Source of the DNA: a plasmid
Sequence record: NZ_CP106961.1
Strand: one strand, 5' to 3'
Length of the DNA: 64,000 bases
Program-made: the position numbers and the translations under genes
Shown: piece by piece, positions 1-64,000 of the stretch
Numbering within the stretch: position 1 is the stretch's first letter
Layout: each line of letters begins with the position of its first letter
Notes under the pieces: model-generated
Databases searched by the model: none
What the model saw: only the letters and a program-made list of their open reading frames with translations
Told to the model about the DNA's origin: nothing

Positions 1-117
1 ACTGTTTTCAGCCGCCCTGCCCTCATGTATACAGTGTTTCGTCTGCATCAAGGAGGAAAGGGCCGCTCGGTATACGAAAAAGATACCCTACCATTTTGAA
101 TGGTTTGCAGTTAATTG

Positions 118-290
118 TTGTCCAGTAATTTCAAACTTTCAAACTTTCAAACTTTCTTATGAGTTGAAGGATTCTGTTTAAAAAGTTATCAACTTTGCAA
201 GATTTGATGCACTTTGCATTTTTTTAGTGGGTTTGCATATTTTTGGTTGCTTTGCTTGTTTTATCAAGATTTAATATAATTATGCAAAGT
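118..290 (+). promoter_or_regulatory. sopAB promoter/operator region with short tandem repeats (4x 'caaacttt' at 118-150; several CTTTGC-type motifs 170-290)
   Basis: Repeats read directly from the sequence immediately upstream of sopA. F sopA autoregulation uses repeated CTTTGC motifs in its promoter. Confidence 0.4.
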
Positions 291-294
291 TGAT

Positions 295-1476
295 TTGAAG
301 GGGTTTCAAATGGGATTAATGGATACGCTTAACCAGTGCATTGCAGCAGGACATGAGATGACGAAAGCCATCGCAATTGCTCAATTTAATGATGATAGCC
401 CTGAAGCAAGAAAAATAACCCGTCGGTGGCGAGTTGGTGAGGCAGCTGACCTGATCGGTGTTTCATCCCAGGCTATTCGTGACGCTGAAAAAGCAGGACG
501 ATTGCCGCATCCAGATATGGAATTACGAGGACGCGTTGAACAGCGCGTTGGCTATACCATTGAGCAAATAAACCACATGCGAGATGTGTTTAGTACCCGC
601 CTCCGTCGCCCAGATGAAAGCTTACCTCCGGTAATCGGTGTTGCAGCTCATAAAGGTGGAGTTTATAAAACTTCTGTCTCCGTTCATCTTGCTCAGGATC
701 TGGCTTTAAAAGGACTTCGCGTACTGTTAGTCGAAGGCAACGATCCGCAAGGGACGGCCTCGATGTATCACGGTTGGGTTCCTGATTTACATATTCATTC
801 TGAAGATACTCTCCTCCCCTTCTATCTCGGTGAACGAGATGATGCTTCATATGCGGTAAAACCAACTTGCTGGCCTGGCCTTGATATCATCCCTTCTTGT
901 CTGGCCTTACATCGTATTGAAACTGAGTTGATGGGACGTTTCGACGAAGGAAAGCTGCCGACAGAACCTCACATGATGCTAAGGCTGGCCATTGAAACGG
1001 TAGCCCATGATTACGATGTTGTTGTTATCGATAGTGCTCCTAATCTTGGTATCGGCACAATCAACGTTGTATGTGCTGCTGACGTGTTATTAGTCCCTAC
1101 CCCCGCTGAGCTCTTTGACTATACCTCTGCATTGCAATTTTTCGATATGCTCCGGGATTTGCTGAAGAATGTAGATCTACAAGGCTTTGAACCAGATGTC
1201 AGAATCTTGCTTACTAAATATAACAATAATAATGGTTCCCAGTCGCCTTGGATGGAAGAGCAAATCAGGGATGCATGGGGAAGCATGGTTCTTAAAAACG
1301 TGGTACGCGAAACGGATGAAGTAGGTAAAGGCCAAATTCGAATGCGAACAGTATTTGAACAAGCAATTGATCAGCGTTCTTCTACTGGAGCATGGAGGAA
1401 TGCGCTCGCAATTTGGGAGCCGGTTTGTAATGAAATTTTCGACCGTCTCATTAAACCTCGTTGGGAAATCCGCTAA
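295..1476 (+). CDS. sopA: Plasmid partition ATPase SopA (ParA family, type Ia)
   Basis: The 393-aa ORF closely resembles F-plasmid SopA (ETLNQCI...[26 protein letters not shown]; Walker-type KGGVYKT). An N-terminal HTH extension typical of type Ia ParA is present. Confidence 0.9.
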
Positions 1477-2447
1477 TGAAACGAGCACCTATCATCCCTA
1501 AATCTATTCCTTCAGTCGTTCCTGTAACTACTGTATCGGCCCCTGCAGCTCCTATGGTAGACACACTAATTGCTCGAGTAGGCGCTATGGCAAAGGGTAA
1601 TACTATTACCCTTCCCGTGTGTGGACGAGAAGTAAAATTTATTCTTGAGACCATACCCGGTGCAGATGTCGCCAGCTCAACTAAGGTCTGGGCTGGTAAT
1701 GAACGTGATCAAGCTTTTCTAATAGAAGAGGCTTTGGACGATCTCATACCATCGTTCTTGCTTACCGGCCAACAAAATCCGGCGTTTGGGCGTAAGGTCG
1801 ACGGTCATATTGAAGTTGCCGATGGTAGTCGCCGTCGCATGACTGCCATCTTTACATCAACTGAGTATCGCATACTCGTTGGTGCCCTTGATGACGAACA
1901 GATGGATGCTTTATGCAAACTTGGAAATGATTACAGACCGACAAGTGCTTATGAAAGAGGTACGCGTTATTCTCAACGTTTAGAAAAAGAATTTAACGGA
2001 AATATCTCTGCCTTGGCCGATGCTGAAAACATCTCAAGGAAAGTCATAACCAGATGTATCAATACTTCTAGGCTACCAAGAGATGTGATCGCCCTCTTCT
2101 CTCATCCAGGCGAGCTTTCCGCAAGGGCTGGCGAAAGTTTACAGAAAATCTTTTCTGAGAACGAAGCTCGTTTACTCGATGGGGCTTTTGAGCTATCAGA
2201 GAAGAGAAAAGCAGGTGTAGTACTTGAGGCTGATGAAATAATTCAATTTCTTACTGCCTTGCTTAAAGATTCCAGCAAGAAAGTAAATCAGGCCCCAGAA
2301 AAGCGTGAGTTCATTCCTGGAGCAACAGCGCGTTATAAAGGAAATAAAGTGATTATCAGCCTGGATCGTTCCAAACTTTCCGAGGAAGATATTGGGAAGT
2401 TTGAAGAAATGCTTGAGCTTTTAGCTACGAAGAAAAACAAGCATTAA
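1476..2447 (+). CDS. sopB: Plasmid partition protein SopB (ParB family)
   Basis: The ORF overlaps the sopA stop (ATGA) and begins MKRAPIIPK. It is ParB-like, sits in the sopB position, and is followed by a centromere repeat array. Confidence 0.9.
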
Positions 2448-2499
2448 TTCGGTAGTTATCTTCCTGCTTTACCTTCTTCAAGACCATGGTTCAAATTCC

Positions 2500-2925
2500 T
2501 AATATGGGACCGTGGTCCCAACCCCTTAACTGGGACCGTGGTCCCAACCCCTTAACTGGGACCGTGGTCCCAACCCCTTAACTGGGACCGTGGTCCCAAC
2601 CCCTTAACTGGGACCGTGGTCCCAACCCCTTAACTGAGACCGTGGTCCCAACCCCTTAACTGGGACCGTGGTCCCAACCCCTTAACTGGGACCGTGGTCC
2701 CGACCCCTTAACTGGGACCGTGGTCCCAACCCCTTAACTGGGACCGTGGTCCCGACCCCATAACTGGGACCGTGGTCCCGACCCCTTAACTGGGACCGTG
2801 GTCCCGACCCCTTAACTGGGATCGTGGTCCCAACCCCTTAACTGGGACCGTGGTCCCGACCCCATAACTGGGACCGTGGTCCCGACCCCATAACTGGGAC
2901 CGTGGTCCAATCTAGTCAGCTCGCA
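2500..2925. repeat. sopC-like centromere: about 16 tandem 26-bp repeats (GGGACCGTGGTCCCAACCCCTTAACT), each containing the inverted repeat GGGACC..GGTCCC
   Basis: The period was counted as 26 bp from the sequence. Units show minor variants (AACCCC/GACCCC, TTAACT/ATAACT). The array lies immediately downstream of sopB, as sopC does in F. Confidence 0.75.
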
Positions 2926-3039
2926 TCAGATTATGAATTTTTAAACTTTACCTTAAAAGTTATCCACTGAATCGGTGGGTAAGCCTGTGCACAATGTGTC
3001 AGGAAAAGGAGTATTAACTGAGCTCTCAGTGCTTGAAAA

Positions 3040-3390
3040 AAGGATGTCATGTAGTCCGGCTTACCGCGGGACCTACACGGTGTTATGGCCACGCATCGAG
3101 TGACATTCGTGCAGACTGCGGCAAACGCCGTGCCTCTAATCTAGCCCGACCGCTGCGGCTGCAAGGGTGCGCTTGTCCGTCATCCTCGCCCATCGCAGTT
3201 ATTATCTAATGTCTGCAGCCGGTCTTCCCGTCGTTCTCTCGCTCACTATCCGCTCGATAACCGTACAAGCTGCCTAGGATATTTTCTGCGCCACGGCCTC
3301 CTGTAACGCCCATTGCATTCTCCACTATTCGTCGGGCTTCGTTTCGGCACGGCGTAAGCCGGAACTCAGACGACATATACCACGGAGGAA
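3040..3390 (+). promoter_or_regulatory. GC-rich imperfect long-range inverted-repeat region upstream of the ardA remnant; possible ssDNA (Frpo/ssi-like) promoter of a plasmid leading region
   Basis: ccggcttaccgc at about 3056 pairs with gcgtaagccgg at about 3355, and there are other partial complementarities. Leading regions upstream of ardA/psiB/ssb are known to carry such elements. Confidence 0.25.
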
Positions 3391-3395
3391 TTTTC

Positions 3396-3720
3396 ATGAG
3401 CACAACAACACCGGCTGTATACGTTGGCACTTGGCACAAATACAACTGCGGCAGCATTTTCGAAAAGTGGTTCGACTTGACCGATTTGACGGAAAAGAGG
3501 ATTTTCTCGAATCCTGATATGCCCTGCATTCAAACGAGCACGATCCGCAACTCATGTTCCAAGACTGGGAAGGTATTCCGGCCTGTTGAACGAGATTCCA
3601 TAGTTGCTTCGTAGTTACTTTGATTTTGAAGCCTACGCGCGTGACTTGTTCAGCGGCGGTCTGGTGTTTGTCGACGGTAATGTGTTCAACAACTGATTAG
3701 GACGGGCAGGGGGATCCCCT
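3396..3720 (+). pseudogene. ardA: ardA antirestriction gene remnant disrupted by frameshifts
   Basis: The ORF starts MSTTTPAVYVGTWHKYNCGSIFEKWFDL with a strong GGAGG RBS and matches the ArdA N-terminus. An ArdA-like YALHSNEHDPQLMFQDWEGIPAC stretch continues in a different frame at about 3500-3575. A further fragment lies in a third frame. Confidence 0.55.
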
Positions 3721-5264
3721 GCCGCTAAGGAGAGCATCATGAAACTCGATCCACAGACCCTTGGCATATTGCGTCAGTTCAAAACATGATTAATACCAGC
3801 CGTCGTGATTCAGGTCAGGGGAAACTGACGACCGCGTAGGTAGTCGATAAAATTTGCTACTTCATGACCTGTCATTGTTGAGTGTATATGGGCGGACACT
3901 TCATTTTGAAGGTTGGGAAGGGGTAGGGCTACGGCAGGTGGTTAAGCCGCTATAAACCTGGCAGGCAATCTGCCCACCTGTGCTGTCTGTAGCCCGTATG
4001 TGCGGATGAGATTAAGCTTGATGACGGGATATTACAGGGTCGGAGGCGCGTATAAGTGATGCAAATAATGCGAAGTTTTGAAAAGAAGACCAAGACAAGG
4101 TTGCTGTAGACCTTGTCACATCCGCTGTTGCATACAAGAATGTATGAATATGCCGGTTATACCTGAAGCGGTGGCCAGAGAATAACCGTAACATCTCAAA
4201 GAATATTTTAACGAGCGGGTGCGTCTCTATCGCATCAGTACGTTGCTGCCGACCGCAAATAATCTGCGATATATCGAAATGGCTGAAGCCCATAAAAAGT
4301 AGAAAGATCTTTTCAGGAGGCGATGTCGAGAACTCCCTTCACCGGGACTTTTGCCTGAGATTCTAACCATCCTTAAGTCAGGTCTTTACGCAAAAGGCGC
4401 TGGTAAGGGTCTGAACCTTAGGTGGAAAGGAATTACTGGTTAGCAACATCACATCTTAATGACATCGCAAGTTAGCAATATAACAAATTCATAAGGTAAT
4501 AATATTATAAAACAACAACTTGATAATTTTTTTAATTCTTGAGGTTACAATTGACGTCCGGTCGGGCTGTCATGCTTCATACAGAGCCAACGATGCTGTC
4601 TCTGCCAAGCTCCTCTGGGGCAGCGGGTGTCCATCCCATGACGCAACATCCATGCTCGCAGGAGCCGGAATGGCTGCGCCGCTCAGTCGCGCCGCTTCCT
4701 GCGCTTCAGGCATGGCATCAATGCCGTTGGTGTTATCGATGCCATGCAGAGGGCAATGCGCGCGGCTTACGTCATTACGGCGTGTCCCTGCCCATCTCTC
4801 ACCGTATGCCTTTTCTCCGTTTATGGCTCTCCTGCCGGGTGCTGATAGCACCACAGTCTTCTTGGTTGACAAACCCTTTCGCAATATATTTCCCCCGGCC
4901 ATTCCGGTTCGCTTCATTAGACCGGAATAAATTTCCCGCTTGCCCCATACAGCTGCGTCTGCCAATGATGTTTACGCCCCTGCGGCGAAGGGTCTCAAAC
5001 GGATGAAGTGCATTTATCCGTGGAAAAAAAACAGTGGTTTACCATAAAGCGTTAAAGCCGCGGCTCCGGAAACTCAACGGATAATGTGGTTTTTGAAGGC
5101 CAGACCCTGTTCAGAAGGAGGTGTGTAGTGAGCAAAACCCTGAAGGAATTTCATAGCCAGCCGGAGGTGCAGTATGTGCCCACGCCTGGAGATGTGGAAT
5201 TGATGTAGCCCCCTGAAACACCAGACAGTAGCTGTATCTCCAGATAAGAGATAGGCTTGAATAT

Positions 5265-5660
5265 ATGTCTAACACTAACGCCAATTTTGAGATGACCGGG
5301 ATCCTGTTAGGGCAAGAAGTCCGTAAACGTAAAACTCCTCAGGAGAAGATCGCCATTATCCAGCAGACGATGGAGCCGGGCATGAATGTCTCCCATGTCG
5401 CCCGCCTGCATGGCATCCAGCCCAGCCTGCTGTTTAAGTGGAAGAAGCAATATCAGGAAGGCAGCCTCACCGCCGTTGCGGCCGGAGAAGAAGTTGTTCC
5501 AGCTTCTGAGCTTACTGCTGCTCTGAAGCAGGTCCGGGAGCTTCAGCGCCTGCTGGGCAAGAAGACGATGGAAGTTGAGATCCTGAAAGAAGCCGTGGAG
5601 TACGCTCAGTCGCGAAAATGGATAGCGTACGCGCCCTTGTTGCCAAAGGACGGGGAATAG
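5265..5660 (+). CDS. IS2-like transposase OrfA (HTH)
   Basis: 131-aa ORF similar to IS2 OrfA. Confidence 0.85.
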
Positions 5661-6499
5661 CGCTGGTCAGCCGCACCATGGGCGTGTCGCGTGCGCAGCT
5701 GTCACTGCGAATTAACCGTTCTGCCGACTGGCAGGACAGGCGCTGTAACCGGCGTGATGACGAAGCAGACGCTGAAATACTGTCAGAGATCCTCGATATC
5801 ATCAGCGATATGCCCAGTTACGGCTATCGCCGTGTGTGGGGCATCCTGCGTACGCAACGTCGTACAGAGGGACTGCCCCCCGTGAACGCCAAACGGCTTT
5901 ACCGGCTTATGAGCGAGCATAATCTGCTGTTACTGCATGACAAACCAGAGCGGTCGAAGCGTGAACATAAGGGCAAAATCGCGGTGGCAGAAAGCGATAT
6001 GCGCTGGTGTTCAGATGGCTTCGAGTTCGGCTGCGACAACGGTGAGAAGCTGCGGGTCACGTTCGCGCTGGACTGCTGCGACAGAGAAGCCATAGACTGG
6101 GCAGCGAGCACAGGAGGCTACGACAGTTCGACGGTGCAGGATGTGATGCTGAGGTCGGTGGAAAAGCGCTTCGGCGACGGGCTGCCGACCACACCGGTTC
6201 AATGGCTGACGGATAACGGTTCAGCATATACCGCGCATGAAACGCGGAGGTTCGCCAGAGAGCTGAATCTGGAGCCGTGTACAACAGCGGTGAGCAGCCC
6301 GCAGAGCAATGGCATGGCCGAACGGTTCGTGAAGACGATGAAGGAAGACTATATCGCGTTCATGGCAAAACCAGATGTGAGAACAGCCCTGCGAAACCTT
6401 GCAGCAGCGTTCACACATTACAATGAAAACCACCCGCACAGCGCGCTGGGCTATCACTCCCCGAGGGAATATCGGCGGCAGCGGACATCGTTAACTTAA
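5618..6499 (+). CDS. IS2-like transposase OrfB (DDE integrase core), overlapping orfA in the -1 frame
   Basis: 293-aa ORF with an rve-type DDE domain. Confidence 0.85.
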
Positions 6500-6559
6500 G
6501 ATACAAAAGCTGTCCGGAGATGGCGGGTCAAGATCACCTGGAGATGTGGAATTGGCGGC

Positions 6560-7260
6560 CGTCCTGAATGCCGGGCTGAAAAAACGGCTCTGATGCTGCC
6601 GGAAGGGGCATTAACCCGGGAAGAGGCAGTGGCGGCGCAGTATACCAATGTGATGATTGAAGACGATCAGGAGGCACATTTCCGTCTGACCATTCGTTAC
6701 TACAACGGACGACTGATGGCGCGGGTGTGAAATTTCGAACCCGATGCGGGGAACCACCTTAACCGCTACATCAGACACGCGGCGACCTCACCAGAGCAGG
6801 TTCAGTAAGAAAATACCCTGTCGGAGCGCCAACTCCGCAGGACCGACAATCGTGAATATCGGAGTGGTACTAACTATGTCAGTAACAGATGTTAAAGCAA
6901 GAACCGTAAAAAAGGCCAGCGTAAAGAAACCAAACAAAGCCTAACTGGCTGCACTTCAGGCGGCGATCGATGCTGCGCAGACCGAGACTGTTCCGCTGTC
7001 TGATCTCGTTAAATCCTCCTTCACCGTCCGAACCATCCTGTGTTCCTTAGACAGCGTATGCAGCCTGGCTGAAACCATCGCCTCCGTCGGGCTGCTGCAG
7101 AACCTGATTGTCCATGACATGGATGACGGTAAGTCTGGCGTGACAACAGGTGGCCCGCCGTGTGAGCGCGATGCATTGGCTTGCGGAAGAAAACTGACTC
7201 GGCGCCGTTCAACCTGTCACGGTGAAGCGCGTGTCTGTCTGATCGACTGGCTTTTAAGCT
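6560..7260 (+). pseudogene. Leading-region remnants: a 3' fragment of an unknown gene (…[15 protein letters not shown]) and a 5' ParB-like nuclease gene broken by frameshifts
   Basis: MSVTDVKARTVKKASVKKPNKA is followed by a stop. The sequence then continues in another frame with the ParB/Srx N-terminal motif (VPLSDLV...LAETIASVGLLQNLIVH..DG) and shifts frame again. Confidence 0.5.
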
Positions 7261-7671
7261 TATGCTAAGCAGGTGTAGATATTTGGCATATGTATAGATT
7301 TGACTTCTTCGAAGTGATAAAAGTGCGCATGCGATAGATGTAAAAATGCTCTATATAACTCAATTAATCTTTACTTCAACAAGCATCGGACCTTACTCAA
7401 TTAACTGGTGTAGACTTAAAAGCTAAATCTACACTAGAAAAGCTTGAATACAGGTTGTTGTAGAAACAGAGAAGAGCATGGAGAAAGCAGAAAAATGGAT
7501 ATTTGGCAGTGGAATAGTTAATTTAGCTTTTTAAGGAAAAAAAGCCCATGTATTCCATGGACTCTTTCTTAGATGCTTCGTTTATTCTGTCCAACTTTTG
7601 GGTGTCAGTACAAAACGAGGCCATTTGTTTGACTCGACACAAACAGAATAGCCTTTTAACTGCCGCAAGGC

Positions 7672-9230
7672 AAGGGAGGTAAGGCCATTTGTTAACACCA
7701 AGCTGTAATGTCCCCTTTGAACCATTCTAAAATGTCCCCAGACAATTCTCTGGGGGATTTTTCATGATCAAAGAGACTGTTACGATGAGTCATAAGGAAC
7801 TCGACCGACTTCACATTATTCAGGAGTCACTTAATCGCCATATTACTCAGGAACAAGCTGCGGCACGCATTGGCATTTCTATTCGGCAGGTTAAACGTCT
7901 GGTGCAACGGTATAGAAATGAAGGGCCTTCTGGTCTAGTTTCCCGCCGACGTGGAAAGCGTCCCAATAATTCCTTTTCTACCGAATTCAGAGCAACAGTA
8001 ATTTCACTCCTCAAAGGCCGCTACGCTGATTTTGGACCTACGCTTGCGTGCGAAAAATTGCGCGAGATACACGGCTTGTGTTTATCCATTGAAACTCTCA
8101 GGAAGTGGATGGTAGAGGAGGGCATATGGCGCGAACGTCGTCGTAAGTTTGCCCGAATTTATCAGCGCCGGATGCGGCGCCCATCCTACGGTGAACTCAT
8201 CCAGATTGATGGCTCGCCTCATGACTGGTTTGAAGGTCGGGGCCCCAAATGCACACTGATAGTCTTTATCGATGATGCTACCAGCGCTCTGATGGCGCTA
8301 CGATTCGCTCCTGCAGAAACAACCCGGGCTTACATGGAAACCCTCCGGGGTTACCTTAATGATCATGGCGTACCACTGGCTCTCTATTCTGACAGACACA
8401 GTATATTCAGAGTAAATAACCCGGAGCGGGAAGGAGAGTTGACTCAGTTCACACGTGCGATAAAGACACTGGGCATCGAGCCAATCCATGCCAACAGCCC
8501 GCAGGCAAAAGGGCGGGTAGAGCGTGCCAATCAGACACTGCAGGACAGGCTGGTCAAAGAAATGCGGCTTCAGGGTATCAGTGATATTGAAACAGCAAAC
8601 GCATGGTTGCCGACCTTTATTGAAGCCTATAACAACCGGTTTGCTACGCCGCCTCGTATTGCTGATAACGCCCATCTTGATGTACACCATTCTGAAGAGG
8701 AACTGGGTTATATCTTCAGCCTCCAGGCGAAGCGCGTTCTCTCCAAAAATCTCACTTTCCAGTACAAAAGCAGTGCGTTTCAGATTCGCAGTGAAGGCCG
8801 GGGATATCGACTTCGGCATTCGGTTGTCACGGTATGCGAAAGCTTTAACGGTGAAATTAAGGTTCTGTATGATGGGAAAGCGTTGGGATGGGAAAAATAT
8901 GTTGATGGCCCGGAGCCTATACCACTGGATGATGAAAAAAGTGTCCATGAACGTGTGGATAATGCCCGTTTTGATTTACGCTCAAAATTCTACGTAAAAC
9001 CTAAAGCTGACCATCCTTGGCTCACGCGCCGCACGCAAAGTAATCAGCAAGTGAAGCCCCCTAAATTACCCAGAAAGAAGACTGATCCCGATAAAATGGA
9101 CTGAAACCAGGCGTTATTCAGTTGAGTGCATATCCAGTCATAGGATAGATTCTTACGTAGCGTTTCTGGCGTGCATTTTCGGGTGGTTTGTTACTGTTTT
9201 TAACGGGGACACGTCAGAAACGCGCTCAGG
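7672..9230 (+). mobile_element. IS481-family insertion sequence (boundaries approximate)
   Basis: A 446-aa transposase with an N-terminal HTH and a DDE (rve) core (IQIDGSPHDW...ANSPQAKGRVERANQTL). The left end (GGGAGGTAAGGCCATT...TGTAATGTCCCC) is duplicated at 22210, which defines the terminus. Confidence 0.7.
7764..9104 (+). CDS. IS481-family transposase
   Basis: 446-aa ORF with a DDE integrase core. Confidence 0.8.
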   Translation: MIKETVTMSHKELDRLHIIQESLNRHITQEQAAARIGISIRQVKRLVQRYRNEGPSGLVSRRRGKRPNNSFSTEFRATVISLLKGRYADFGPTLACEKLREIHGLCLSIETLRKWMVEEGIWRERRRKFARIYQRRMRRPSYGELIQIDGSPHDWFEGRGPKCTLIVFIDDATSALMALRFAPAETTRAYMETLRGYLNDHGVPLALYSDRHSIFRVNNPEREGELTQFTRAIKTLGIEPIHANSPQAKGRVERANQTLQDRLVKEMRLQGISDIETANAWLPTFIEAYNNRFATPPRIADNAHLDVHHSEEELGYIFSLQAKRVLSKNLTFQYKSSAFQIRSEGRGYRLRHSVVTVCESFNGEIKVLYDGKALGWEKYVDGPEPIPLDDEKSVHERVDNARFDLRSKFYVKPKADHPWLTRRTQSNQQVKPPKLPRKKTDPDKMD

Positions 9231-9323
9231 CCGTCTGAGCGGTACGCGTAAATGAGACGTTATGGTAAATAGTCATCTTGTCAGTGCTATGCTTGGCATA
9301 AACACAATTCTGGATGGTGAAGC

Positions 9324-9500
9324 ATGATTAGTTTTGATCTTGGAAGCGATGGATTCAAAGCGGAGTGTAGTGATAACGATACGGCAGAAATAATTGTCGC
9401 TAGCGCTGTTGGTGTTGCCGTAGTCGCCCTAGCCTCTGCGGGCGCTTATGCCATTGTGAACAAAGTGTCTGAGTCGGTAATTCAGTTGATTGAAGAGTGA
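9324..9500 (+). CDS. Small (58 aa) predicted single-pass membrane peptide (MISFDLGSDGFKAECSDNDTAEIIVASAVGVAVVALASAGAYAIVNKVSESVIQLIEE)
   Basis: Translated by hand; it falls below the cutoff of the supplied ORF track. There is a weak SD (GGTGA) upstream and a rho-independent terminator (agctcgccatgcgagcttttt) at 9536-9562 downstream. Confidence 0.3.
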   Translation: MISFDLGSDGFKAECSDNDTAEIIVASAVGVAVVALASAGAYAIVNKVSESVIQLIEE

Positions 9501-9770
9501 TTATTTAGTTCGATATCTTTACAAGCTTAAGCCAAAAGCTCGCCATGCGAGCTTTTTCATGCTCTTCGTATTATGCGACGTTATGGTAAATAGTCTGAAC
9601 TAATGTCAGCGAAGAGCGGACGTTGGTAGATTACAATTAACAGCTGTCGGGTCACGAGATGTTTTTTTTGATTGTTACTCAAATACAATTCTCTCCGAAG
9701 ACTGAGGATACATCGACCATTTATCATAATTGCTGTGGCAGAAAGGAATGTTTTTCTGCCACATACGGGG

Positions 9771-10307
9771 TCAGTTTACTTTTGGAAAGTCCACCACGGT
9801 GTCATTCACACGGTTGACCATATTCGTAAACAGAATCGCACTGACTGCACTGATGACTTCTACTACCTGTCGATCGCTAAAGCCTGCTGCCAGAAAACGA
9901 CTGACGGTTTCTTCTGGTAAGGTGTTGCGGGTCGTCACCAGAGTTTTTACAAATTTGACCAATGCATCAATATGCGGATCTTCCGGGAACTCTCCCCGGC
10001 GTAATGCCTTAATTTGCTCAACGCTGTAACCTGCCATTTTCCCGGTTAACGTATGCGCCGCCAGACAGTAATCACATCCTGACACTTCACTGACCACAAG
10101 GTTAACGGCTTCAATTTCCTGTTTATTCAGCTGGCTTTTCGCCAGCGTGGCGTTGTGTGACAATGCCTGACCCAGAATGTCGGGGGCGATCCCGATGGTC
10201 TGGTAGGCATTCGGGACTTTACCCATCGCTCGTTTAATGGCGCTGAAGAGATCTGCAGTCTTGCCAGTAGCATTTTCAGGTTGTACGGAAGTTAAACGGC
10301 TCATCAT
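9771..10307 (-). CDS. Carboxymuconolactone decarboxylase/AhpD-family protein
   Basis: 178-aa ORF carrying the CxxxH (CDYCLAAH) motif of the CMD/AhpD family. Confidence 0.75.
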   Translation of the reverse strand: MMSRLTSVQPENATGKTADLFSAIKRAMGKVPNAYQTIGIAPDILGQALSHNATLAKSQLNKQEIEAVNLVVSEVSGCDYCLAAHTLTGKMAGYSVEQIKALRRGEFPEDPHIDALVKFVKTLVTTRNTLPEETVSRFLAAGFSDRQVVEVISAVSAILFTNMVNRVNDTVVDFPKVN

Positions 10308-10424
10308 TTTTTCCTTTCAGTTTAGGGTTTCGCCGTATCGGCCATGAGCACATAATAGGGCTTACCAGGCAGGCAGGTAGGCCGTATCGTCTCGATTATT
10401 TGTCTTATCGTCTCAGGAGCCAGA

Positions 10425-11333
10425 GTGGACAACCTCAGTCGTTTGCTTTCCTTATTTACTCCAGCATGTAGCGTTAATCTTCACTGCCGTTTTGCCGGGC
10501 GCTGGGATGTCGACCACCCGCAACAAGCCGCCGGTATTGTGCCCTGGCATGTCATTCTTCGTGGCGAAACGCGGCTCATTGTTGAAGGAAAGACGTTCGA
10601 TGTGCGCGCCGGTGATATCATTCTGTTCCCGCACGGATCCCCGCATTTATTGCAAAGCCTGGTGGACTGGGGGCAGGTTGTTCCTGCTCAGGTCAACAAT
10701 AATGGCATTGTCACTGATGTGTGGACGGAAGGACCGGGGCCTGCGGTTGAGGTATTGTGTGGAGAGTTTCATTTCGGGCCGGGTTATCGCTGGATGTTCG
10801 CCGATGAAACGGTACTGATCCATCTCCGTGCCGATGAGCAACACGATTGCCCTGAGCTGGAAACGCTGCTGGTAATGCTGGTACGCGAAAGTCTGGGTGG
10901 TTTACCGGGCGGTGCGAGTATCGTTAAGGGGCTGGCAGATACGTTGCTCGCGCTAATCCTGCGTATTTTGCTGTCGCTGCACGAGCCTCCTGCGGGTGTT
11001 TTACGGCTACTGAGCGACAAACGTCTTGCTCCTGCCGTTCTGGCCGTTATCGCTGATCCTGCATTGCCATGGACGATGGAGTCGATGGCGCAACGCTGTT
11101 TTCTCTCACGCGCCACCTTCGCCCGCCACTTTTCACACAGCTATCATCAGACGCCCCAAGTCTGGCTCAACCAGTTACGTATGGTGTTAGCGGCAAGACT
11201 GCTTTCAGAAGAGAAAAATCTGACAGCAGAGAGAGTGGCTGAACAGTGTGGTTTTTTGTCTCTGTCGTCTTTTTCTAAAGCGTTCAAAAAAACCTATGGC
11301 ATAACGCCTGCTCTGCACCGTAAACGTGGGTAG
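10425..11333 (+). CDS. AraC-family transcriptional regulator (cupin N-terminus plus AraC HTH)
   Basis: The C-terminal HTH_AraC signature (…LTAERVAEQCGFLSLSSFSKAFKKTYGITP) is present. Confidence 0.8.
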   Translation: MDNLSRLLSLFTPACSVNLHCRFAGRWDVDHPQQAAGIVPWHVILRGETRLIVEGKTFDVRAGDIILFPHGSPHLLQSLVDWGQVVPAQVNNNGIVTDVWTEGPGPAVEVLCGEFHFGPGYRWMFADETVLIHLRADEQHDCPELETLLVMLVRESLGGLPGGASIVKGLADTLLALILRILLSLHEPPAGVLRLLSDKRLAPAVLAVIADPALPWTMESMAQRCFLSRATFARHFSHSYHQTPQVWLNQLRMVLAARLLSEEKNLTAERVAEQCGFLSLSSFSKAFKKTYGITPALHRKRG

Positions 11334-11351
11334 AGTGAACCATGCCGTAAA

Positions 11352-12287
11352 TTAACGCCCTGCGCGAAGCGACTGAGGTGGAATGCCATACCCGCGAATA
11401 AACACCTCCCGCATATGTCGTCTGTCGCGAAAACCGGACTCGCGGGCAATGGCATCCAGTGATAGGCGGCTTTGTTCAATCATTAATCTGGCAGCCTCAA
11501 GTCGGAGTCCTTCAATGGCTTTTGCCGGAGATTTACCCGTCTCCTGACGAAAAAGGCGGCTAAGTTGGCGGGCACTGATATGTACCGCATCTGCCAGCAG
11601 TTCCACCGTCAGTGTTTTGTGCAGATTATTACGGGCATATTCCAGCGCAGTTTGCAGACGGTCTGAGCGGGGTGCCAGGGCAAGAATTTCTGAATGCTGC
11701 GTCTGACCGCCGGAACGGCGCTGGTTCATTACCAGACGATGTGCCACAGTACGGGCAATGTCTGCGCCGAGATCTTTCTCCACCATGCCGAGTGCCATAT
11801 CCAGCCCGGCTGTCATGCCAGCCGATGTCCAGATAGTGTCATCAATAATAAAAATACGATCATCTTCAAGCTGAATAGTGGGATGTCGCGAAGCCAGGCT
11901 GTGTGAGTGTGCCCAGTGCGTAGTGGCGCGTTTTTGCTCCAGCAGCCCGGCCTGTGCCAGTACAAATGCCCCGGTGCAGATCCCGGCAATCCGGCGCGTC
12001 TGGCGGGCGGTGGCTTGCAGAAAGTGAATGACACCCGGGCTAGCCGGTTCATCCACTGGCGATAATACGCCCGCCACCAGCCAGGTATCCACCTGCGTTT
12101 CCTCGCTCAATTTTGCCGAGTCTACACCAATACCCGAAGAAGAACGTACAGTCCCACCGTGTTCGGAGTAGACCTCGGGTTGATAAAACGGACTTTCAGT
12201 CACCAGATTGGCAAACTCAAATACCGTCAGCGTAGACAGCGCCAGCATCTGGAAATGGTCGGCAATGATGAGTCCTAAACGGTGCAT
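11352..12287 (-). CDS. GlxA-family regulator (DJ-1/PfpI domain plus AraC HTH)
   Basis: 311-aa ORF with a DJ-1-like N-terminus (…AGICTGAFVLAQAGLL) and an AraC-type C-terminus. Confidence 0.8.
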   Translation of the reverse strand: MHRLGLIIADHFQMLALSTLTVFEFANLVTESPFYQPEVYSEHGGTVRSSSGIGVDSAKLSEETQVDTWLVAGVLSPVDEPASPGVIHFLQATARQTRRIAGICTGAFVLAQAGLLEQKRATTHWAHSHSLASRHPTIQLEDDRIFIIDDTIWTSAGMTAGLDMALGMVEKDLGADIARTVAHRLVMNQRRSGGQTQHSEILALAPRSDRLQTALEYARNNLHKTLTVELLADAVHISARQLSRLFRQETGKSPAKAIEGLRLEAARLMIEQSRLSLDAIARESGFRDRRHMREVFIRGYGIPPQSLRAGR

Positions 12288-12297
12288 CTCAACTCCT

Positions 12298-13500
12298 TTA
12301 TGACAGGTGAACCGCCTGATATTTCGCAGAACGTGCTCGTAACCATTCAGACGTCCACAGACTGGCCAGTGCCAGCAGCAGGAACAGGACTGAGCTTATC
12401 ATTACTCCGTAAAACCCCGACAGCGGATAAAGCCATGATGCCACCGCCGACCCAAAACCAATACCGCAGAACATAAAGGCGCTGGTTAACGCCAGCGAAA
12501 TTCCACGCGTTTCCGCGGTCGAGATCTCCACAATACGTCGCTGTTGAGTGGGCCATAACAGGTCAGTGGAGAAGGCCCAGACCACCAGCAGGATATACAA
12601 CAATGACAACTGAGCAGGTAGCAGAATAATAATCAGCATATCCGCAACCAGTAAGGTCAGACCGGCAACCAGTAATTGCTCTGCACTGTAGTGGCGTGCG
12701 GCGCGAGTAACAAAAAGATTCCCCACAATACCCGCAATGCCGATAACAGCCAGCGCTATCGATACGGAAGATATATCCCCCTGCCAGCGATCTCGGATAA
12801 TCGGAGAGATAAAGGCATACATATCGTATACACCGGAGGTGATAAAAAAGACCACCAGAAAGGCTGTCAGCGTTTTCCCCTCTGTAAGTACCCGGGCGAC
12901 CTGCCGCAAATGAATATCGGCACCTTTGACCTCGTTCGGAACCAGAATCCACACTCCCGCCGCCGTCACCAGGCTGACCAGTGTGACAAGCATGAACAGC
13001 AAGCGAGCCCCCCAGGCGCTGGCTACCCATGTCGCAAGCGGAATACCGACCATGCTGGCCATCGACACCCCGAGCAGAATAGTGGCAATGGCACTGCCAC
13101 GCTCTTTCGGCGCGACCAGCTCAGCGCCGAGCGCGACCAGAACTGGGCCTATCAACGATGCCCCCAGCCCCATCACAATCCGCGAAGCCACCAGCAGCTT
13201 GTAGTCTGGAGCAATGGCAAATATAAAGGCCCCGAGCCCAAATACCAGCATGCCTGCCAGCACCTGTGTTCTGCGCATCAGCTTGCCGAACAGTACCTGC
13301 GCCAGCGGTGCGCCCAGCGCAAATGTCAGACCAAAAATAGAGAGCAGGCGGGCACTTTGTGCATCGCTTATCCCCCACTCCTGAGAAATCGAACCCAGGC
13401 TGCCCGCCACGGAAAGTGAACCCGTCGCCTGAATAAAATACGCCAGACTTAGCGCCCATAACGCGCGCCTTTGAGATGTTGTCAGATGATTTTGCATCAT
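12298..13500 (-). CDS. MFS transporter
   Basis: 400-aa ORF with 12 predicted TM segments and an MFS motif (G.L.D..GRR-like). Confidence 0.8.
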   Translation of the reverse strand: MMQNHLTTSQRRALWALSLAYFIQATGSLSVAGSLGSISQEWGISDAQSARLLSIFGLTFALGAPLAQVLFGKLMRRTQVLAGMLVFGLGAFIFAIAPDYKLLVASRIVMGLGASLIGPVLVALGAELVAPKERGSAIATILLGVSMASMVGIPLATWVASAWGARLLFMLVTLVSLVTAAGVWILVPNEVKGADIHLRQVARVLTEGKTLTAFLVVFFITSGVYDMYAFISPIIRDRWQGDISSVSIALAVIGIAGIVGNLFVTRAARHYSAEQLLVAGLTLLVADMLIIILLPAQLSLLYILLVVWAFSTDLLWPTQQRRIVEISTAETRGISLALTSAFMFCGIGFGSAVASWLYPLSGFYGVMISSVLFLLLALASLWTSEWLRARSAKYQAVHLS

Positions 13501-13539
13501 AAACTCCAGGGATGGGGCAGTTACCTGCCCCTGAGTCGG

Positions 13540-14301
13540 TCAGGCAACCGGAATGGGGTTATCTACCATTGACTGATTAAACGCGTTCACCATCTCGTGT
13601 TCGTTCACACCCGGATTCGCACGTGCAGGGAGCACACTATCTACAATCACTTCAATGGAATCTGTCGCCAGTTTGTCAAAAGTTTGCTGGATAAAATCAG
13701 CTACCGGCATCGCACGGGAATCACCGCTTTTGTAGATCAAATCGGTATCGACCCAAGGCGGTGAAATCTCGATCACATTCACACCGGCATCGCGCAGTAA
13801 AAAACGCTGCGACAGGGTATAAGAATGAATCGCTGCTTTGGTTGCTGAGTAGAGTGCATTCGTCACCAAGGGTAAAAAAGCCAGAATCGAACTGTTGTTG
13901 ATCAATACCGCATCCGGTTGTTGTTTCAGGTGCTCAACAAAGGCTGAACTGACCCGAACAGTGCCCAACAGGTTCGTGTCCAGTAAGGTGGTGGCCATAT
14001 CGTCATCCAGTTCGGCAGCTGGATTATCGAAGGGCATAATGCCAGCGTTATTGATCACCACATTCAGGGCCGGATAGCGGGAGAGCACCTCTTTCGCCGC
14101 CGATTTAATGCTGGATACATCGGTGACATCCAGTACCACGGAATCCATTCCCGGATTGGCGGACGTAACCGTGTCAAGAAGAGCTTTACGACGGCCTGAA
14201 ATGATCACCTGATTACCCATTTGATGAAATTTTTCTGCCATCTCGCGGCCAATACCCGACGTGCCGCCAGTGATAAAAATAGTGTTGCTTGTCAGTTTCA
14301 T
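13540..14301 (-). CDS. SDR-family oxidoreductase
   Basis: TGGTSGIG Rossmann motif. The start is set at MKLTSNTIF. Confidence 0.8.
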   Translation of the reverse strand: MKLTSNTIFITGGTSGIGREMAEKFHQMGNQVIISGRRKALLDTVTSANPGMDSVVLDVTDVSSIKSAAKEVLSRYPALNVVINNAGIMPFDNPAAELDDDMATTLLDTNLLGTVRVSSAFVEHLKQQPDAVLINNSSILAFLPLVTNALYSATKAAIHSYTLSQRFLLRDAGVNVIEISPPWVDTDLIYKSGDSRAMPVADFIQQTFDKLATDSIEVIVDSVLPARANPGVNEHEMVNAFNQSMVDNPIPVA

Positions 14302-14330
14302 ACGGTTATTCCTGTTGGCTAAATACAAGG

Positions 14331-15146
14331 CTAGTGAGTAAGTCCGGCACGATAACGGCCGGCGGGTACATTGCTGGAGAGGTGCGGGATCATAGCCTGG
14401 CGACTACTTTCCATCGCCTGCCAGTAAGCTTCGTTATGCAGTGACGGGATGGTGACAAATTCCCCGTTAAGAAAACCCGTAAGCGCCGCGTCCACCAGAT
14501 CGTAAGCGCTCATTACTATTGACTTATCGAGTTGGTCAAGGGGTAAACCACCGTTATCCCAGAACGGCGTTGCTGTCGCGCCCGGCAGCACGGCCTGAAA
14601 ATGGATGCCCTTTTCAGAGAGTTCATGATGCAGTGACTGAGTGAATGCCAGAACAAAGGCTTTTGTGCCGCCGTACACGCCGTTAAGCAGTTCCGGCGCA
14701 AGGCTGACAATCGATGAGATATTGATGATGGCACCCACACCTCGCGCGACAAATCCGGGAACCACGCTGTAAGTCAGACGGGTCAGAGCAACGACATTGA
14801 GATTAATCATCGCCTGCATTTGATCGACATCGCTCGACAACAACGGCGTATGAGTTCCGACACCGGCATTGTTCACCAGGAGAGTAATGCTGTCATCGGC
14901 ACGCAGTTTTTTCTCCAGAGCAGCAAGCTGTTGGGCATCACCCAGATCGGTTGCCAGCACTTCCACATTGCGGGCGGTGTCAGCAGTGATGTGACTCGCC
15001 ATCTGATTTAGGCGGTTATGATTACGGGCGATAATGGTAAGGTCGTATCCCATGCGCGCCAGTCGACTGGCGTAAACGGCACCGATGCCGGTGGATGCAC
15101 CAGTGATTACGGCAGTGCCTTTACCCGGTTGTGTTGCGACACTCAT
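14331..15146 (-). CDS. SDR-family oxidoreductase
   Basis: TGASTGIG and NNAG motifs. Confidence 0.8.
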   Translation of the reverse strand: MSVATQPGKGTAVITGASTGIGAVYASRLARMGYDLTIIARNHNRLNQMASHITADTARNVEVLATDLGDAQQLAALEKKLRADDSITLLVNNAGVGTHTPLLSSDVDQMQAMINLNVVALTRLTYSVVPGFVARGVGAIINISSIVSLAPELLNGVYGGTKAFVLAFTQSLHHELSEKGIHFQAVLPGATATPFWDNGGLPLDQLDKSIVMSAYDLVDAALTGFLNGEFVTIPSLHNEAYWQAMESSRQAMIPHLSSNVPAGRYRAGLTH

Positions 15147-15509
15147 TGCAGACTCCTTTCGATCACCATTGATTCGATGAGAGAATCATAAGTGAGAAAG
15201 AAATGTCGTAAATGACAATTATGGTAGTTATTTAGGACATTGCGTATTTCTGTTCAAGTAACGGGCAGGAGAGAAAGTAACTATCGGGCTGCGGTTTCAT
15301 TTCAGACACATAAGACTACTTACGGTGTGTAGTAATGTCCGCTCCTGGCACGGAGCGGACCAGCTAACTGAGCTGAAGGTCCGCTGTGAGCGAAAAGCGG
15401 ACATCCAAGAATTGATGAAAAGTACAACATCTTCAGGTAATAAATAAATTTCGCCGAAATAATGTAATTACCGACCCGAAGGCCGGTAATTGTTAACACT
15501 GATAACCTT

Positions 15510-16496
15510 TTACCACGCGTAAGCTTCAGGTGCCTCTCCGCCTGGCCCCGGCCAGATGGTATCCAGCCTTTTGAGCGTATCGTCTGAAAGAGACAGCGTC
15601 AGGGCATTGAGATTCTGACGGAGCTGTTCAACTGTACGCGGACCACTGAGCACGGCGCTAACCACCGAGTTCTGCAGTAGCCAAGCCAGCGCGACGTCTG
15701 ATGGTGTTTCCCCCAGCTCATCACACAGTGTTTCCCAGGCCTCCAGTTGTGGCCGCAGGCGGTTGATTTGTGCCTGCAACTGCGGTGATGCCCGGCGGCC
15801 ACCGGCAATTTTCTTCAGAACACCGCCCAGCATCCCCATCCCGACCGGGCTCCAGGGGATCAGGCCAATGCCGTAATGACGCAGCGCCGGAATGATTTCT
15901 AGCTCAATCGTGCGCTGGGTCAGATTGTACAGGCTCTGTTCCGATGCCAGCCCCAGCAGGTTGCGCGCGTCAGCCTTGCACTGTGCAGTGGCAATATCCC
16001 AGCCAGCAAAGTTACTGCTGCCAACGTAGCTGATTTTACCCTCTCGGATCAGCTGTTCCATGGCCTGCCAGATCTCCTCCCAGGGCGTGTTCCGGTCGAT
16101 ATGGTGCATCTGATAGAGATCGATATGGTCCGTTTTCAGCCTTTTCAGGCTGGCCTCACAGGCCCGCCGGATATGGTAGGCAGACAGGTATTTGTCGTTC
16201 GGCCCCGTGTCCATCGGCTGGTAAACTTTCGTGGCCAGCACTATCCGGTCACGCTGACCACTACGCGCCAGCCAATTACCGATGATTTCTTCGGATGTTC
16301 CGTAACCCTTTGCCATATCCGGTGACTGCGGCCCGCCATAGACGTCAGCGGTATCGAAAAAGTTGATACCTGCATCCACGGCTTCATCCATGATCCTGAA
16401 GCTGGCAGACTCATCCGTCAGCTCACCGAAATTCATGGTACCGAGACCGATGCGGCTCACCCGCAGACCGGTACGCCCCAGATGTTTGTAATTCAT
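15510..16496 (-). CDS. Aldo/keto reductase
   Basis: 328-aa ORF with an AKR signature (GLGTMNFG...DTADVYG). Confidence 0.85.
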   Translation of the reverse strand: MNYKHLGRTGLRVSRIGLGTMNFGELTDESASFRIMDEAVDAGINFFDTADVYGGPQSPDMAKGYGTSEEIIGNWLARSGQRDRIVLATKVYQPMDTGPNDKYLSAYHIRRACEASLKRLKTDHIDLYQMHHIDRNTPWEEIWQAMEQLIREGKISYVGSSNFAGWDIATAQCKADARNLLGLASEQSLYNLTQRTIELEIIPALRHYGIGLIPWSPVGMGMLGGVLKKIAGGRRASPQLQAQINRLRPQLEAWETLCDELGETPSDVALAWLLQNSVVSAVLSGPRTVEQLRQNLNALTLSLSDDTLKRLDTIWPGPGGEAPEAYAW

Positions 16497-16521
16497 GTCA
16501 AATGCTCCTTAACTGAACGTG

Positions 16522-17550
16522 TTATTGCAGATTTTTACGGAAAAAGTCTTTCAGCTTGTCAAAAGGGATGACGTCGGTACGGTCATACAGATCGACATGC
16601 CCTGCGCCCGGTACGACATACAGTTCTTTAGGCTGACCGGCGCGTTTGAAAGCGTCCTCGCTGAACTCTTTTGAGTGAGCCTGATCGCCGGTAATAAACA
16701 GCATCGGGCGCGGCGAGATGGTTTCAATATCGTTGAACGGATAGAAGTTCATAAACTTGCCAATACTGCTCAGCATCGGTTTCGTCGTCAGTTCTTCTTT
16801 CTGACCCTGTGGGGTGTAGCCGCCGCGTTCGGTGCGGTAGAAATCAAAGAACTCGCGCTGAATATCAGGCGTTGAAGCGTCCAGTGTATTCACGGTACCG
16901 GGAATGTAGGCCGTCTCGCCTCCCTGAAACTCTGCTAAACGCTGCTCTGTGGCTGACCGGATAAAGGCCTTTCGTTGTTCCGGCGTCTGGGAATGGTTGA
17001 GGCCGTTGCGAAATGCAGCCCCCATGTCATACATGCTGACGGTGGCAATGGCTTTCATACGCGGGTCAATCTTGGCAGCACTGATAACAAAACTTCCGCT
17101 GCCGCAGATACCTAATACACCGATGCTATCCGGATCGACAAACGGCTGTGTGCTTAGATAATCAACCGCCGCGCTGAAATCATCTGTGTAGATTTCCGGT
17201 GAAATCAGGTGCCCCGGTTTGCCCTCGCTTTCTCCCCAGAAAGAGAGATCGATAGCCAGCGTGACAAACCCCTGCTCCGCCAGCTTCTGCGCATAGAGAT
17301 TCGAACTCTGTTCCTTAACGGCTCCCATCGGGTGACCAACGACGATCGCCGGGTGTCGGGTATTCTGGTTCATCTTTTTCGGGATAAACAGGTTGCCGAC
17401 CACGGCCATCTGATACTGGTTTTTAAAGGTGACTTTTTGCTGCGTCACCTTATCGCTTTTATAAAAATTATCGGCCCCACGGGACATATCCGCCGCAGAG
17501 GAAGCAAATGCACTGATCAACAGCCCCAGCGCTAACGTAAATTTTTTCAT
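16522..17550 (-). CDS. Secreted alpha/beta-hydrolase (dienelactone-hydrolase-like)
   Basis: The start is set at MKKFTLALGLL (signal peptide) with an AAGGAG RBS. A GxSxG-like GICGSG nucleophile elbow is present. Confidence 0.7.
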   Translation of the reverse strand: MKKFTLALGLLISAFASSAADMSRGADNFYKSDKVTQQKVTFKNQYQMAVVGNLFIPKKMNQNTRHPAIVVGHPMGAVKEQSSNLYAQKLAEQGFVTLAIDLSFWGESEGKPGHLISPEIYTDDFSAAVDYLSTQPFVDPDSIGVLGICGSGSFVISAAKIDPRMKAIATVSMYDMGAAFRNGLNHSQTPEQRKAFIRSATEQRLAEFQGGETAYIPGTVNTLDASTPDIQREFFDFYRTERGGYTPQGQKEELTTKPMLSSIGKFMNFYPFNDIETISPRPMLFITGDQAHSKEFSEDAFKRAGQPKELYVVPGAGHVDLYDRTDVIPFDKLKDFFRKNLQ

Positions 17551-17566
17551 GATGGTCTCCTTATCA

Positions 17567-18613
17567 TTAAGCCAGGGTGGCGTTATCAATGACAAACCGG
17601 TAATGCACATCGCCCCTGAGCATGCGCTCATAGGCATCGTTAATCTGGTCGGCGCGGATAAGCTCAATGTCGGCGACAATGCCGTGTTGGGCGCAGAAAT
17701 CGAGCATCTCCTGCGTTTCAGGAATGCCGCCAATCATCGACCCGGCAATCGATCTGCGCTTCATGATGAGGCTGAACACTTCTGGCGAGCCATGCGGCGT
17801 GGCCGGCGCACCCACCAGGGTCATCGTGCCATCGCGTTTCAGCAGCGCAGTGAACACGTCGAGGTTATGCGGCGCAGCAACGGTGTTGAGGATAAAATCG
17901 AAGCTCTTTGCATGGGCTTCCATTTCGCTGGCATGACGGGAGACCACCACCTCATCTGCACCAAGCGCTCTGGCGGCGTCACGTTTGGACTCAGACGTGG
18001 TAAAGGCTACGACATGCGCGCCCATGGCGTGCGCAAGCTTGATCCCCATATGCCCCAGTCCACCGATACCGACCACGCCGACCTTTTTGCCGGGGCCCGC
18101 CTGCCAGTGACGCAGCGGTGAGTACGTTGTGATCCCTGCGCACAGCAGCGGAGCCACGGCGGCTAGTTGCGCTTCTGGGTGAGTGACGCGCAGGACATAG
18201 CGCTCATGCACCACAATCTGCTGCGAATATCCGCCCAGCGTGTGGCCCGGCGCATCCGGCGTTGGGAAATTGTATGTCCCTGTCATATGGTCGCAGTAGT
18301 TCTCCAGTCCGTCGTCACAGTCACTGCAGTGCCGGCAGCTGTCGACAATGCAGCCGACCCCCACCAGGTCCCCTGCACAAAAACCGGAGACGTGATCGCC
18401 AACGGCCACGACACGACCGACAATTTCATGTCCCGGTACGCAGGGATAGAGCGTTCCAGCCCATTCAGCGCGTACCTGGTGGATATCCGAATGGCAGACT
18501 CCGCAGTACGCGATATTAATCTGCACATCATGGGCACCGGGGGCGCGACGGGTGATATCCATCGGCTCCAGCGGCAGTGTGCCCGCATGGGCACCGTAAG
18601 CTTTAACTGTCAT
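17567..18613 (-). CDS. yahK: Zn-dependent NADPH alcohol/aldehyde dehydrogenase, YahK-like
   Basis: 348-aa ORF closely resembling E. coli YahK (GVCHSDIH...GHEIVGRVVAVG; GIGGLGH). Confidence 0.8.
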   Translation of the reverse strand: MTVKAYGAHAGTLPLEPMDITRRAPGAHDVQINIAYCGVCHSDIHQVRAEWAGTLYPCVPGHEIVGRVVAVGDHVSGFCAGDLVGVGCIVDSCRHCSDCDDGLENYCDHMTGTYNFPTPDAPGHTLGGYSQQIVVHERYVLRVTHPEAQLAAVAPLLCAGITTYSPLRHWQAGPGKKVGVVGIGGLGHMGIKLAHAMGAHVVAFTTSESKRDAARALGADEVVVSRHASEMEAHAKSFDFILNTVAAPHNLDVFTALLKRDGTMTLVGAPATPHGSPEVFSLIMKRRSIAGSMIGGIPETQEMLDFCAQHGIVADIELIRADQINDAYERMLRGDVHYRFVIDNATLA

Positions 18614-18629
18614 GGCATTACTCCTGGGT

Positions 18630-19847
18630 TTATGAATGGTCTGCGGCAGAAGTGTCTGCCCGCGAGGTCAGGAAGATCAGTACGGTTGCGATAATCAGCA
18701 TCGCGGCGCTGGCCAGGAAGGTGCTCTGGTAGCCGTGATGGTCGAAAAGCAGGCCGCCCAGCGTCGAACCGAGAGCAATGGACAGCTGCACCATCGCCAC
18801 CATCAGTCCGCCGCCCGCTTCGGCATTCTGAGGGAAGGTACGCGGAACCCATGCCCACCATCCCACCGGTGCGGCTGTGGAAATCAGCCCCCACAGCCCA
18901 AGCAGCGCCGTCACGATGGCTACCTGACTGCCGAAGGCAATCAGTGCCAGCGCGGTGATGGCCATCAGTACCGGGATGGCCATCAGGGTCGGGTAGAACC
19001 CGCGTTTTAACACCCGGCCAATCAGCGTAGTGCCGATGAAACCCGCGACACCAATAACCAGCAGGACCAGTGTCACTGTTGCGTCATCCACCCGCGTCAC
19101 CGTCTCAAGGAAAGGCCTGATGTAGGTAAAGAGCGTGAATTGCCCCATAAAGAAGATCCCCACACCCAGCATGCCCAGCGTGACCACCCGGCGACGAAAC
19201 AGCATGAAAACGTTGCGGGAAGCCGCCGCCTGACGGGTGACCGACATGGAAGGCAGACTGAGTAATTGCCAGACAAACGCGATGATGGCGACCGGCACCA
19301 GGCAGAAGAAGGCGCCCCGCCAGCCAACAACCGATCCGAGCCAGCTGCCCAGAGGGGCAGCCACGACGGTAGCCAGAGCATTGCCGCTGTTGAAAATAGC
19401 CAGCGCCAGCGGAACACGATGCACCGGGACCAGACGCATTGCCGTCGCGGCCGACATCGACCAGAACCCGCCGACCACAATGCCAATCAGGGCCCTGCCC
19501 GCCATATAGGTCAGGTAATTGGGTGCCATCGCAATAACAGCACCGGAAATTGCCATAATGCAGGTCAGGCCGAGCAGCAGCGTTTTCCGGTTAAGCGTGC
19601 CTGCCAGCACGGAAATAAACAGGCTGGTTACCACTGCAAATGCCCCGGAAATAGCGATGCCCTGTCCGGCCATGCCTTCGGTGACACGAAGGGTCTTCGC
19701 CATCGGTGTCAGCAGGCTGACCGGCATGAATTCGGAGGCGATCAGGGCGAAGACGCACAGCGTCATGGCAAAGACACCACTCCAGTGCGCAGGCTGTTTC
19801 CCGCTTCCGGTGTTTTTTTTTCTGTTTTCGTCTGTCTTATTACTCAT
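18630..19847 (-). CDS. MFS transporter (DHA1-type efflux)
   Basis: 405-aa ORF with 12 predicted TM segments. Confidence 0.8.
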   Translation of the reverse strand: MSNKTDENRKKNTGSGKQPAHWSGVFAMTLCVFALIASEFMPVSLLTPMAKTLRVTEGMAGQGIAISGAFAVVTSLFISVLAGTLNRKTLLLGLTCIMAISGAVIAMAPNYLTYMAGRALIGIVVGGFWSMSAATAMRLVPVHRVPLALAIFNSGNALATVVAAPLGSWLGSVVGWRGAFFCLVPVAIIAFVWQLLSLPSMSVTRQAAASRNVFMLFRRRVVTLGMLGVGIFFMGQFTLFTYIRPFLETVTRVDDATVTLVLLVIGVAGFIGTTLIGRVLKRGFYPTLMAIPVLMAITALALIAFGSQVAIVTALLGLWGLISTAAPVGWWAWVPRTFPQNAEAGGGLMVAMVQLSIALGSTLGGLLFDHHGYQSTFLASAAMLIIATVLIFLTSRADTSAADHS

Positions 19848-19974
19848 TCAGGGATTTCTTTTCAGTAGATAACATGAAGTCTGTGCCCCGGAGCCTTCAG
19901 CGCTGCAGGAAGAGCTGAAACGGCATACGGAGACGGGATAAGAGGGATAATCGCGGTACGGAAGGTGCTGCGGG

Positions 19975-20460
19975 TCAGTTGGCGACCCTGATCTGCACCG
20001 CAAGAGGTCCGTGGCGCTGCAGGACCGGCAGTCCGGAATCCACTTTCCCTAACGGGATCAGTGAACGGGCGTAAGCCCTGCCCCGGGCAAAAATCGCCAG
20101 GTTGCCCCAGGGCGCGTAGTAAGTGATATCTCCGGCTTCCGGCGTCATGCCGTCCGGTGCCTGCACCGTGGAAAGCCTGCGCGGCAGGTCGCTTATACGC
20201 TCAATATCGTCATAGTCTTCCAGCGTCAGGCTGAGGGGAAGCAAAGACGCAAAGTCCCGGCCTGTCGGCGTATCAAAGAGGGTGGCGGTGGCGGTTTCTC
20301 CCTCCACAATGATCTCAATTTTCATAAGCGTCTCCTGCGCCACTCCCCGGTCGTTGTCACCCGCCATAGCGGACTGCGTGACGAAAAGCAGGCCGGCAAG
20401 GAGCAGCAGTGATGTTCTGCGGTAAGCGTTTTGCATAAGGGTTAGCGTTGACTTTTTCAT
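19975..20460 (-). CDS. Secreted cyclophilin-like-fold protein
   Basis: 161-aa ORF with a signal peptide. It resembles the 'cyclophilin-like superfamily' proteins commonly annotated in Enterobacteriaceae. Confidence 0.5.
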   Translation of the reverse strand: MKKSTLTLMQNAYRRTSLLLLAGLLFVTQSAMAGDNDRGVAQETLMKIEIIVEGETATATLFDTPTGRDFASLLPLSLTLEDYDDIERISDLPRRLSTVQAPDGMTPEAGDITYYAPWGNLAIFARGRAYARSLIPLGKVDSGLPVLQRHGPLAVQIRVAN

Positions 20461-20552
20461 CGCATTATTGTTACCAATATGCAGCGGGTTAACTAGCTAA
20501 TGAATACTTAATACCCTTATAAGTAAAATTTATAAATGGACCGGAAACGAGC

Positions 20553-21452
20553 ATGGCCAGACGCAATCTTAACGACTTACTCTCTTTCGTCACCGTGGCG
20601 CGTGAGGGCAGCTTTACGCGCGCTGCCGCCCAGCTCGGCGTGACCCAGCCCGCACTGAGCCAGGCGATTTCCGGGCTGGAAGAACGGATGCAAATCCGCC
20701 TGCTGACAAGGACCACGCGCAGTGTGTCAGTGACGGCTGCCGGGGAGCGCCTGCTGCAGTCTGTGGGACATCGTATTGATGAGATTGAAACCGAGCTGGA
20801 CATGCTGACGGCACTGCGTGATAAACCTGCCGGGACCGTCCGTATTACATGTGGACCTAATGTTCTGAAGACCACACTGCTGCCAAAGCTGACACCACTG
20901 TTACGCGAATATCCTGATATTCATATTGAGTTTGATGCCAACCACGGCTTCCGGGATATCGTTGCGGATCGTTTTGATGCCGGCGTGCGGCTCGGAGACA
21001 CTATCGACAAAGATATGATAGCCGTACCCATTGGCCCGAAACTGCGCATGGCGGCTGTAGCTTCCCCTGAGTATTTCGCCCGGTGCGCCGCCCCTCAGAC
21101 GCCACGCGATCTGATGCAACACTGCTGTATTAATGAGCGCATGGTTCAATCGGGGAAAATTTACGCCTGGGAGTTTGAGCAGGAAAACGGTAAATTTCAC
21201 GTTCGGGTTGAAGGGCAACTGACGTTTAACACATCGGAACACGTCGTTGACGCAGCTCTTGCCGGACTGGGCATTGCCTTTTTACCTGAAGAGGAGTTCG
21301 GCACACATCTGCAGGAAGGAAAACTGATCCGCGTGCTTGAAGAATGGTGCCGTCCTTTTCCCGGCTACTATCTTTATTATCCCAGCCGTAAACAGCCTTC
21401 CCCAGCGTTTTCACTCGTTGTGGATGCGTTGCGTATTAACCGGAAAATTTAA
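20553..21452 (+). CDS. LysR-family transcriptional regulator
   Basis: N-terminal LysR HTH (…SFTRAAAQLGVTQPALSQAISGLE) and a LysR substrate-binding domain. Confidence 0.85.
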   Translation: MARRNLNDLLSFVTVAREGSFTRAAAQLGVTQPALSQAISGLEERMQIRLLTRTTRSVSVTAAGERLLQSVGHRIDEIETELDMLTALRDKPAGTVRITCGPNVLKTTLLPKLTPLLREYPDIHIEFDANHGFRDIVADRFDAGVRLGDTIDKDMIAVPIGPKLRMAAVASPEYFARCAAPQTPRDLMQHCCINERMVQSGKIYAWEFEQENGKFHVRVEGQLTFNTSEHVVDAALAGLGIAFLPEEEFGTHLQEGKLIRVLEEWCRPFPGYYLYYPSRKQPSPAFSLVVDALRINRKI

Positions 21453-21477
21453 CGCTGAATTATCGGGCCAATATTTC

Positions 21478-21503
21478 AAGAACGGACGTGAACGTCCGCT
21501 TTT
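21478..21503 (+). terminator. Rho-independent terminator after the lysR-family gene
   Basis: cggacgtgaacgtccg followed by cttttgg. Confidence 0.5.
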
Positions 21504-21569
21504 GGCACTAAGCGGACTGTGATCACACTTCTGACGTCTCGTTTTCTGACTTCCTTCGTGGCTTGCCCT

Positions 21570-21602
21570 AAGCATGTTGTAGTGCGATACTTGTAATGAC
21601 AT
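21570..21602 (+). promoter_or_regulatory. relBE operator/promoter (relO palindrome cttgtaatgacatttgtatttacaag)
   Basis: Inverted repeat read from the sequence directly upstream of relB. It matches the known relO architecture. Confidence 0.7.
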
Positions 21603-21626
21603 TTGTATTTACAAGAGGTGTGAGAC

Positions 21627-21866
21627 ATGGGTAGCATCAACCTGCGTATTGACGATGAACTTAAAGCGCGTTCTTACGCTGCGCTTGAAAAAATGGGTGT
21701 AACTCCCTCTGAGGCACTTCGCCTCATGCTTGAATATATTGCTGACAATGAACGTTTGCCGTTCAAACAGACACTCCTGAGTGATGAGGATGCTGAGCTC
21801 GTGGAGATCGTGAAAGAACGACTTCGCAATCCTAAGCCAGTACGTGTGACGCTGGATGAGCTCTGA
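21627..21866 (+). CDS. relB: RelB antitoxin
   Basis: The 79-aa ORF is nearly identical to E. coli K-12 RelB (MGSINLRIDDELKARSYA…). Confidence 0.9.
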   Translation: MGSINLRIDDELKARSYAALEKMGVTPSEALRLMLEYIADNERLPFKQTLLSDEDAELVEIVKERLRNPKPVRVTLDEL

Positions 21867-22153
21867 TGGCATATTTTCTGGATTTTGACGAGCGTGCACT
21901 AAAGGAATGGCGAAAGCTGGGCTCGACGGTACGTGAACAGCTAAAAAATAAGTTGGCTGAAGTGCTTGAGTCACCCCGAATTGATGCGAACAAGCTTCGG
22001 GGTATGCATGACTGTTACAAAATTAAGCTCCGGTCTTCAGGCTATCGTCTTGTATATCAGGTCATAGACGAGAAGGTTGTCGTCTTTGTGATTTCTGTCG
22101 GGAAAAGAGAGCGCTCGGAAGTTTATAGCGAGGCGGTCAAACGCATTCTCTGA
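21866..22153 (+). CDS. relE: RelE mRNA interferase toxin
   Basis: The 95-aa ORF is nearly identical to E. coli RelE (MAYFLDFDERALKEWRKLG…). Confidence 0.9.
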   Translation: MAYFLDFDERALKEWRKLGSTVREQLKNKLAEVLESPRIDANKLRGMHDCYKIKLRSSGYRLVYQVIDEKVVVFVISVGKRERSEVYSEAVKRIL

Positions 22154-22209
22154 AATAAAGCAGGACATCTCTGTTTCGCAGTAAAGGTGCCATTTCTGCT
22201 TTGCGTTGA

Positions 22210-22476
22210 CAGGGAGGTAAGGCCATTGTTAACGCCAAGCTGTAATGTCCCCTTTGAATCATTCTAAAATGTCCCCAGACAATTATCTGGGGGGACATGG
22301 TAAAAGAAACAATTACGATGAGACATAAGGAACTTGACAGACTTCAGATTATTCAGGACTCAATCAATTGCCATATAATCAGGAACAAGCGGCGGTGCGA
22401 ATTGGTATTTCCATCCGGCAAGTTAAACGTCTGGTGCATCGATATCGAAATAAAGGTTCTGTTGGCCTTATCAATG
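22210..22476 (+). mobile_element. Truncated, frameshifted left end of a second, diverged IS481-family element
   Basis: It is about 80% identical to the 7672-7940 terminus and to the tnp N-terminus (MVKETITMRHKELDRLQIIQ…, then a frameshift). It is cut off at 22476 by IS911. Confidence 0.6.
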
Positions 22477-22486
22477 AGTGTTGTGG

Positions 22487-23691
<1,205 letters not shown>

Positions 23692-23726
23692 CTCTGTTCA
23701 GGTGGCCAAATTCAGTAAACCACTTC

Positions 23727-24602
23727 AGACTGAGGTACGCCTTTATCCGTGACAACTCCTGTTGCTGGCCTGTTCGCCTGCTCTGTCGGGTGCTGGATGT
23801 TCATCCCAGTGGTTTTTACGCCTGGCTTCAGCAGCCGCATTCACAACGCCATCAGGCAGACCTGAGACTGACAGGACAGATTAAACAGTTCTGGCTGGAA
23901 TCGGGATGCGTCTATGGTTATCGCAAAATCCATCTGGATCTGCGTGACAGCGGGCAACAGTGCGGAGTGAACAGAGTCTGGCGACTGATGAAACGTGTCG
24001 GGATAAAGGCTCAGGTCGGATACCGGAGCCCGCGGGCACGTAAAGGCGAGGCCAGTATCGTGTCGCCCAACAGGCTCCAGCGACAGTTCAATCCGGATGC
24101 TCCGGATAAGCGTTGGGTAACGGACATAACCTACATCAGGACCCACGAAGGCTGGCTGTATCTTGCCGTGGTTGTTGATCTGTTCTCACGCAAAATTATC
24201 GGCTGGTCCATGCAATCCCGGATGACAAAGGACATTGTCCTGAACGCACTGCTGATGGCTGTATGGCGCCGTAATCCCCAAAAACAGGTGCTGGTTCATT
24301 CGGATCAGGGCAGTCAGTACACAAGCCATGAGTGGCAGTCGTTCCTGAAATCACACGGCCTGGAGGGCAGCATGAGCCGTCACGGTAACTGCCATGATAA
24401 TGCGGTTGCAGAAAGCTTTTTCCAGTTGTTGAAACGCGAACGGATAAAGAAAAAGAGCTACGGAACGCGGGAAGAAGCCCGCAGTGATATTTTTGATTAC
24501 ATCGAAATGTTTTATAACAGTAAGCGTCGGCATGGTTCCAGCGATCAGATGTCACCGACAGAATATGAAAACCAGTATTATCAACGGCTAGGAAGTGTCT
24601 AG
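23727..24602 (+). pseudogene. IS3-family orfB remnant. Its orfA and left IR are missing; it is interrupted by IS911.
   Basis: The DDE integrase core (…WVTDITYIRTHEGWLYLAVVVDLFSRKIIGWSM…HSDQGSQYTS…HGNCHDNAVAESFF) begins immediately after the IS911 end. Confidence 0.75.
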
Positions 24603-24786
24603 ATTATCCGTGGCGATTCATGCCGCCAAGAAAGAGGCAGCGTTACAGAAAGAGGAAGAGAAAAACAAGGGACTGGAGCAGTTGGCTGATCAGTTCGCGT
24701 TGGAAAAGCAGCCGTTTATTGACGCTCTGGCGATTGCAGGAAAATCACCAGAGCAGCAGAGAAAATGTTTATGGACTACGTGACAG

Positions 24787-25206
24787 TCAAAGGAACCACT
24801 CTGGTTTGACACCAAAACGAGCAGACAGCGCCTTAATGTGCATGATTGTCAGTGACCGCTGACCAGAGAGAATCTGGCTAACCAGCGATTTAGAGCCGAT
24901 CTCCTCCTTAAGGTCAGAATAAGACAGCCTGTACTGGTCAATCAGGGTGCGCAGAAGGGCAACGCCGACTGGCATTTCAGCGATAGCCTTGTTGAATTCA
25001 GCGAAACGAGGGCTGTTATCCTCATAGTCAGCAATTTTACTCGCCAGGAAGTCAATAAGCGGGTTCTCGTCGTCGTTTTCGATCAGATAGTCCACCAACT
25101 CTATCGCTTCGCGGTAATCGCTCTCGGACGAACTGCCCCCCAGGAAGGGAACAGCAGCTACGAGTTGTTTGGTTGCTTCAATGGCTTTTGCAGTGTCGGT
25201 AATCAT
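24787..25206 (-). CDS. higA: HigA antitoxin (Xre-family HTH)
   Basis: The 139-aa ORF is similar to E. coli HigA (…GSKSLVSQILSGQRSLTIMHIKALSARFG). Confidence 0.85.
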   Translation of the reverse strand: MITDTAKAIEATKQLVAAVPFLGGSSSESDYREAIELVDYLIENDDENPLIDFLASKIADYEDNSPRFAEFNKAIAEMPVGVALLRTLIDQYRLSYSDLKEEIGSKSLVSQILSGQRSLTIMHIKALSARFGVKPEWFL

Positions 25207-25514
25207 TCTTTGTTCTCCCTGTAATAGCGGGTCAACTTGTCGTAATCAGCGTGGGTGGCGATGTGCTTCACATAGAAGCGTTTATTCACGAAATTGATAT
25301 AGGCGATAACCCTCAAGTTGTTGCCCCCTACATCCAACACCCACCACTTATTACGATACTTAAAATTGTCCAGGCTCGGTATCAGCGTTCGCATCTCAGC
25401 TGGAGAAGAAAAGTCCGTCTCGCGGACTAAGCGGTACAGCGCCCGAACGGCTAACGAATCGTTGGGATATTGCTTTGCCGCTTCCTCAAAAGGCTCTTTT
25501 GAAATTACGTGCAT
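25203..25514 (-). CDS. higB: HigB toxin (RelE/ParE superfamily)
   Basis: The 104-aa ORF from MHVISKEP resembles E. coli HigB (…PSLDNFKY…). It overlaps higA by 4 bp. Confidence 0.85.
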   Translation of the reverse strand: MHVISKEPFEEAAKQYPNDSLAVRALYRLVRETDFSSPAEMRTLIPSLDNFKYRNKWWVLDVGGNNLRVIAYINFVNKRFYVKHIATHADYDKLTRYYRENKE

Positions 25515-25519
25515 CTTGC

Positions 25520-25590
25520 GGTCGTTCCATCCGTTTACATTATGTGAACATGATAGCACCGCCCATACCCGTTTACAATATGTGAACAAT
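25520..25590 (-). promoter_or_regulatory. higBA promoter with two imperfect palindromic operator repeats (cgtttacaTtatgtgaaca / cgtttacaAtatgtgaaca)
   Basis: Direct and inverted repeats read from the sequence immediately upstream of higB. Confidence 0.55.
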
Positions 25591-26562
25591 GGCGCTTTCC
25601 CCTACATAGCGGCTATGTCTTTTCCTGAGCGCAGAGAGCTGATTTACAGCGCCGGAAGTCTCGTCTTCATGCGGACCTCGACCGTTAGCAATGGATGACT
25701 GATAAGGAATCACTGTGATAAAGGCAAAACCTGTACCACTCAAATACCGTCCTATCATATGTGAGCTCAAAGATTAAGGTGTTAAGGATGAAATCCTTTC
25801 AATCCGAACGGGTGGGTCACTTGAGAAAATTAAGCTAATTAAGGATAAAGGTAAGCGCCATGGAAAATCCAGTAGCGGTCCATGTTGGCCAATTGTGGGA
25901 GGAAATAGATCCGGATTTTATTAACGAGATTCGCATTCCTGGTATTACCATCGATGGATGAGCCTAAAGTCATACCGTTCGAAAATACATAAGCTGGGCG
26001 TCAGCATCCCGTCTTAATGGTAAACATGATGTGTTATAGACCAGATTCTTATCTGCTATAGCGCAAAGCGAATTTTGTATTTAAACATGGCCGAACTATA
26101 ACTTCACTGGGCTGTATATCCGCAACATATTTGTAGTATAAGTCACCACTTAGTTCACATACCATTAAGTCGAATCAACAAACAGATGGCGCGCCCCATA
26201 ATATCTGCCTAACCTATATAGCACAGAGAAATGCAACCTCCTGTTCCAAAAAACAGGATGGATTAAAGCTTAATTTTAAAAGGTTTTTATTGCATGTATT
26301 GTTATGCATCGAATCCAATGCAAATAACGGCCATCCGTCATAATATAGTAATTTCATTTAAGCATAACATTGTGAGGGAAATTTAATAGTTAAATGAATG
26401 CTAAAAAAATAACCGAAAATCTTGAGGCCTTCAAACAACCAATAACCTTTATCATAAATAGGAAATATTAAACTCATAAAAAGACAGTATCAAAAAAGGC
26501 CAGATTACGGCCACTTTTAATGGGTTGAATATTGCGTACACTTTCATTAAATCTGACTTAGA

Positions 26563-26961
26563 TCAGAAATCATCCAGAGTTTTACCTGCTGAAAGTTGCT
26601 CAGTTAGATCTTTAGGAGTGCGTCCCTGACCCGTCCATGTTTTGGTCTCACCATTTTCATCAGTAAATGTATATTTGGTAGGGCGAGGCTCACGGAATTT
26701 CTTCGGTGAGGAAGATTTTGAAGAGAATGCGCCCATTAGCTCTTCAGGGTTAATACCATCTTCTTCCATTAATTTACGCAGGGCTTCAAATTTTTCCTGA
26801 CGAGCTTGCAGGGAAGCTGCTTTGGATGATTCTTCCTCACGACGTTCAGAGACAACTACTTCTAACTTTTCAAGGATTTCTTCGAGAATTTCTAAAGGAA
26901 GCTCACGGCCCTGAGCGCGAAGAGTACGGATATTGTTTAATGATTTGAGCACTTCAGACAT
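26563..26961 (-). CDS. hns: Plasmid-encoded H-NS-family nucleoid protein
   Basis: The 132-aa ORF (MSEVLKSLNNIRTLRAQGRE…YTFTDENGETKTWTGQGRTP) resembles H-NS/StpA. It is flanked by AT-rich DNA. Confidence 0.85.
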   Translation of the reverse strand: MSEVLKSLNNIRTLRAQGRELPLEILEEILEKLEVVVSERREEESSKAASLQARQEKFEALRKLMEEDGINPEELMGAFSSKSSSPKKFREPRPTKYTFTDENGETKTWTGQGRTPKDLTEQLSAGKTLDDF

Positions 26962-27516
26962 GTGAACTCACTTAAAAATAAACTTAGAATTAACGCCAGA
27001 TAATAACACATATTTTTGGCGGTAATACGCTACCCTTTAAGAAAAAACTCACATTCACCAATAAGTTGAAACAATATCAGTACTGAGATATGGACATTTT
27101 TAATCAACTAAACCTAGCAATGCAGGGATTCTGTCAGGTGATGAAATCCCGAATTATAGGCATTTCACACTGTAAAACCCGGGAGGGGAGTGGGATAAGG
27201 CGTCTTGTGTATCAGCAAGCATCTTGTACATCCCCTCCTTTAGGCCTTGTAAATGCAAGGCAGTAAAAATCTGCCCCCCTTAAGAGAAAAAACATAATCT
27301 GAAGCCTCAGAAGATCAGGTTTAAATTAACTTTTCTGAACCCCCTGTCCTGTAACACTTTTAGTCAATTAGTCAGATCAGCTGATTATGAACAATGCTAA
27401 TGCATGTAACACTTTTTTACCAGAAGTGGTCTTCACTTAACAAAATCCTGTACTCAGTCTACTGCTTATGTGCAACTTCTTCGATAAAAGTCGCACATGG
27501 TAATGCTGCCTTATGT

Positions 27517-27720
27517 TTAACTTTTCATGAATAAGTTAAACATGGAGTGAACTCTGATGTTCAACTTTTTTATAAAAAGTTAAACATGGAGTGAAATCTT
27601 ATGTTCATCTTTTTTATAAAAAGTTAAACATGGAGTGGATTCTTATGTTCAACTTTTTTATAAAAAGTTAAACATGGAAAAATCGACCGTGTTCAACTTT
27701 TTGAGTAAAAGTGTTACAAG
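27517..27720. repeat. Orphan array of 4-5 tandem ~44-bp repeats (tgttcaacttttttataaaaagttaaacatggagtgaaatctta), each containing a 13-bp inverted repeat
   Basis: Period and palindrome read from the sequence. No rep or par gene is adjacent. Confidence 0.7.
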
Positions 27721-28850
27721 TATTAATCAAACTTTCACGGATATACAGGGTACGTAAAAAGTAACTTTTTTTCATGCCATTATTCGTCCATTCCACATTC
27801 TCAATCCCTATCACTGCCTATCAAGCATCGGCGCTGCGCTTAAACACCTTAAAACTATTTTGTGCATTCTGGCAAAACACGTATGGGTGTTGTCTAAAAT
27901 CTTCCCCTGTCTGGTATAGTGGATTAAATCCTTTGTGTAGACTATTCGGATACAGGAGGAGAACATGAGAAACTTGTAAATCAGGCGCTACGAAGCACAT
28001 CAGGATGAGAAATTCAGAAGCCTTGGTAACATAGCCGCTGAAGGTAGAGAGATCTGCAATTACCGGGCGCTCTGAAAGGCGTATAACCTGAAAGGCGTAT
28101 AACAAGTCTGTAATTTCAGCTACAGATGTGCTAAAATAAGATGCAGAAAAACTGGGCAGTAGATTGTAATCCACAAGCATCCACCATCTGGGATGATAAA
28201 TGGATTTCGAAATAGCCAACATCGCTGGCGTCACTGTCATTTTCCTGCCGACAGCTAATATTCTTTGTATTCTGACCTTGATATCCAACAATTAGACGGT
28301 TGCAAAAAAGTCAAATACCTAGTACGTTACTGAAGGGAGATAGTGTCATTCTGCTACGTGACCTGACATTACCCATAAAAGCAGGCAAACCACTCATGTT
28401 TTTCATGTGCTATTTATGCCCACGGCATTTATTTATTAGAAAAAAGAAACTACGCTGGGACGCTTAAAGGTGATATTAACGACTCAATATGGGCTAAATT
28501 TCCGGATAAACGGCGGCTTAAGTTACAGGATACGTTTAAACGGAATATCGCCCATATAGAAGCTATCAGAATAGCAGCAAGTGAAAAGGATCTGCCTTCT
28601 ATCCACGTAGTGTTTATCAACGTAAAATCACGAGTTGATAGTGAAACTGATACACCGAACCGATACTATGGTCTTCAGTACGACACAACGGGAGAATTTT
28701 CACCGTCAATTATCGGTATCGACCTGAATACAAGGGAGCATATTCTACTCTCTGGTGCGACGGCAAAGTCTGACCGAGTAATGAACCTTTAAACCCGCAT
28801 CCAATAAACGCCAAAGCCACCGTGAGTTAACTCGCCTCTTAAGCCGCCTG

Positions 28851-28880
28851 TTTTTGTTTTTATTTTTATTTTTATTTTTC
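28851..28880 (+). repeat. Simple sequence repeat (TTTTTA)x3-4 immediately upstream of a start codon
   Basis: The tract gtttttgtttttatttttatttttatttttctc was read directly. Confidence 0.7.
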
Positions 28881-28886
28881 TCTAGA

Positions 28887-29306
28887 ATGGAAATGAAAAA
28901 AACGTTAGCGCTGTCCTTCATCGTTTTCTCTTTTTCTGTGATTGCTGGCCAACAAGCATCCCGTAGCACCTGGAATCTGCAGCACTATAATAACTCCGCC
29001 GCAGCCTATATCCGAACGCGATTCATTACAACCTGTGAGCTGGCGATAAAAGGTGAAATCAACGCCAAAGAACCGAGTGAACAATCAACCAAAGGAGTAT
29101 TAGCGCAAGCCACACAGGGCATGGAGAAAGGAACCCCTGCATATTCAATTATTCATGACACCATTATCCTCGGTACGGATGCAGGCATGATGATTCATGA
29201 AAAAGGTAAAGTTGTCGCTAAAGACAAAACCGAACCTCATTCCTGCACTGAGTTCGTCAGTTATACAGAAATAAGAGCGTCATTTCTTAGTTTACCGCAG
29301 CCTTAA
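28887..29306 (+). CDS. Small secreted protein of unknown function (signal peptide MEMKKTLALSFIVFSFSVIAG)
   Basis: ORF with an N-terminal signal peptide. The start is set at the first ATG after the SSR (the supplied ORF track begins earlier, inside the repeat). Confidence 0.4.
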   Translation: MEMKKTLALSFIVFSFSVIAGQQASRSTWNLQHYNNSAAAYIRTRFITTCELAIKGEINAKEPSEQSTKGVLAQATQGMEKGTPAYSIIHDTIILGTDAGMMIHEKGKVVAKDKTEPHSCTEFVSYTEIRASFLSLPQP

Positions 29307-29479
29307 ATGGTCCGAAGCAATCCGTTAAGGCTAACGCCGGTAGTGATGACTCTGATGGTAGTGTTTAAAGAACTACGGCTAAAGCTTTAACCGCATTCTA
29401 CGATGAAAACGAAGTTGCAGCGGATGACAAGATTGGTGGCCGAAAGGTTGAGGTCAAGGGCGTGGTGCAGAGTATTGAT

Positions 29480-30168
29480 AAAGATTTTACCGGTATCCTG
29501 CCATACGCATTACCGGGAGTGCCGCACAGGGAAAATCGTCGGGTACCGCAATGGCGGCAATGGACAAGCTGGCTAAGCACTTACCACCGGGGTTCGCCGG
29601 TGAGTGGGCGGGAAGTTCGTTACAGGAAAGGGAGTCCGCATCACAGCTTCCGGGTCTTATTGTGCTCTCGGTACTGGTGGTATTCATGGTGCTGGCTGCG
29701 CTTTACGAAAGCTGGTCCGTTCCCTTCGCGGTCATACTCGTTGTTCCTCTGGGGCTGCTTGGCGCTGTGCTCGCCGTATCCGTTACGAATATGACGAATG
29801 ACGTCTTTTTCAAAGTGGGCCTGATAACCCTGATTGGACTTTCCGCCAAGAATGCGATTTTGATTATCGAGTTCGCGAGACAATTGATGAATGAAGGAAA
29901 GAGCCTTATTGATGCGACATTGATGGCAGCAAAGCAGCGCTTGCGGCCAATACTCATGACTTCTCTGGCTTTCACATTAGGTGTTGTTCCGCTGATGCTC
30001 GCCAGTGGAGCCAGCGACAGCACGCAGCATGCGATTGGCACCGGTGTATTCGGCGGGATGATTAGCGGAACGCTACTGGCCATTTTCTTTGTTCCGGTAT
30101 TTTTCGTGGCGATCACCCGATTTACTGGCATGCGAAAAGGCAGACCTGGGAATAGCCGGAACGGCTAA
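29480..30168 (+). pseudogene. 3' fragment of an AcrB-like RND efflux pump gene (C-terminal ~200 aa only)
   Basis: …[27 protein letters not shown]…[13 protein letters not shown]…[12 protein letters not shown]…[10 protein letters not shown] matches TM8-12 of AcrB-family pumps. The upstream sequence is a different frame and protein. Confidence 0.75.
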
Positions 30169-30243
30169 TCTCTGCCCTGTGTCCCGGCCAGTTTAAAGCA
30201 GGTTTCTTGCTGAACTGGCTGGCATAACATTATCAAGGACATT

Positions 30244-30732
30244 ATGAACATCATTGTCACTCAAAGGTTAATCATTCGCCCTTTTAAGGCAGAGGATGCG
30301 GCAGCACTTTTCGATTACCTCTCTTCACCACGTGCTCCTTGCTTTAATGATGAAAAGTTACATTCGCTAGCCGAGGCGGAGAGCGACGTGGCTAAACGAG
30401 CCACGGACCCAGCGCAGTTTGCCGTTTGTCTAAAAGAAACTGATACGTTAATCGGACATTTTTTTGCGGACAATAGCGACGAGCCAGACAGCAATACATG
30501 GTCAGTGGGCTGGCATTTTAATCAACGTTATGAACGTCAGGGATATGCGAGCGAGTCAGTTGCTGCACTATTTGATTATTTATTTAAAGTAAAAGATGCC
30601 AGGCGTTTGTATGCCTGGGTAGAAGTTTACAATCTGGCCTCTCAAAAACTCTGTGAACGTTTGCATATGCGGCATGAAGGTTGTTTTAAAGAGTTTGTCG
30701 CCTTTGAAAACGAGGATGGTAAGGCAAGATAG
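30244..30732 (+). CDS. GNAT-family N-acetyltransferase. Its stop codon (TAG) sits exactly at the transposon IR junction, so the native 3' end is possibly altered.
   Basis: 162-aa ORF with a GNAT fold motif (…QRYERQGYASESVAALFDYLF). Confidence 0.75.
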   Translation: MNIIVTQRLIIRPFKAEDAAALFDYLSSPRAPCFNDEKLHSLAEAESDVAKRATDPAQFAVCLKETDTLIGHFFADNSDEPDSNTWSVGWHFNQRYERQGYASESVAALFDYLFKVKDARRLYAWVEVYNLASQKLCERLHMRHEGCFKEFVAFENEDGKAR

Positions 30733-30776
30733 GGGTCGCCTCAGAAAACGGAAAATAAAGCACGCTAAGCCCTTAC

Positions 30777-31217
30777 TTACCCAGATGTTTGACTGTTCGT
30801 GGCACTTTCACCATGGCAATTGCAATTGCCCAACCCTTGCAAAATGCCGCACGCCTCTACAGATCGAGAGCCAGAACACTTCTCGCGCAAATCAACCAAG
30901 TGCCGTTTTAACTGCAACAGCGCGGACACACGCATTTCCACCTGTTGAATATGGGCCTCCAGCAGCGTGTTGACCTCCCCACAGTCCTGCATCGGGTTGT
31001 CTCGCAGACCCAGCAATGCGCGAATCTCGCTCAACGTCATGTCGAGCGAACGGCAATGACGGATGAATTGCAAGCGCTCAATGTGCGCCTCACCGTACAG
31101 CCGGAAGTTGCCACCGCTTCGCGCTGGCTTCGGCAGTAGCCCTTCCTTCTCGTAGTAGCGGATGGTCACGACCTCGCACCCAGAGCGCTTGGCGAGGTCG
31201 CCAATTCTGATTTCCAT
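30777..31217 (-). CDS. cadR: MerR-family metal-responsive regulator (CadR/PbrR-like)
   Basis: 146-aa ORF with an N-terminal MerR HTH (MEIRIGDLAKRSGCEVVTIRYYEKEGLL) and a C-terminal Cys-rich metal site. It is transcribed divergently from the ATPase. Confidence 0.75.
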   Translation of the reverse strand: MEIRIGDLAKRSGCEVVTIRYYEKEGLLPKPARSGGNFRLYGEAHIERLQFIRHCRSLDMTLSEIRALLGLRDNPMQDCGEVNTLLEAHIQQVEMRVSALLQLKRHLVDLREKCSGSRSVEACGILQGLGNCNCHGESATNSQTSG

Positions 31218-31302
31218 GCATCAATCTCCAATTATCACTTGACTCTATAGTGACTATAGAGATTTTAATGGAGGCTGAATAGAAGATTTTCAGGAGTTAC
31301 TC

Positions 31303-33708
31303 ATGAGCGAATGCGCTTCAAAGGGGTGTGGCTGCACGACTGAGCCGATCATCCAACCCACGGCACCGGCCCCGCTGGCAACCGGATCGGCTCAAGCGGT
31401 GTACCGCATCGAGAACATGGATTGCCCGACCGAAGAGGCGCTGATCCGAAGCAAACTGGCCGGTCTGGCGGGGGTGGCGGGTCTTGAATTCAACCTGATG
31501 CAACGTACCTTGGCCGTGCGACACGAATTGCCTTCGTTGTCTCCCGTCGAGCAGGCGCTGAAGGCCATCGGCATGCAAGCTGTGCGCATGGATCAGGCGT
31601 CGGCCGAGCAGACGACCAAGCTGTCCATTGCCAAGATGGATTGCCCGACCGAAGAGACGTTGATCCGCAACAAGCTCGGCACCGTGGCCGGTGTTGCTGA
31701 TCTCGATTTCAACCTGATGCAGCGCACGCTGTCGGTACGCCATGCGAACCAGGTTCTGCCAGACGTGCTCGTGGCACTGCAAGCGCTTGGATTCGAGGCG
31801 CAGGTCGTGGACACGGCAGAGGTCGCATCTCCATCCGCCGCCCCTGTGACCACGCCGACCAACTGGTGGCCGCTGGGCATCTCCTTGGTCACTGCATCGG
31901 CGGCCGAGGCGGTCTACTGGCTCCACAACGGCAATCACTGGTCGGTTGTCGTTCTGGCGCTTGTCGCGGTCTTCACGGGTGGCCTCTCCACCTACAAGAA
32001 GGGGTGGATTGCGCTCAAGAACCGTAATCTCAACATGAACGCCCTCATGTCGATTGCGGTCACGGGTGCCATGTTGATCGGCCACTGGCCCGAAGCGGCA
32101 ATGGTGATGGTACTGTTCGCGCTGGCCGAGGTAATCGAAGCCAAATCGCTGGATCGCGCTCGTAACGCTATCCGTGGCCTGCTCGACCTGACCCCGGAAC
32201 AGGCCACGGTACAGCAGGCTGACGGCACATGGCGCGAGGTGGGCGCCAAGCAAATCACCATCGGCGCCCGCGTCCGGGTCAAACCAGGTGAGCGCATCGC
32301 CCTTGATGGTGAGGTGCTGGAAGGCCGCTCTGCCGTCAACCAAGCCCCGATCACGGGTGAAAGCCTCCCGGTCGAAAAATCCCCCGGTGATTCGGTGTTC
32401 GCTGGCACGATCAACGAATCCGGCTCGTTCGAGTACCGCGTCACCGCCTTGGCCAACAACTCCACTTTGGCCCGGATCATTCACGCGGTAGAGGCTGCGC
32501 AAGGTAGTCGTGCGCCGACTCAGCGTTTTGTCGATCAGTTCGCCCGCTGGTACACCCCCGTTGTATTCGGCGTTGCCATCGCCGTCGCGTTGTTGCCGCC
32601 GCTGTTCATGGGTGCGGCATGGCTCGACTGGATCTACCGTGCATTGGTTCTGCTGGTGGTCGCCTGCCCGTGCGCACTGGTGATCTCTACACCGGTCAGC
32701 ATCGTCAGCGGCCTGGCCGCCGCCGCCCGCCACGGCATTCTCATCAAAGGTGGCGTCTATCTGGAAGAAGGCCGCAAGCTGCGCTGGCTGGCTCTGGACA
32801 AGACCGGCACGATCACGCACGGCAAGCCCGCACAGACCGACTTTGTCACATGGGGCAATGCACTCGCCTCGGACAGCCGCAGCATCGCTGCCAGTCTGGC
32901 GGCCCGCTCGGACCATCCTGTATCCAAGGCGGTGGCACAGGCCGCGCAGACGGACGGGGTTGCCTTGCTCGACGTGGCCGAATTCAACGCGCTGCCCGGT
33001 CGGGGTGTGCAAGGCCAAATCAACGGTGCGACCTACCATCTGGGCAACCACCGGATGCTCGAAGAGCTGGGGCAGTGCACACCAGAGCTGGAGCAGCGCA
33101 TCGCTGCGCTGGAAACCGCTGGCAAGACCGTCGTGATGTTGGTAGGCGCAAAGGCGGTACATGCCTTATTCGCCGTAGCGGACACCATCAAGGACAGCAG
33201 CAGGACCGCCATCGCCGAGCTGCACGCACTGGGCATCAACACCATGATGCTGACCGGCGACAACCCCCATACGGCACAGGCCATTGCCGCACAAGCCGGA
33301 ATCGACCGTGCGCAAGGCAACCTACTCCCAGATGACAAATTGCGCGAAGTGGAGCAACTGGCCCGAAGCGGCAAGGTTGGCATGGTCGGTGATGGCATCA
33401 ACGATGCCCCGGCCTTGGCGCGTGCGGACATCGGCTTTGCAATGGGAGCGGCTGGCACAGATACCGCAATCGAGACCGCCGACGTGGCCCTGATGGACGA
33501 CAACCTGCGCAAGATTCCGACCTTCGTGCGCCTGTCGCGTGCGACGGCGCAGGTGCTGATGCAAAACATTGTGCTGGCCCTTGGCATCAAGGCAGTATTT
33601 CTGGTGCTGACCTTCACGGGTCAAGCGACCATGTGGATGGCGGTGTTTGCTGATATGGGGGCCAGCTTGCTCGTCGTTGGCAATGGCTTGAGGCTGTTGC
33701 GCAAATGA
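31303..33708 (+). CDS. cadA: Cd/Zn/Pb-translocating P1B-type ATPase (CadA/ZntA-like) with two N-terminal HMA domains
   Basis: 801-aa ORF with two CPTEE-type metal-binding domains, the CPC motif (VVACPCALVISTP), DKTGT and GDGINDAP. Confidence 0.85.
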   Translation: MSECASKGCGCTTEPIIQPTAPAPLATGSAQAVYRIENMDCPTEEALIRSKLAGLAGVAGLEFNLMQRTLAVRHELPSLSPVEQALKAIGMQAVRMDQASAEQTTKLSIAKMDCPTEETLIRNKLGTVAGVADLDFNLMQRTLSVRHANQVLPDVLVALQALGFEAQVVDTAEVASPSAAPVTTPTNWWPLGISLVTASAAEAVYWLHNGNHWSVVVLALVAVFTGGLSTYKKGWIALKNRNLNMNALMSIAVTGAMLIGHWPEAAMVMVLFALAEVIEAKSLDRARNAIRGLLDLTPEQATVQQADGTWREVGAKQITIGARVRVKPGERIALDGEVLEGRSAVNQAPITGESLPVEKSPGDSVFAGTINESGSFEYRVTALANNSTLARIIHAVEAAQGSRAPTQRFVDQFARWYTPVVFGVAIAVALLPPLFMGAAWLDWIYRALVLLVVACPCALVISTPVSIVSGLAAAARHGILIKGGVYLEEGRKLRWLALDKTGTITHGKPAQTDFVTWGNALASDSRSIAASLAARSDHPVSKAVAQAAQTDGVALLDVAEFNALPGRGVQGQINGATYHLGNHRMLEELGQCTPELEQRIAALETAGKTVVMLVGAKAVHALFAVADTIKDSSRTAIAELHALGINTMMLTGDNPHTAQAIAAQAGIDRAQGNLLPDDKLREVEQLARSGKVGMVGDGINDAPALARADIGFAMGAAGTDTAIETADVALMDDNLRKIPTFVRLSRATAQVLMQNIVLALGIKAVFLVLTFTGQATMWMAVFADMGASLLVVGNGLRLLRK

Positions 33709-33909
33709 GCTGGAAATTCTTTCTCTACGACTGGGGTGGTCTGAACATCGCGTTGTTCCAAGCCATCAACATGAGCACACCTGCAGCGCTGGAACCGCTG
33801 GCATCGTTCTTCAACCTTGTGATAGGCAACTACTGGACTGCACCACTGATGCTCTTGGCGATGTGGGGATGGTCAAAGTCGGCACCTGACCCAACGCGGG
33901 CCGATGCCA
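33705..33909 (+). pseudogene. 5' fragment of a membrane-protein gene truncated by IS26
   Basis: The ORF MSWKFFLYDWGGLNIALFQAIN… runs into the IS26 IR at 33910. Confidence 0.5.
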
Positions 33910-34842
<933 letters not shown>

Positions 34843-34862
34843 TGAGGAAAAGGAGGTGTTCA

Positions 34863-35228
34863 ATGAGCGCCTACACAGTGTCCCGGCTGGCCCTTGATGC
34901 CGGGGTGAGCGTGCATATCGTGCGCGACTACCTGCTGCGCGGATTGCTACGGCCGGTCGCGTACACCACGGGCGGCTACGGCTTGTTCGATGACACCGCG
35001 TTGCAACGGCTGCGCTTTGTACGGGCTGCCTTCGAAGCGGGTATCGGCCTGGACGCACTGGCGCGGCTGTGCCGGGCGCTGGATGCTGCGGACGGTGACG
35101 GTGCGTCTGCGCAGCTTGCCGTGTTGCGGCAACTCGTCGAGCGTCGGCGCGAGGCCCTGGCCAGCCTCGAAATGCAACTGGCCGCCATGCCAACCGAACC
35201 GGCACAGCACGCGGAGAGTCTGCCATGA
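34863..35228 (+). CDS. merD: MerD
   Basis: 121-aa ORF with [29 protein letters not shown]… matching MerD of Tn21/Tn501. Confidence 0.85.
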
Positions 35229-35461
35229 ACAGCCCAGAGCACTTGCCGTCTGAGACGCACAAACCGATCACCGGCTACTTGTGGGGCGCGCTGGCCGTGC
35301 TCACCTGTCCCTGCCATTTGCCGATTCTCGCCATTGTGCTAGCCGGCACGACGGCCGGCGCGTTCATCGGGGAGCACTGGGGTATTGCAGCCCTCACGCT
35401 GACCGGCTTGTTTGTCCTGTCTGTGACGCGGCTGCTGCGGGCCTTCAAGGGAAGATCATGA
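35225..35461 (+). CDS. merE: MerE
   Basis: 78-aa ORF ([35 protein letters not shown]). Confidence 0.85.
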
Positions 35462-35526
35462 CCGCTTCCCAGCCAGCCGAGAGTGGGCAGCTTTGAGCTT
35501 CGCTACCAATCTGGAGGAGTACCACC

Positions 35527-35739
35527 ATGAACGCAAACGCCCCGAACACTGCCAGTTGCACCACCTGCTGCGTATGCTGCAAAGAAATTCCGCTCGATGC
35601 CGCCTTCACCCCGGAAGGCGCGGAATACGTCGAACATTTCTGCGGGCTGGATTGCTATGAACGCTTCCAGGCACGCGCCAAGGCCGCGACAGAATCTGAC
35701 ATTGCGCCTGTCCCTGGCGGTTCGCAGCCGTCAGATTGA
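35527..35739 (+). CDS. urf2-like small ORF of the Tn21 family (Cys-rich)
   Basis: 70-aa ORF in the position of Tn21 urf2. Confidence 0.55.
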
Positions 35740-35744
35740 GGCAT

Positions 35745-35865
35745 ACCCTAACCTGATGTCAGATGCTTGGCGCAAAGCACGTCAGAATAGAGTTGTAGTT
35801 TGTATTTATTGACACAAGCCGCCAAGGGTAATGGATTTCATCCTGACACTTTTACCTTTGGAGGC
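35745..35865 (+). promoter_or_regulatory. res resolution site region upstream of tnpR
   Basis: Assigned by position, as in Tn21/Tn501. The sequence is AT-rich with tgtc…gaca-type motifs. Confidence 0.5.
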
Positions 35866-35868
35866 ACC

Positions 35869-36426
35869 TTGCAAGGTCAACGCATTGGCTATATCCGCGT
35901 CAGCAGCTTCGACCAGAACCCTGATCGGCAACTGGAGCAAATCGAAGTCGGTAAGGTATTCACCGATAAGGCTTCCGGCAAGGACACGCAACGTCCCGAA
36001 CTTGAAAGGCTGCTGGCCTTTGTGCGCGAGGGCGACACCGTGGTGGTGCACAGCATGGACAGGTTGGCACGCAATCTCGATGACCTGCGCCGCATCGTTC
36101 AGGGGCTGACACAACGGGGCGTGCGGATGGAGTTTGTCAAAGAAGGGCTGGCGTTCACCGGCGATGACTCACCGATGGCCAATTTGATGCTGTCGGTCAT
36201 GGGGGCTTTTGCGGAGTTCGAGCGCGCACTGATCCGCGAACGCCAGCGCGAGGGAATCGTGCTGGCCAAGCAGCGCGGTGCCTACCGGGGACGAAAGAAA
36301 TCGCTGAACAGCGAACAAATTGCCAAGTTGAAACAGCGAGTCGCGGCAGGCGATCAAAAAACCTTGGTGGCCCGTGACTTCGGCATCAGTCGCGAAACCT
36401 TGTACCAGTACCTGCGGGAAGACTGA
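35869..36426 (+). CDS. tnpR: Tn21-family serine resolvase TnpR (TTG start)
   Basis: QGQRIGYIRVSSFDQNPDRQ… is nearly identical to Tn21/Tn501 TnpR. A GGAGG RBS precedes the TTG start. Confidence 0.85.
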   Translation: MQGQRIGYIRVSSFDQNPDRQLEQIEVGKVFTDKASGKDTQRPELERLLAFVREGDTVVVHSMDRLARNLDDLRRIVQGLTQRGVRMEFVKEGLAFTGDDSPMANLMLSVMGAFAEFERALIRERQREGIVLAKQRGAYRGRKKSLNSEQIAKLKQRVAAGDQKTLVARDFGISRETLYQYLRED

Positions 36427-36428
36427 TC

Positions 36429-37393
36429 ATGCCGCGCCGCTCAATCCTGTCCGCCACCGAGCGCGAAAGCCTGCTGGCACTACCAGATGCCAAAGACGAA
36501 CTGATACGGCACTACACGTTCAACGAAACCGACCTATCGGTGATCCGCCAGCGTCGCGGCGCTGCGAATCGATTGGGCTTCGCCGTGCAGCTTTGCTACT
36601 TGCGATTCCCTGGCATCTTCTTGGGCATCGATGAGCCTCCGTTTCCGCCCCTGTTGCGCATGGTGGCCGCACAACTCAAGGTGCCGGTGGAAAGTTGGAA
36701 CGATTACGGCCAGCGCGAGCAGACGCGGCGGGAGCACTTGGTCGAGCTGCAAACGGTGTTCGGGTTCAAGCCCTTCACCATGAGTCACTACCGGCAGCCG
36801 TGCATACATTGACCGAGCTGGCCTTGCAGACCGATAAAGGGATTGTGCTGGCCAGCACCCTTGTCGAAAACCTGCGGCGGCAGAGCATCATCCTGCCCGC
36901 CATGAATGCCATCGAGCGCGCGAGCGCCGAGGCCATCACCCGTGCCAACCGGCGTATTTACGCGGCGTTGACCGATTCTTTGTTATCGCTCCACCGTCAG
37001 CGCCTGGACGAACTTCTCAAGCGCAAGGACGGCAGCAAATTGACGTGGCTGGCATGGCTGCGCCAGTCGCCCGTCAAGCCGAACTCTCGGCATATGCTTG
37101 AACACATCGAGCGCCTCAAGGCTTGGCAGGCGCTTGACCTTCCCGCAGGCATCGAGCGACAAGTTCACCAGAACCGCCTGCTCAAGATCGCCCGTGAGGG
37201 TGGGCAGATGACGCCTGCCGATCTGGCAAAGTTCGAGATGCAACGACGCTATGCCACTCTGGTTTCGCTGGCCATTGAAGGTATGGCCACCGTCACCGAC
37301 GAAATCATCGACCTGCACGACCGCATCATTGGCAAACTATTCAACGCCGCCAAGAACAAGCATCAGCAGCAGTTTCAGGCTTCCGGCAAAGCC
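36429..37393 (+). pseudogene. tnpA: tnpA 5' part (Tn21-family transposase, aa 1 to about 328), with a frameshift near 36800
   Basis: MPRRSILSATERESLLALPDAKDELIRHYTF… continues in a second frame (…[17 protein letters not shown]…[10 protein letters not shown]), then homology breaks off. Confidence 0.8.
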
Positions 37394-38699
37394 CGCTGTG
37401 TCGGTGTAGTGCTCCTCGATCCGCAAGTCCGACTCGTGGTACAGCAGGCCATCGAGCACATAGGTTGAATCACGCACGCCGACGTTGACTACCTTGGTGC
37501 TGAAGGGCGCGTACTGGTCGGAGATATGGGTATAAAACGTCCGGCCTGGACTGCTTCCATACTTCGGGTTGATATGCCCGGTGCTCTCCGCTTTGCTGCC
37601 GGTTCTGAAATTTTGGCCATCCGACGATGACGTGGTGCCATCGCCCCAGTTTCCGGCAAAGGATTGCCGGAACTGCGCGTTGACCAGTTCGGCCAGCGCC
37701 GTTGAGTACGTTTCATCCCGGATGTGCCAGGCTTGCAGCCACGACAGCTTGGCGTAAGTCGTGCCTGGGCAGGACTCGGCCATCTTGGTTAGCCCGAGAT
37801 TGATGCCATCAGCCAGGATCGTCGTCAGCAGCAAGGTTTTGTCCTTGGCCGTGTCGCCGGTCTTCAGATGCGTGAAATGCCGGGTGAAGCCTGTCCACTC
37901 ATCAACTTCCATCAGCAGTTCGGTAATCTTGACGTGTGGCAGCAGCATCGCCGACTGGTCGATTAGGGCTTGTGCGGTCTCCGGCACCGCCGCGTCCAGC
38001 GGCGTGATCTTCAGGCCGGACTCGGTAATGATGGCATCCGGCAGATCATTGGCCGCCGCCATGCGGTTGACGGTGGCAAGCTGCTGTTCCAGCAATGCCA
38101 GTCGGTCGTGCAAATACTGATCGCAATCGGTGGCCACTGCCAGCGACAATTCGTTGGCCAGCTTCAGAGTAGCGAACTTCTCGGCCGGCACCAGGTACTC
38201 ATCAAAGTCCTTGAACTGGCGCGAACCCTGCACCCAGACATCGCCTGATCGCAGCGCGTTCTTTAGCTCTGACAGGGCGCACAGCTCGTAGTAGCGCCGG
38301 TCAATGCCATCGTCCGTGAGCACCAGTTTCGCCCAGCGTGGCTTGATGAATGCGGTCGGCGCGTCGGCGGGCACCTTGCGGGCGTTGTCGCTGTTCATGC
38401 CGCGAAGCACCTCGATGGCATCGAGTACGCCCTTGGCGGCTGGTGCCGCCCGTAACTTAAGTACGTCCAGGAACTGCGGCGCGTAGCGGCGCAACGTGGC
38501 GTAGCTTTCACCGATGCGATGCAGAAAGTCGAAGCTCTCCGGCTGCGCGAGCTTTTGCGCCTCCGTGACGCTGGCGGCGAAGGTATCCCACGGCATTACG
38601 GCCTCGATGGCGGCGAACGGATCGCCGCCGCTCTGTTTGGCTTCCAGCAAGGCTTGGCCGATGCGGCCATACATCCGCACCTTGTCATTGATCGCCTTA
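37394..38699 (-). pseudogene. tnpA: tnpA internal segment (about aa 329-775) in inverted orientation
   Basis: The minus-strand ORF reads [18 protein letters not shown]…HYTDTAGF, which is the contiguous middle of Tn21 TnpA. Confidence 0.8.
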
Positions 38700-39397
38700 C
38701 CGATCATGTCTTCGGCCTGATGCACCTACTGGGCTTCCGATTCGCGCCACGTATCCGAGACCTGGGCGACACCAAGCTATTCATCCCAAAGGGCGATGCC
38801 GCCTATGACGCGCTCAAGCCGATGATTAGCAGCGACCGGCTGAACATCAAGCAGATACGCGCCCATTGGGATGAAATCTTGCGGTTCGCCACTTCGATCA
38901 AGCAGGGTACGGTGACGGCCTCGCTGATGTTGCGCAAGCTCGGCAGCTATCCGCGTCAGAACGGACTGGCCGTTGCACTGCGCGAGCTGGGGCGCATTGA
39001 GCGCACGTTGTTCATACTGGATTGGCTGCAAAGCGTGGAGCTGCGCCGCCGCGTGCAGGCCGGACTCAACAAAGGCGAGGCGCGCAACGCGCTGGCCAGG
39101 GCGGTGTTCTTCAACCGACTGGGCGAAATCCGCGACCGCAGTTTTGAGCAACAACGCTACCGGGCCAGCGGCCTCAATCTGGTAACGGCGGCCATCGTGC
39201 TTTGGAACACGGCCTATCTGGAACGGGCAACCAATGCTTTGAACGGGCACGGCAAACCGGTAGACGAGACGCTGTTTCAATACCTGTCACCGCTGGGGTG
39301 GGAACACATCAATCTGACCGGCGATTACCTCTGGCGCAGCAGCACCAAGGTCGGCGCAGGCAAGTTCAGACCGTTGCGACCACTGCCACCGGCTTAA
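38700..39397 (+). pseudogene. tnpA: tnpA 3' part (aa about 776-988), ending just inside the right IR
   Basis: [43 protein letters not shown]… through …RPLRPLPPA* is the TnpA C-terminus. Confidence 0.8.
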
Positions 39398-39430
39398 CGT
39401 GCTTTATTTTCCGTTTTCTGAGACGATCCC

Positions 39431-39692
39431 TTATGAGCCTGCTGTCACCCTTTGACGTGGTGATATGGATGACGGATGGCTGGCCGCTGTATGAATCCCG
39501 CCTGAAGGGAAAGCTGCACGTAATCAGCAAGCGATATACGCAGCGAATTGAGCGGCATAACCTGAATCTGAGGCAGCACCTGGCACGGCTGGGACGGAAG
39601 TCGCTGTCGCTCTCAAAATCGGTGGAGCTGCATGACAAAGTCATCGGGCATTATCTGAACATAAAACACTATCAATAAGTTGGAGTCATTAC
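39431..39692 (+). mobile_element. IS1 3' fragment (C-terminal insB plus the right IR ggtaatgactccaactt), truncated at the transposon IR
   Basis: …[57 protein letters not shown]…KHYQ* matches InsB. The IS1 IRR sequence is at 39667-39692. Confidence 0.85.
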
Positions 39693-39693
39693 C

Positions 39694-39836
39694 CTTTTTT
39701 CAACTTCTGATGGAAGCGAGTGATTGAACTCATACATTAATGTTTTCCCACGAAGTCTTTTTTCAGGTAAGCCTTCGCACATATCGGTAAATAGCTTGCC
39801 TGCTTTTATTTTTTCTGTCATCGACATGTTCATTTT
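39694..39836 (-). pseudogene. lacA: lacA 5' fragment (galactoside O-acetyltransferase N-terminus) truncated by IS1
   Basis: The minus-strand translation MNMSMTEKIKAGKLFTDMCEGLPEKRLRGKTLMYEFNHS… matches the LacA N-terminus. Confidence 0.6.
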
Positions 39837-39898
39837 TAACATTCCGTCCTGATAAGTTGGTCGGATAAGGCGCTCGCGCCGTATCCGACATTAATTTC

Positions 39899-41197
<1,299 letters not shown>

Positions 41198-41203
41198 TTA
41201 TTA

Positions 41204-44399
<3,196 letters not shown>

Positions 44400-45482
44400 T
44401 CACTGCCCGCTTTCAAGTCGGGAAACTTGTCGTGCCAGCTGCATTAAGGAATCTGCCAACGTGCGGGGAGAGGTGGTTTGCGTATTGGGCGGTAGGGTGG
44501 TTTTTCTTTTCACCAGTGAGACGGGCAACAGCTGATTGCTCTTCACCGCCTGGCCCTGAGAGAGTTTCAGCAAGCGGTCCACGCTAGTTTTCCCCAGCAG
44601 GCGAAAATCCTGTTTGATGGTGGTTAACGGCGGGATATAACACGAGCTGTCTTCGGTATCGTCGTATCCCACTACCGAGATATCCGCACCAACGCGCAGC
44701 CCGGACTCGGTAATAGCGCGCATTGCGCCCAGCGCCATCTGATCGTTGGCAACCAGCATCGCAGTGGGAACGATGCCCTCATTCAGCATTTGCATAGTTT
44801 GTTGAAAACCGGACATGGCACTCCAGTCGCCTTCCCGTTCCGCTATCGGATGAATTTGATTGCGTGTGAGATATTTATGCCAGTCCGCCAGACGCAGACG
44901 CGCCGAGACAGAACTTAATGGACCGGCTAACAACGCGATTTGCTGGTGACCCAATGCGATCAGATGCTCCACACCCAGTCGCGTACCGTCTTCATGGGAA
45001 AAAATAATACTGTTGATGGGAGTCTGGTCAGAGACATCAAGAAATAGGGCCGGAACATTAGCGCAGGCAGCTTCCACAGCAATGGCATCCTCGTCATCCA
45101 GCGGATAGTTAATGATCAGACCACTGACGCGTTGCGCGAGAAGGTTATGTACCGCCGCTTTACAGGCTTCGACGCTGCTTCGTTCTACCATCGACACCAC
45201 CACGCTGGCACCCAGTTGATCGGCGCGAGATTTAATCGCCGCGACAATTTGCGACGGCGCGTGCAGGGCCAGACTGGAGGTAGCAACGCCAATCAGCAAC
45301 GACTGTTTGCCCGCCAGTTGTTGTGCCACGCGGTTGGGAATGTAGTTCAGCTGCGCCATCGCCGCTTCCACCTTTTCCCGCGTTTTCGCAGAGACGTGGC
45401 TGGCCTGGTTCATCACGCGGGAAACGGTCTGATAAGAGACACCGGCATACTCTGCGACATCGTATAGCGTTACTGGTTTCAC
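44400..45482 (-). CDS. lacI: Lac repressor LacI (GTG start)
   Basis: VKPVTLYDVAEYAGVSYQTVSRV… through …RLESGQ*, 360 aa. Confidence 0.9.
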   Translation of the reverse strand: MKPVTLYDVAEYAGVSYQTVSRVMNQASHVSAKTREKVEAAMAQLNYIPNRVAQQLAGKQSLLIGVATSSLALHAPSQIVAAIKSRADQLGASVVVSMVERSSVEACKAAVHNLLAQRVSGLIINYPLDDEDAIAVEAACANVPALFLDVSDQTPINSIIFSHEDGTRLGVEHLIALGHQQIALLAGPLSSVSARLRLADWHKYLTRNQIHPIAEREGDWSAMSGFQQTMQMLNEGIVPTAMLVANDQMALGAMRAITESGLRVGADISVVGYDDTEDSSCYIPPLTTIKQDFRLLGKTSVDRLLKLSQGQAVKSNQLLPVSLVKRKTTLPPNTQTTSPRTLADSLMQLARQVSRLESGQ

Positions 45483-46175
45483 ATTTACCACCCTGAATTG
45501 ACTCTCTTCGGGTGCTATCATGCCATACCACGAAATGTTTTGCGCCATTCGGAGGGGGCACGCCGAAGTGAGATTCAAAATGCCGACGTCAGTTTACAGG
45601 TGGGTAATGATACCAACGTGTTGATTTCGTATTTTCACTGACACCAGGATCATCCTGATGTTACAAGGATTGAATGACCACTACAAAAGCACTTCGCCGG
45701 GCTCATGAGGACATGGAAAATAAAAATGTGAACGGGAAAATTGTTTTTTCAGGGTTCTGATGAACAGGCCTGTCAGAGTAAAAAAAGATTCGGGTTCAGC
45801 ACAATGCTGAATTCTGTCTGGCTATAGAGTAAGAATCGTACCGGAATTGAGCATTTACCCTCAGTACCTGCGGATGAAAAAGCAGTCTGCCCTGACATAC
45901 TGAACAATCCCTTCTCATAAGATGCCTCTCTTTTGCTGTTTAAAGAGCTGAGCAGTCCGGGCGGAGACTGACCTCGTTCCGCTTTCCAAGCGACCCCCTT
46001 GTTGAAAGTGCGACAAAAGAGATAGGGCGAATGACTATACTTCGCTCATAGCTGCCCGTCATGCCAGCTCAAAAAATAGGCTTAACGTAGGATATTTTCC
46101 GTTTTCCAAGCGGCCCCCTTTTACCCCCTGCACAGTGCAAACACGACCAAAGGGTTTATTGAAGGAGTTGGGATC

Positions 46176-46721
46176 GTGGCCGTTGCCCGGACGGAGGCCG
46201 AGGCCATTCGCCTAATCCTGCCCCGTCCGGAAAACCATCCCGCCGCAAAAAGAAGTCAAGAGGAGAGCCGTGGAAAGCGATCGCCACCTTCCTGGCGGCT
46301 GGCCAACCGCCAGGAAGCGCACAACCTGATGACAGAATATGACATGGACCGCCGCGGGCGTGAAAAAAGTCTGTGGGAGGAAGCACTGGAAGTTATCAAA
46401 ACCACAACCATGGCAGAACTTACCTTACGCTATATCACGCTCAACAAACCTGAGACTGATGAAACAGCCGCACCGGAAGCGATGATACCTACAGATGCAA
46501 TTCTGCGTAATATTAGCCTTCCGGAGATAGCGGCCAGGACATCGCTCAAACAACAATTATTCGAACCCAGCAGGGCTCCGCCTCAGTTAAGTGGCCGAAT
46601 CTTTCTCGTTGATAAAAAAAGGCCGCTTGCGCGGCCTTTTTTCTTTAATTATCTTATGCCTGCTTCTGCCTTGCCTTCGGTGTTATTCGGTCTGCCTGTT
46701 CTGGCGACCCGGGAAGTGTAA
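46176..46721 (+). CDS. Hypothetical Arg/Pro/Glu-rich protein (GTG start, good RBS). The reading frame runs through an intrinsic terminator at 46614-46646, so its true 3' end is uncertain.
   Basis: ORF plus GAAGGAG RBS. No family was recognised. Confidence 0.35.
   Translation: MAVARTEAEAIRLILPRPENHPAAKRSQEESRGKRSPPSWRLANRQEAHNLMTEYDMDRRGREKSLWEEALEVIKTTTMAELTLRYITLNKPETDETAAPEAMIPTDAILRNISLPEIAARTSLKQQLFEPSRAPPQLSGRIFLVDKKRPLARPFFFNYLMPASALPSVLFGLPVLATREV
46614..46646. terminator. Strong bidirectional rho-independent terminator (aaaaaaaggccgcttgcgcggccttttttc)
   Basis: GC stem flanked by A-run and T-run, read directly. Confidence 0.7.
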
Positions 46722-46746
46722 TGATATCCTGCTCATCTGCGTATAA

Positions 46747-47262
46747 ATGGCGGATTTAACAATAAGAATGGCTAAAGCTCTCAATGGATTACCAACCTTT
46801 AAAGATTTGGACCTGAAAGACCTCAGGAACCTTGAAGCTGAAGAACGTCGTGATCAACCAGAAGAGATCGTCGCAGGGAGTACAGCTGAAGAAGCCCTGG
46901 CGTTCCTGGAAGCACATATGGGTTTCAGCTCGCCAGAAATGTCTGCAGTTATTAAGGCAACGCATATAGGAAACATGTGTATTGTACGCGATAAGCTTGC
47001 CCACATTGTGGAGAAGCGCGTAGACGCACGTGAACGTTACGTAAAGCTGGCACTCGACACACTTGAGCATCCCTACGAGATATGGGAAACAATGTATGAC
47101 GATGAAATGGTGCGTTATATCTTTATCGGCACATACAAGCAGAGGCAGCAAATGCTGGTAGTTGTTGCACCCTGGGATGGAAAGGTTCTCTGGAACTTTA
47201 TGCACACAGAAGCAAAGGGGCTGAACAAACACCGCAGAGGGAAGTTGCTGTATTGCAGATAA
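46747..47262 (+). CDS. Hypothetical 171-aa protein
   Basis: ORF with its own promoter region after the terminator. It has an acidic N-terminal half and a C-terminal half with alternating hydrophobic/charged residues. No family was recognised. Confidence 0.4.
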   Translation: MADLTIRMAKALNGLPTFKDLDLKDLRNLEAEERRDQPEEIVAGSTAEEALAFLEAHMGFSSPEMSAVIKATHIGNMCIVRDKLAHIVEKRVDARERYVKLALDTLEHPYEIWETMYDDEMVRYIFIGTYKQRQQMLVVVAPWDGKVLWNFMHTEAKGLNKHRRGKLLYCR

Positions 47263-47504
47263 CAAAAAGCCGCAATGATGAACACTGCGGCTAATAATGT
47301 TGTCTTTTTATATTAAACACCTTCAGACTAAAGGTGCTGAGGTCTCACCCAGGCACAGAAGTTAGGGCTTCTATGGGGTTCATCCACCAACTATTGCACC
47401 CTAATGCAGTTGGCTTCCCGCTCAAAAATAATATTACGCTAATATAAGTTAGTGTCAACCATGATGAATGGCTTGCGTAAAGAGGTTTAGTGCGCCTGCT
47501 CATG

Positions 47505-49184
47505 CTAACGCGGAGAAGGTGGCTTCCAGTCGTTACGTGGCTCATGTGAGATGTATGCCGGTGTATTCTGCTCCGCCTCTGCGTTACGGAAAAACGCTTC
47601 GCACTGCTCACGCATTCTGTCCACATCCGGTCGGCTGATACGGACCTGATCCTCTTCTCCCGCACGGTACACATTATACCAGCCCACCATCTCAGCAAGC
47701 GCCTGGTTAAACTGTATGTCATTCCCTTCCGGAGCAAAGCCCATCTTCGGGTCCCTGGCGAAAAGCACAGGGGATACCCGGTTTAGCTCACGCTGAAGGG
47801 ACGCAAAATCACTGCCGTTTCTGAACACCACCCGATCGCCGTAATCGGTACAGACGTGCTGCCCGGTATCAGTATCGCTGAACCGGATGCTGCCGTTTTT
47901 CTGTAAGGCAGGCTTAAGGCCTGGCATATTGTAGTACAGCGGTGCGCTTCCCGGTTCGCAAAGCACCACGCAACGCTGGTTGGACGTCGACTGCGTATTA
48001 TCATGACGACGATCCCGGTAATCCCATCCCCTCAGCTGCGATATCGCAGCCCTGTCACCTTTCAGCGCTTCCACTTCAACCCACTGCCGGTAAGACGGCG
48101 GATACCATTTCCCCTGCCCGATAAGCTCCAGTCGTTCCGCTTTCACACTCTCTTTCAGCGCAATGAGTGCCTGCATGCGCTGCAGCTCCGCAATGTGATA
48201 ATGCAGCTTCCGCACGAGAGGATCGCGTTGCTGTGCGCGGATACGTGCCTTACGCATCCTGCACTCGTCATGTATCGCCTGCCAGCGTTCCCGGTTGTGT
48301 AAGTCCGGACGCTGCCAGTTCGCGCGCCAGGCTGAATAGCGGGCCTTCAGATCGTCGCGCGCTGCAGCGCGTGCTTCGCGACGCTGACGACGCAGTTCAG
48401 GATCACGTTTCATGCCCGGGATATCGCGGTCGCTGACGGCAAGCTCAGGGTTATAACGGCTCACCGGCGCAACGCGTTCAAAAATATCTGACGGCACACG
48501 AACAAACGCACCGGCATGCGGCTCTGCACGTACAAGCGTCAGATCAGGATGGACATGGCTTGCTTTAACCGGCGTCTGGTCGTGGTTATATGCGTCCATA
48601 ACCACCAGGCCCTGCTTCTCACGCATCAACAGTAATCCCTGACGCGCCAGCAGTTCATGACCGCGCTCCCAGGTGAAATTCCCGCTGCTGATAAGCGCCT
48701 CTAAATCCTGACGGCAGTGTGATACCGCATAGCTCCACAGGCTTTCTTTGTCGGAGAAAATCTCACGTTTAAGCGCGCCCTGCGGACCCGAACCGGTGCG
48801 CAGTTTTGCCCATTCCCGATCGCTGACCGGGCGGGCTTTCAGTCCTCCGCCGGCAAAACGTTCCGCCGGAGGGACCTGGCGGAAAATGTCATGAGGAACA
48901 GGCTGCCACCCACCTTCATAGCTGTTCATGACCGCTTTCGTCAGGGCTGGCCAGACACGTTCAGCGCGTACGGGCGTACGCGTCTGATCGTAACCGTCAC
49001 AGATAACAAGGCAGTCATGCTGCTCTTTCAGGTACAGACCGGAATGTGCCAGAAGCGTATGAACAGCCTGCATGGTGCGTTGCGCCGGGTCCTGATAAAG
49101 TGCGATAAGTGGCGCGCGCAGACGGGAGACAGCGTACTCATTCAGCGTCTCCGTTTCGGTCATGCGTCCAGGGCGGGACAGCAT
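47505..49184 (-). CDS. Hypothetical 559-aa protein with a ~100-aa internal tandem duplication, probably 5'-truncated by IS911; possibly the C-terminal region of a conjugation/mobilisation-associated protein
   Basis: Internal repeats were read from the sequence ([23 protein letters not shown]… / [23 protein letters not shown]…). The ATG lies 8-10 bp from the IS911 truncation point, with no SD upstream. Confidence 0.45.
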
Positions 49185-49193
49185 GGTAACGGT

Positions 49194-49914
<721 letters not shown>

Positions 49915-49995
49915 ACCACAACAATGATTCTCCTCAAGCCATTTATCAAATCGTTCAGCTTCAATATCCAGCAACTGGTCTTTCACGCTTCCCAT
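49915..49995 (-). pseudogene. 5' end (27 codons, MGSVKDQLLDIEAERFDKWLEENHCCG…) of a gene interrupted by IS911
   Basis: The minus-strand ORF starts at 49995 and runs straight into the IS911 terminus. Confidence 0.4.
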
Positions 49996-50069
49996 AACAC
50001 CTGCACCTCTCTGTGTGGTCCTCTAAATGAGAAATCCCGCCTGTTCACAGCTTTCCTTACGGCCTGCTG

Positions 50070-50393
50070 CTATAAAAGATCCATATACCATGCCGCTTCA
50101 TCAGGGCAGCTCAAATCGAGCTCAAACGCTCCTTCAGGAAGCGTACGGGATTTATAACCGCCGTCAGAATACTGAAAGGCCCACTCTTTCATATCCGGAG
50201 CATCGAGGCGGCTGGCCATTTCCTCGTATATCCCATTCTCCTCATCGAGAAGCACAAGAAGAGTTTCCCCCTGCGTATTTATCGTACGGTATAGCCATAC
50301 TTTCTGGCAGCCATAACCTGAAAGCATTTCCAGAATTGAAGAAGGTGAAACGCTGTTGCCCTGATTGATGTATGTCGTTGTGTTACTCATAAT
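50070..50393 (-). CDS. Hypothetical 107-aa protein (MSNTTTYINQGNSV…), possibly immunity-like
   Basis: ORF with an AAGGAA RBS. A downstream partner gene is disrupted by IS911. The family assignment is speculative. Confidence 0.4.
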   Translation of the reverse strand: MMSNTTTYINQGNSVSPSSILEMLSGYGCQKVWLYRTINTQGETLLVLLDEENGIYEEMASRLDAPDMKEWAFQYSDGGYKSRTLPEGAFELDLSCPDEAAWYMDLL

Positions 50394-51202
50394 TGATTTC
50401 CTTATCGTAAGCTTTCTACTAATTACTGTATTTATCATCATCTGCGTAACATTCCATTGTCCGCCTAAAATGATTAGCAAGATAACAGTACCATCCCGCA
50501 ATTACCGGATGCACCAATCCCGAAATTCCGAAAAATCGATAATAGCAGGGTTTCCGGAAGCGAGAAGGAAAGCTGTATCAGTACAGCCCCGACAGGCGGG
50601 TCAGGAATTGGGAGGGAGGAGTGTTACTAACTTATTATAATATAGCACATATTTAATCTTTTTTTCAAAAATATGCGCAGAAAATCGCCGTGATCCGGGA
50701 CTGCCTTTTTTCGGATCCCGGATGACAAAACGCATGATATTTCCTGTAAATGCAATTATTCATAACATTTATATTCATATATGTTAAAAGTGCGAAATTA
50801 GCATCAGTTGTTGGTTATTATTAAGATTTCAGCAACAAACCGTATCCCACCCGCTTCGTTAAAAAAACCGAAGGTCATCAGAAGCGCTCACTGATCGTTC
50901 CGGGCTGAGACGGTGGCAGCGTCACGGGTAATGTCTCTATTTTATTGGTCGTGAGGAAGGCCGGATAATGGCCAAACTAAGAAGCCATAGCATTGGGGGC
51001 AGCCTGCTGATCTGGTATGATCGAGCAGAGGCTCATCTCAATGAGCAATCCCCGCAACAAATTTTTTCGGGGTGCAACAGACCCTTTAGTGTCCAGGCCT
51101 GAAAAAAAAGAAAGCACGGTCTCTGAGAGACTACGGTCCTTACGCAACCATACCGGTTAGCGAGCTTTATATTTTCATTATGACTATCTGTATAACAGGG
51201 GA

Positions 51203-52117
51203 ATGAATGTGATTAAAAAAATATGCGAAGTGATTGATGGAGAGTATGTCTGTGACATTGATATCAGTGTGGAAGAATGGAAAACTTTATTAACAAATGA
51301 TAAAGTTTTTGACACAAAAAGTATTGCAGCGTTAAAAAAATGGTTTATTGAGCCAAATCATTCCTGCACATGCTTCGATATTGGTAAGAAGTACGACCTG
51401 CACAGCATGAGTGCTAATGGAGTCATAAACGGACTGGGTGGCAGAGTTCAAAAAGAACTTGGTAGATTCGAGGTTAAAGGTGTCGGAAATATCGCATCCG
51501 GTACAAAATTCATTACCGTAATGAAGAGTAAAGAAATCGGCGGAAAACCCAAAAGAAACTTATGGACAATTCGTGAGGAACTTGTTCAGGCAATTAACGA
51601 ACTGGATTTTTTTGGTACAACAGAAATGGCCAGCAGTGAGTATTACTCTGACGATGAGTTGATCAATGCCATAGAGAAAAGTAATATCTTTGACAACGTT
51701 CAGACGTTTGAATATACAGGGGAAGCCAAACCAAAGAAAAATGCAATAGAAGTAAAAAATGGCCTCTCGTATCCCAGGAGTAAAGGCGTATCCCAAAATG
51801 CGCTGAATAAAGCAGGTTACAGATGTGAAGTCGATAGTGACCACCCAACATTCAGAAGGCGAAATTCATCCTTAAATTACACAGAACCTCATCACATTGT
51901 ACCTATGTCCAGGCAAGATGCTTTTGACACATCTCTTGATGTTGAAGAAAATATCATATCTCTGTGTTGCAATTGCCATAAACAAATTCACCTTGGTCAG
52001 GGTTATGAAGATATGCTGAAAGAAATATACACTGCGCGAAAAAGGTTATTAAAAAAAGTTGGTATTGATATATCACTGGAAAACTTGATTCTTTATTACA
52101 AAATGGAAAGTAAGTGA
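51203..52117 (+). CDS. McrA-like HNH endonuclease (putative modification-dependent/type IV restriction or defence nuclease) with a divergent ~230-aa N-terminal domain
   Basis: C-terminal motif YTEPHHIVPMS…ENIISLCCNCHKQIH…MLKEIY parallels E. coli McrA (YLEVHHVIPLS…NCVALCPNCHRELH…LIEMLY). The gene lies in an AT-rich island. An alternative GTG start is at 51209. Confidence 0.65.
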   Translation: MNVIKKICEVIDGEYVCDIDISVEEWKTLLTNDKVFDTKSIAALKKWFIEPNHSCTCFDIGKKYDLHSMSANGVINGLGGRVQKELGRFEVKGVGNIASGTKFITVMKSKEIGGKPKRNLWTIREELVQAINELDFFGTTEMASSEYYSDDELINAIEKSNIFDNVQTFEYTGEAKPKKNAIEVKNGLSYPRSKGVSQNALNKAGYRCEVDSDHPTFRRRNSSLNYTEPHHIVPMSRQDAFDTSLDVEENIISLCCNCHKQIHLGQGYEDMLKEIYTARKRLLKKVGIDISLENLILYYKMESK

Positions 52118-52524
52118 GATTCAAACGAGAGTGATACCTTCGTTTTATTGGTCGGGATGAACAGCAGATGATGTTTCCGGCAAGTATCGGGTCCAGAAAC
52201 TTTCTGTTAAAAAAGAGGTAAAAGTAGTCTTGAGCCCTGACTGCGAATTGCCATTGCGCATGACCAGAGAACAGGACGAACCCCTGCCAAACCCAGGCAT
52301 GAGAAACACCTTTAAAACATAGACTTAATTAAAATCAGCAATTCCCATCGAAATAATAAGCAAGCAGAATTGGCTCAGGTGAATTTCACTCGGTGCAGTG
52401 CATGCGTTGGGGGGGGTAAAAGGAAAAACCCGAAATGAATCGGGTTTTGATTAATTAACGATTAACAGGTTCCCGTGCCCGGGAACACTCTGACTGTACG
52501 CGCAATATATTATTTCCGCAATCA

Positions 52525-52875
52525 TTATTTTTGATTACCAAGCCATTTATTCATCTGCTCAATTTCACCTTTTTGAGCTTTAATGATGTCCTGCGCGAGC
52601 TTTCTCATTTCCGGATCTTTTCCGTATTTTAGCTCGGTCTCAGCCATTGCTATTGCCCCTTCATGGTGTGCTACCATGCCTTTCGCAAAAGCCTTGTCGG
52701 GATCGGACTCTTTTACAGCGGCCATCATTTTGTCATGCATACCTTTCATGCCGGACATATATTCCTGTGACGATGCCGATGAGGATATATCTGACATTTT
52801 CATTTCTGAATGTTCTGCGGAAATCGCTGGCAGGGAAAACATCAGTATAACAAAAAGCGAATTTGTGATTTTCAT
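52525..52875 (-). CDS. DUF305-family periplasmic protein (metal-resistance-associated)
   Basis: 116-aa ORF with a signal peptide and a His/Met-containing DUF305-like sequence (…AFAKGMVAHHEGAIAMAETELKYGKDPEMRKLAQDII). Confidence 0.65.
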   Translation of the reverse strand: MKITNSLFVILMFSLPAISAEHSEMKMSDISSSASSQEYMSGMKGMHDKMMAAVKESDPDKAFAKGMVAHHEGAIAMAETELKYGKDPEMRKLAQDIIKAQKGEIEQMNKWLGNQK

Positions 52876-52942
52876 ATAATAAACCCTTTCAGATGGTTAC
52901 CGGATAAGTTTAGCTGAGTCAGACAAAAAAGCCCCCTGAAGG

Positions 52943-52970
52943 GGGCAAAAAATAACAACATATCCGTATA
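52943..52970. terminator. Bidirectional terminator (aaaaaagccccctgaagggggcaaaaaat) downstream of silE
   Basis: Read directly. Confidence 0.6.
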
Positions 52971-53020
52971 AGGGACAATCTATCAAGGAAAGGGTAACCG
53001 CACGGAAACTTCAGTTGTCA

Positions 53021-53452
53021 TCAGCCCGCATTGATCATGCGGCGGTGTGCATCAGCCATAGCCTGATGGGGGCCGGACTGACCGTTATTCGTAAATTCAT
53101 GGGCAACAGCTGCTCTTTCATGTTCATTCATCGCCGCAAACGAAGTCGCCGGACGGGAAGCGTTAACGGTGCCAGTTCCCATCATCTTCTGATGACTTTC
53201 CGCCATTTTTTTATGTGCATCTGCTGAACCATTGTTCATGGTTTCATGAACAATAATAGCCTGTTCATGCTGATCCATACCGGCCATCCGTGGAGCTGCC
53301 CCCTGGATGGCGGCTGGAGTTGAAGAAGACTGCATCTGATGGGCCGGAGCCTGAGCATTATTGACACGCTCATGGATATTTACAGTTTCAGTGGCCCAGG
53401 CCGTAGAAATTAAGCTCAAACCTAACACTGATGCTAAGACGATATTTTTCAT
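53021..53452 (-). CDS. silE: Periplasmic silver-binding protein SilE
   Basis: The 143-aa ORF from MKNIVLASVLGL… is His/Met-rich and matches SilE. Confidence 0.9.
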   Translation of the reverse strand: MKNIVLASVLGLSLISTAWATETVNIHERVNNAQAPAHQMQSSSTPAAIQGAAPRMAGMDQHEQAIIVHETMNNGSADAHKKMAESHQKMMGTGTVNASRPATSFAAMNEHERAAVAHEFTNNGQSGPHQAMADAHRRMINAG

Positions 53453-53697
53453 GGTAACTCTCCATTTCTGAATTAGTGATGTCCGTGAATTTCGATCTGT
53501 GTCCTCAGTAGTACAACTGACAACTCTACAGACCTTATTCCGCCGGGATGAGGCTTTAATACAACTCCTGGCTTGTGCTGATGCCGTGTATGGATGAAGT
53601 AATAATGCCTTCCTGATAAGTTGCACTAATTATATCGAATGGCTTCTGTTTGCTGCATGACAGGCTAATGACATCTTTGTCATTTAAATCTTTATTC

Positions 53698-55173
53698 TCA
53701 GTACTGGGTTTCCGGAATCATTTTCTCCAGTCTGGGCACGGATAGGATAAAACGAGTTGAACGTACGTCCGATTCCACCTGCACTCTTCCGTGATGTGCT
53801 TCCACGATGGACTTCACAATCGCAAGGCCGATGCCGCTGCCTTCTCCTTTTCGTTGTCTGGACGGATCTACCCGATAAAAACGGTCAAACAGCCTTGATA
53901 AATGCTCTTCAGGGATTGGTTTCCCCGGATTTTCAATCACAAGGTCAAAAAAGCTCTCCTGCTCTCTTATTGAGACGGTGATTGCCTGTCCCTCCGGGGT
54001 ATAACGCAGGGCATTGGATAACAGATTATTGATCGCCCTTCTGAACATTTGTGGATCTCCCTCAACCAGGCAGGGCATCCCGTTAAATTTGAGCGTGATA
54101 TTGCGTTCTTCGGCCCAGGCTTCGAAAAACTCGAAGACTTTCATGACTTCCGCTCTGAGGTCAAACATGACCCTGTCAGGTATCAGCTGATTATTATCTG
54201 CCTGTGCCAGGAACAGCATATCGCTGACCATTTTGGTCATCCGGTTATACTCTTCAAGACTGGAATAGAGGACATCCTCAAGTTCCCTCTGGGTTCGATC
54301 CTGACTCAGTGCGATTTCAGTCTGCGTCACCAGATTGGTGATGGGCGTTCTGATCTCATGCGCGATATCGGCAGAGAAATTGGCCTGGCGGGTAAAGACA
54401 TCCTCAATCTTTCCAATCATATGATTGAACGAGATAACCAGTTGCTCCAGCTCAATGGGAACGCGTGTCGGTTCCAGTCGCGCATCAAGATTCTCGGAGG
54501 TGATGTTTTTAATGGCATTGCTGACATTACGAAGGGGCAGGTGCCCCTGACGGACAGCGATTCGAATGATCAGAACAATCAACAGGCTTATCACGACGGC
54601 AATCGCAATCAGGTTCTTTTTCAGCGCATCGAGGTAATGGAGATGGAAATTAATGGATAGGCCAGTCAGCATGACATAGTTCTGCTGTTTGCCCTGAAAT
54701 ATCGCCTGACCAGAGGAGGCGATAATCCTGTATGTTTCCATCTTCATTTCGGACCCGGTATCCATCGGTCCCGCAGGATCCTCCACCGTCCAGAGAAAGA
54801 CATCCCGTGCGCGGCTGTGCTCGCTAAAATCTGCTGAATTCACTGCCGGGCGTAGTGCCGCCCCCTGAGCTGAGCTAAAGAGCACTTCACCCCTGGGATT
54901 GAGGAGCAAAAGGGCAACGTTGCGGTAGCTGGCAATTGATTCCTTTATTTTGCTTATTTTTTTATCATCCGGATCCACCGGGGACTGCAGTATACGGTTC
55001 AGTGTGGTGCTGATTTGTTGAAGATCGCTGACATCCTGCTCGGCAAAATGATTTTCAACAGAATGCAGCATAAACCAGGTGAAGGCGATAAAAGCCAGTA
55101 TCGTGGACAGGCTGATAAAAAAGGTCAGCCGCAGAGCGAGTGAGAAAGGGCGTCTGGAAGGTTTGCTATGCAT
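53698..55173 (-). CDS. silS: Two-component sensor histidine kinase SilS
   Basis: 491-aa ORF with a HisKA/HATPase domain (…HEIRTPITN…), CusS-like. Confidence 0.9.
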
Positions 55174-55846
55174 CCGGGACCTCCAGCATGTAGCCCACGC
55201 CCCGGACTGTCTGGATCAGCTTTGTCTCGTAATCGTTGTCTATTTTAGCGCGGAGTCGCTTTACTGCGACATCGATCGCATTAGTGTCGCTGTCAAAATT
55301 CATGTCCCAGACCTGAGAGGCAATCAGGGAGCGGGGAAGAACCTCTCCCTGATGGCGAATGAAAAATTCCAGCAGGCTGAACTCTTTACTGGTGAGCACA
55401 ATGCGGTTTCCGGCGCGACTGACTTTTCTGGATACGAGATCAATCGAGAGGTCAGCCACCTTAAACTGGCTTTCCGTGATCATCGTGTTTCCCCGCCTCA
55501 GAAGGGTTCTCACCCGGGCGAGCAGTTCGGCAAACGCAAAGGGTTTAACCAGATAATCGTCCGCACCCAGTTCCAGTCCTTTGACCCTATGTTCGATCGT
55601 GCCGAGGGCTGTCAGCAGTAAGACCGGCATACCCTTTCCGGCAGTGCGCAGCATGCGGATGATATCCCAGCCGTTCACATCAGGTAGCATGATATCCAGA
55701 ATGACTAAATCATACTCGGCTGTCATGGCGAGATGATATCCGGTAAGACCATTATCAGCGTGATCCACTACGAACCCTGCCTCTGTAAGCCCTTTGCTGA
55801 GATATTCACCTGTTTTAATTTCGTCTTCGACGATCAATATTTTCAT
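55166..55846 (-). CDS. silR: Response regulator SilR (OmpR family)
   Basis: 226-aa ORF (MKILIVEDE…), overlapping silS. Confidence 0.9.
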
Positions 55847-56035
55847 CTTGCTCCCCGGCTGGCTGCTAATGTCATTCTATTGCGCCCACGATCGTTATCA
55901 ACGGATTACAGCAAAAATGACAACATTGTCATTATCCTGTCACTCGGCAAACAGAGAGCGTTAGGTAAAGTACCCCTATCAATACTCTGGACTTCATTTG
56001 AACCATTTACCAGGTCTGCCTGGACGAGAAGCGTT

Positions 56036-57421
56036 ATGTTCAAATTAAAATTACTCAGCATTAGCACGATATTCATCCTGGCAGGCTGCGTGTCGCTTGC
56101 GCCTGAATATCAGCGGCCCGCAGCACCGGTACCCCAGCAGTTTTCACTGTCCCATAACAGCCTGACGCCAGCGGTAAATGGCTATCAGGATACGGGCTGG
56201 CGTAACTTTTTTGTCGATCCCCAGGTTACCCGGTTGATCGGTGAAGCTCTGACTAATAACCGTGATTTGAGAATGGCTGCCCTGAAGGTTGAAGAGGCCC
56301 GAGCCCAGTTCAACGTCACGGATGCAGATCGTTATCCCCAGCTGAATGCCTCATCCGGGATAACATACAGCGGTGGTCTGAAAGGTGACAAGCCGACCAC
56401 ACAGGAGTACGACGCGAGACTGGAGCTCAGCTATGAGCTCGATTTTTTCGGCAAACTTAAGAACATGAGTGATGCTGACCGCCAGAACTACTTTGCCAGC
56501 GAAGAAGCCCGTCGGGCCGTACACATCCTGCTGGTCTCCAACGTTTCACAGAGCTATTTCAGCCAGCAACTGGCGTACGAACAACTCCGTATTGCGCGGG
56601 AAACGCTGAAAAATTATGAACAGTCCTATGCTTTCGTTGAGCAACAGCTCGTGACCGGGAGTACGAACGTTCTGGCACTTGAACAGGCGAGAGGACAAAT
56701 CGAAAGTACCCGCGCCGAAATAGCCAAACGAGAAGGCGATCTGGCTCAGGCAAACAATGCCCTGCAACTGGTGCTGGGAACGTACCGCGCACTTCCGTCA
56801 GAAAAAGGGATGAAAGGCGGGGAGATCGCACCAGTAAAATTGCCACCAAATCTATCTTCACAAATTTTGCTGCAGCGACCGGATATTATGGAAGCGGAAT
56901 ATCAGCTGAAAGCGGCTGATGCCAATATTGGCGCAGCGCGAGCGGCCTTTTTCCCCTCCATTACCCTGACCAGTGGTCTTTCCGCAAGCAGTACGGAGCT
57001 GTCCAGCCTGTTTACGTCAGGAAGTGGAATGTGGAATTTTATCCCTAAAATTGAAATTCCTATTTTTAATGCTGGCAGGAATAAAGCCAATCTGAAGCTG
57101 GCTGAAATTCGCCAGCAACAATCGGTGGTTAATTACGAACAAAAAATTCAGTCAGCCTTTAAGGATGTTTCCGACACGCTTGCGCTGCGCGACAGCCTTA
57201 GCCAGCAACTTGAGTCACAGCAGCGTTATCTTGATTCACTTCAGATAACTCTCCAGCGTGCCAGAGGATTATATGCAAGTGGTGCTGTCAGTTACATCGA
57301 AGTGCTGGATGCAGAACGTTCCCTCTTCGCTACGCAGCAAACCATTCTCGATCTTACCTATTCCCGACAGGTTAACGAAATTAATCTGTTTACCGCGCTG
57401 GGTGGCGGTTGGGTAGAGTAA
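56036..57421 (+). CDS. silC: Outer-membrane efflux lipoprotein SilC (CusC-like)
   Basis: The start is set at MFKLKLLSISTIFILAGC (lipobox). The protein is 461 aa. Confidence 0.9.
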   Translation: MFKLKLLSISTIFILAGCVSLAPEYQRPAAPVPQQFSLSHNSLTPAVNGYQDTGWRNFFVDPQVTRLIGEALTNNRDLRMAALKVEEARAQFNVTDADRYPQLNASSGITYSGGLKGDKPTTQEYDARLELSYELDFFGKLKNMSDADRQNYFASEEARRAVHILLVSNVSQSYFSQQLAYEQLRIARETLKNYEQSYAFVEQQLVTGSTNVLALEQARGQIESTRAEIAKREGDLAQANNALQLVLGTYRALPSEKGMKGGEIAPVKLPPNLSSQILLQRPDIMEAEYQLKAADANIGAARAAFFPSITLTSGLSASSTELSSLFTSGSGMWNFIPKIEIPIFNAGRNKANLKLAEIRQQQSVVNYEQKIQSAFKDVSDTLALRDSLSQQLESQQRYLDSLQITLQRARGLYASGAVSYIEVLDAERSLFATQQTILDLTYSRQVNEINLFTALGGGWVE

Positions 57422-57449
57422 ATTTATTTAATTAATCAGGAAATTAAAA

Positions 57450-57803
57450 ATGCGTAATTCACTTAAAGCCGTTTTATTTGGTGCCTTCTCTGTCATGTTT
57501 TCTGCCGGTCTTCATGCTGAAACACATCAGCATGGCGATATGAATGCTGCCAGTGATGCTTCGGTACAGCAGGTTATCAAGGGCACCGGTGTCGTTAAAG
57601 ACATTGATATGAATAGTAAAAAGATTACCATTTCGCACGAAGCAATCCCTGCTGTGGGCTGGCCTGCAATGACCATGCGCTTCACTTTTGTTAATGCAGA
57701 CGACGCTATCAATGCCCTGAAAACCGGCAACCATGTCGATTTCTCGTTTATTCAGCAGGGCAATATCTCCTTACTCAAAAGCATTAACGTTACGCAATCC
57801 TGA
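57450..57803 (+). CDS. silF: Periplasmic metallochaperone SilF (CusF-like)
   Basis: 117-aa ORF with a signal peptide. Confidence 0.9.
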   Translation: MRNSLKAVLFGAFSVMFSAGLHAETHQHGDMNAASDASVQQVIKGTGVVKDIDMNSKKITISHEAIPAVGWPAMTMRFTFVNADDAINALKTGNHVDFSFIQQGNISLLKSINVTQS

Positions 57804-57916
57804 TTATCAGTCCGGAGCGAATACATCCAGTGCGCCTGAACATTCATTAAGGGATTACTGTGAATGAATGATCGGGCGCATATGCCAGGTGTTTTGATTT
57901 TTCAGCGAGAAATTGT

Positions 57917-59209
57917 ATGGCTTCTTTAAAGATAAAATATGCTGCAATAATTATCAGCAGCCTCATAGCAGGAGGGCTGATATCGGTTACTGCCTGGCAG
58001 TATGTAAACTCATCACAAAAAACAGTACAAACCGAACAAAAGGCACCGGAGCGAAAGGTACTTTTCTGGTATGACCCGATGAAACCGGATACCAAATTTG
58101 ATAAACCCGGAAAATCTCCCTTTATGGATATGGACCTGGTGCCAAAATATGCTGATGAAAGCGGCGATAAAAGCAGTGGCGGGATCCGTATCGATCCAAC
58201 GCAGGTTCAGAATCTGGGATTAAAAACGCAAAAAGTCACGCGAGGAATGCTGAATTATTCTCAGACAATCCCGGCTAATGTCAGTTACAACGAGTATCAG
58301 TTTGTCATTGTGCAGGCGCGCTCTGACGGTTTCGTCGAAAAAGTGTATCCCCTGACGATTGGCGATCATGTGAAGAAAGGCACTCCGCTTATCGATATCA
58401 CCATTCCTGAATGGGTTGAGGCACAAAGTGAGTTCCTGCTGTTATCCGGTACAGGCGGTACGTCAACCCAGATAAAAGGGGTTCTGGAGCGACTTCGTCT
58501 GGCTGGTATGCCGGAAGAGGATATTCAAAGGCTGCGTTCAACCCGCACAATCCAGACCCGTTTTACCATTAAAGCACCTATTGATGGTGTCATTACTGCG
58601 TTTGACCTGCGCACCGGAATGAATATTTCGAAAGATAAAGTAGTGGCTCAGATTCAGGGGATGGACCCGGTCTGGATCAGCGCTGCAGTGCCAGAATCTA
58701 TCGCATATCTGCTGAAAGATACGTCGCAGTTTGAAATTTCGGTACCGGCTTATCCGGATAAAACATTCCATGTCGAAAAATGGAACATTCTTCCCAGCGT
58801 GGATCAGACAACCCGTACGCTTCAGGTCCGTCTCCAGGTTTCTAATAAGGATGAGTTTCTCAAGCCGGGCATGAATGCCTATCTGAAACTGAATACCAGG
58901 AGCCAGGAGATGCTGCTGATACCAAGCCAGGCCGTTATCGATACCGGCAAAGAACAGCGCGTGATTACTGTTGATGATGAAGGCAAGTTTGTGCCGAAAC
59001 AGATCCACGTTCTGCATGAATCACAGCAACAGTCCGGCATTGGCTCCGGCCTGAATGAAGGCGATACCGTGGTGGTCAGTGGCCTGTTCCTCATTGACTC
59101 CGAAGCCAATATTACGGGCGCGCTGGAACGTATGCGCCACCCTGAAAAAACAGAAAACAGTATGCCAGCAATGTCTGAGCAGCCTGTAAATATGCATTCA
59201 GGGCACTGA
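57917..59209 (+). CDS. silB: Membrane fusion protein SilB (CusB-like)
   Basis: 430-aa ORF. Confidence 0.9.
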
Positions 59210-59219
59210 GGAGACGACG

Positions 59220-62200
59220 ATGATTGAATGGATTATCCGGCGCTCTGTCGCCAACCGTTTCCTGGTCATGATGGGCGCACTGTTTCTCAGCATCTGGGGC
59301 ACATGGACGATAATTAACACGCCGGTCGATGCGCTGCCTGACCTGTCAGATGTGCAGGTCATTATTAAAACCAGCTATCCCGGACAGGCCCCGCAGATTG
59401 TAGAAAACCAGGTCACCTATCCGCTTACCACCACCATGCTGTCCGTACCTGGCGCAAAAACCGTGCGTGGCTTTTCACAGTTCGGTGATTCGTATGTGTA
59501 TGTCATTTTTGAAGACGGCACCGATCTGTACTGGGCCCGTTCGCGCGTGCTGGAATACCTGAATCAGGTTCAGGGCAAACTGCCTGCGGGTGTGAGCTCT
59601 GAAATCGGCCCGGACGCCACGGGAGTGGGCTGGATATTTGAATATGCCCTTGTCGATCGCAACGGAAAACACGACCTTTCAGAACTGCGCTCTCTGCAGG
59701 ACTGGTTCCTGAAATTTGAGCTGAAAACCATCCCGAACGTGGCTGAGGTCGCTTCGGTTGGCGGCGTGGTGAAACAGTACCAGATTCAGGTCAATCCGGT
59801 AAAACTGTCCCAGTACGGTATCAGCCTGCCCGAAGTGAAACAGGCACTTGAATCGTCTAACCAGGAGGCCGGTGGCTCATCCGTTGAAATGGCCGAAGCG
59901 GAGTATATGGTCCGTGCCAGCGGTTATCTTCAGAGCATTGATGATTTTAATAACATCGTCCTGAAAACAGGTGAGAACGGCGTGCCGGTTTATCTGCGGG
60001 ATGTTGCCCGCGTGCAGACCGGGCCCGAAATGAGGCGTGGTATTGCCGAGCTGAACGGCCAGGGAGAAGTCGCTGGCGGCGTGGTGATCCTGCGGTCGGG
60101 TAAAAATGCGCGCGACGTTATCACGGCAGTGAGGGATAAACTGGAGACGCTGAAGGCCAGCCTGCCGGAAGGCGTTGAAATCGTGACCACCTACGATCGC
60201 AGCCAGTTAATCGACCGGGCGATTGATAACCTCAGTTCCAAACTTCTGGAAGAGTTTATCGTGGTGGCCATCGTCTGTGCTCTGTTCCTGTGGCACGTAC
60301 GTTCTGCCCTGGTGGCGATTATCTCTCTGCCGCTTGGCCTGTGTATCGCCTTTATCGTCATGCACTTCCAGGGACTGAACGCCAATATCATGTCGCTGGG
60401 AGGGATAGCGATTGCCGTCGGTGCGATGGTGGATGCCGCCATTGTGATGATTGAAAATGCGCACAAACGGCTTGAGGAGTGGGATCATCAGCATCCGGGT
60501 GAGCAGATTGACAACGCCACCCGCTGGAAGGTGATTACCGACGCCTCCGTGGAAGTGGGACCCGCGTTGTTCATTAGCCTGCTGATCATCACCCTGTCCT
60601 TTATTCCTATCTTTACCCTGGAAGGGCAGGAAGGTCGTCTGTTTGGCCCGCTGGCATTCACGAAAACGTACTCCATGGCGGGAGCGGCCGCACTGGCCAT
60701 CATCGTCATTCCTATTCTGATGGGATTCTGGATCCGGGGGAAAATTCCTGCCGAGACAAGTAACCCCCTGAACCGGGTGCTGATCAAAGCGTATCATCCT
60801 TTGCTGCTGCGGGTCCTCCACTGGCCAAAAACAACCCTGCTGGTTGCGGCCTTGTCCATTTTCACGGTTATCTGGCCACTGAGTCAGGTGGGCGGTGAAT
60901 TTCTGCCGAAGATTAACGAGGGCGATCTGCTGTATATGCCGTCGACCTTGCCTGGCGTCTCTCCGGCAGAAGCTGCAGCGCTCCTGCAGACAACAGACAA
61001 GTTAATCAAAAGCGTTCCTGAAGTGGCTTCTGTATTTGGCAAGACCGGTAAAGCAGAGACCGCAACGGATTCCGCGCCGCTCGAAATGGTGGAAACCACG
61101 ATCCAGCTCAAACCTGAGGATCAGTGGCGTCCCGGCATGACAATTGACAAGATTATTGATGAACTCGACAGGACAGTCCGTTTACCGGGTCTGGCAAACC
61201 TCTGGGTGCCGCCTATCCGTAACCGTATTGATATGCTCTCAACCGGGATCAAAAGCCCGATAGGTATCAAAGTGTCCGGGACTGTTCTGTCCGATATCGA
61301 CGCGACGGCGCAGAGTATCGAGGCGGTAACCAAAACGGTACCGGGTGTGGTGTCTGTCCTGGCTGAGCGACTGGAAGGTGGACGTTACATTGATGTGGAC
61401 ATTAACCGGGAAAAAGCTTCCCGGTACGGGATGACAGTAGGTGATGTCCAGCTGTTCGTCTCATCAGCCATCGGCGGTGCGACGGTAGGGGAAACGGTGG
61501 AAGGCGTGGCCCGGTACCCTATTAACATTCGTTACCCACAGGATTACCGCAACAGTCCGCAGGCGCTGAAACAGATGCCGATCCTGACCCCGATGAAGCA
61601 GCAGATCACACTGGGCGATGTCGCGGATATTAAAGTCGTTTCTGGACCAACCATGCTGAAAACCGAAAATGCCCGGCCAGCCAGCTGGATTTATGTTGAT
61701 GCCCGCGGCAGGGACATGGTGTCGGTGGTTAACGACATTAAGACGGCCATCAGCGAGAAAGTGAAACTGAGACCGGGAACCAGTGTGGCATTCTCCGGAC
61801 AGTTTGAACTGCTTGAGCATGCCAACAAGAAACTGAAGCTGATGGTGCCGATGACGGTGATGATCATTTTCATCCTGTTGTATCTGGCATTCCGCCGGGT
61901 TGACGAAGCCCTGCTGATCCTGATGAGCCTGCCGTTCGCCCTGGTTGGCGGAATATGGTTCCTGTACTGGCAGGGCTTCCATATGTCAGTGGCGACCGGA
62001 ACCGGGTTTATCGCCCTGGCCGGGGTGGCAGCAGAGTTTGGCGTGGTCATGCTGATGTATCTGCGTCATGCCATTGAAGCGCACCCGGAATTGTCCCGTA
62101 AAGAGACGTTCACACCGGAAGGTCTTGATGAAGCCCTCTATCATGGTGCCGTACTGCGTGTCCGGCCGAAAGCCATGACCGTGGCGGTGATCATTGCGGG

Positions 62201-62366
62201 TCTGCTGCCAATACTCTGGGGAACCGGCGCAGGTTCAGAAGTCATGAGCCGTATTGCTGCGCCAATGATTGGTGGGATGATCACGGCTCCGCTGCTGTCC
62301 CTGTTCATTATTCCTGCCGCCTACAAATTAATCTGGCTGCGCAGACATAAAAAAAGCGTGTCATAA
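59220..62366 (+). CDS. silA: RND efflux pump SilA (CusA-like)
   Basis: 1048-aa ORF. Confidence 0.95.
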
Positions 62367-62452
62367 CCCTGAAAGGGCGCCCCCAGTGGGCGTCCTTCTG
62401 CACTGATTCACCCTGACGTCAGGGTTTATATCGATAATATACAGAGGTGAGT

Positions 62453-62893
62453 ATGAAAAAAGTGGTTCTAATGGCCCTGGCTCTCGGCCTGTCACTGCCT
62501 GCAATGGCGAGTGAAAAAGTCATTGATATGTACAAATCTGAAAACTGTGGCTGTTGTTCCCTGTGGGGCAAAGCGATGGAAAAAGACGGGTTCGAAGTGC
62601 GAACTCACGTCATGAATGATCAGGCGCTGTCAGCCCTGAAAGAAAAGCATGCTGTTCCTGCTGGACTACGAAGTTGTCATACCGCGGTTGTAGGTAATTT
62701 GATCATTGAAGGCCATGTGCCTGCGGCAACGATACATAAGGCCATGCAGTCTGGTTCGGGTATATACGGTCTCGCCACCCCCGGTATGCCAGCAGGAAGT
62801 CCGGGAATGGAGATGGGGGCCCGAAAAGAGGCTTACGATGTTATCGCATTCTCACCGGAGGGCAGTAAAAAAGTCTTCCAGCGAATCGAATAG
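62453..62893 (+). CDS. silG: DUF411 periplasmic protein (ORF105/SilG)
   Basis: The ORF lies between silA and silP, with a signal peptide and a CGCC motif. Confidence 0.7.
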   Translation: MKKVVLMALALGLSLPAMASEKVIDMYKSENCGCCSLWGKAMEKDGFEVRTHVMNDQALSALKEKHAVPAGLRSCHTAVVGNLIIEGHVPAATIHKAMQSGSGIYGLATPGMPAGSPGMEMGARKEAYDVIAFSPEGSKKVFQRIE

Positions 62894-63020
62894 TCAGCGG
62901 AACGGCTGATAACGGGACGCCGGCAGCAGGCACTCTTATGCCGGCGGCATTCGTGGTAATCGCATCCATGACATATCCTGAAGACAGAAAATGCTTCAGA
63001 TATGCATAAGGAGAGTTACT

Positions 63021-64000
63021 GTGAAAAATGACAATGCAGTGGAACATAACAACCAGACTGCTTCTGAGCAGACATCATCCCCGGACGAGAGTCACGCATT
63101 GCATAAGGTGAGAGATCCCGTGTGCGGGATGGTCATCCTGCCTGACAAGGCGCACAGCAGCATTCGATACCAGGACCATCAGCTTTATTTCTGCTCCGCC
63201 AGCTGTGAGAGCAAATTTAAAGCCCATCCCGATCATTATTTTACCGAAGATGCCAGTGAACATCACCATCACCACGACCACCATGAAGTCAGCCCTGATA
63301 AGATAAAACAGTCTCACCGCCAGGCGGAGAAAGAGATTTCTGAAGGTGTGTGGACATGTCCGATGCATCCGGAGATACGCCGTAGTGGTCCCGGAAGCTG
63401 TCCTGTCTGTGGAATGGCACTGGAGCCGCTCGTAGCTACGGCATCCACGGGGACGAGTGATGAACTTCGCGACATGACAAGACGCTTCTGGCTGGGGTTG
63501 TTGCTGGCGTTTCCGGTTCTGGTACTCGAAATGGGATCTCATCTGTTTCCCGACTTGAGGAATACAGTACCGCCACAGTACAACACATGGCTGCAGCTGC
63601 TTCTGGCCTCCCCTGTCGTGTTGTGGTGTGGCTGGCCATTCTTCGCCCGGGCCGTAATGTCGTTACGTAACCGCTCCCTGAATATGTTTACCCTTGTTGC
63701 AATGGGGACCGGCGTAGCCTGGGTTTACAGCGTCATTGCAACCGTCTTCCCCTCCTGGTTTCCTGCATCGTTCAGAAACATGGATGGCCTGGTGGCCGTT
63801 TATTTTGAAGCCGCAGCAGTTATTACGGTGCTTGTTCTGCTGGGACAGGTTCTTGAGCTGCGGGCACGGGAACAAACCTCAGGCGCCATTACTGCGCTTC
63901 TGAACCTTGCCCCCAAAACCGCCAGACGGCTGGATCATGACGGTCATGAAACGGATATTAATGCGGAAGATGTCCTGCCTGGCGATAAGCTCCGCATCAG
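63021..64000 (+). CDS. silP: P1B-type ATPase SilP, 5' partial (continues beyond the window)
   Basis: GTG start with RBS AAGGAGAG. VKNDNAVEHNNQ… is followed by an N-terminal CxxC metal-binding motif and a His-rich stretch. It was not listed in the ORF track because it is open-ended. Confidence 0.85.
   Translation, partial: MKNDNAVEHNNQTASEQTSSPDESHALHKVRDPVCGMVILPDKAHSSIRYQDHQLYFCSASCESKFKAHPDHYFTEDASEHHHHHDHHEVSPDKIKQSHRQAEKEISEGVWTCPMHPEIRRSGPGSCPVCGMALEPLVATASTGTSDELRDMTRRFWLGLLLAFPVLVLEMGSHLFPDLRNTVPPQYNTWLQLLLASPVVLWCGWPFFARAVMSLRNRSLNMFTLVAMGTGVAWVYSVIATVFPSWFPASFRNMDGLVAVYFEAAAVITVLVLLGQVLELRAREQTSGAITALLNLAPKTARRLDHDGHETDINAEDVLPGDKLRI

Follow-up and report, generated by a model that had tools for sequence, protein, structure and literature searches.

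The window that we analysed is a 64,000-nucleotide stretch of the plasmid record NZ_CP106961.1, read on one strand. It contains an array of 44-bp repeats where an earlier note on this DNA had placed it, and the neighbours named in that note are indeed adjacent: hns (26563-26961) and higBA (24787-25514), both on the minus strand. The flanking ORFs had been taken to be non-coding, and this view holds, as these ORFs overlap pseudogenes. The features around the array are listed below; the five-way alignment comprises the window, the sister plasmid pLA-109, the L014 and L017 loci of conjugative relatives, and Escherichia sp. ESNIH1, with the window copy as the reference for each identity.

27101-27220, minus strand: what is left of the 5' end of a trhR-like gene, which in IncHI-like Tra1 regions is the divergent neighbour of oriT; found by blastn to L014, right boundary approximate
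27221-27964, plus strand: oriT-like intergenic region (five-way alignment; blastn), 77% identical to the L014 intergenic region and corresponding by homology to the region between the trhR-like gene and mobI in conjugative relatives
27350-27361, plus strand: TGTAACACTTTT motif, direct copy 1, left of the array (motif search)
27405-27416, plus strand: TGTAACACTTTT motif, direct copy 2, left of the array, within the block TAACACTTTTTTAC
27707-27729, plus strand: AAAAGTGTTACAAGTATTAATCA, the longest invariant stretch in the five loci, covering the right arm of the hybrid unit 6 and ten further bases
27949-27960, plus strand: GATACAGGAGGA, conserved mobI ribosome-binding region (five-way alignment)
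27965-28156, plus strand: mobI pseudogene that retains only the 5' third, altered by a TAA at codon 5, a deletion of 3 bp and insertions of 11 and 5 bp (alignment to L014 mobI)
28200-28712, plus strand: pseudogene of a NERD-domain gene (tblastn 37-54% identity in two frames, E 1.5e-25)

The block TAACACTTTTTTAC (27407-27420) is invariant across all five aligned loci. The mobI pseudogene starts 245 bp after the last unit of the array; in tblastn, it aligns to residues 1-42 of MobI at 43% identity and contains in-frame stops, and the match goes on in another frame. An ORF annotated as a hypothetical protein (27821-28234, minus strand) has no Pfam or NCBIfam match and is antisense to the oriT-proximal region and the mobI relic; for both reasons, it was treated as spurious and rejected as a real gene. 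A promoter and terminator scan gave nothing informative.

Tandem Repeats Finder reported the array at 27510-27678 with a period of 44, 3.8 copies and 90% matches. In register, the array consists of six units (27467-27720), the starts of which are spaced by 45, 44, 44, 44 and 44 bp. The earlier description, four to five copies at 27517-27720, is correctly located but falls a little short at the left end. The repeat is well preserved in units 2-5 and degenerate in unit 1, and unit 6, a hybrid, is common to all five aligned loci. In the following list, no strand is assigned, and distances are from the start of the unit to the ATG of the mobI pseudogene.

27467-27499: unit 1, degenerate palindrome, TATGTGCAACTTCT-TCGAT-AAAAGTCGCACATG, start 498 bp upstream (-498)
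27512-27544: unit 2, TATGTTTAACTTTT-CATGA-ATAAGTTAAACATG, start at -453
27556-27588: unit 3, GATGTTCAACTTTT-TTATA-AAAAGTTAAACATG, start at -409
27600-27632: unit 4, TATGTTCATCTTTT-TTATA-AAAAGTTAAACATG, start at -365
27644-27676: unit 5, TATGTTCAACTTTT-TTATA-AAAAGTTAAACATG, start at -321
27688-27720: unit 6, hybrid, with the array-type left arm GTGTTCAACTTTT and the right arm AAAAGTGTTACA, which is an inverted TGTAACACTTTT, start at -277

Each unit contains the palindrome ATGTTyAACTTTT-N5-AAAAGTTrAACAT. The near-perfect inverted repeat was recognised earlier, but with 13-bp arms and a 2-bp gap; units 3 and 5 have 14-nt arms (ATGTTCAACTTTTT / AAAAAGTTAAACAT, 93% complementary) with 3 nt between them, and the form conserved across related loci has arms of 13-14 nt around a 5-nt centre. 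The 31-mer, with up to three mismatches, occurs three times in the 64-kb window and the degenerate palindrome pattern five times, in each case inside the array; dinucleotide-preserving shuffles gave 0.00 matches to either, i.e. none are expected by chance. In a search of Rfam, the only match to the array was a far sub-threshold chance match to a microRNA hairpin (29.6 bits compared to a gathering score of 66), and the identity of a structured RNA was rejected on this basis.

Units 3-5 are near-identical to one another, spacers included. This near-identity points to recent homogenisation rather than constraint, and in this respect it counts against the oriT reading discussed below. In the plasmid pLEC-5e18, exactly 88 bp, i.e. 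two units, are absent from the array, giving a natural four-unit variant. Because units 3-5 are near-identical including their spacers and pLEC-5e18 has lost these 88 bp, the array is evidently evolving by unequal recombination.

Tandem units of ~44 bp with an inverted repeat in each resemble the units of sopC of F, which are ~43 bp long and also contain an inverted repeat each, and the array had been proposed to be a relic second parS or centromere, iterons or an incompatibility determinant. However, the plasmid has a centromere of its own. At the start of the window, sopA (295-1476) and sopB (1461-2447) are directly followed by sopC (2505-2908), in which a 26-bp unit that contains the SopB box TGGGACCGTGGTCCCA is repeated 15.5 times. 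This sopC is the cognate site of SopAB. The 44-bp array, at a distance of 25 kb from sopAB, lacks the TGGGACC box and has nothing in common with the SopB box. In the sister plasmid pLA-109, a gene for a RepB-family initiator lies beside sopA, and in every context that we have seen, par and rep genes are absent beside the array, which is always located upstream of mobI or a mobI remnant. Moreover, iterons are usually direct repeats rather than palindromes, whereas the units of the array are palindromic. The likeness to sopC of F is, thus, architectural only, i.e. tandem units of similar length with an inverted repeat in each, while the array differs from it in sequence, genomic context and evolutionary origin. 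In total, the array lacks the hallmarks of a type Ia centromere (sopC/parS) as well as those of an iteron origin, and we regard a centromere, iteron or incompatibility function, relic or otherwise, as extremely improbable.

The array is instead orthologous to a region upstream of mobI. In public metagenome and read-archive assemblies, we found MobI proteins that are 71-78% identical to MobI of pLA-109, and the contigs encoding them contain complete IncHI-like Tra1 regions. In these regions, TraG_N, TraH, TraF, a 167-aa gene and a 274-aa gene on one strand are followed by a 755-bp intergenic region and then, on the opposite strand, by mobI, a 226-aa gene, a TraI_2 (MOBH) relaxase gene, a coupling protein gene, a 362-aa gene, a DtrJ-like gene, an S49 peptidase gene and a NERD gene. 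The 274-aa gene of L014 (8422-9246, minus strand) has its counterpart in the IncHI1 plasmid pHCM1, where a 266-aa gene with 41% identity (E 1e-75) lies upstream of traH/mobI; this 266/274-aa gene, which is transcribed divergently from traH/mobI, is the one called trhR or trhR-like here. By blastn, L014 9122-10179 matches window 27101-28156 with 74% identity over 1083 bp, and this 1.06-kb block is made up of three adjoining pieces, i.e. the 5' end of the trhR-like gene, the intergenic region (77% identity) and the 5' end of mobI.

The intergenic region of the conjugative relatives contains five to six units of ATGTTyAACTTTT-N5-AAAAGTTrAACAT at a spacing of 44 bp. Counted from the mobI ATG, the units start at -500, -455, -410, -366, -322 and -278 in L014 and L017, compared to -498, -453, -409, -365, -321 and -277 in the window. 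By these matching distances, the array is positionally orthologous to the array of intact transfer regions. In the 20-kb Tra1 locus of L014, the half-site is confined to the array and the TGTAACACTTTT motif to the trhR-like/mobI intergenic region.

The NERD relic indicates what was lost from the window. In the conjugative relatives (L014), the NERD gene lies ~9 kb downstream of mobI, whereas in the window it follows directly after the mobI fragment. At the nucleotide level, the alignment to L014 begins exactly at the NERD ATG and is interrupted by frameshifts and a 40-bp deletion; the counterpart protein of L014 matches NERD in Pfam. The position of the relic implies a deletion of ~9 kb that included the mobI 3' end, the 226-aa ORF, traI, the coupling-protein gene, the 362-aa ORF, the traJ-like gene and the S49 peptidase gene. 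Judged from these alignments, the window copy is a Tra1 remnant from which the mobI 3' end and the relaxase, coupling-protein and traJ-like genes together with their neighbours were removed in one deletion.

When the array region was used as a nucleotide query, all matches were to the Leclercia/Enterobacter plasmid group and none to IncHI plasmids. Eight Leclercia/Enterobacter plasmids of replicon cluster 2218, all typed as non-mobilizable, share the region at 98.5-100% identity; one of them is pLEC-5e18, without two units. pLA-109 has a second, diverged array directly upstream of an intact gene annotated as mobI(A/C) (Pfam PF19456), and the reverse-complemented window region aligns end to end with this mobI-upstream region and into the start of mobI. 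Likewise, the array in Escherichia sp. ESNIH1 is directly upstream of an intact mobI. This was the single relevant extra locus in a whole-genome pattern scan, the other four matches being lone chance palindromes in unrelated metagenome-assembled genomes. Thus, while only a mobI relic follows the array in the window, intact PF19456 genes are present at the paralogous and orthologous arrays. Among the nine PLSDB plasmids with either copy, six also have an intact oriT-mobI copy, and in sister plasmids the array and an intact mobI have been kept together while the trhR-like gene has decayed. The array was unmatched in 50,697 phage records and all of its recurrences are upstream of mobI; consequently, an IS or phage terminus, under which the array would have recurred as part of such an element, was rejected.

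In the five-way alignment, conservation is concentrated in the arms of the palindromes. Relative to the window copy, pLA-109, L014 and L017 are 85-90% identical in the arms, 43-47% in the 5-nt centres, 36-48% in the inter-unit spacers and 61-79% in the flanks; the ESNIH1 copy, in which one unit is absent, has lower identity throughout (71% in the arms). The half-site consensus is yATGTTyAACTTTT, in which T3, G4, T5 and C10-T14 are essentially invariant while positions 6-8 are variable. Because the mobI fragment (27965-28156) lies inside the same 74% blastn match as the array, the preservation of the array cannot be used as evidence of selection after the loss of the genes.

The pattern of arm changes bears on whether the palindromes are read as duplex DNA or, alternatively, work as folded structures (hairpins of the transferred strand, or cruciforms), i.e. 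as a signal for termination, priming or relaxase recognition rather than as duplex sites for dimers. The single strand folds far better than its shuffles (-41.2 kcal/mol compared to -22.5 +/- 3.4, z = -5.5), and a few units have symmetric non-consensus arms, e.g. TGTTCGAC...GTCGAACA in L014, both as expected for hairpins. However, arm deviations across 29 units comprise 59 single-arm changes and 16 compensated changes, and the latter number is barely above the 11.7 +/- 2.3 obtained by shuffling (16 or more in 99 of 2000 shuffles). Moreover, the strict 44-bp phasing and the invariant T3 G4 T5 and C10 T11-T14 fit better with duplex recognition. Because the deviations are mostly one-armed and the number of compensated changes is near the shuffled expectation, we favour sequence-specific reading of the duplex, and consider a function as hairpins or cruciforms very unlikely.

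Alternatively, the array might serve as operators for transfer regulators of the TrhR/TrhY type, or others, at the divergent trhR and mobI/traH promoters, rather than as a docking site for the relaxosome. The array does lie between the divergently transcribed trhR-like and mobI genes, and it co-varies with plasmid lineage as a lineage-specific regulator would require. Against this, half-sites are absent elsewhere in the 20-kb Tra1 locus of L014, including upstream of the TraF-TraH-TraG_N operon, which would be a plausible target of a general transfer activator; sister plasmids retain the array with an intact mobI although their trhR-like gene has decayed; and MobI is the demonstrated oriT-binding factor in IncC. 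Altogether, these observations make an operator function unlikely. As a separate observation, the location of the array in a divergent promoter region, where it could bind TrhR/TrhY, counts against the oriT reading.

The closest known system is the oriT region beside traH of IncHI (R27-type) plasmids. MobI homologues at 35-41% identity are the traH/mobI products of IncHI1, IncHI2, IncHI1B and related Klebsiella plasmids, and in each of these the gene for a MobH relaxase is next. The IncHI1 plasmid pHCM1, the IncHI2 plasmid pHK0653, IncHI1B and Klebsiella IncFIB/HI1B plasmids contain xxxxxxACTTTT-N5-AAAAGTxxxxxx palindromes (~31 bp) at a spacing of ~44 bp, ~430 to 290 bp upstream of the traH/mobI start codon, and it is this phased ...ACTTTT-N5-AAAAGT... 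arrangement in the trhR-traH/mobI intergenic region that the window shares with them. The outer arm bases are lineage-specific, as follows.

IncHI1, IncHI2 and IncHI1B: half-site TAGGGTCACTTTT
Klebsiella IncFIB/HI1B: half-site TTAGTACCTTTT
pKPN-065: half-site TTGGTATCTTTT
pKP1814-1: half-site TTTGTGAATTTT

Moreover, a TTGTAACACTTTTT element, which is of the TGTAACACTTTT type, is located ~610 bp upstream of traH/mobI in IncHI1, IncHI2 and IncHI1B, and a TGTAACACTTTT element at this distance is common to the IncHI and the window lineage. Also shared with the trhR-traH oriT region of R27/pHCM1 is the gene order, i.e. the TraF/TraH/TraG_N operon, the 167-aa gene, the 274-aa (trhR-like) gene, the intergenic region, mobI/traH, the 226-aa gene and the MOBH relaxase gene. 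Lawley et al. are said to have mapped oriT, in their 2002 paper on Tra1 of R27, to the traH-trhR intergenic fragment. The two systems differ in the outer arm bases (TAGGGTCAC in IncHI, TGTTyAAC in the window lineage), in the number of units (four in IncHI, six in the window), in their proteins (MobI 35-41% and TraI 37% identical to those of the window lineage) and in that the window has lost the DNA-processing genes and has mobI as a pseudogene.

In SXT and R27, the gene for the MobI-like protein is the direct neighbour of oriT (PMC10838148), and in IncA/C plasmids oriT is immediately upstream of mobI (PMC5587640). MobI of IncC gives a single ChIP-exo peak, on oriT, and forms dimers as well as higher multimers; it has been modelled as an antiparallel dimer with a positively charged face, its C-terminal domain recruits TraI, and TraH of R27 is regarded as MobI-like (PMC13635750). 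In the oriT-mobI loci of IncA/IncC and SXT/R391, the 5' end of a PF19456 MobI gene adjoins oriT, as it does the candidate oriT in the array lineage, and MobI binds oriT and recruits the MOBH relaxase, as shown in IncC and as proposed for the array. By contrast, MobI of IncC is only 25% identical to that of the window lineage, and oriT of IncC (R55 139-323) has short inverted repeats of 4-7 bp and 14-bp direct repeats instead of 44-bp phased palindromes. An oriT of the IncA/C type (Hegyi et al. 2017), with IR2-IR5 and 14-bp direct repeats inside the ~150 bp that precede mobI, was rejected for the window, as the repeat set of R55 differs from the array. That oriT of IncC, for which MobI binding is proven, is without such an array is a point against the oriT reading.

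On the basis of these sequence comparisons, we think it probable that the array is the repeat block of an oriT of the type served by MobI/TraH and a MOBH relaxase, left behind from an IncHI-like Tra1 region in which the DNA-processing genes have been deleted. An oriT-recognition protein of the MobI/TraH family is most likely the binder of the array, supported indirectly by the ChIP-exo data for IncC, the arm-specific conservation, and the co-retention of the array and mobI. The suggestion that the repeats are binding sites for a trans-encoded protein would, thus, be right in spirit, with this family as the most likely binder and an intact gene for it elsewhere on most sister plasmids.

As an oriT repeat block, the array would bind one two-fold-symmetric MobI/TraH dimer per palindrome, and the 44-bp phasing, which corresponds to ~four helical turns, would place successive dimers on roughly one face of the DNA. 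MobI dimers might then oligomerise into a scaffold for the relaxosome, which would present a nearby nick site to the MOBH relaxase of a helper plasmid. AAAAGTGTTACAAGTATTAATCA (27707-27729) is a candidate site for this and, as we infer from its invariance, a candidate core or nic-proximal element. MobI could be provided by the second, intact oriT-mobI copy on sister plasmids or by a conjugative helper of the same lineage.

With its own mobI dead, the window copy could only act in trans. Every conserved cis feature has been kept, and the window copy may, judged from these features, still be usable in trans, i.e. mobilisable by a matching helper plasmid; alternatively, it may be inert, the adjacent mobI being dead and the relaxase genes gone. 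An intact helper of the L014/L015/L017 lineage was found in none of 72,556 PLSDB plasmids and 5,426 complete E. coli genomes, and this helper lineage appears to be uncharacterised. Relaxase-less islands are known to be mobilisable through an oriT that abuts their own mobI. Islands of the MGIVchHai6 and MGIVflInd1 type have no relaxase, carry oriT with or without their own MobI, and need TraI and the secretion system of the helper; the sister plasmids resemble them in being typed as non-mobilizable while having oriT-mobI. Unlike these islands, which are chromosomal and mobilised by IncC/SXT, the candidate oriT described here is on a plasmid with remnants of an IncHI-like module, and metagenome and read-archive assemblies are the only source for its putative helper lineage.

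We tentatively propose, as an idea that could well prove wrong, that 44-bp-phased palindromes are a general recognition code of MobI/TraH across the IncHI-like (MOBH) superfamily, in which the inner ACTTTT/AAAAGT would be read by all members and the 6-7 outer bases would set the pairing of helper and oriT. If so, array plasmids that are typed as non-mobilizable could be assigned to helper lineages from their sequence, and an orphan array without a working nick site could be a sink for MobI that lowers the transfer of the helper itself.

The identification of this locus corrects its annotation: tandem palindromic 44-bp units on plasmids are not always centromeres or iterons. The only demonstration of DNA binding by MobI to date is a ChIP-exo peak on IncC, and the phased palindromes upstream of traH/mobI in IncHI1, IncHI2 and IncHI1B provide a concrete candidate for a MobI/TraH binding site. 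Finally, Leclercia/Enterobacter heavy-metal and sugar-utilisation plasmids that are typed as non-mobilizable contain one or two oriT-like loci of an IncHI-related lineage, and these plasmids may be mobilisable by helpers that are still absent from plasmid databases.

Comparison of the window with the sister plasmid pLEC-5e18 (NZ_CP026390.1) demonstrated that pLEC-5e18 is shorter by exactly 88 bp, i.e. two units, relative to window positions 27557-27644, and that the two plasmids are identical outside this gap over the aligned region. The copy number of the 44-bp array differs from plasmid to plasmid. The other features of the window considered here are as follows.

Features of the window other than the 44-bp array
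2505-2908: canonical sopC centromere directly 3' of sopB; 15.5 copies of a 26-bp unit, 96% matches
7537-22226: 14.7-kb block with MFS transporters, reductases and a LysR regulator; 99.8% identity to large Enterobacter plasmids
27350 and 27405: TGTAACACTTTT element
27821-28234 (-): WP_130588776.1, 'hypothetical protein' in RefSeq; overlaps the mobI pseudogene and the oriT-proximal region in antisense orientation
28072-28103: two perfect tandem copies of the 16-bp sequence CTGAAAGGCGTATAAC, within the mobI pseudogene
29551-30168: 205-aa ORF matching the AcrB/AcrD/AcrF (RND pump) profile at positions 830-1020 only

The TGTAACACTTTT element is also present ~610 bp upstream of traH/mobI in the IncHI1, IncHI2 and IncHI1B loci (L005, L006 and L007). 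The element is kept across these three groups and the window lineage despite their differing array palindromes, and its distance to traH/mobI is about equal in all four. It may be a site for a more conserved component of the relaxosome.

Within the mobI pseudogene, one frame-disrupting insertion is explained by the 16-bp duplication. The antisense ORF for WP_130588776.1 had no family match in Pfam or NCBIfam and is probably a spurious gene call. Moreover, the 205-aa ORF is a C-terminal gene fragment of the RND-pump type, a further sign that the neighbourhood is a patchwork of remnants. In the Leclercia sister plasmids inspected, the annotated intervals from sopB to higBA showed no 14.7-kb block; the block may therefore have been inserted recently, in the stretch from sopC to higBA.

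In the sopC centromere of the plasmid, every 26-bp unit contains the SopB box TGGGACCGTGGTCCCA. A different tandem array, with 12.7 copies of a 42-bp unit (consensus CATCAATTACGGTCCACAGTCCATCTTTGATGGCTTTCTACT), was detected in pLA-109 (50402-50937; L003 402-937) and in L013 (3159-4451) and is absent from the 64-kb window. This array adjoins the gene for a 213-aa 'DNA-binding protein' (WP_103181195.1), and the intact mobI copy is ~1-1.5 kb away. The 42-bp repeats may constitute a second array of the centromere or iteron type.

Finally, complete IncHI-like transfer regions were found in three assemblies, i.e. L014 (Logan SRR18123588), L015 (JGI 3300011235) and L017 (ENA ERZ21616130). Their MobI proteins are 73-78% identical to Leclercia MobI, and TraI of L014 has just 37% identity to any relaxase in PLSDB. 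The conjugative lineage that these regions represent seems not to have been described before, and it is likely the helper.

Follow-up and report, generated by a model that had tools for sequence, protein, structure and literature searches.

The transposon described here has its closest known relatives in two places. One is the cadR/P-type ATPase/PAP2-lspA transposon of the Klebsiella virulence plasmids pLVPK and pK2044, and the other is the group formed by Tn21, Tn1696 and Tn501, in which res precedes co-directional tnpR and tnpA genes. Modular hybrids generated by crossover at res are reportedly typical of the Tn21 subgroup. Wild-type Tn3/gamma-delta resolvase requires two directly repeated, complete res sites and is not known to carry out inversion. 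Enzymes that do invert a segment between inverted repeats, using a 2-bp crossover core, include the Hin/Gin/Cin invertases and the Rci shufflon recombinases. In Salmonella, spontaneous inversions have been described that have short inverted repeats at their endpoints; the verified cases have junction microhomologies of at least 12 bp (Sun et al., 2012; PMC3411829).

We analysed a window of 64,000 nucleotides from a plasmid (NZ_CP106961.1), the whole stretch in which all positions below are numbered. The plasmid is a lactose plasmid of the Leclercia type, and the window contains an 8.7-kb metal-resistance transposon (30732-39430) with the following parts.

30732-30769, plus strand: IRL, left 38-bp terminal inverted repeat (GGGGTCGCCTCAGAAAACGGAAAATAAAGCACGCTAAG), one difference from the Tn21 IR, the same as the pLVPK IRL
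30777-33909, no strand assigned: ancestral passenger arm, 99.97% identical to CP106670 and 96.7% to pLVPK
30777-31217, minus strand: cadR, part of the ancestral passenger arm
31303-33708, plus strand: heavy-metal P-type ATPase gene, part of the same arm
33705-33909: 5' remnant of the PAP2/lspA gene, cut by IS26
33910-34729, minus strand: IS26, 820 bp, with terminal 14-bp IRs, joining the cad arm to the mer remnant
33962-34684: IS26 transposase ORF (IS26 is annotated at the matching position in L002)
34730-35739, plus strand: mer arm remnant, 100% identical to Leclercia sp. LSNIH1 pLEC-000f, holding the 3' end of merA, merD (34863-35228), merE (35225-35461) and urf2/DUF3330 (35527-35739)
35730-35868, plus strand: res region; site I at 35730-35757 is GTCAGATTGAGGC AT ACCCTAACCTGAT, with the central AT at 35743-35744
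35869-36426, plus strand: tnpR, serine resolvase of 185 aa with a TTG start (Pfam Resolvase and HTH_7)
36429-37389, plus strand: tnpA segment 1, codons 1-320 and 2 nt of codon 321, carrying a -1 frameshift
37384-37392, no strand assigned: left junction microhomology, CGGCAAAGC, with the exchange in AA at 37388-37389 by base-by-base comparison
37390-38696, minus strand: inverted tnpA segment of 1307 bp, codons 322-756
38694-38702, no strand assigned: right junction microhomology, GCCTTACCG, with the exchange in TT at 38697-38698 by base-by-base comparison
38697-39397, plus strand: tnpA segment 3, 2 nt of codon 757, codons 758-989 and the stop, with the C-terminal part of DDE_Tnp_Tn3
39393-39430, minus strand: IRR, right 38-bp terminal inverted repeat, two differences from the Tn21 IR, the same as the pLVPK IRR
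39431-39678: internal IS1 fragment directly after IRR (junction sequence TCTGAGACGATCCCTTATGAGCCTGCTGTCACC), followed by lacY

The two 38-bp IRs lie in inverted orientation, an arrangement for which the number of matches expected by chance is zero, and res stands upstream of co-directional tnpR and tnpA. These features, together with the merD-merE-urf2 block joined at res site I, are shared with Tn21, Tn1696 and Tn501. In contrast, the tnpA gene is 80-90% identical in nucleotides to the bulk of that group, and the copy in the window appears to be non-autonomous. The name 'Tn21-family', used in a preliminary description of this DNA, is acceptable given IRs that differ from that of Tn21 at 1-2 of 38 positions and about 4,400 plasmid tnpA copies at 80-90% nucleotide identity. 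The match to the pLVPK/pK2044 transposon is closer: the IRs are identical, and res to the right of site I, tnpR and tnpA are 99.8-99.9% identical in DNA. Unlike that transposon, the element in the window has a 1307-bp inversion and a -1 frameshift in tnpA, a passenger arm that is interrupted by IS26 and is in part mer, and an insertion site beside an IS1 fragment and lacY. Its interior, broken by IS26, is a cad/mer chimera. The sequences flanking IS26 (GATGCCAG and CCGTGCAG) show no 8-bp target duplication. Around the element as a whole a 5-bp target duplication is likewise absent, with AGATA on the left and TTATG on the right; the unequal flanks imply that one flank was later rearranged, or an intramolecular event.

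The inversion was delimited against the intact 989-codon tnpA of the pLVPK-type cadR/P-type-ATPase/lspA Tn3-family transposon, which is 99.8-99.9% identical. BLAST comparison of positions 35800-39420 with the intact pLVPK copy (NC_005249; tnpR plus the 2970-bp tnpA) yields three blocks: 35800-37389, collinear with a single 1-bp gap; 37384-38702, reverse-complemented at 99.8% identity; and 38694-39420, again collinear. Adjacent blocks overlap by 6 and 9 nt at the junctions. Base-by-base mapping onto the intact ancestor in both orientations assigns the uniquely inverted DNA to 37390-38696 and establishes that the inversion is exact, with no base gained or lost and no indel at either junction. 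The three segments sum to exactly 2969 nt, all from one 99.9%-identical gene. Such an arrangement cannot be due to chance, because re-inverting the segment and restoring one base gives a stop-free ORF of 989 codons whose product is 100% identical to the pLVPK TnpA (WP_004213592.1); the three SNPs left over are synonymous. The internal inversion of about 1.3 kb proposed in the preliminary description is therefore real, and the junctions it gave, 37393 and 38700, fall within 3-4 bases of the limits of the uniquely inverted DNA. Its codon numbering requires correction to 1-320, 322-756 and 758-989, with codons 321 and 757 split, and the protein is 989 rather than 988 aa long.

Both junctions lie in a short inverted repeat, as had been suggested, although this repeat is imperfect. 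Its ancestral copies, CGGCAAGGC and GCTTTACCG, are 9 bp long and complementary at 7 of 9 positions (consensus CGG(C/T)AA(G/A)GC). The left junction reads GGCAAAGCC. The motif originally proposed holds only in part: the right junction is GCCTTACCG, not GGCTTTGCC, and the strength and symmetry of the repeat fall short of what had been implied. Per-base mapping confines the exchange to the AA dinucleotide on the left and the TT dinucleotide on the right, and the two mismatched repeat positions segregate reciprocally on either side of this 2-bp core. The locus thus has an inverted repeat matching at 7/9 positions, a 2-bp exact core and reciprocal junctions without templated insertions, the pattern of a microhomology-associated inversion. 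Junction microhomology of at least 7/9 occurs in 1.1% of random breakpoint pairs (p about 0.011). Nevertheless, about 8,500 inverted 9-nt windows in tnpA match equally well or better, and 52 of these are perfect. With just 2 bp unambiguously common to both copies at the crossover, the repeat is weak, and homology alone does not explain why this pair was chosen.

A second lesion lies upstream of the inversion. One A has been lost at 36795/36796 (CAAG to CAG), which shifts the frame at codon 123 and leads to a stop at 36810-36812; this deletion accounts for the additional frameshift noted earlier near 36800. Once both lesions are undone in silico, the protein has the properties of a large Tn3-type DDE transposase of about 1000 aa. 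It scores 1302 bits against NF033527 (cutoff 500), contains the Pfam domains DUF4158 and DDE_Tnp_Tn3, the latter at residues 580-967, and matches Tn4430 TnpA end to end (E = 2e-231). The actual gene is in three pieces. The right junction falls 4 residues past D753, which aligns with the catalytic D751 of Tn4430 TnpA, so that the inversion splits D..D from the C-terminal E of the DDE triad. Because of the inversion and the -1 frameshift, the transposase is predicted to be dead, in agreement with the preliminary description; the element would lack a functional TnpA and is probably unable to transpose alone. An accidental minus-strand ORF spans the inverted segment, at 37337-38725 with a GTG start or 37337-38707 with an ATG start (456 aa). 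A scan of 35700-39500 for sigma-70-like promoters found none, and expression of this ORF is therefore unsupported. Database look-ups of the 462-aa GTG-start ORF and of a 257-aa plus-strand ORF returned nothing on record.

A database check for further tnpA copies with the inversion was positive. Of 72,556 PLSDB plasmids, exactly 7 carry the identical junction, six from Leclercia and one from Enterobacter mori, drawn from at least five sources; those recorded are a rabbit, two showers and maize rhizosphere soil. The junction also occurs in one metagenome contig. Public assemblies contain the 456-aa ATG-start ORF generated by the inversion in 152 indexed blocks, and all ten loci read from among these (isolate and metagenome contigs) have the same lesions, with 0-1 SNP in tnpA. 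The collinear (uninverted) form, represented by the k-mers TTCCGGCAAGGCGATCAATG and GCGGGCTTTACCGATCATG, occurs at 99% identity or more in about 500 plasmids. The states with or without the frameshift correspond to CGGCAAGCCGTG versus CGGCAGCCGTG, and the frameshift was absent from all 40 collinear matches listed. The allele has a single origin and a wide distribution. The contiguous IRR-IS1 junction is limited to the six Leclercia plasmids, and we searched for a collinear copy inserted at this IS1/lac position without finding one. When the GTDB species-representative genomes were scanned for exact patterns, the left junction gave 0 matches and the IRR-IS1 junction likewise 0, and the inversion junction is absent from all 5426 complete E. 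coli genomes. The PLSDB gene table has no entry across the region; PLSDB tables omit pseudogenes. In the literature on cadR/lspA/Tn3 and on internal inversion in Tn21 tnpA we found no description of the allele, nor is it mentioned in a 2026 paper on mobile elements of Leclercia. 'TnAs2' is the label of the collinear gene in one GenBank annotation; the papers on TnAs2 concern mcr-3 contexts and are uninformative for this locus.

We consider it very likely that this tnpA is a pseudogene of a Tn3-family (Tn21-subgroup) transposase, disabled by a 1-bp deletion and a single microhomology-associated illegitimate inversion and clonally inherited since. The gene would have been killed by two independent lesions: one base was deleted at codon 123, and 1307 bp were inverted conservatively and reciprocally. 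This inversion would have arisen once, spontaneously, between inverted repeats 1.3 kb apart, with strand exchange in the AA/TT dinucleotide common to both. Replication template switching or break-and-rejoin at microhomology could have produced it with no dedicated enzyme, and the allele would then have been inherited, spreading with lac-operon plasmids of one family in Leclercia and Enterobacter. Like the inversions of Sun et al. (2012), this one has short inverted homology at both ends and no dedicated recombinase site; unlike them, its repeat is 9 bp with two mismatches, and 2 bp are exact at the crossover. On the best reading, it is an ordinary accident that inactivated the gene and has passed to many plasmids, and not a new kind of system. 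It cleanly illustrates, in nature, a known phenomenon, inversion where the inverted homology is very short and imperfect, and the allele opens no new mechanistic question. Its main value lies in annotation and epidemiology. The two junctions and the 456-aa chimeric ORF uniquely and stably mark a single lineage carried on plasmids, in which a dead cad-type Tn3-family transposon lies beside IS1-lacYZI; this lineage is found in Leclercia, Enterobacter mori and several metagenomes.

Both IRs, res and tnpR are intact, as the preliminary description stated: the IRs are those of pLVPK, res is uninterrupted and TnpR retains its domains. The tnpR DNA is 99.9% identical to that of pLVPK and 100% identical to that of loci L002 and L003, and the TnpR accession WP_004213590.1 is annotated on pLVPK as well as on Leclercia plasmids that match the window at 100% identity in this region. 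The element therefore encodes a predicted serine resolvase with an adjacent res. Among carriers of the dead tnpA, the left arm is of the cad, mer or class 1 integron type; all three diverge immediately left of the central AT of res site I; this common divergence point was used to place site I, and identity with the cad-type element begins at 35743. Since all three arms meet the backbone at the centre of site I, the swapping of modules by way of res went on after the transposase had died. The locus thereby exemplifies a known phenomenon, in which res/TnpR exchange of metal, mercury and integron modules can continue with a dead transposase. The element probably still takes part in resolvase/res recombination, and it is plausible that a compatible TnpA supplied in trans could in principle mobilise it.

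The same observations could be carried further. The element may serve as a fixed tnpR-res recombination platform on Leclercia/Enterobacter lac plasmids that repeatedly captures incoming Tn21-subgroup passenger arms at res site I, in which case loss of the transposase may have been selectively favoured, or at least tolerated. We regard this as unlikely. In a more extreme version, a recombinase acting at a cryptic AA-core site may have made the inversion itself.

That a site-specific recombinase acted at cryptic sites within tnpA, with AA as its 2-bp overlap, strikes us as very improbable, whether the enzyme was the element's own TnpR, a plasmid DNA invertase or an integron/Xer-type integrase. 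The exchange is perfectly conservative and its 2-bp core is identical in both partners, the geometry of a serine-recombinase crossover; moreover, an active-looking tnpR lies 1 kb away, and crossovers at res site I did occur in this lineage. At the junction sites themselves, however, only 7-11 of the 26 flanking positions agree with res site I, a score that ranks at the 4th-49th percentile of all tnpA positions, and the junction occurs once, with no recurrence. This unremarkable score led us to reject TnpR acting at pseudo-res sites. By eye, the junction sites do not resemble hix/gix-type sites or their half-sites. The locus shares with the Hin/Gin/Cin and Rci systems a segment inverted between inverted repeats and a 2-bp crossover core; unlike them, it has no invertase-type site, no enhancer, one observed orientation and a non-functional product.

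It is scarcely credible that an insertion sequence such as IS26 or IS1 inverted the segment intramolecularly and was later lost, or that two opposed tnpA copies were joined. IS26 and IS1 are both adjacent, and tail-to-tail pairs of Tn21-like tnpA genes do mimic an inversion in BLAST tables. Two such cases, CP135499 (Enterobacter cloacae) and CP051332 (Salmonella), were at first taken for diverged copies of the inversion on the misleading basis of 83% coverage on one strand; each is a mer transposon with internal tnpA deletions placed tail-to-tail with a second Tn21-like tnpA, at 80-84% identity and with other junctions. In the window, by contrast, both junctions are ancestral tnpA sequence base for base, with no IS sequence, no target duplication and no extra or missing base, and the three segments make up one gene of exactly 2969 nt. 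The only IS26 in the window lies away from the junctions.

Two further explanations can be set aside almost entirely. A programmed, reversible switch of transposase expression, akin to phase variation, is suggested only by a segment between inverted repeats having been found inverted. Against it, all copies at the lac/IS1 site are in the same inactive orientation, both states are non-functional given that the codon-123 frameshift keeps the gene dead even after a flip back, the repeat is just 9 bp with 2 mismatches and borders unlike res site I, and at other sites all of the roughly 500 nearly identical copies are collinear. The idea that the inversion is an artefact of assembly in a single genome project, raised earlier as a default caveat, has no evidence in its favour and is answered by a junction that 7 complete plasmids of different isolates share at 100% identity and that a metagenome contig and ten further isolate and metagenome contigs among the 152 blocks also carry, all independent assemblies without a common template.

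The open reading frames (ORFs) between 34000 and 42000 divide tnpA, the Tn3-family transposase gene of this cad-type metal-resistance transposon, into pieces on both strands. The plus-strand ORF that begins at 36429 stops at 36812, and a second plus-strand frame runs on to 37468. A minus-strand ORF of 462 aa (37337-38725) contains the sequence HYTDTAGF, and the third piece of the gene lies in a plus-strand ORF with its end at 39397. When 35800-39420 was compared with PLSDB by megablast, seven plasmids were 100% identical over the full stretch. Hundreds of other records, chiefly virulence plasmids of Klebsiella (pLVPK and pK2044 among them), aligned at 99.8% identity in two pieces that together cover only 64% of the query. 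Such a two-piece pattern is expected when the middle third is inverted. A direct BLAST comparison with the intact copy on pLVPK (reference locus L001; tnpR 6070-6627, tnpA 6630-9599) resolved three blocks:

35800-37389, collinear with pLVPK, with one gap
37384-38702, reverse-complemented
38694-39420, collinear with pLVPK

The ORF pattern and the three blocks bear out the inversion of about 1.3 kb proposed in the preliminary description. Its structure, and the reading of tnpA as inverted and dead, are supported; its coordinates and codon numbers needed small corrections.

We checked every base of the window against both orientations of ancestral tnpA. In the ancestral gene, CGGCAAGGC at the left site and GCTTTACCG at the right site (reverse complement CGGTAAAGC) form an imperfect inverted repeat in which 7 of 9 positions pair. 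The left junction retains a left-specific C (37387) and an inverted-specific A (37390), and the right junction an inverted-specific C (38696) and a right-specific A (38699), which confines the exchange to AA (37388-9) and TT (38697-8). The exchange was reciprocal, with zero bases gained or lost in the base-by-base comparison, and the uniquely inverted DNA is 37390-38696 (1307 bp).

Relative to pLVPK, tnpA also lacks one A at 36795/6 (CAAG to CAG, codon 123), which creates a stop at 36810-36812, and carries three SNPs (37282, 37442 and 39008). With the segment turned back and the missing A put in again, tnpA becomes a 989-codon ORF that encodes a protein 100% identical to pLVPK TnpA; all three SNPs are therefore synonymous. 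This repaired product is a Tn3-family transposase of full length (NCBIfam NF033527, 1302 bits) and has two Pfam domains:

residues 6-169, DUF4158
residues 580-967, DDE_Tnp_Tn3

It aligns over its whole length with the Tn4430 transposase (solved structure 7QD8, E = 2e-231), the DDE triad of which is D679, D751 and E881 (PMC9579193). D753 corresponds to Tn4430 D751 in this alignment. This second catalytic Asp is followed four residues later by the right junction (codon 757), so the inversion leaves the Glu cut off from both Asp residues. Given the split triad and a frameshift at codon 123, in the N-terminal domain, the sequence predicts a transposase that is certainly non-functional, as had been proposed.

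The junction is not an assembly artefact. A 200-bp probe spanning the left junction, counted when at least 80% covered, was found in exactly 7 of 72,556 PLSDB plasmids (six Leclercia, one Enterobacter mori), with rabbit, two showers and soil of the maize rhizosphere among the origins on record. It was absent from all 5426 complete E. coli genomes and from GTDB representative genomes, and present in one metagenome contig, OFAQ01000303.1. The inversion creates a 456-aa ORF (37337-38707 from an ATG start); the index of a public assembly collection has this ORF in 152 blocks. Ten of these loci, taken from isolate assemblies at NCBI and metagenomes at ENA, were inspected; all ten show res, tnpR, broken tnpA, the right terminal inverted repeat (IRR), an IS1 fragment and lacY without gaps, and the transposon part differs by no more than one SNP. 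With its junction shared across plasmids, contig and inspected loci, the inversion is therefore real, arose once and has spread. Collinear tnpA at ≥99% identity occurs on about 500 plasmids, and the frameshift is absent from 40 of 40 collinear matches among the matches listed. We looked for a collinear copy at the IS1/lac insertion site and found none.

The metagenome contig (positions 1-1883) carries a hybrid tnpA. Its first ~750 nt belong to a different Tn21-like gene (~78% identity) without the frameshift; from about 37175, well before and through the inverted junction, it is 100% identical to the window, the one exception being a short mosaic stretch at 37327-37339. The contig reflects either natural recombination or a chimera introduced by metagenome assembly. 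The lac flank (39431-45000, compared with L012-L014, three of the inspected loci) varies in patches of up to ~1.5% from about 180-285 nt right of the repeat, and the 3.7 kb of res-tnpR-tnpA is invariant in these three loci. This combination points to lac-region recombination or to a dead transposon that spread recently.

The data fit spontaneous illegitimate recombination at microhomology, which would proceed by template switching or break-and-rejoin. Such inversions are documented genome-wide in Salmonella, where the verified cases are bounded by short inverted repeats (PMC3411829). The 7/9 repeat is equalled or beaten in just 1.1% of breakpoint pairs drawn at random, and microhomology probably guided the event. 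tnpA holds about 8,500 inverted 9-nt windows at least as good (838 at 8/9, 52 perfect) and much longer imperfect inverted repeats; this abundance indicates that the site was not predetermined. The conservative crossover of 2 bp could also hint at a serine recombinase, but the junction sites match res site I of the element at only 7-11 of 26 positions and score in the 4th to 49th percentile among all tnpA positions, and wild-type resolvases require full res sites in direct repeat. Base-perfect junctions exclude an IS-mediated inversion, and the single orientation observed, together with the frameshift, excludes a reversible switch. A transposase pseudogene formed by microhomology-associated inversion and frameshift is an ordinary lesion. 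Our literature search found no description of this allele, which is useful mainly as a lineage marker and a clean annotation example.

Outside tnpA, the preliminary description held that the terminal repeats, res and tnpR are intact, and our comparisons agree:

30732-30769, plus strand, left 38-bp terminal inverted repeat (IRL)
35869-36426, tnpR, with Resolvase and HTH_7 domains
39393-39430, minus strand, right 38-bp terminal inverted repeat (IRR)

The repeats differ from the Tn21 repeat at one and two positions (zero matches expected by chance) and are identical to those of the pLVPK element. Because both are intact, mobilisation of the element in trans is plausible. The tnpR DNA matches pLVPK at 99.9% and Leclercia plasmids at 100%; the CDS of these Leclercia plasmids bears the pLVPK accession WP_004213590.1.

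Carriers of dead tnpA among the inspected loci have three distinct left arms:

cadR, ATPase and PAP2-lspA (L008, L012, L013)
complete merRTPCADE-urf2 operon (L010, L011, L016, L017)
class 1 integron, intI1-dfrA-aadA-qacEdelta1-sul1 (L009)

In alignment, these arms part at one same base, directly left of the central AT (35743-35744) of an imperfect palindrome, GTCAGATTGAGGC-AT-ACCCTAACCTGAT (35730-35757), which we take to be res site I. To the right of that base, all variants are identical to the pLVPK-type backbone. Since every variant shares the broken tnpA and right flank, the arm exchanges postdate immobilisation; the cad arm is native, as it accompanies the backbone in the roughly 500 collinear copies. 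Exchange at a common point on a dead backbone supports the view that res and tnpR are intact and suggests that they are still in use. Tn21-subgroup elements are known to swap modules at res; the case here illustrates that behaviour well and adds no new principle.

The interior of the element is a chimera, ordered IRL, cadR, P-type ATPase, truncated lspA, IS26 (33910-34729), truncated merA, merD, merE, urf2, res, tnpR, broken tnpA, IRR. The single IS26 sits between the truncated cad-arm gene PAP2/lspA and the final ~116 nt of merA and lacks an 8-bp target duplication (flanks GATGCCAG / CCGTGCAG), which points to joining of the cad and mer arms by IS26-associated deletion or recombination. In the Leclercia strain LSNIH1, the same IS26 adjoins merC instead. 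L. adecarboxylata QDSM01 plasmid p5 (CP106670) has the simplest form, with the cad arm uninterrupted and the same broken tnpA. No 5-bp target-site duplication flanks the 8.7-kb element (AGATA at 30727-30731, TTATG on the other side), so its flanks were rearranged after insertion. IRR adjoins an internal IS1 fragment (39431-39678, 3' part of insB), followed by lacY-lacZ-lacI. On the left, a GNAT acetyltransferase ORF (30244-30732) ends in a stop codon whose final base is also the first of IRL. Just upstream, a 205-aa ORF (29551-30168), apparently a gene fragment, is similar to the C-terminal portion of an AcrB-like RND efflux pump; the PLSDB gene table has nothing entered at the matching CP106670 position.

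Two further plasmid loci (CP135499 and CP051332, about 6000-10300) looked inversion-like in BLAST summaries and were rejected; in each, a mer transposon with an internally deleted tnpA is abutted tail-to-tail by a second, opposite Tn21-like tnpA in a nested arrangement. In the Enterobacter mori plasmid (NZ_OQ821056.1), the match to the window ends at 39409, within the right repeat, and an IS5075-family transposase is annotated somewhere in the matched region; IS5075 targets Tn21-type terminal repeats.

Follow-up and report, generated by a model that had tools for sequence, protein, structure and literature searches.

The plasmid window that we analysed (64,000 nucleotides of NZ_CP106961.1) carries, at the edge of a sil/pco metal-resistance island and beside its silver/copper resistance genes, a gene for a winged-helix–HNH protein that we regard as a credible, uncharacterised candidate for type IV restriction. 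In our assessment its product is probably a type IV restriction endonuclease, a single chain that depends on modified DNA and works without a methyltransferase. The original prediction of a type IV restriction or defence candidate with a putative reader domain is supported by an McrA-like HNH domain, a reader that is also found fused to McrBC components, the lack of an adjacent methyltransferase, and purifying selection. Neither the RefSeq accessions nor an HNH gene beside sil turned up in a literature search. The features of the locus are collected in Table 1.

Table 1. Features of the winged-helix–HNH locus, in window coordinates.
Feature	Position	Strand	Remarks
Small hypothetical gene	about 50070-50390	-	Between IS stump and islet
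5' leader co-inherited with the HNH gene	50692..51208	+	DNA block common to many sil plasmids
6+1+6 palindrome GTCTCTGAGAGAC	51119..51131		Present; judged a chance feature
Shine-Dalgarno-like AGGGGA	51197..51202	+	6 nt upstream of GTG 51209; abuts ATG 51203
Alternative ATG of the HNH gene	51203	+	ORF of 304 aa
CDS, winged-helix–HNH nuclease (predicted)	51209..52117	+	302 aa and stop; RefSeq WP_007374408.1
N-terminal reader module (putative), residues 1-135	51209..51613	+	Beta-hairpin and helix, then winged-helix core
Flexible linker, residues about 136-175 (~40 aa)	51614..51733	+	Variable length and sequence
McrA-type HNH (beta-beta-alpha-Me) domain (predicted) and helical tail	51734..52114	+	Motifs, Pfam, model
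GC-rich hairpin, T-runs on both sides	52425..52448	-	Terminator scan; convergent intergenic space
DUF305/CopM-family metallochaperone gene	52525..52875	-	Convergent with the HNH gene

The 304-aa open reading frame reported at 51203-52117 on the plus strand is present in the window, and its coding start is likelier to be the GTG at 51209, which yields 302 residues, than the ATG at 51203. The GTG is favoured because RefSeq uses it and because nearly all homologues begin at the equivalent methionine; the ATG is disfavoured because the putative ribosome-binding site touches it without spacing. A GGGGA or GAGAG motif is retained at this site in the variant loci, as seen in the upstream alignment. 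The low GC content claimed for the region was borne out (37.2% in the ORF, with GC3 of 34.7%, and 39.3% at 50640-52130, versus 51.4% across the window), but the proposed islet has no sharp right edge, since the DUF305-silE segment is also about 42-43% GC. Similarly, the leader had been described as long and AT-rich, but its AT-richness proved only patchy (GC of 42.7% overall; 49% at 50800-51100).

The C-terminal part of the protein is assigned, from its motifs and its structural model, to the HNH (beta-beta-alpha-Me) superfamily. All of the McrA-like motifs quoted in the original prediction are present, namely EPHHIVPMS at residues 226-234, EENIISLCCNCHKQIH at 246-261 and MLKEIY at 269-274 (numbered, as below, from the GTG start), and HMMER aligned them residue by residue with those of EcoKMcrA (LEVHHVIPLS...NCVALCPNCHRELH...LIEMLY). 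The key residues of the domain are H228/H229, N248, H257 and H261, with C206, H212 and C253/C254/C256 as putative zinc ligands, and the catalytic His/Asn residues and Cys/His ligands are at least 90% conserved across 32 homologues. Pfam family PF01844 matched with 27.5 bits, above its gathering cut-off of 21.4. Among solved structures the HNH part matches McrA best, as had been anticipated: the best PDB sequence match was EcoKMcrA 6GHC (E 4.4e-6), with the catalytic motifs aligned. A type IV McrA-length profile of PADLOC was also matched, over the HNH part only. The modelled strands at residues 226-229 and 249-252 and the helix at 254-262 are consistent with a beta-beta-alpha fold.

The region preceding the nuclease was originally taken for a single domain of about 230 aa, with an SRA-, EVE-, PUA- or ASCH-like fold put forward for checking. 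Neither idea survived structure prediction. What we found is a 135-aa winged-helix domain, whose confident model (AF2 pLDDT 91.5) leads us to reject the proposed folds, followed by a disordered linker in which pLDDT falls below 50 at residues 138-147 and 158-164 and in which the homologue alignment contains indels. Residues E23, W24, L28, H51, Y62, N70, R86, F87, W119, R122, E124, L125 and A128 of this putative reader are conserved family-wide. Structure comparison indicated that its winged helix is most like those of sequence-specific regulators, and among the 60 matches listed for the N-domain model 6GHC is missing and winged-helix proteins were found instead. No Pfam family was assigned to the N-domain, even among 62 members scanned at an E-value of at most 1, and a profile of 62 N-domains compared with the PDB retrieved no chain better than E 0.11, with no restriction enzyme among those retrieved. 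When the N-domain alignment was used for a profile search of a 5.8-billion-protein word index, most of what came back was fragments, which told us little about architecture.

A search with residues 1-170 retrieved 219 representatives, and the reader occupies the N-terminus in 130 of the 147 proteins that are at least 250 aa long. We determined partner classes by motif classing and direct scans, as single-linkage clustering of the C-termini merged all partners. An AAA_5 domain with the McrB MNxxDRS signature is carried by 48 of the 81 scanned partners, and other partners among the 81 comprise HNH (17), HNH_2 (8), ResIII (5), NOV_C (4) and EVE (2) domains; the AAA partners are labelled 'REase_II' by PADLOC. 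A full-length PD-T4-1-like module follows the reader in three fusions, with E-values as low as 3.6e-62. McrC (PF10117) is encoded directly after the McrB-like fusion in 11 of 12 genome loci, and the flanking ORFs include type I R-M, TIR and SEFIR genes. In a survey of 47 flanking ORFs that lists the 25 commonest of 57 families, there was no recurrent DNA methyltransferase family; individual loci that bear a methyltransferase are compatible with a survey of this scope. Fusion to McrB alone is not proof of modification dependence, because McrB-like GTPases also serve methyltransferase-linked, sequence-specific systems such as LlaJI. The distribution of partners as a whole suggests that the module serves type IV restriction systems by reading their targets. 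On these comparisons the reader is mobile and appears to belong to a set of type IV specificity domains that can be exchanged for one another. The window protein would thus combine a specificity domain common to other type IV systems with a nuclease, without a recurrent methyltransferase.

The gene is present in 1,389 of the 72,556 plasmids in PLSDB, whose hosts are Klebsiella (962 of the 1,389), Escherichia, Enterobacter, Salmonella and Citrobacter, and 1,340 of these copies are near full length (covered over at least 80%). Rank sampling of 1,793 matches placed about three quarters of them adjacent to DUF305/copM-silE, and with copM-silE present on 2,872 plasmids, the gene accompanies about half of the plasmids that carry this pair. 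Full-length homologues with 60-63% identity occur on chromosomes of Clostridium and Neobacillus, which have neither a sil island nor metal genes near these homologues. In the comparison with the Klebsiella allele dN/dS was 0.083 overall at dS 1.3, with values of 0.044 for the reader, 0.076 for the HNH domain and 0.26 for the linker; purifying selection thus acts strongly on both domains. E. coli ATCC 8739 has a pseudogene copy, with a frameshift and an internal stop, and fragments and stand-alone 135-aa N-domain products also exist. No full-length homologue was found in 50,697 phage records, where five weak matches covered the HNH part only, and PHROG matches were likewise limited to that part. 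A match to a homing endonuclease had been named as an outcome that would count against a defence gene; this identity is rejected because the phage records searched contain no full-length homologue, and the gene stands free between copM and unrelated DNA.

To the right of the gene lie DUF305/copM, which is its constant neighbour on this side, then silE and silSR-silCFBA-silP. On the left, an IS3-family stump at ~49184-49925 is 99% identical to ISEc52 (IS911-like) over 741 nt. The predicted position between an IS911 stump and the sil operon is therefore correct for both flanks, but there is no direct contact with the stump, since the small hypothetical gene intervenes. Insertion into this plasmid as a separate event, as the original prediction implied, was not upheld: the block shared with many sil plasmids starts at ~50692 (matches begin at query position 293), and the gene and ~300-500 bp of leader form an old margin of the sil island that has been inherited along with it. 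The gene is a long-standing passenger on the silE side of this sil/pco island, with which it travels. For this tight linkage to sil, a pure defence model offers hitch-hiking as its only explanation. The immediate upstream context in the window consists of the IS stump and gene fragments, with no defence island. In the Klebsiella/Enterobacter variant the upstream neighbours encode a KAP NTPase, a TIR-like protein and an SMC/AAA_23 protein, a context that is defence-like. No methyltransferase gene lies next to the HNH gene, either here or in the related plasmids inspected.

Homology of the leader to its diverged versions in Klebsiella and E. coli ATCC 8739 starts at ~50905 in the upstream alignment. 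The leader contains no convincing promoter. An Rfam scan of the leader and the 3' spacer returned sub-threshold noise and no family, and we accordingly rejected a structured RNA or known sRNA in either. Small upstream ORFs were considered as a conserved antitoxin or controller and also rejected, as the Klebsiella version has lost their ATG. The palindrome singled out in the original prediction exists, but its significance does not stand: the window contains 17 perfect 6+1+6 palindromes (148 with loops of 0-4), and alignment of both the Klebsiella and the E. coli ATCC 8739 leaders revealed that it is absent from them, so it does not rise beyond chance and was dismissed as an operator or terminator. 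A terminator scan call on the minus strand at this site corresponds to the same 5-bp stem. The GC-rich hairpin between the convergent genes is likely the terminator of DUF305/copM, and possibly also terminates the HNH gene, acting bidirectionally.

From the architecture, the kinship of the HNH domain with McrA, the winged-helix fold, the McrBC fusions, the lack of a linked methyltransferase, selection and distribution we infer the following mechanism. The reader (residues 1-135) would bind DNA through its winged helix where this DNA bears a mark not made by the host, and the flexible linker of ~40 residues would give the McrA-type HNH domain access to DNA close to the binding site. The HNH domain, with its one-metal beta-beta-alpha-Me site and structural zinc site, would nick or cut the DNA there, probably as a dimer or at two sites, as McrA, TagI and EcoWI do. 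Host and plasmid DNA without the mark would be spared, and marked DNA of incoming phages or plasmids would be destroyed, giving the gene a presumed role in defence. Klebsiella, Escherichia, Enterobacter, Salmonella and Citrobacter are Dam+ genera, and because these enterobacterial hosts are Dam+ and Dcm+, G6mATC or C5mCWGG is implausible as the target. We consider it improbable that the 135-aa module represents a new modification-reader family with a target beyond those of characterised type IV systems, such as a hypermodified phage base or methylation in a context not yet described, and with a functional significance of its place at the sil edge. In such a case this place may reflect, for example, exclusion of rival plasmids and phages in metal-stressed hosts or a metal-tuned HNH site.

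The similarity of the winged helix to sequence-specific regulators would also suit a nuclease or nickase that is independent of modification, recognises a particular sequence or structure through an ordinary reader and serves a mobile element. Such an enzyme could possibly attack competing plasmids or phages at a sequence that the host lacks, or introduce a nick for recombination and spread of the sil/pco island, which fits a gene always found at the very edge of that island. McrB-type systems of the LlaJI kind read unmodified sequence, and the name REase_II given by PADLOC to the AAA partners points the same way. Nevertheless, we hold this explanation to be unlikely, since the reader occurs mostly in McrB and McrC pairs without a recurrent methyltransferase, the chromosomal homologues of Clostridium and Neobacillus lack a sil island, and there is neither a full-length phage relative nor an insertion of the gene within another gene. 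Furthermore, a sequence-specific cutter acting alone, unprotected by a methyltransferase, could avoid toxicity only if the ~5-Mb genomes of many genera all lacked its site. Rather doubtful, in our view, is an abortive-infection or toxin-type effector, that is, a nonspecific HNH DNase held inactive until a phage cue is perceived, with the winged helix as sensor or autorepressor. Fusions of the reader to PD-T4-1-like modules, known from an anti-phage screen (PMC9519451), the TIR and KAP NTPase genes beside the Klebsiella/Enterobacter variant, and the relaxed activity with Mn2+ of HNH enzymes of the same class (PMC7461809) are consistent with an effector. However, no ORF resembling an antitoxin or a partner is conserved, as the small upstream ORFs lose their start codon in Klebsiella, and the reader is most often joined to restriction motors of the McrBC type, whose action is on the DNA target itself.

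The adjacency to DUF305/copM-silE in practically all plasmid copies sampled, and the presence of the gene on 1,389 plasmids compared with 2,872 for copM-silE, might be read as a role in metal homeostasis, for instance as a metal-responsive DNA-binding regulator or nuclease for the sil/pco island. This is very improbable: about half of the sil plasmids are without the gene, its orientation is convergent with copM so that the two share no operon, neither the Clostridium and Neobacillus homologues nor the McrBC fusions have metal genes nearby, and the catalytic HNH residues are conserved. Equally remote is the interpretation of the gene as a decaying or inactive relic that is simply carried along. 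The frameshifted copy of E. coli ATCC 8739 with its internal stop, the fragments and the stand-alone N-domain products would agree with decay, but a dN/dS of 0.08 at dS 1.3, the near full length of almost all plasmid copies, and the conservation of catalytic and zinc-binding residues argue against it.

If the protein is active as the modification-dependent endonuclease that we favour, it would constitute a very widespread and unnoticed restriction barrier, given its frequency in PLSDB, and could influence the success of phages, therapeutic ones among them, and of incoming plasmids in hosts of these plasmids, which spread metal, antibiotic and virulence traits. Activity would also allow a reader without annotation, which many McrBC systems use, chiefly those of Bacteroidota and Bacillota, to be named and given a function, and could provide a new specificity for the modification-dependent enzymes used in epigenome mapping. 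If it is inactive or nonspecific, the gene would be merely another 'HNH endonuclease' annotation.

In comparison with known systems, the window protein shares with EcoKMcrA, the McrA of the E. coli e14 prophage, the McrA-type HNH domain, zinc-binding cysteines and a C-terminal helical tail. In contrast, C206-x5-H212 takes the place of the first CxxC in the zinc site of McrA, the 5mC-reading N-domain of EcoKMcrA is missing, and similarity begins only at residue ~188. The SBD-HNH enzymes EcoWI, SprMcrA and ScoMcrA are phosphorothioate-dependent (PMC7461809, PMC6224610); a sulfur-binding domain as in ScoMcrA (5ZMM) and SprMcrA was not found in the window protein. PD-T4-1 is an E. coli anti-T4 system obtained by functional selection (PMC9519451), for which the text of that study holds no domain detail. 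The reader is common to the three fusions in which it precedes a complete PD-T4-1-like NOV_C module, but the window protein itself has no similarity to PD-T4-1. McrBC systems with swapped N-terminal specificity domains are known (PMC11090510), and the window reader is the N-domain of many McrB-type GTPases that precede McrC. It differs in being joined here to an NTP-independent HNH domain rather than to a GTPase motor with a separate PD-(D/E)xK subunit.

The same stand-alone architecture is found in the winged-helix fusion endonucleases, an established type IV class that includes the winged-helix–HNH enzyme SruGXI, the PUA–winged-helix–HNH enzymes HhiV4I and HtuIII, and DpnI (Helbrecht et al. 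2024, PMC11037411). The authors argued that stand-alone fusions must read modified DNA, as they would otherwise be toxic, and they also described NTD-wH-NTPase proteins paired with McrC (PMC11037411), which parallel the McrB-like fusions carrying the window reader. Consistent with this class, the window protein unites a winged helix and a restriction-type nuclease in one chain without a cognate methyltransferase, at a length of 302 aa compared with 224-283 aa. It differs in that its reader has no detectable sequence similarity to any solved winged-helix reader, even by profile, and the profile of 62 N-domains compared with the PDB gave no homology of the DpnI or HhiV4I type. The portion of the supplements of PMC11037411 available to us lists no Klebsiella, Enterobacter or Clostridium entries. 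The characterised fusions depend on Dam methylation (G6mATC) and are toxic in Dam+ E. coli (PMC11037411). Hosts of such enzymes are expected to avoid the target modification, with no Dam where G6mATC is read, whereas the window gene resides in Dam+ hosts, which points to a specificity different from that of the G6mATC readers, rather than to exclusion from the winged-helix fusion class.

The 304-codon ORF originally predicted at 51203-52117 (+) is present in the sequence, and RefSeq annotates it in many plasmids as "HNH endonuclease" (WP_007374408.1) with a GTG start at 51209. We favor this start over the ATG at 51203, because the putative ribosome-binding site AGGGGA ends 6 nt ahead of the GTG and leaves no gap to the ATG, because the GTG position is an ATG in the Klebsiella version of the gene, and because nearly all aligned homologs (n=31) begin with the equivalent methionine. 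AlphaFold2, supplied with 32 homologs, divides the protein into a well-defined N-terminal domain (residues 1-135; pLDDT 91.5 and pTM 0.86 when predicted alone), a disordered linker (pLDDT <50 at residues 138-147 and 158-164) and a C-terminal HNH domain, rather than the single N-terminal domain of ~230 aa envisaged in the original prediction. The HNH motifs said to parallel those of McrA were all recovered in a HMMER alignment with EcoKMcrA, and the C-terminal part is, judged by its sequence, a McrA-type HNH domain. Its Pfam HNH match (3.4e-6) exceeds the gathering score, and the top PDB sequence match is EcoKMcrA (6GHC, E 4.4e-6); the PADLOC type IV profile, which has the length of McrA, matches residues 188-276 only. 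In the homolog alignment, conservation reaches 90% or more at H228, H229, N248, H257 and H261 and also at the probable zinc ligands, C206, H212, C253/C254 and C256.

The N-terminal domain, a predicted winged helix referred to here as the reader, has no Pfam family, separate scans of 62 diverse members at E<=1 having matched none, and a profile of the same members finds nothing better than E 0.11 among solved structures; sequence kinship to the McrA N-domain, the sulfur-binding domain of ScoMcrA/SprMcrA or the DpnI/HhiV4I winged helix is therefore undetectable. With residues 1-170 as the query, HMMER was run against all of 1.84 billion representatives and identified 219 proteins containing the reader, which is N-terminal in 130 of the 147 proteins of at least 250 aa and occurs as a tandem pair ahead of an HNH domain in one 415-aa protein (P0088). 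Pfam domains found in its partners (n=81) were AAA_5 (48), HNH (17), HNH_2 (8), ResIII (5), NOV_C (4) and EVE (2), and the consensus of the AAA partners, GAPGxGKTY...MNxxDRS, is the McrB GTPase signature. In three proteins (P0082, P0112 and P0159; E down to 3.6e-62) the reader precedes an entire PD-T4-1-like module that includes a NOV_C (DUF3883) nuclease. This links the reader to a system family obtained in E. coli by functional selection against T4 (PMC9519451). An extra region without a Pfam match lies ahead of the reader in some proteins, reminiscent of the 'NTD-wH-NTPase' architecture described by Helbrecht et al. 2024.

We retrieved 35 genome loci encoding the reader, mostly from Bacteroidota, plus Clostridium and Neobacillus. 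McrC (Pfam McrBC match) directly follows the McrB-type reader fusion in 11 of 12 loci. Among the 25 commonest of the 57 families encoded by flanking ORFs (n=47), no DNA methyltransferase family was seen twice; type I R-M subunits and TIR and SEFIR domains were present. In its distribution of partners and McrC neighbors the reader has the pattern of a specificity module that is interchangeable among type IV restriction systems, and the reader's domain partners thus support and strengthen the original reading of a candidate type IV restriction or defense gene. Other proteins with the reader are a 299-aa protein (P0065) with the reader and a C-terminal region lacking HNH, Pfam or PADLOC matches, and reader-only proteins of 135 aa that are 66-72% identical (locus L041, 5001-5408; P0214, P0216, P0217 and P0219). 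One reader-only gene adjoins integrase fragments and has no HNH ORF downstream; such proteins may represent remnants or stand-alone DNA-binding proteins.

As originally predicted, the gene lies between an IS911 stump and the sil operon. The 559-aa ORF ending at the stump is missing from the PLSDB gene table and probably represents what is left of a larger gene, possibly of relaxase type, interrupted by the IS. Further left comes a mosaic of accessory genes such as Leclercia/Enterobacter plasmids of IncFIB type typically carry.

Features around the HNH gene in the window
Feature	Position	Strand	Remarks
Mosaic accessory region	about 24700-47000		mer operon, lacIZY operon, trbG/trbI conjugation genes, PBECR2-nuclease-fold gene with hypothetical partner (all from annotation of locus L040)
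559-aa ORF	47505-49184	-	GC about 58%; terminates at ISEc52-stump junction
IS stump	about 49184-49925		741 nt, left of HNH gene; 99% identical to IS3-like (IS911-like) ISEc52 annotated in E. coli genomes
orfA-like ORF of stump	49540-49878		intact; orfB truncated
Small hypothetical gene			after IS stump, left side of HNH gene
Low-GC region	50640-52130		GC 39.3%
Leader	50905-51208		~300 bp before HNH start; part of leader alignable across alleles
Palindrome GTCTCTGAGAGAC	51119-51131		6+1+6 inverted repeat
AGGGGA	51197-51202		ribosome-binding site
HNH gene	51209-52117	+	WP_007374408.1
copM and silE	52525-53452		right side; DUF305/copM convergent with HNH gene, then silE
silSR, silCFBA, silP			right side, after silE

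The low GC content of the predicted islet holds for the ORF (37.2%, GC3 34.7%) and its region, the window as a whole being at 51.4%. On its right side the islet lacks a clear boundary, because DUF305-silE is likewise at about 42-43%. The leader, first described as AT-rich, is so only in patches. Its ~300 bp nearest the gene retain roughly 60-70% identity across three diverged alleles (window, E. coli ATCC 8739 and Klebsiella), with alignable blocks including GCTGAGAC and CGGATAATGGCCA, and no promoter, ORF or Rfam family accounts for this conservation. The 13-bp palindrome reported in the leader is present, but we regard it as a chance occurrence, since the window contains 17 perfect 6+1+6 palindromes (148 with loops of 0-4 nt) and the Klebsiella and ATCC 8739 leaders lack it.

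Close homologs of the protein (76-99% identity) occur in enterobacteria and Aeromonas, and full-length homologs (60-63%) in several Clostridium species and Neobacillus, which, with the low GC, suggests that the gene may have originated in low-GC bacteria. Of 72,556 PLSDB plasmids, 1,389 encode the protein (962 of them from Klebsiella), and in 1,340 at least 80% of it is covered in one place; no full-length relative was found in 50,697 phage records. As the copM-silE segment occurs in 2,872 PLSDB plasmids, about half of these carry the HNH gene. In a junction query sampled by rank, about three quarters of 1,793 matches had the HNH-DUF305 junction at constant spacing, and by this sampling the arrangement holds in essentially all carriers. 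HNH-copM-silE is also found on the chromosome of E. coli ATCC 8739 (with an IS4 element between copM and silE), on a Klebsiella IncFIB/HI1B plasmid and on Enterobacter contigs. Immediately upstream of the Klebsiella (L004 1675-4848) and Enterobacter (L042-L044 1-7446) alleles lie genes for a 741-aa KAP-family NTPase, a 299-aa CAP12/PCTIR TIR-like protein and a small YuaX-like protein, and in Enterobacter additionally an 893-aa SMC_N/AAA_23 protein. This looks like a small defense cluster at the edge of the sil island; the KAP/TIR-like setting is absent from the window.

We consider that the gene product is probably a single-chain, methyltransferase-less, modification-dependent endonuclease, in which the winged-helix reader would bind a DNA mark that the host does not carry and the tethered McrA-type HNH domain would cleave close to the bound site; that the reader binds DNA is inferred, and so are the nature of the mark and the geometry of cleavage. 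The carriers are Dam+ and for the most part Dcm+ enterobacteria. Since >1,300 plasmids from such hosts carry the ORF intact and under constraint, G6mATC is very unlikely to be the mark and C5mCWGG is unlikely. Characterized winged-helix fusion enzymes target G6mATC and are toxic in Dam+ E. coli, and the GATC motif is missing from about 90% of winged-helix fusions (PMC11037411). Stand-alone fusions have been argued to need some modification to read, being toxic otherwise (PMC11037411); that the protein is instead a modification-independent nuclease serving the element seems unlikely. An abortive-infection-type effector, a reading to be set beside the TIR-like gene of the Klebsiella and Enterobacter loci, is quite improbable.

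Relative to the Klebsiella allele, dN/dS is 0.083 for the whole gene (dS 1.33), 0.044 for the reader (dS 1.32), 0.26 for the linker (dS 0.93) and 0.076 for the HNH domain (dS 1.59); reader and HNH domain are therefore both under maintaining selection. The chromosomal gene of ATCC 8739 (L003 9012-9921) is a pseudogene, with a frameshift and an internal stop in its annotation, as in related E. coli; that the window gene is a decaying relic is nonetheless a reading to which we give hardly any weight. The same applies to a function linked to metal, despite the adjoining sil genes. The dS of the HNH gene is ~3 times that of copM (dN/dS 0.128, dS 0.49) and silE (0.110, 0.44), suggesting an older split, recombinational allele exchange or a different mutation regime.

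Our literature search found no mention of the RefSeq accessions or of an HNH gene beside sil, and the text-format supplements of the winged-helix paper (PMC11037411) hold no Klebsiella, Enterobacter or Clostridium entries. Reader swapping among type IV enzymes is already a familiar theme; what is new is an uncharacterized reader family without annotation, coupled to a McrA-type HNH domain in a gene very widespread on clinically important plasmids. In pairing a reader with an HNH domain, the protein shares the working plan of McrA, TagI, EcoWI and SruGXI. It is not a member of the McrA family, because the defining N-domain is missing, nor is it one of the SBD-HNH enzymes. Its winged helix has no detectable homology to characterized 6mA readers, whose specificity its hosts make very unlikely for it, and the architectural class that fits it is that of the winged-helix-HNH type IV enzymes.
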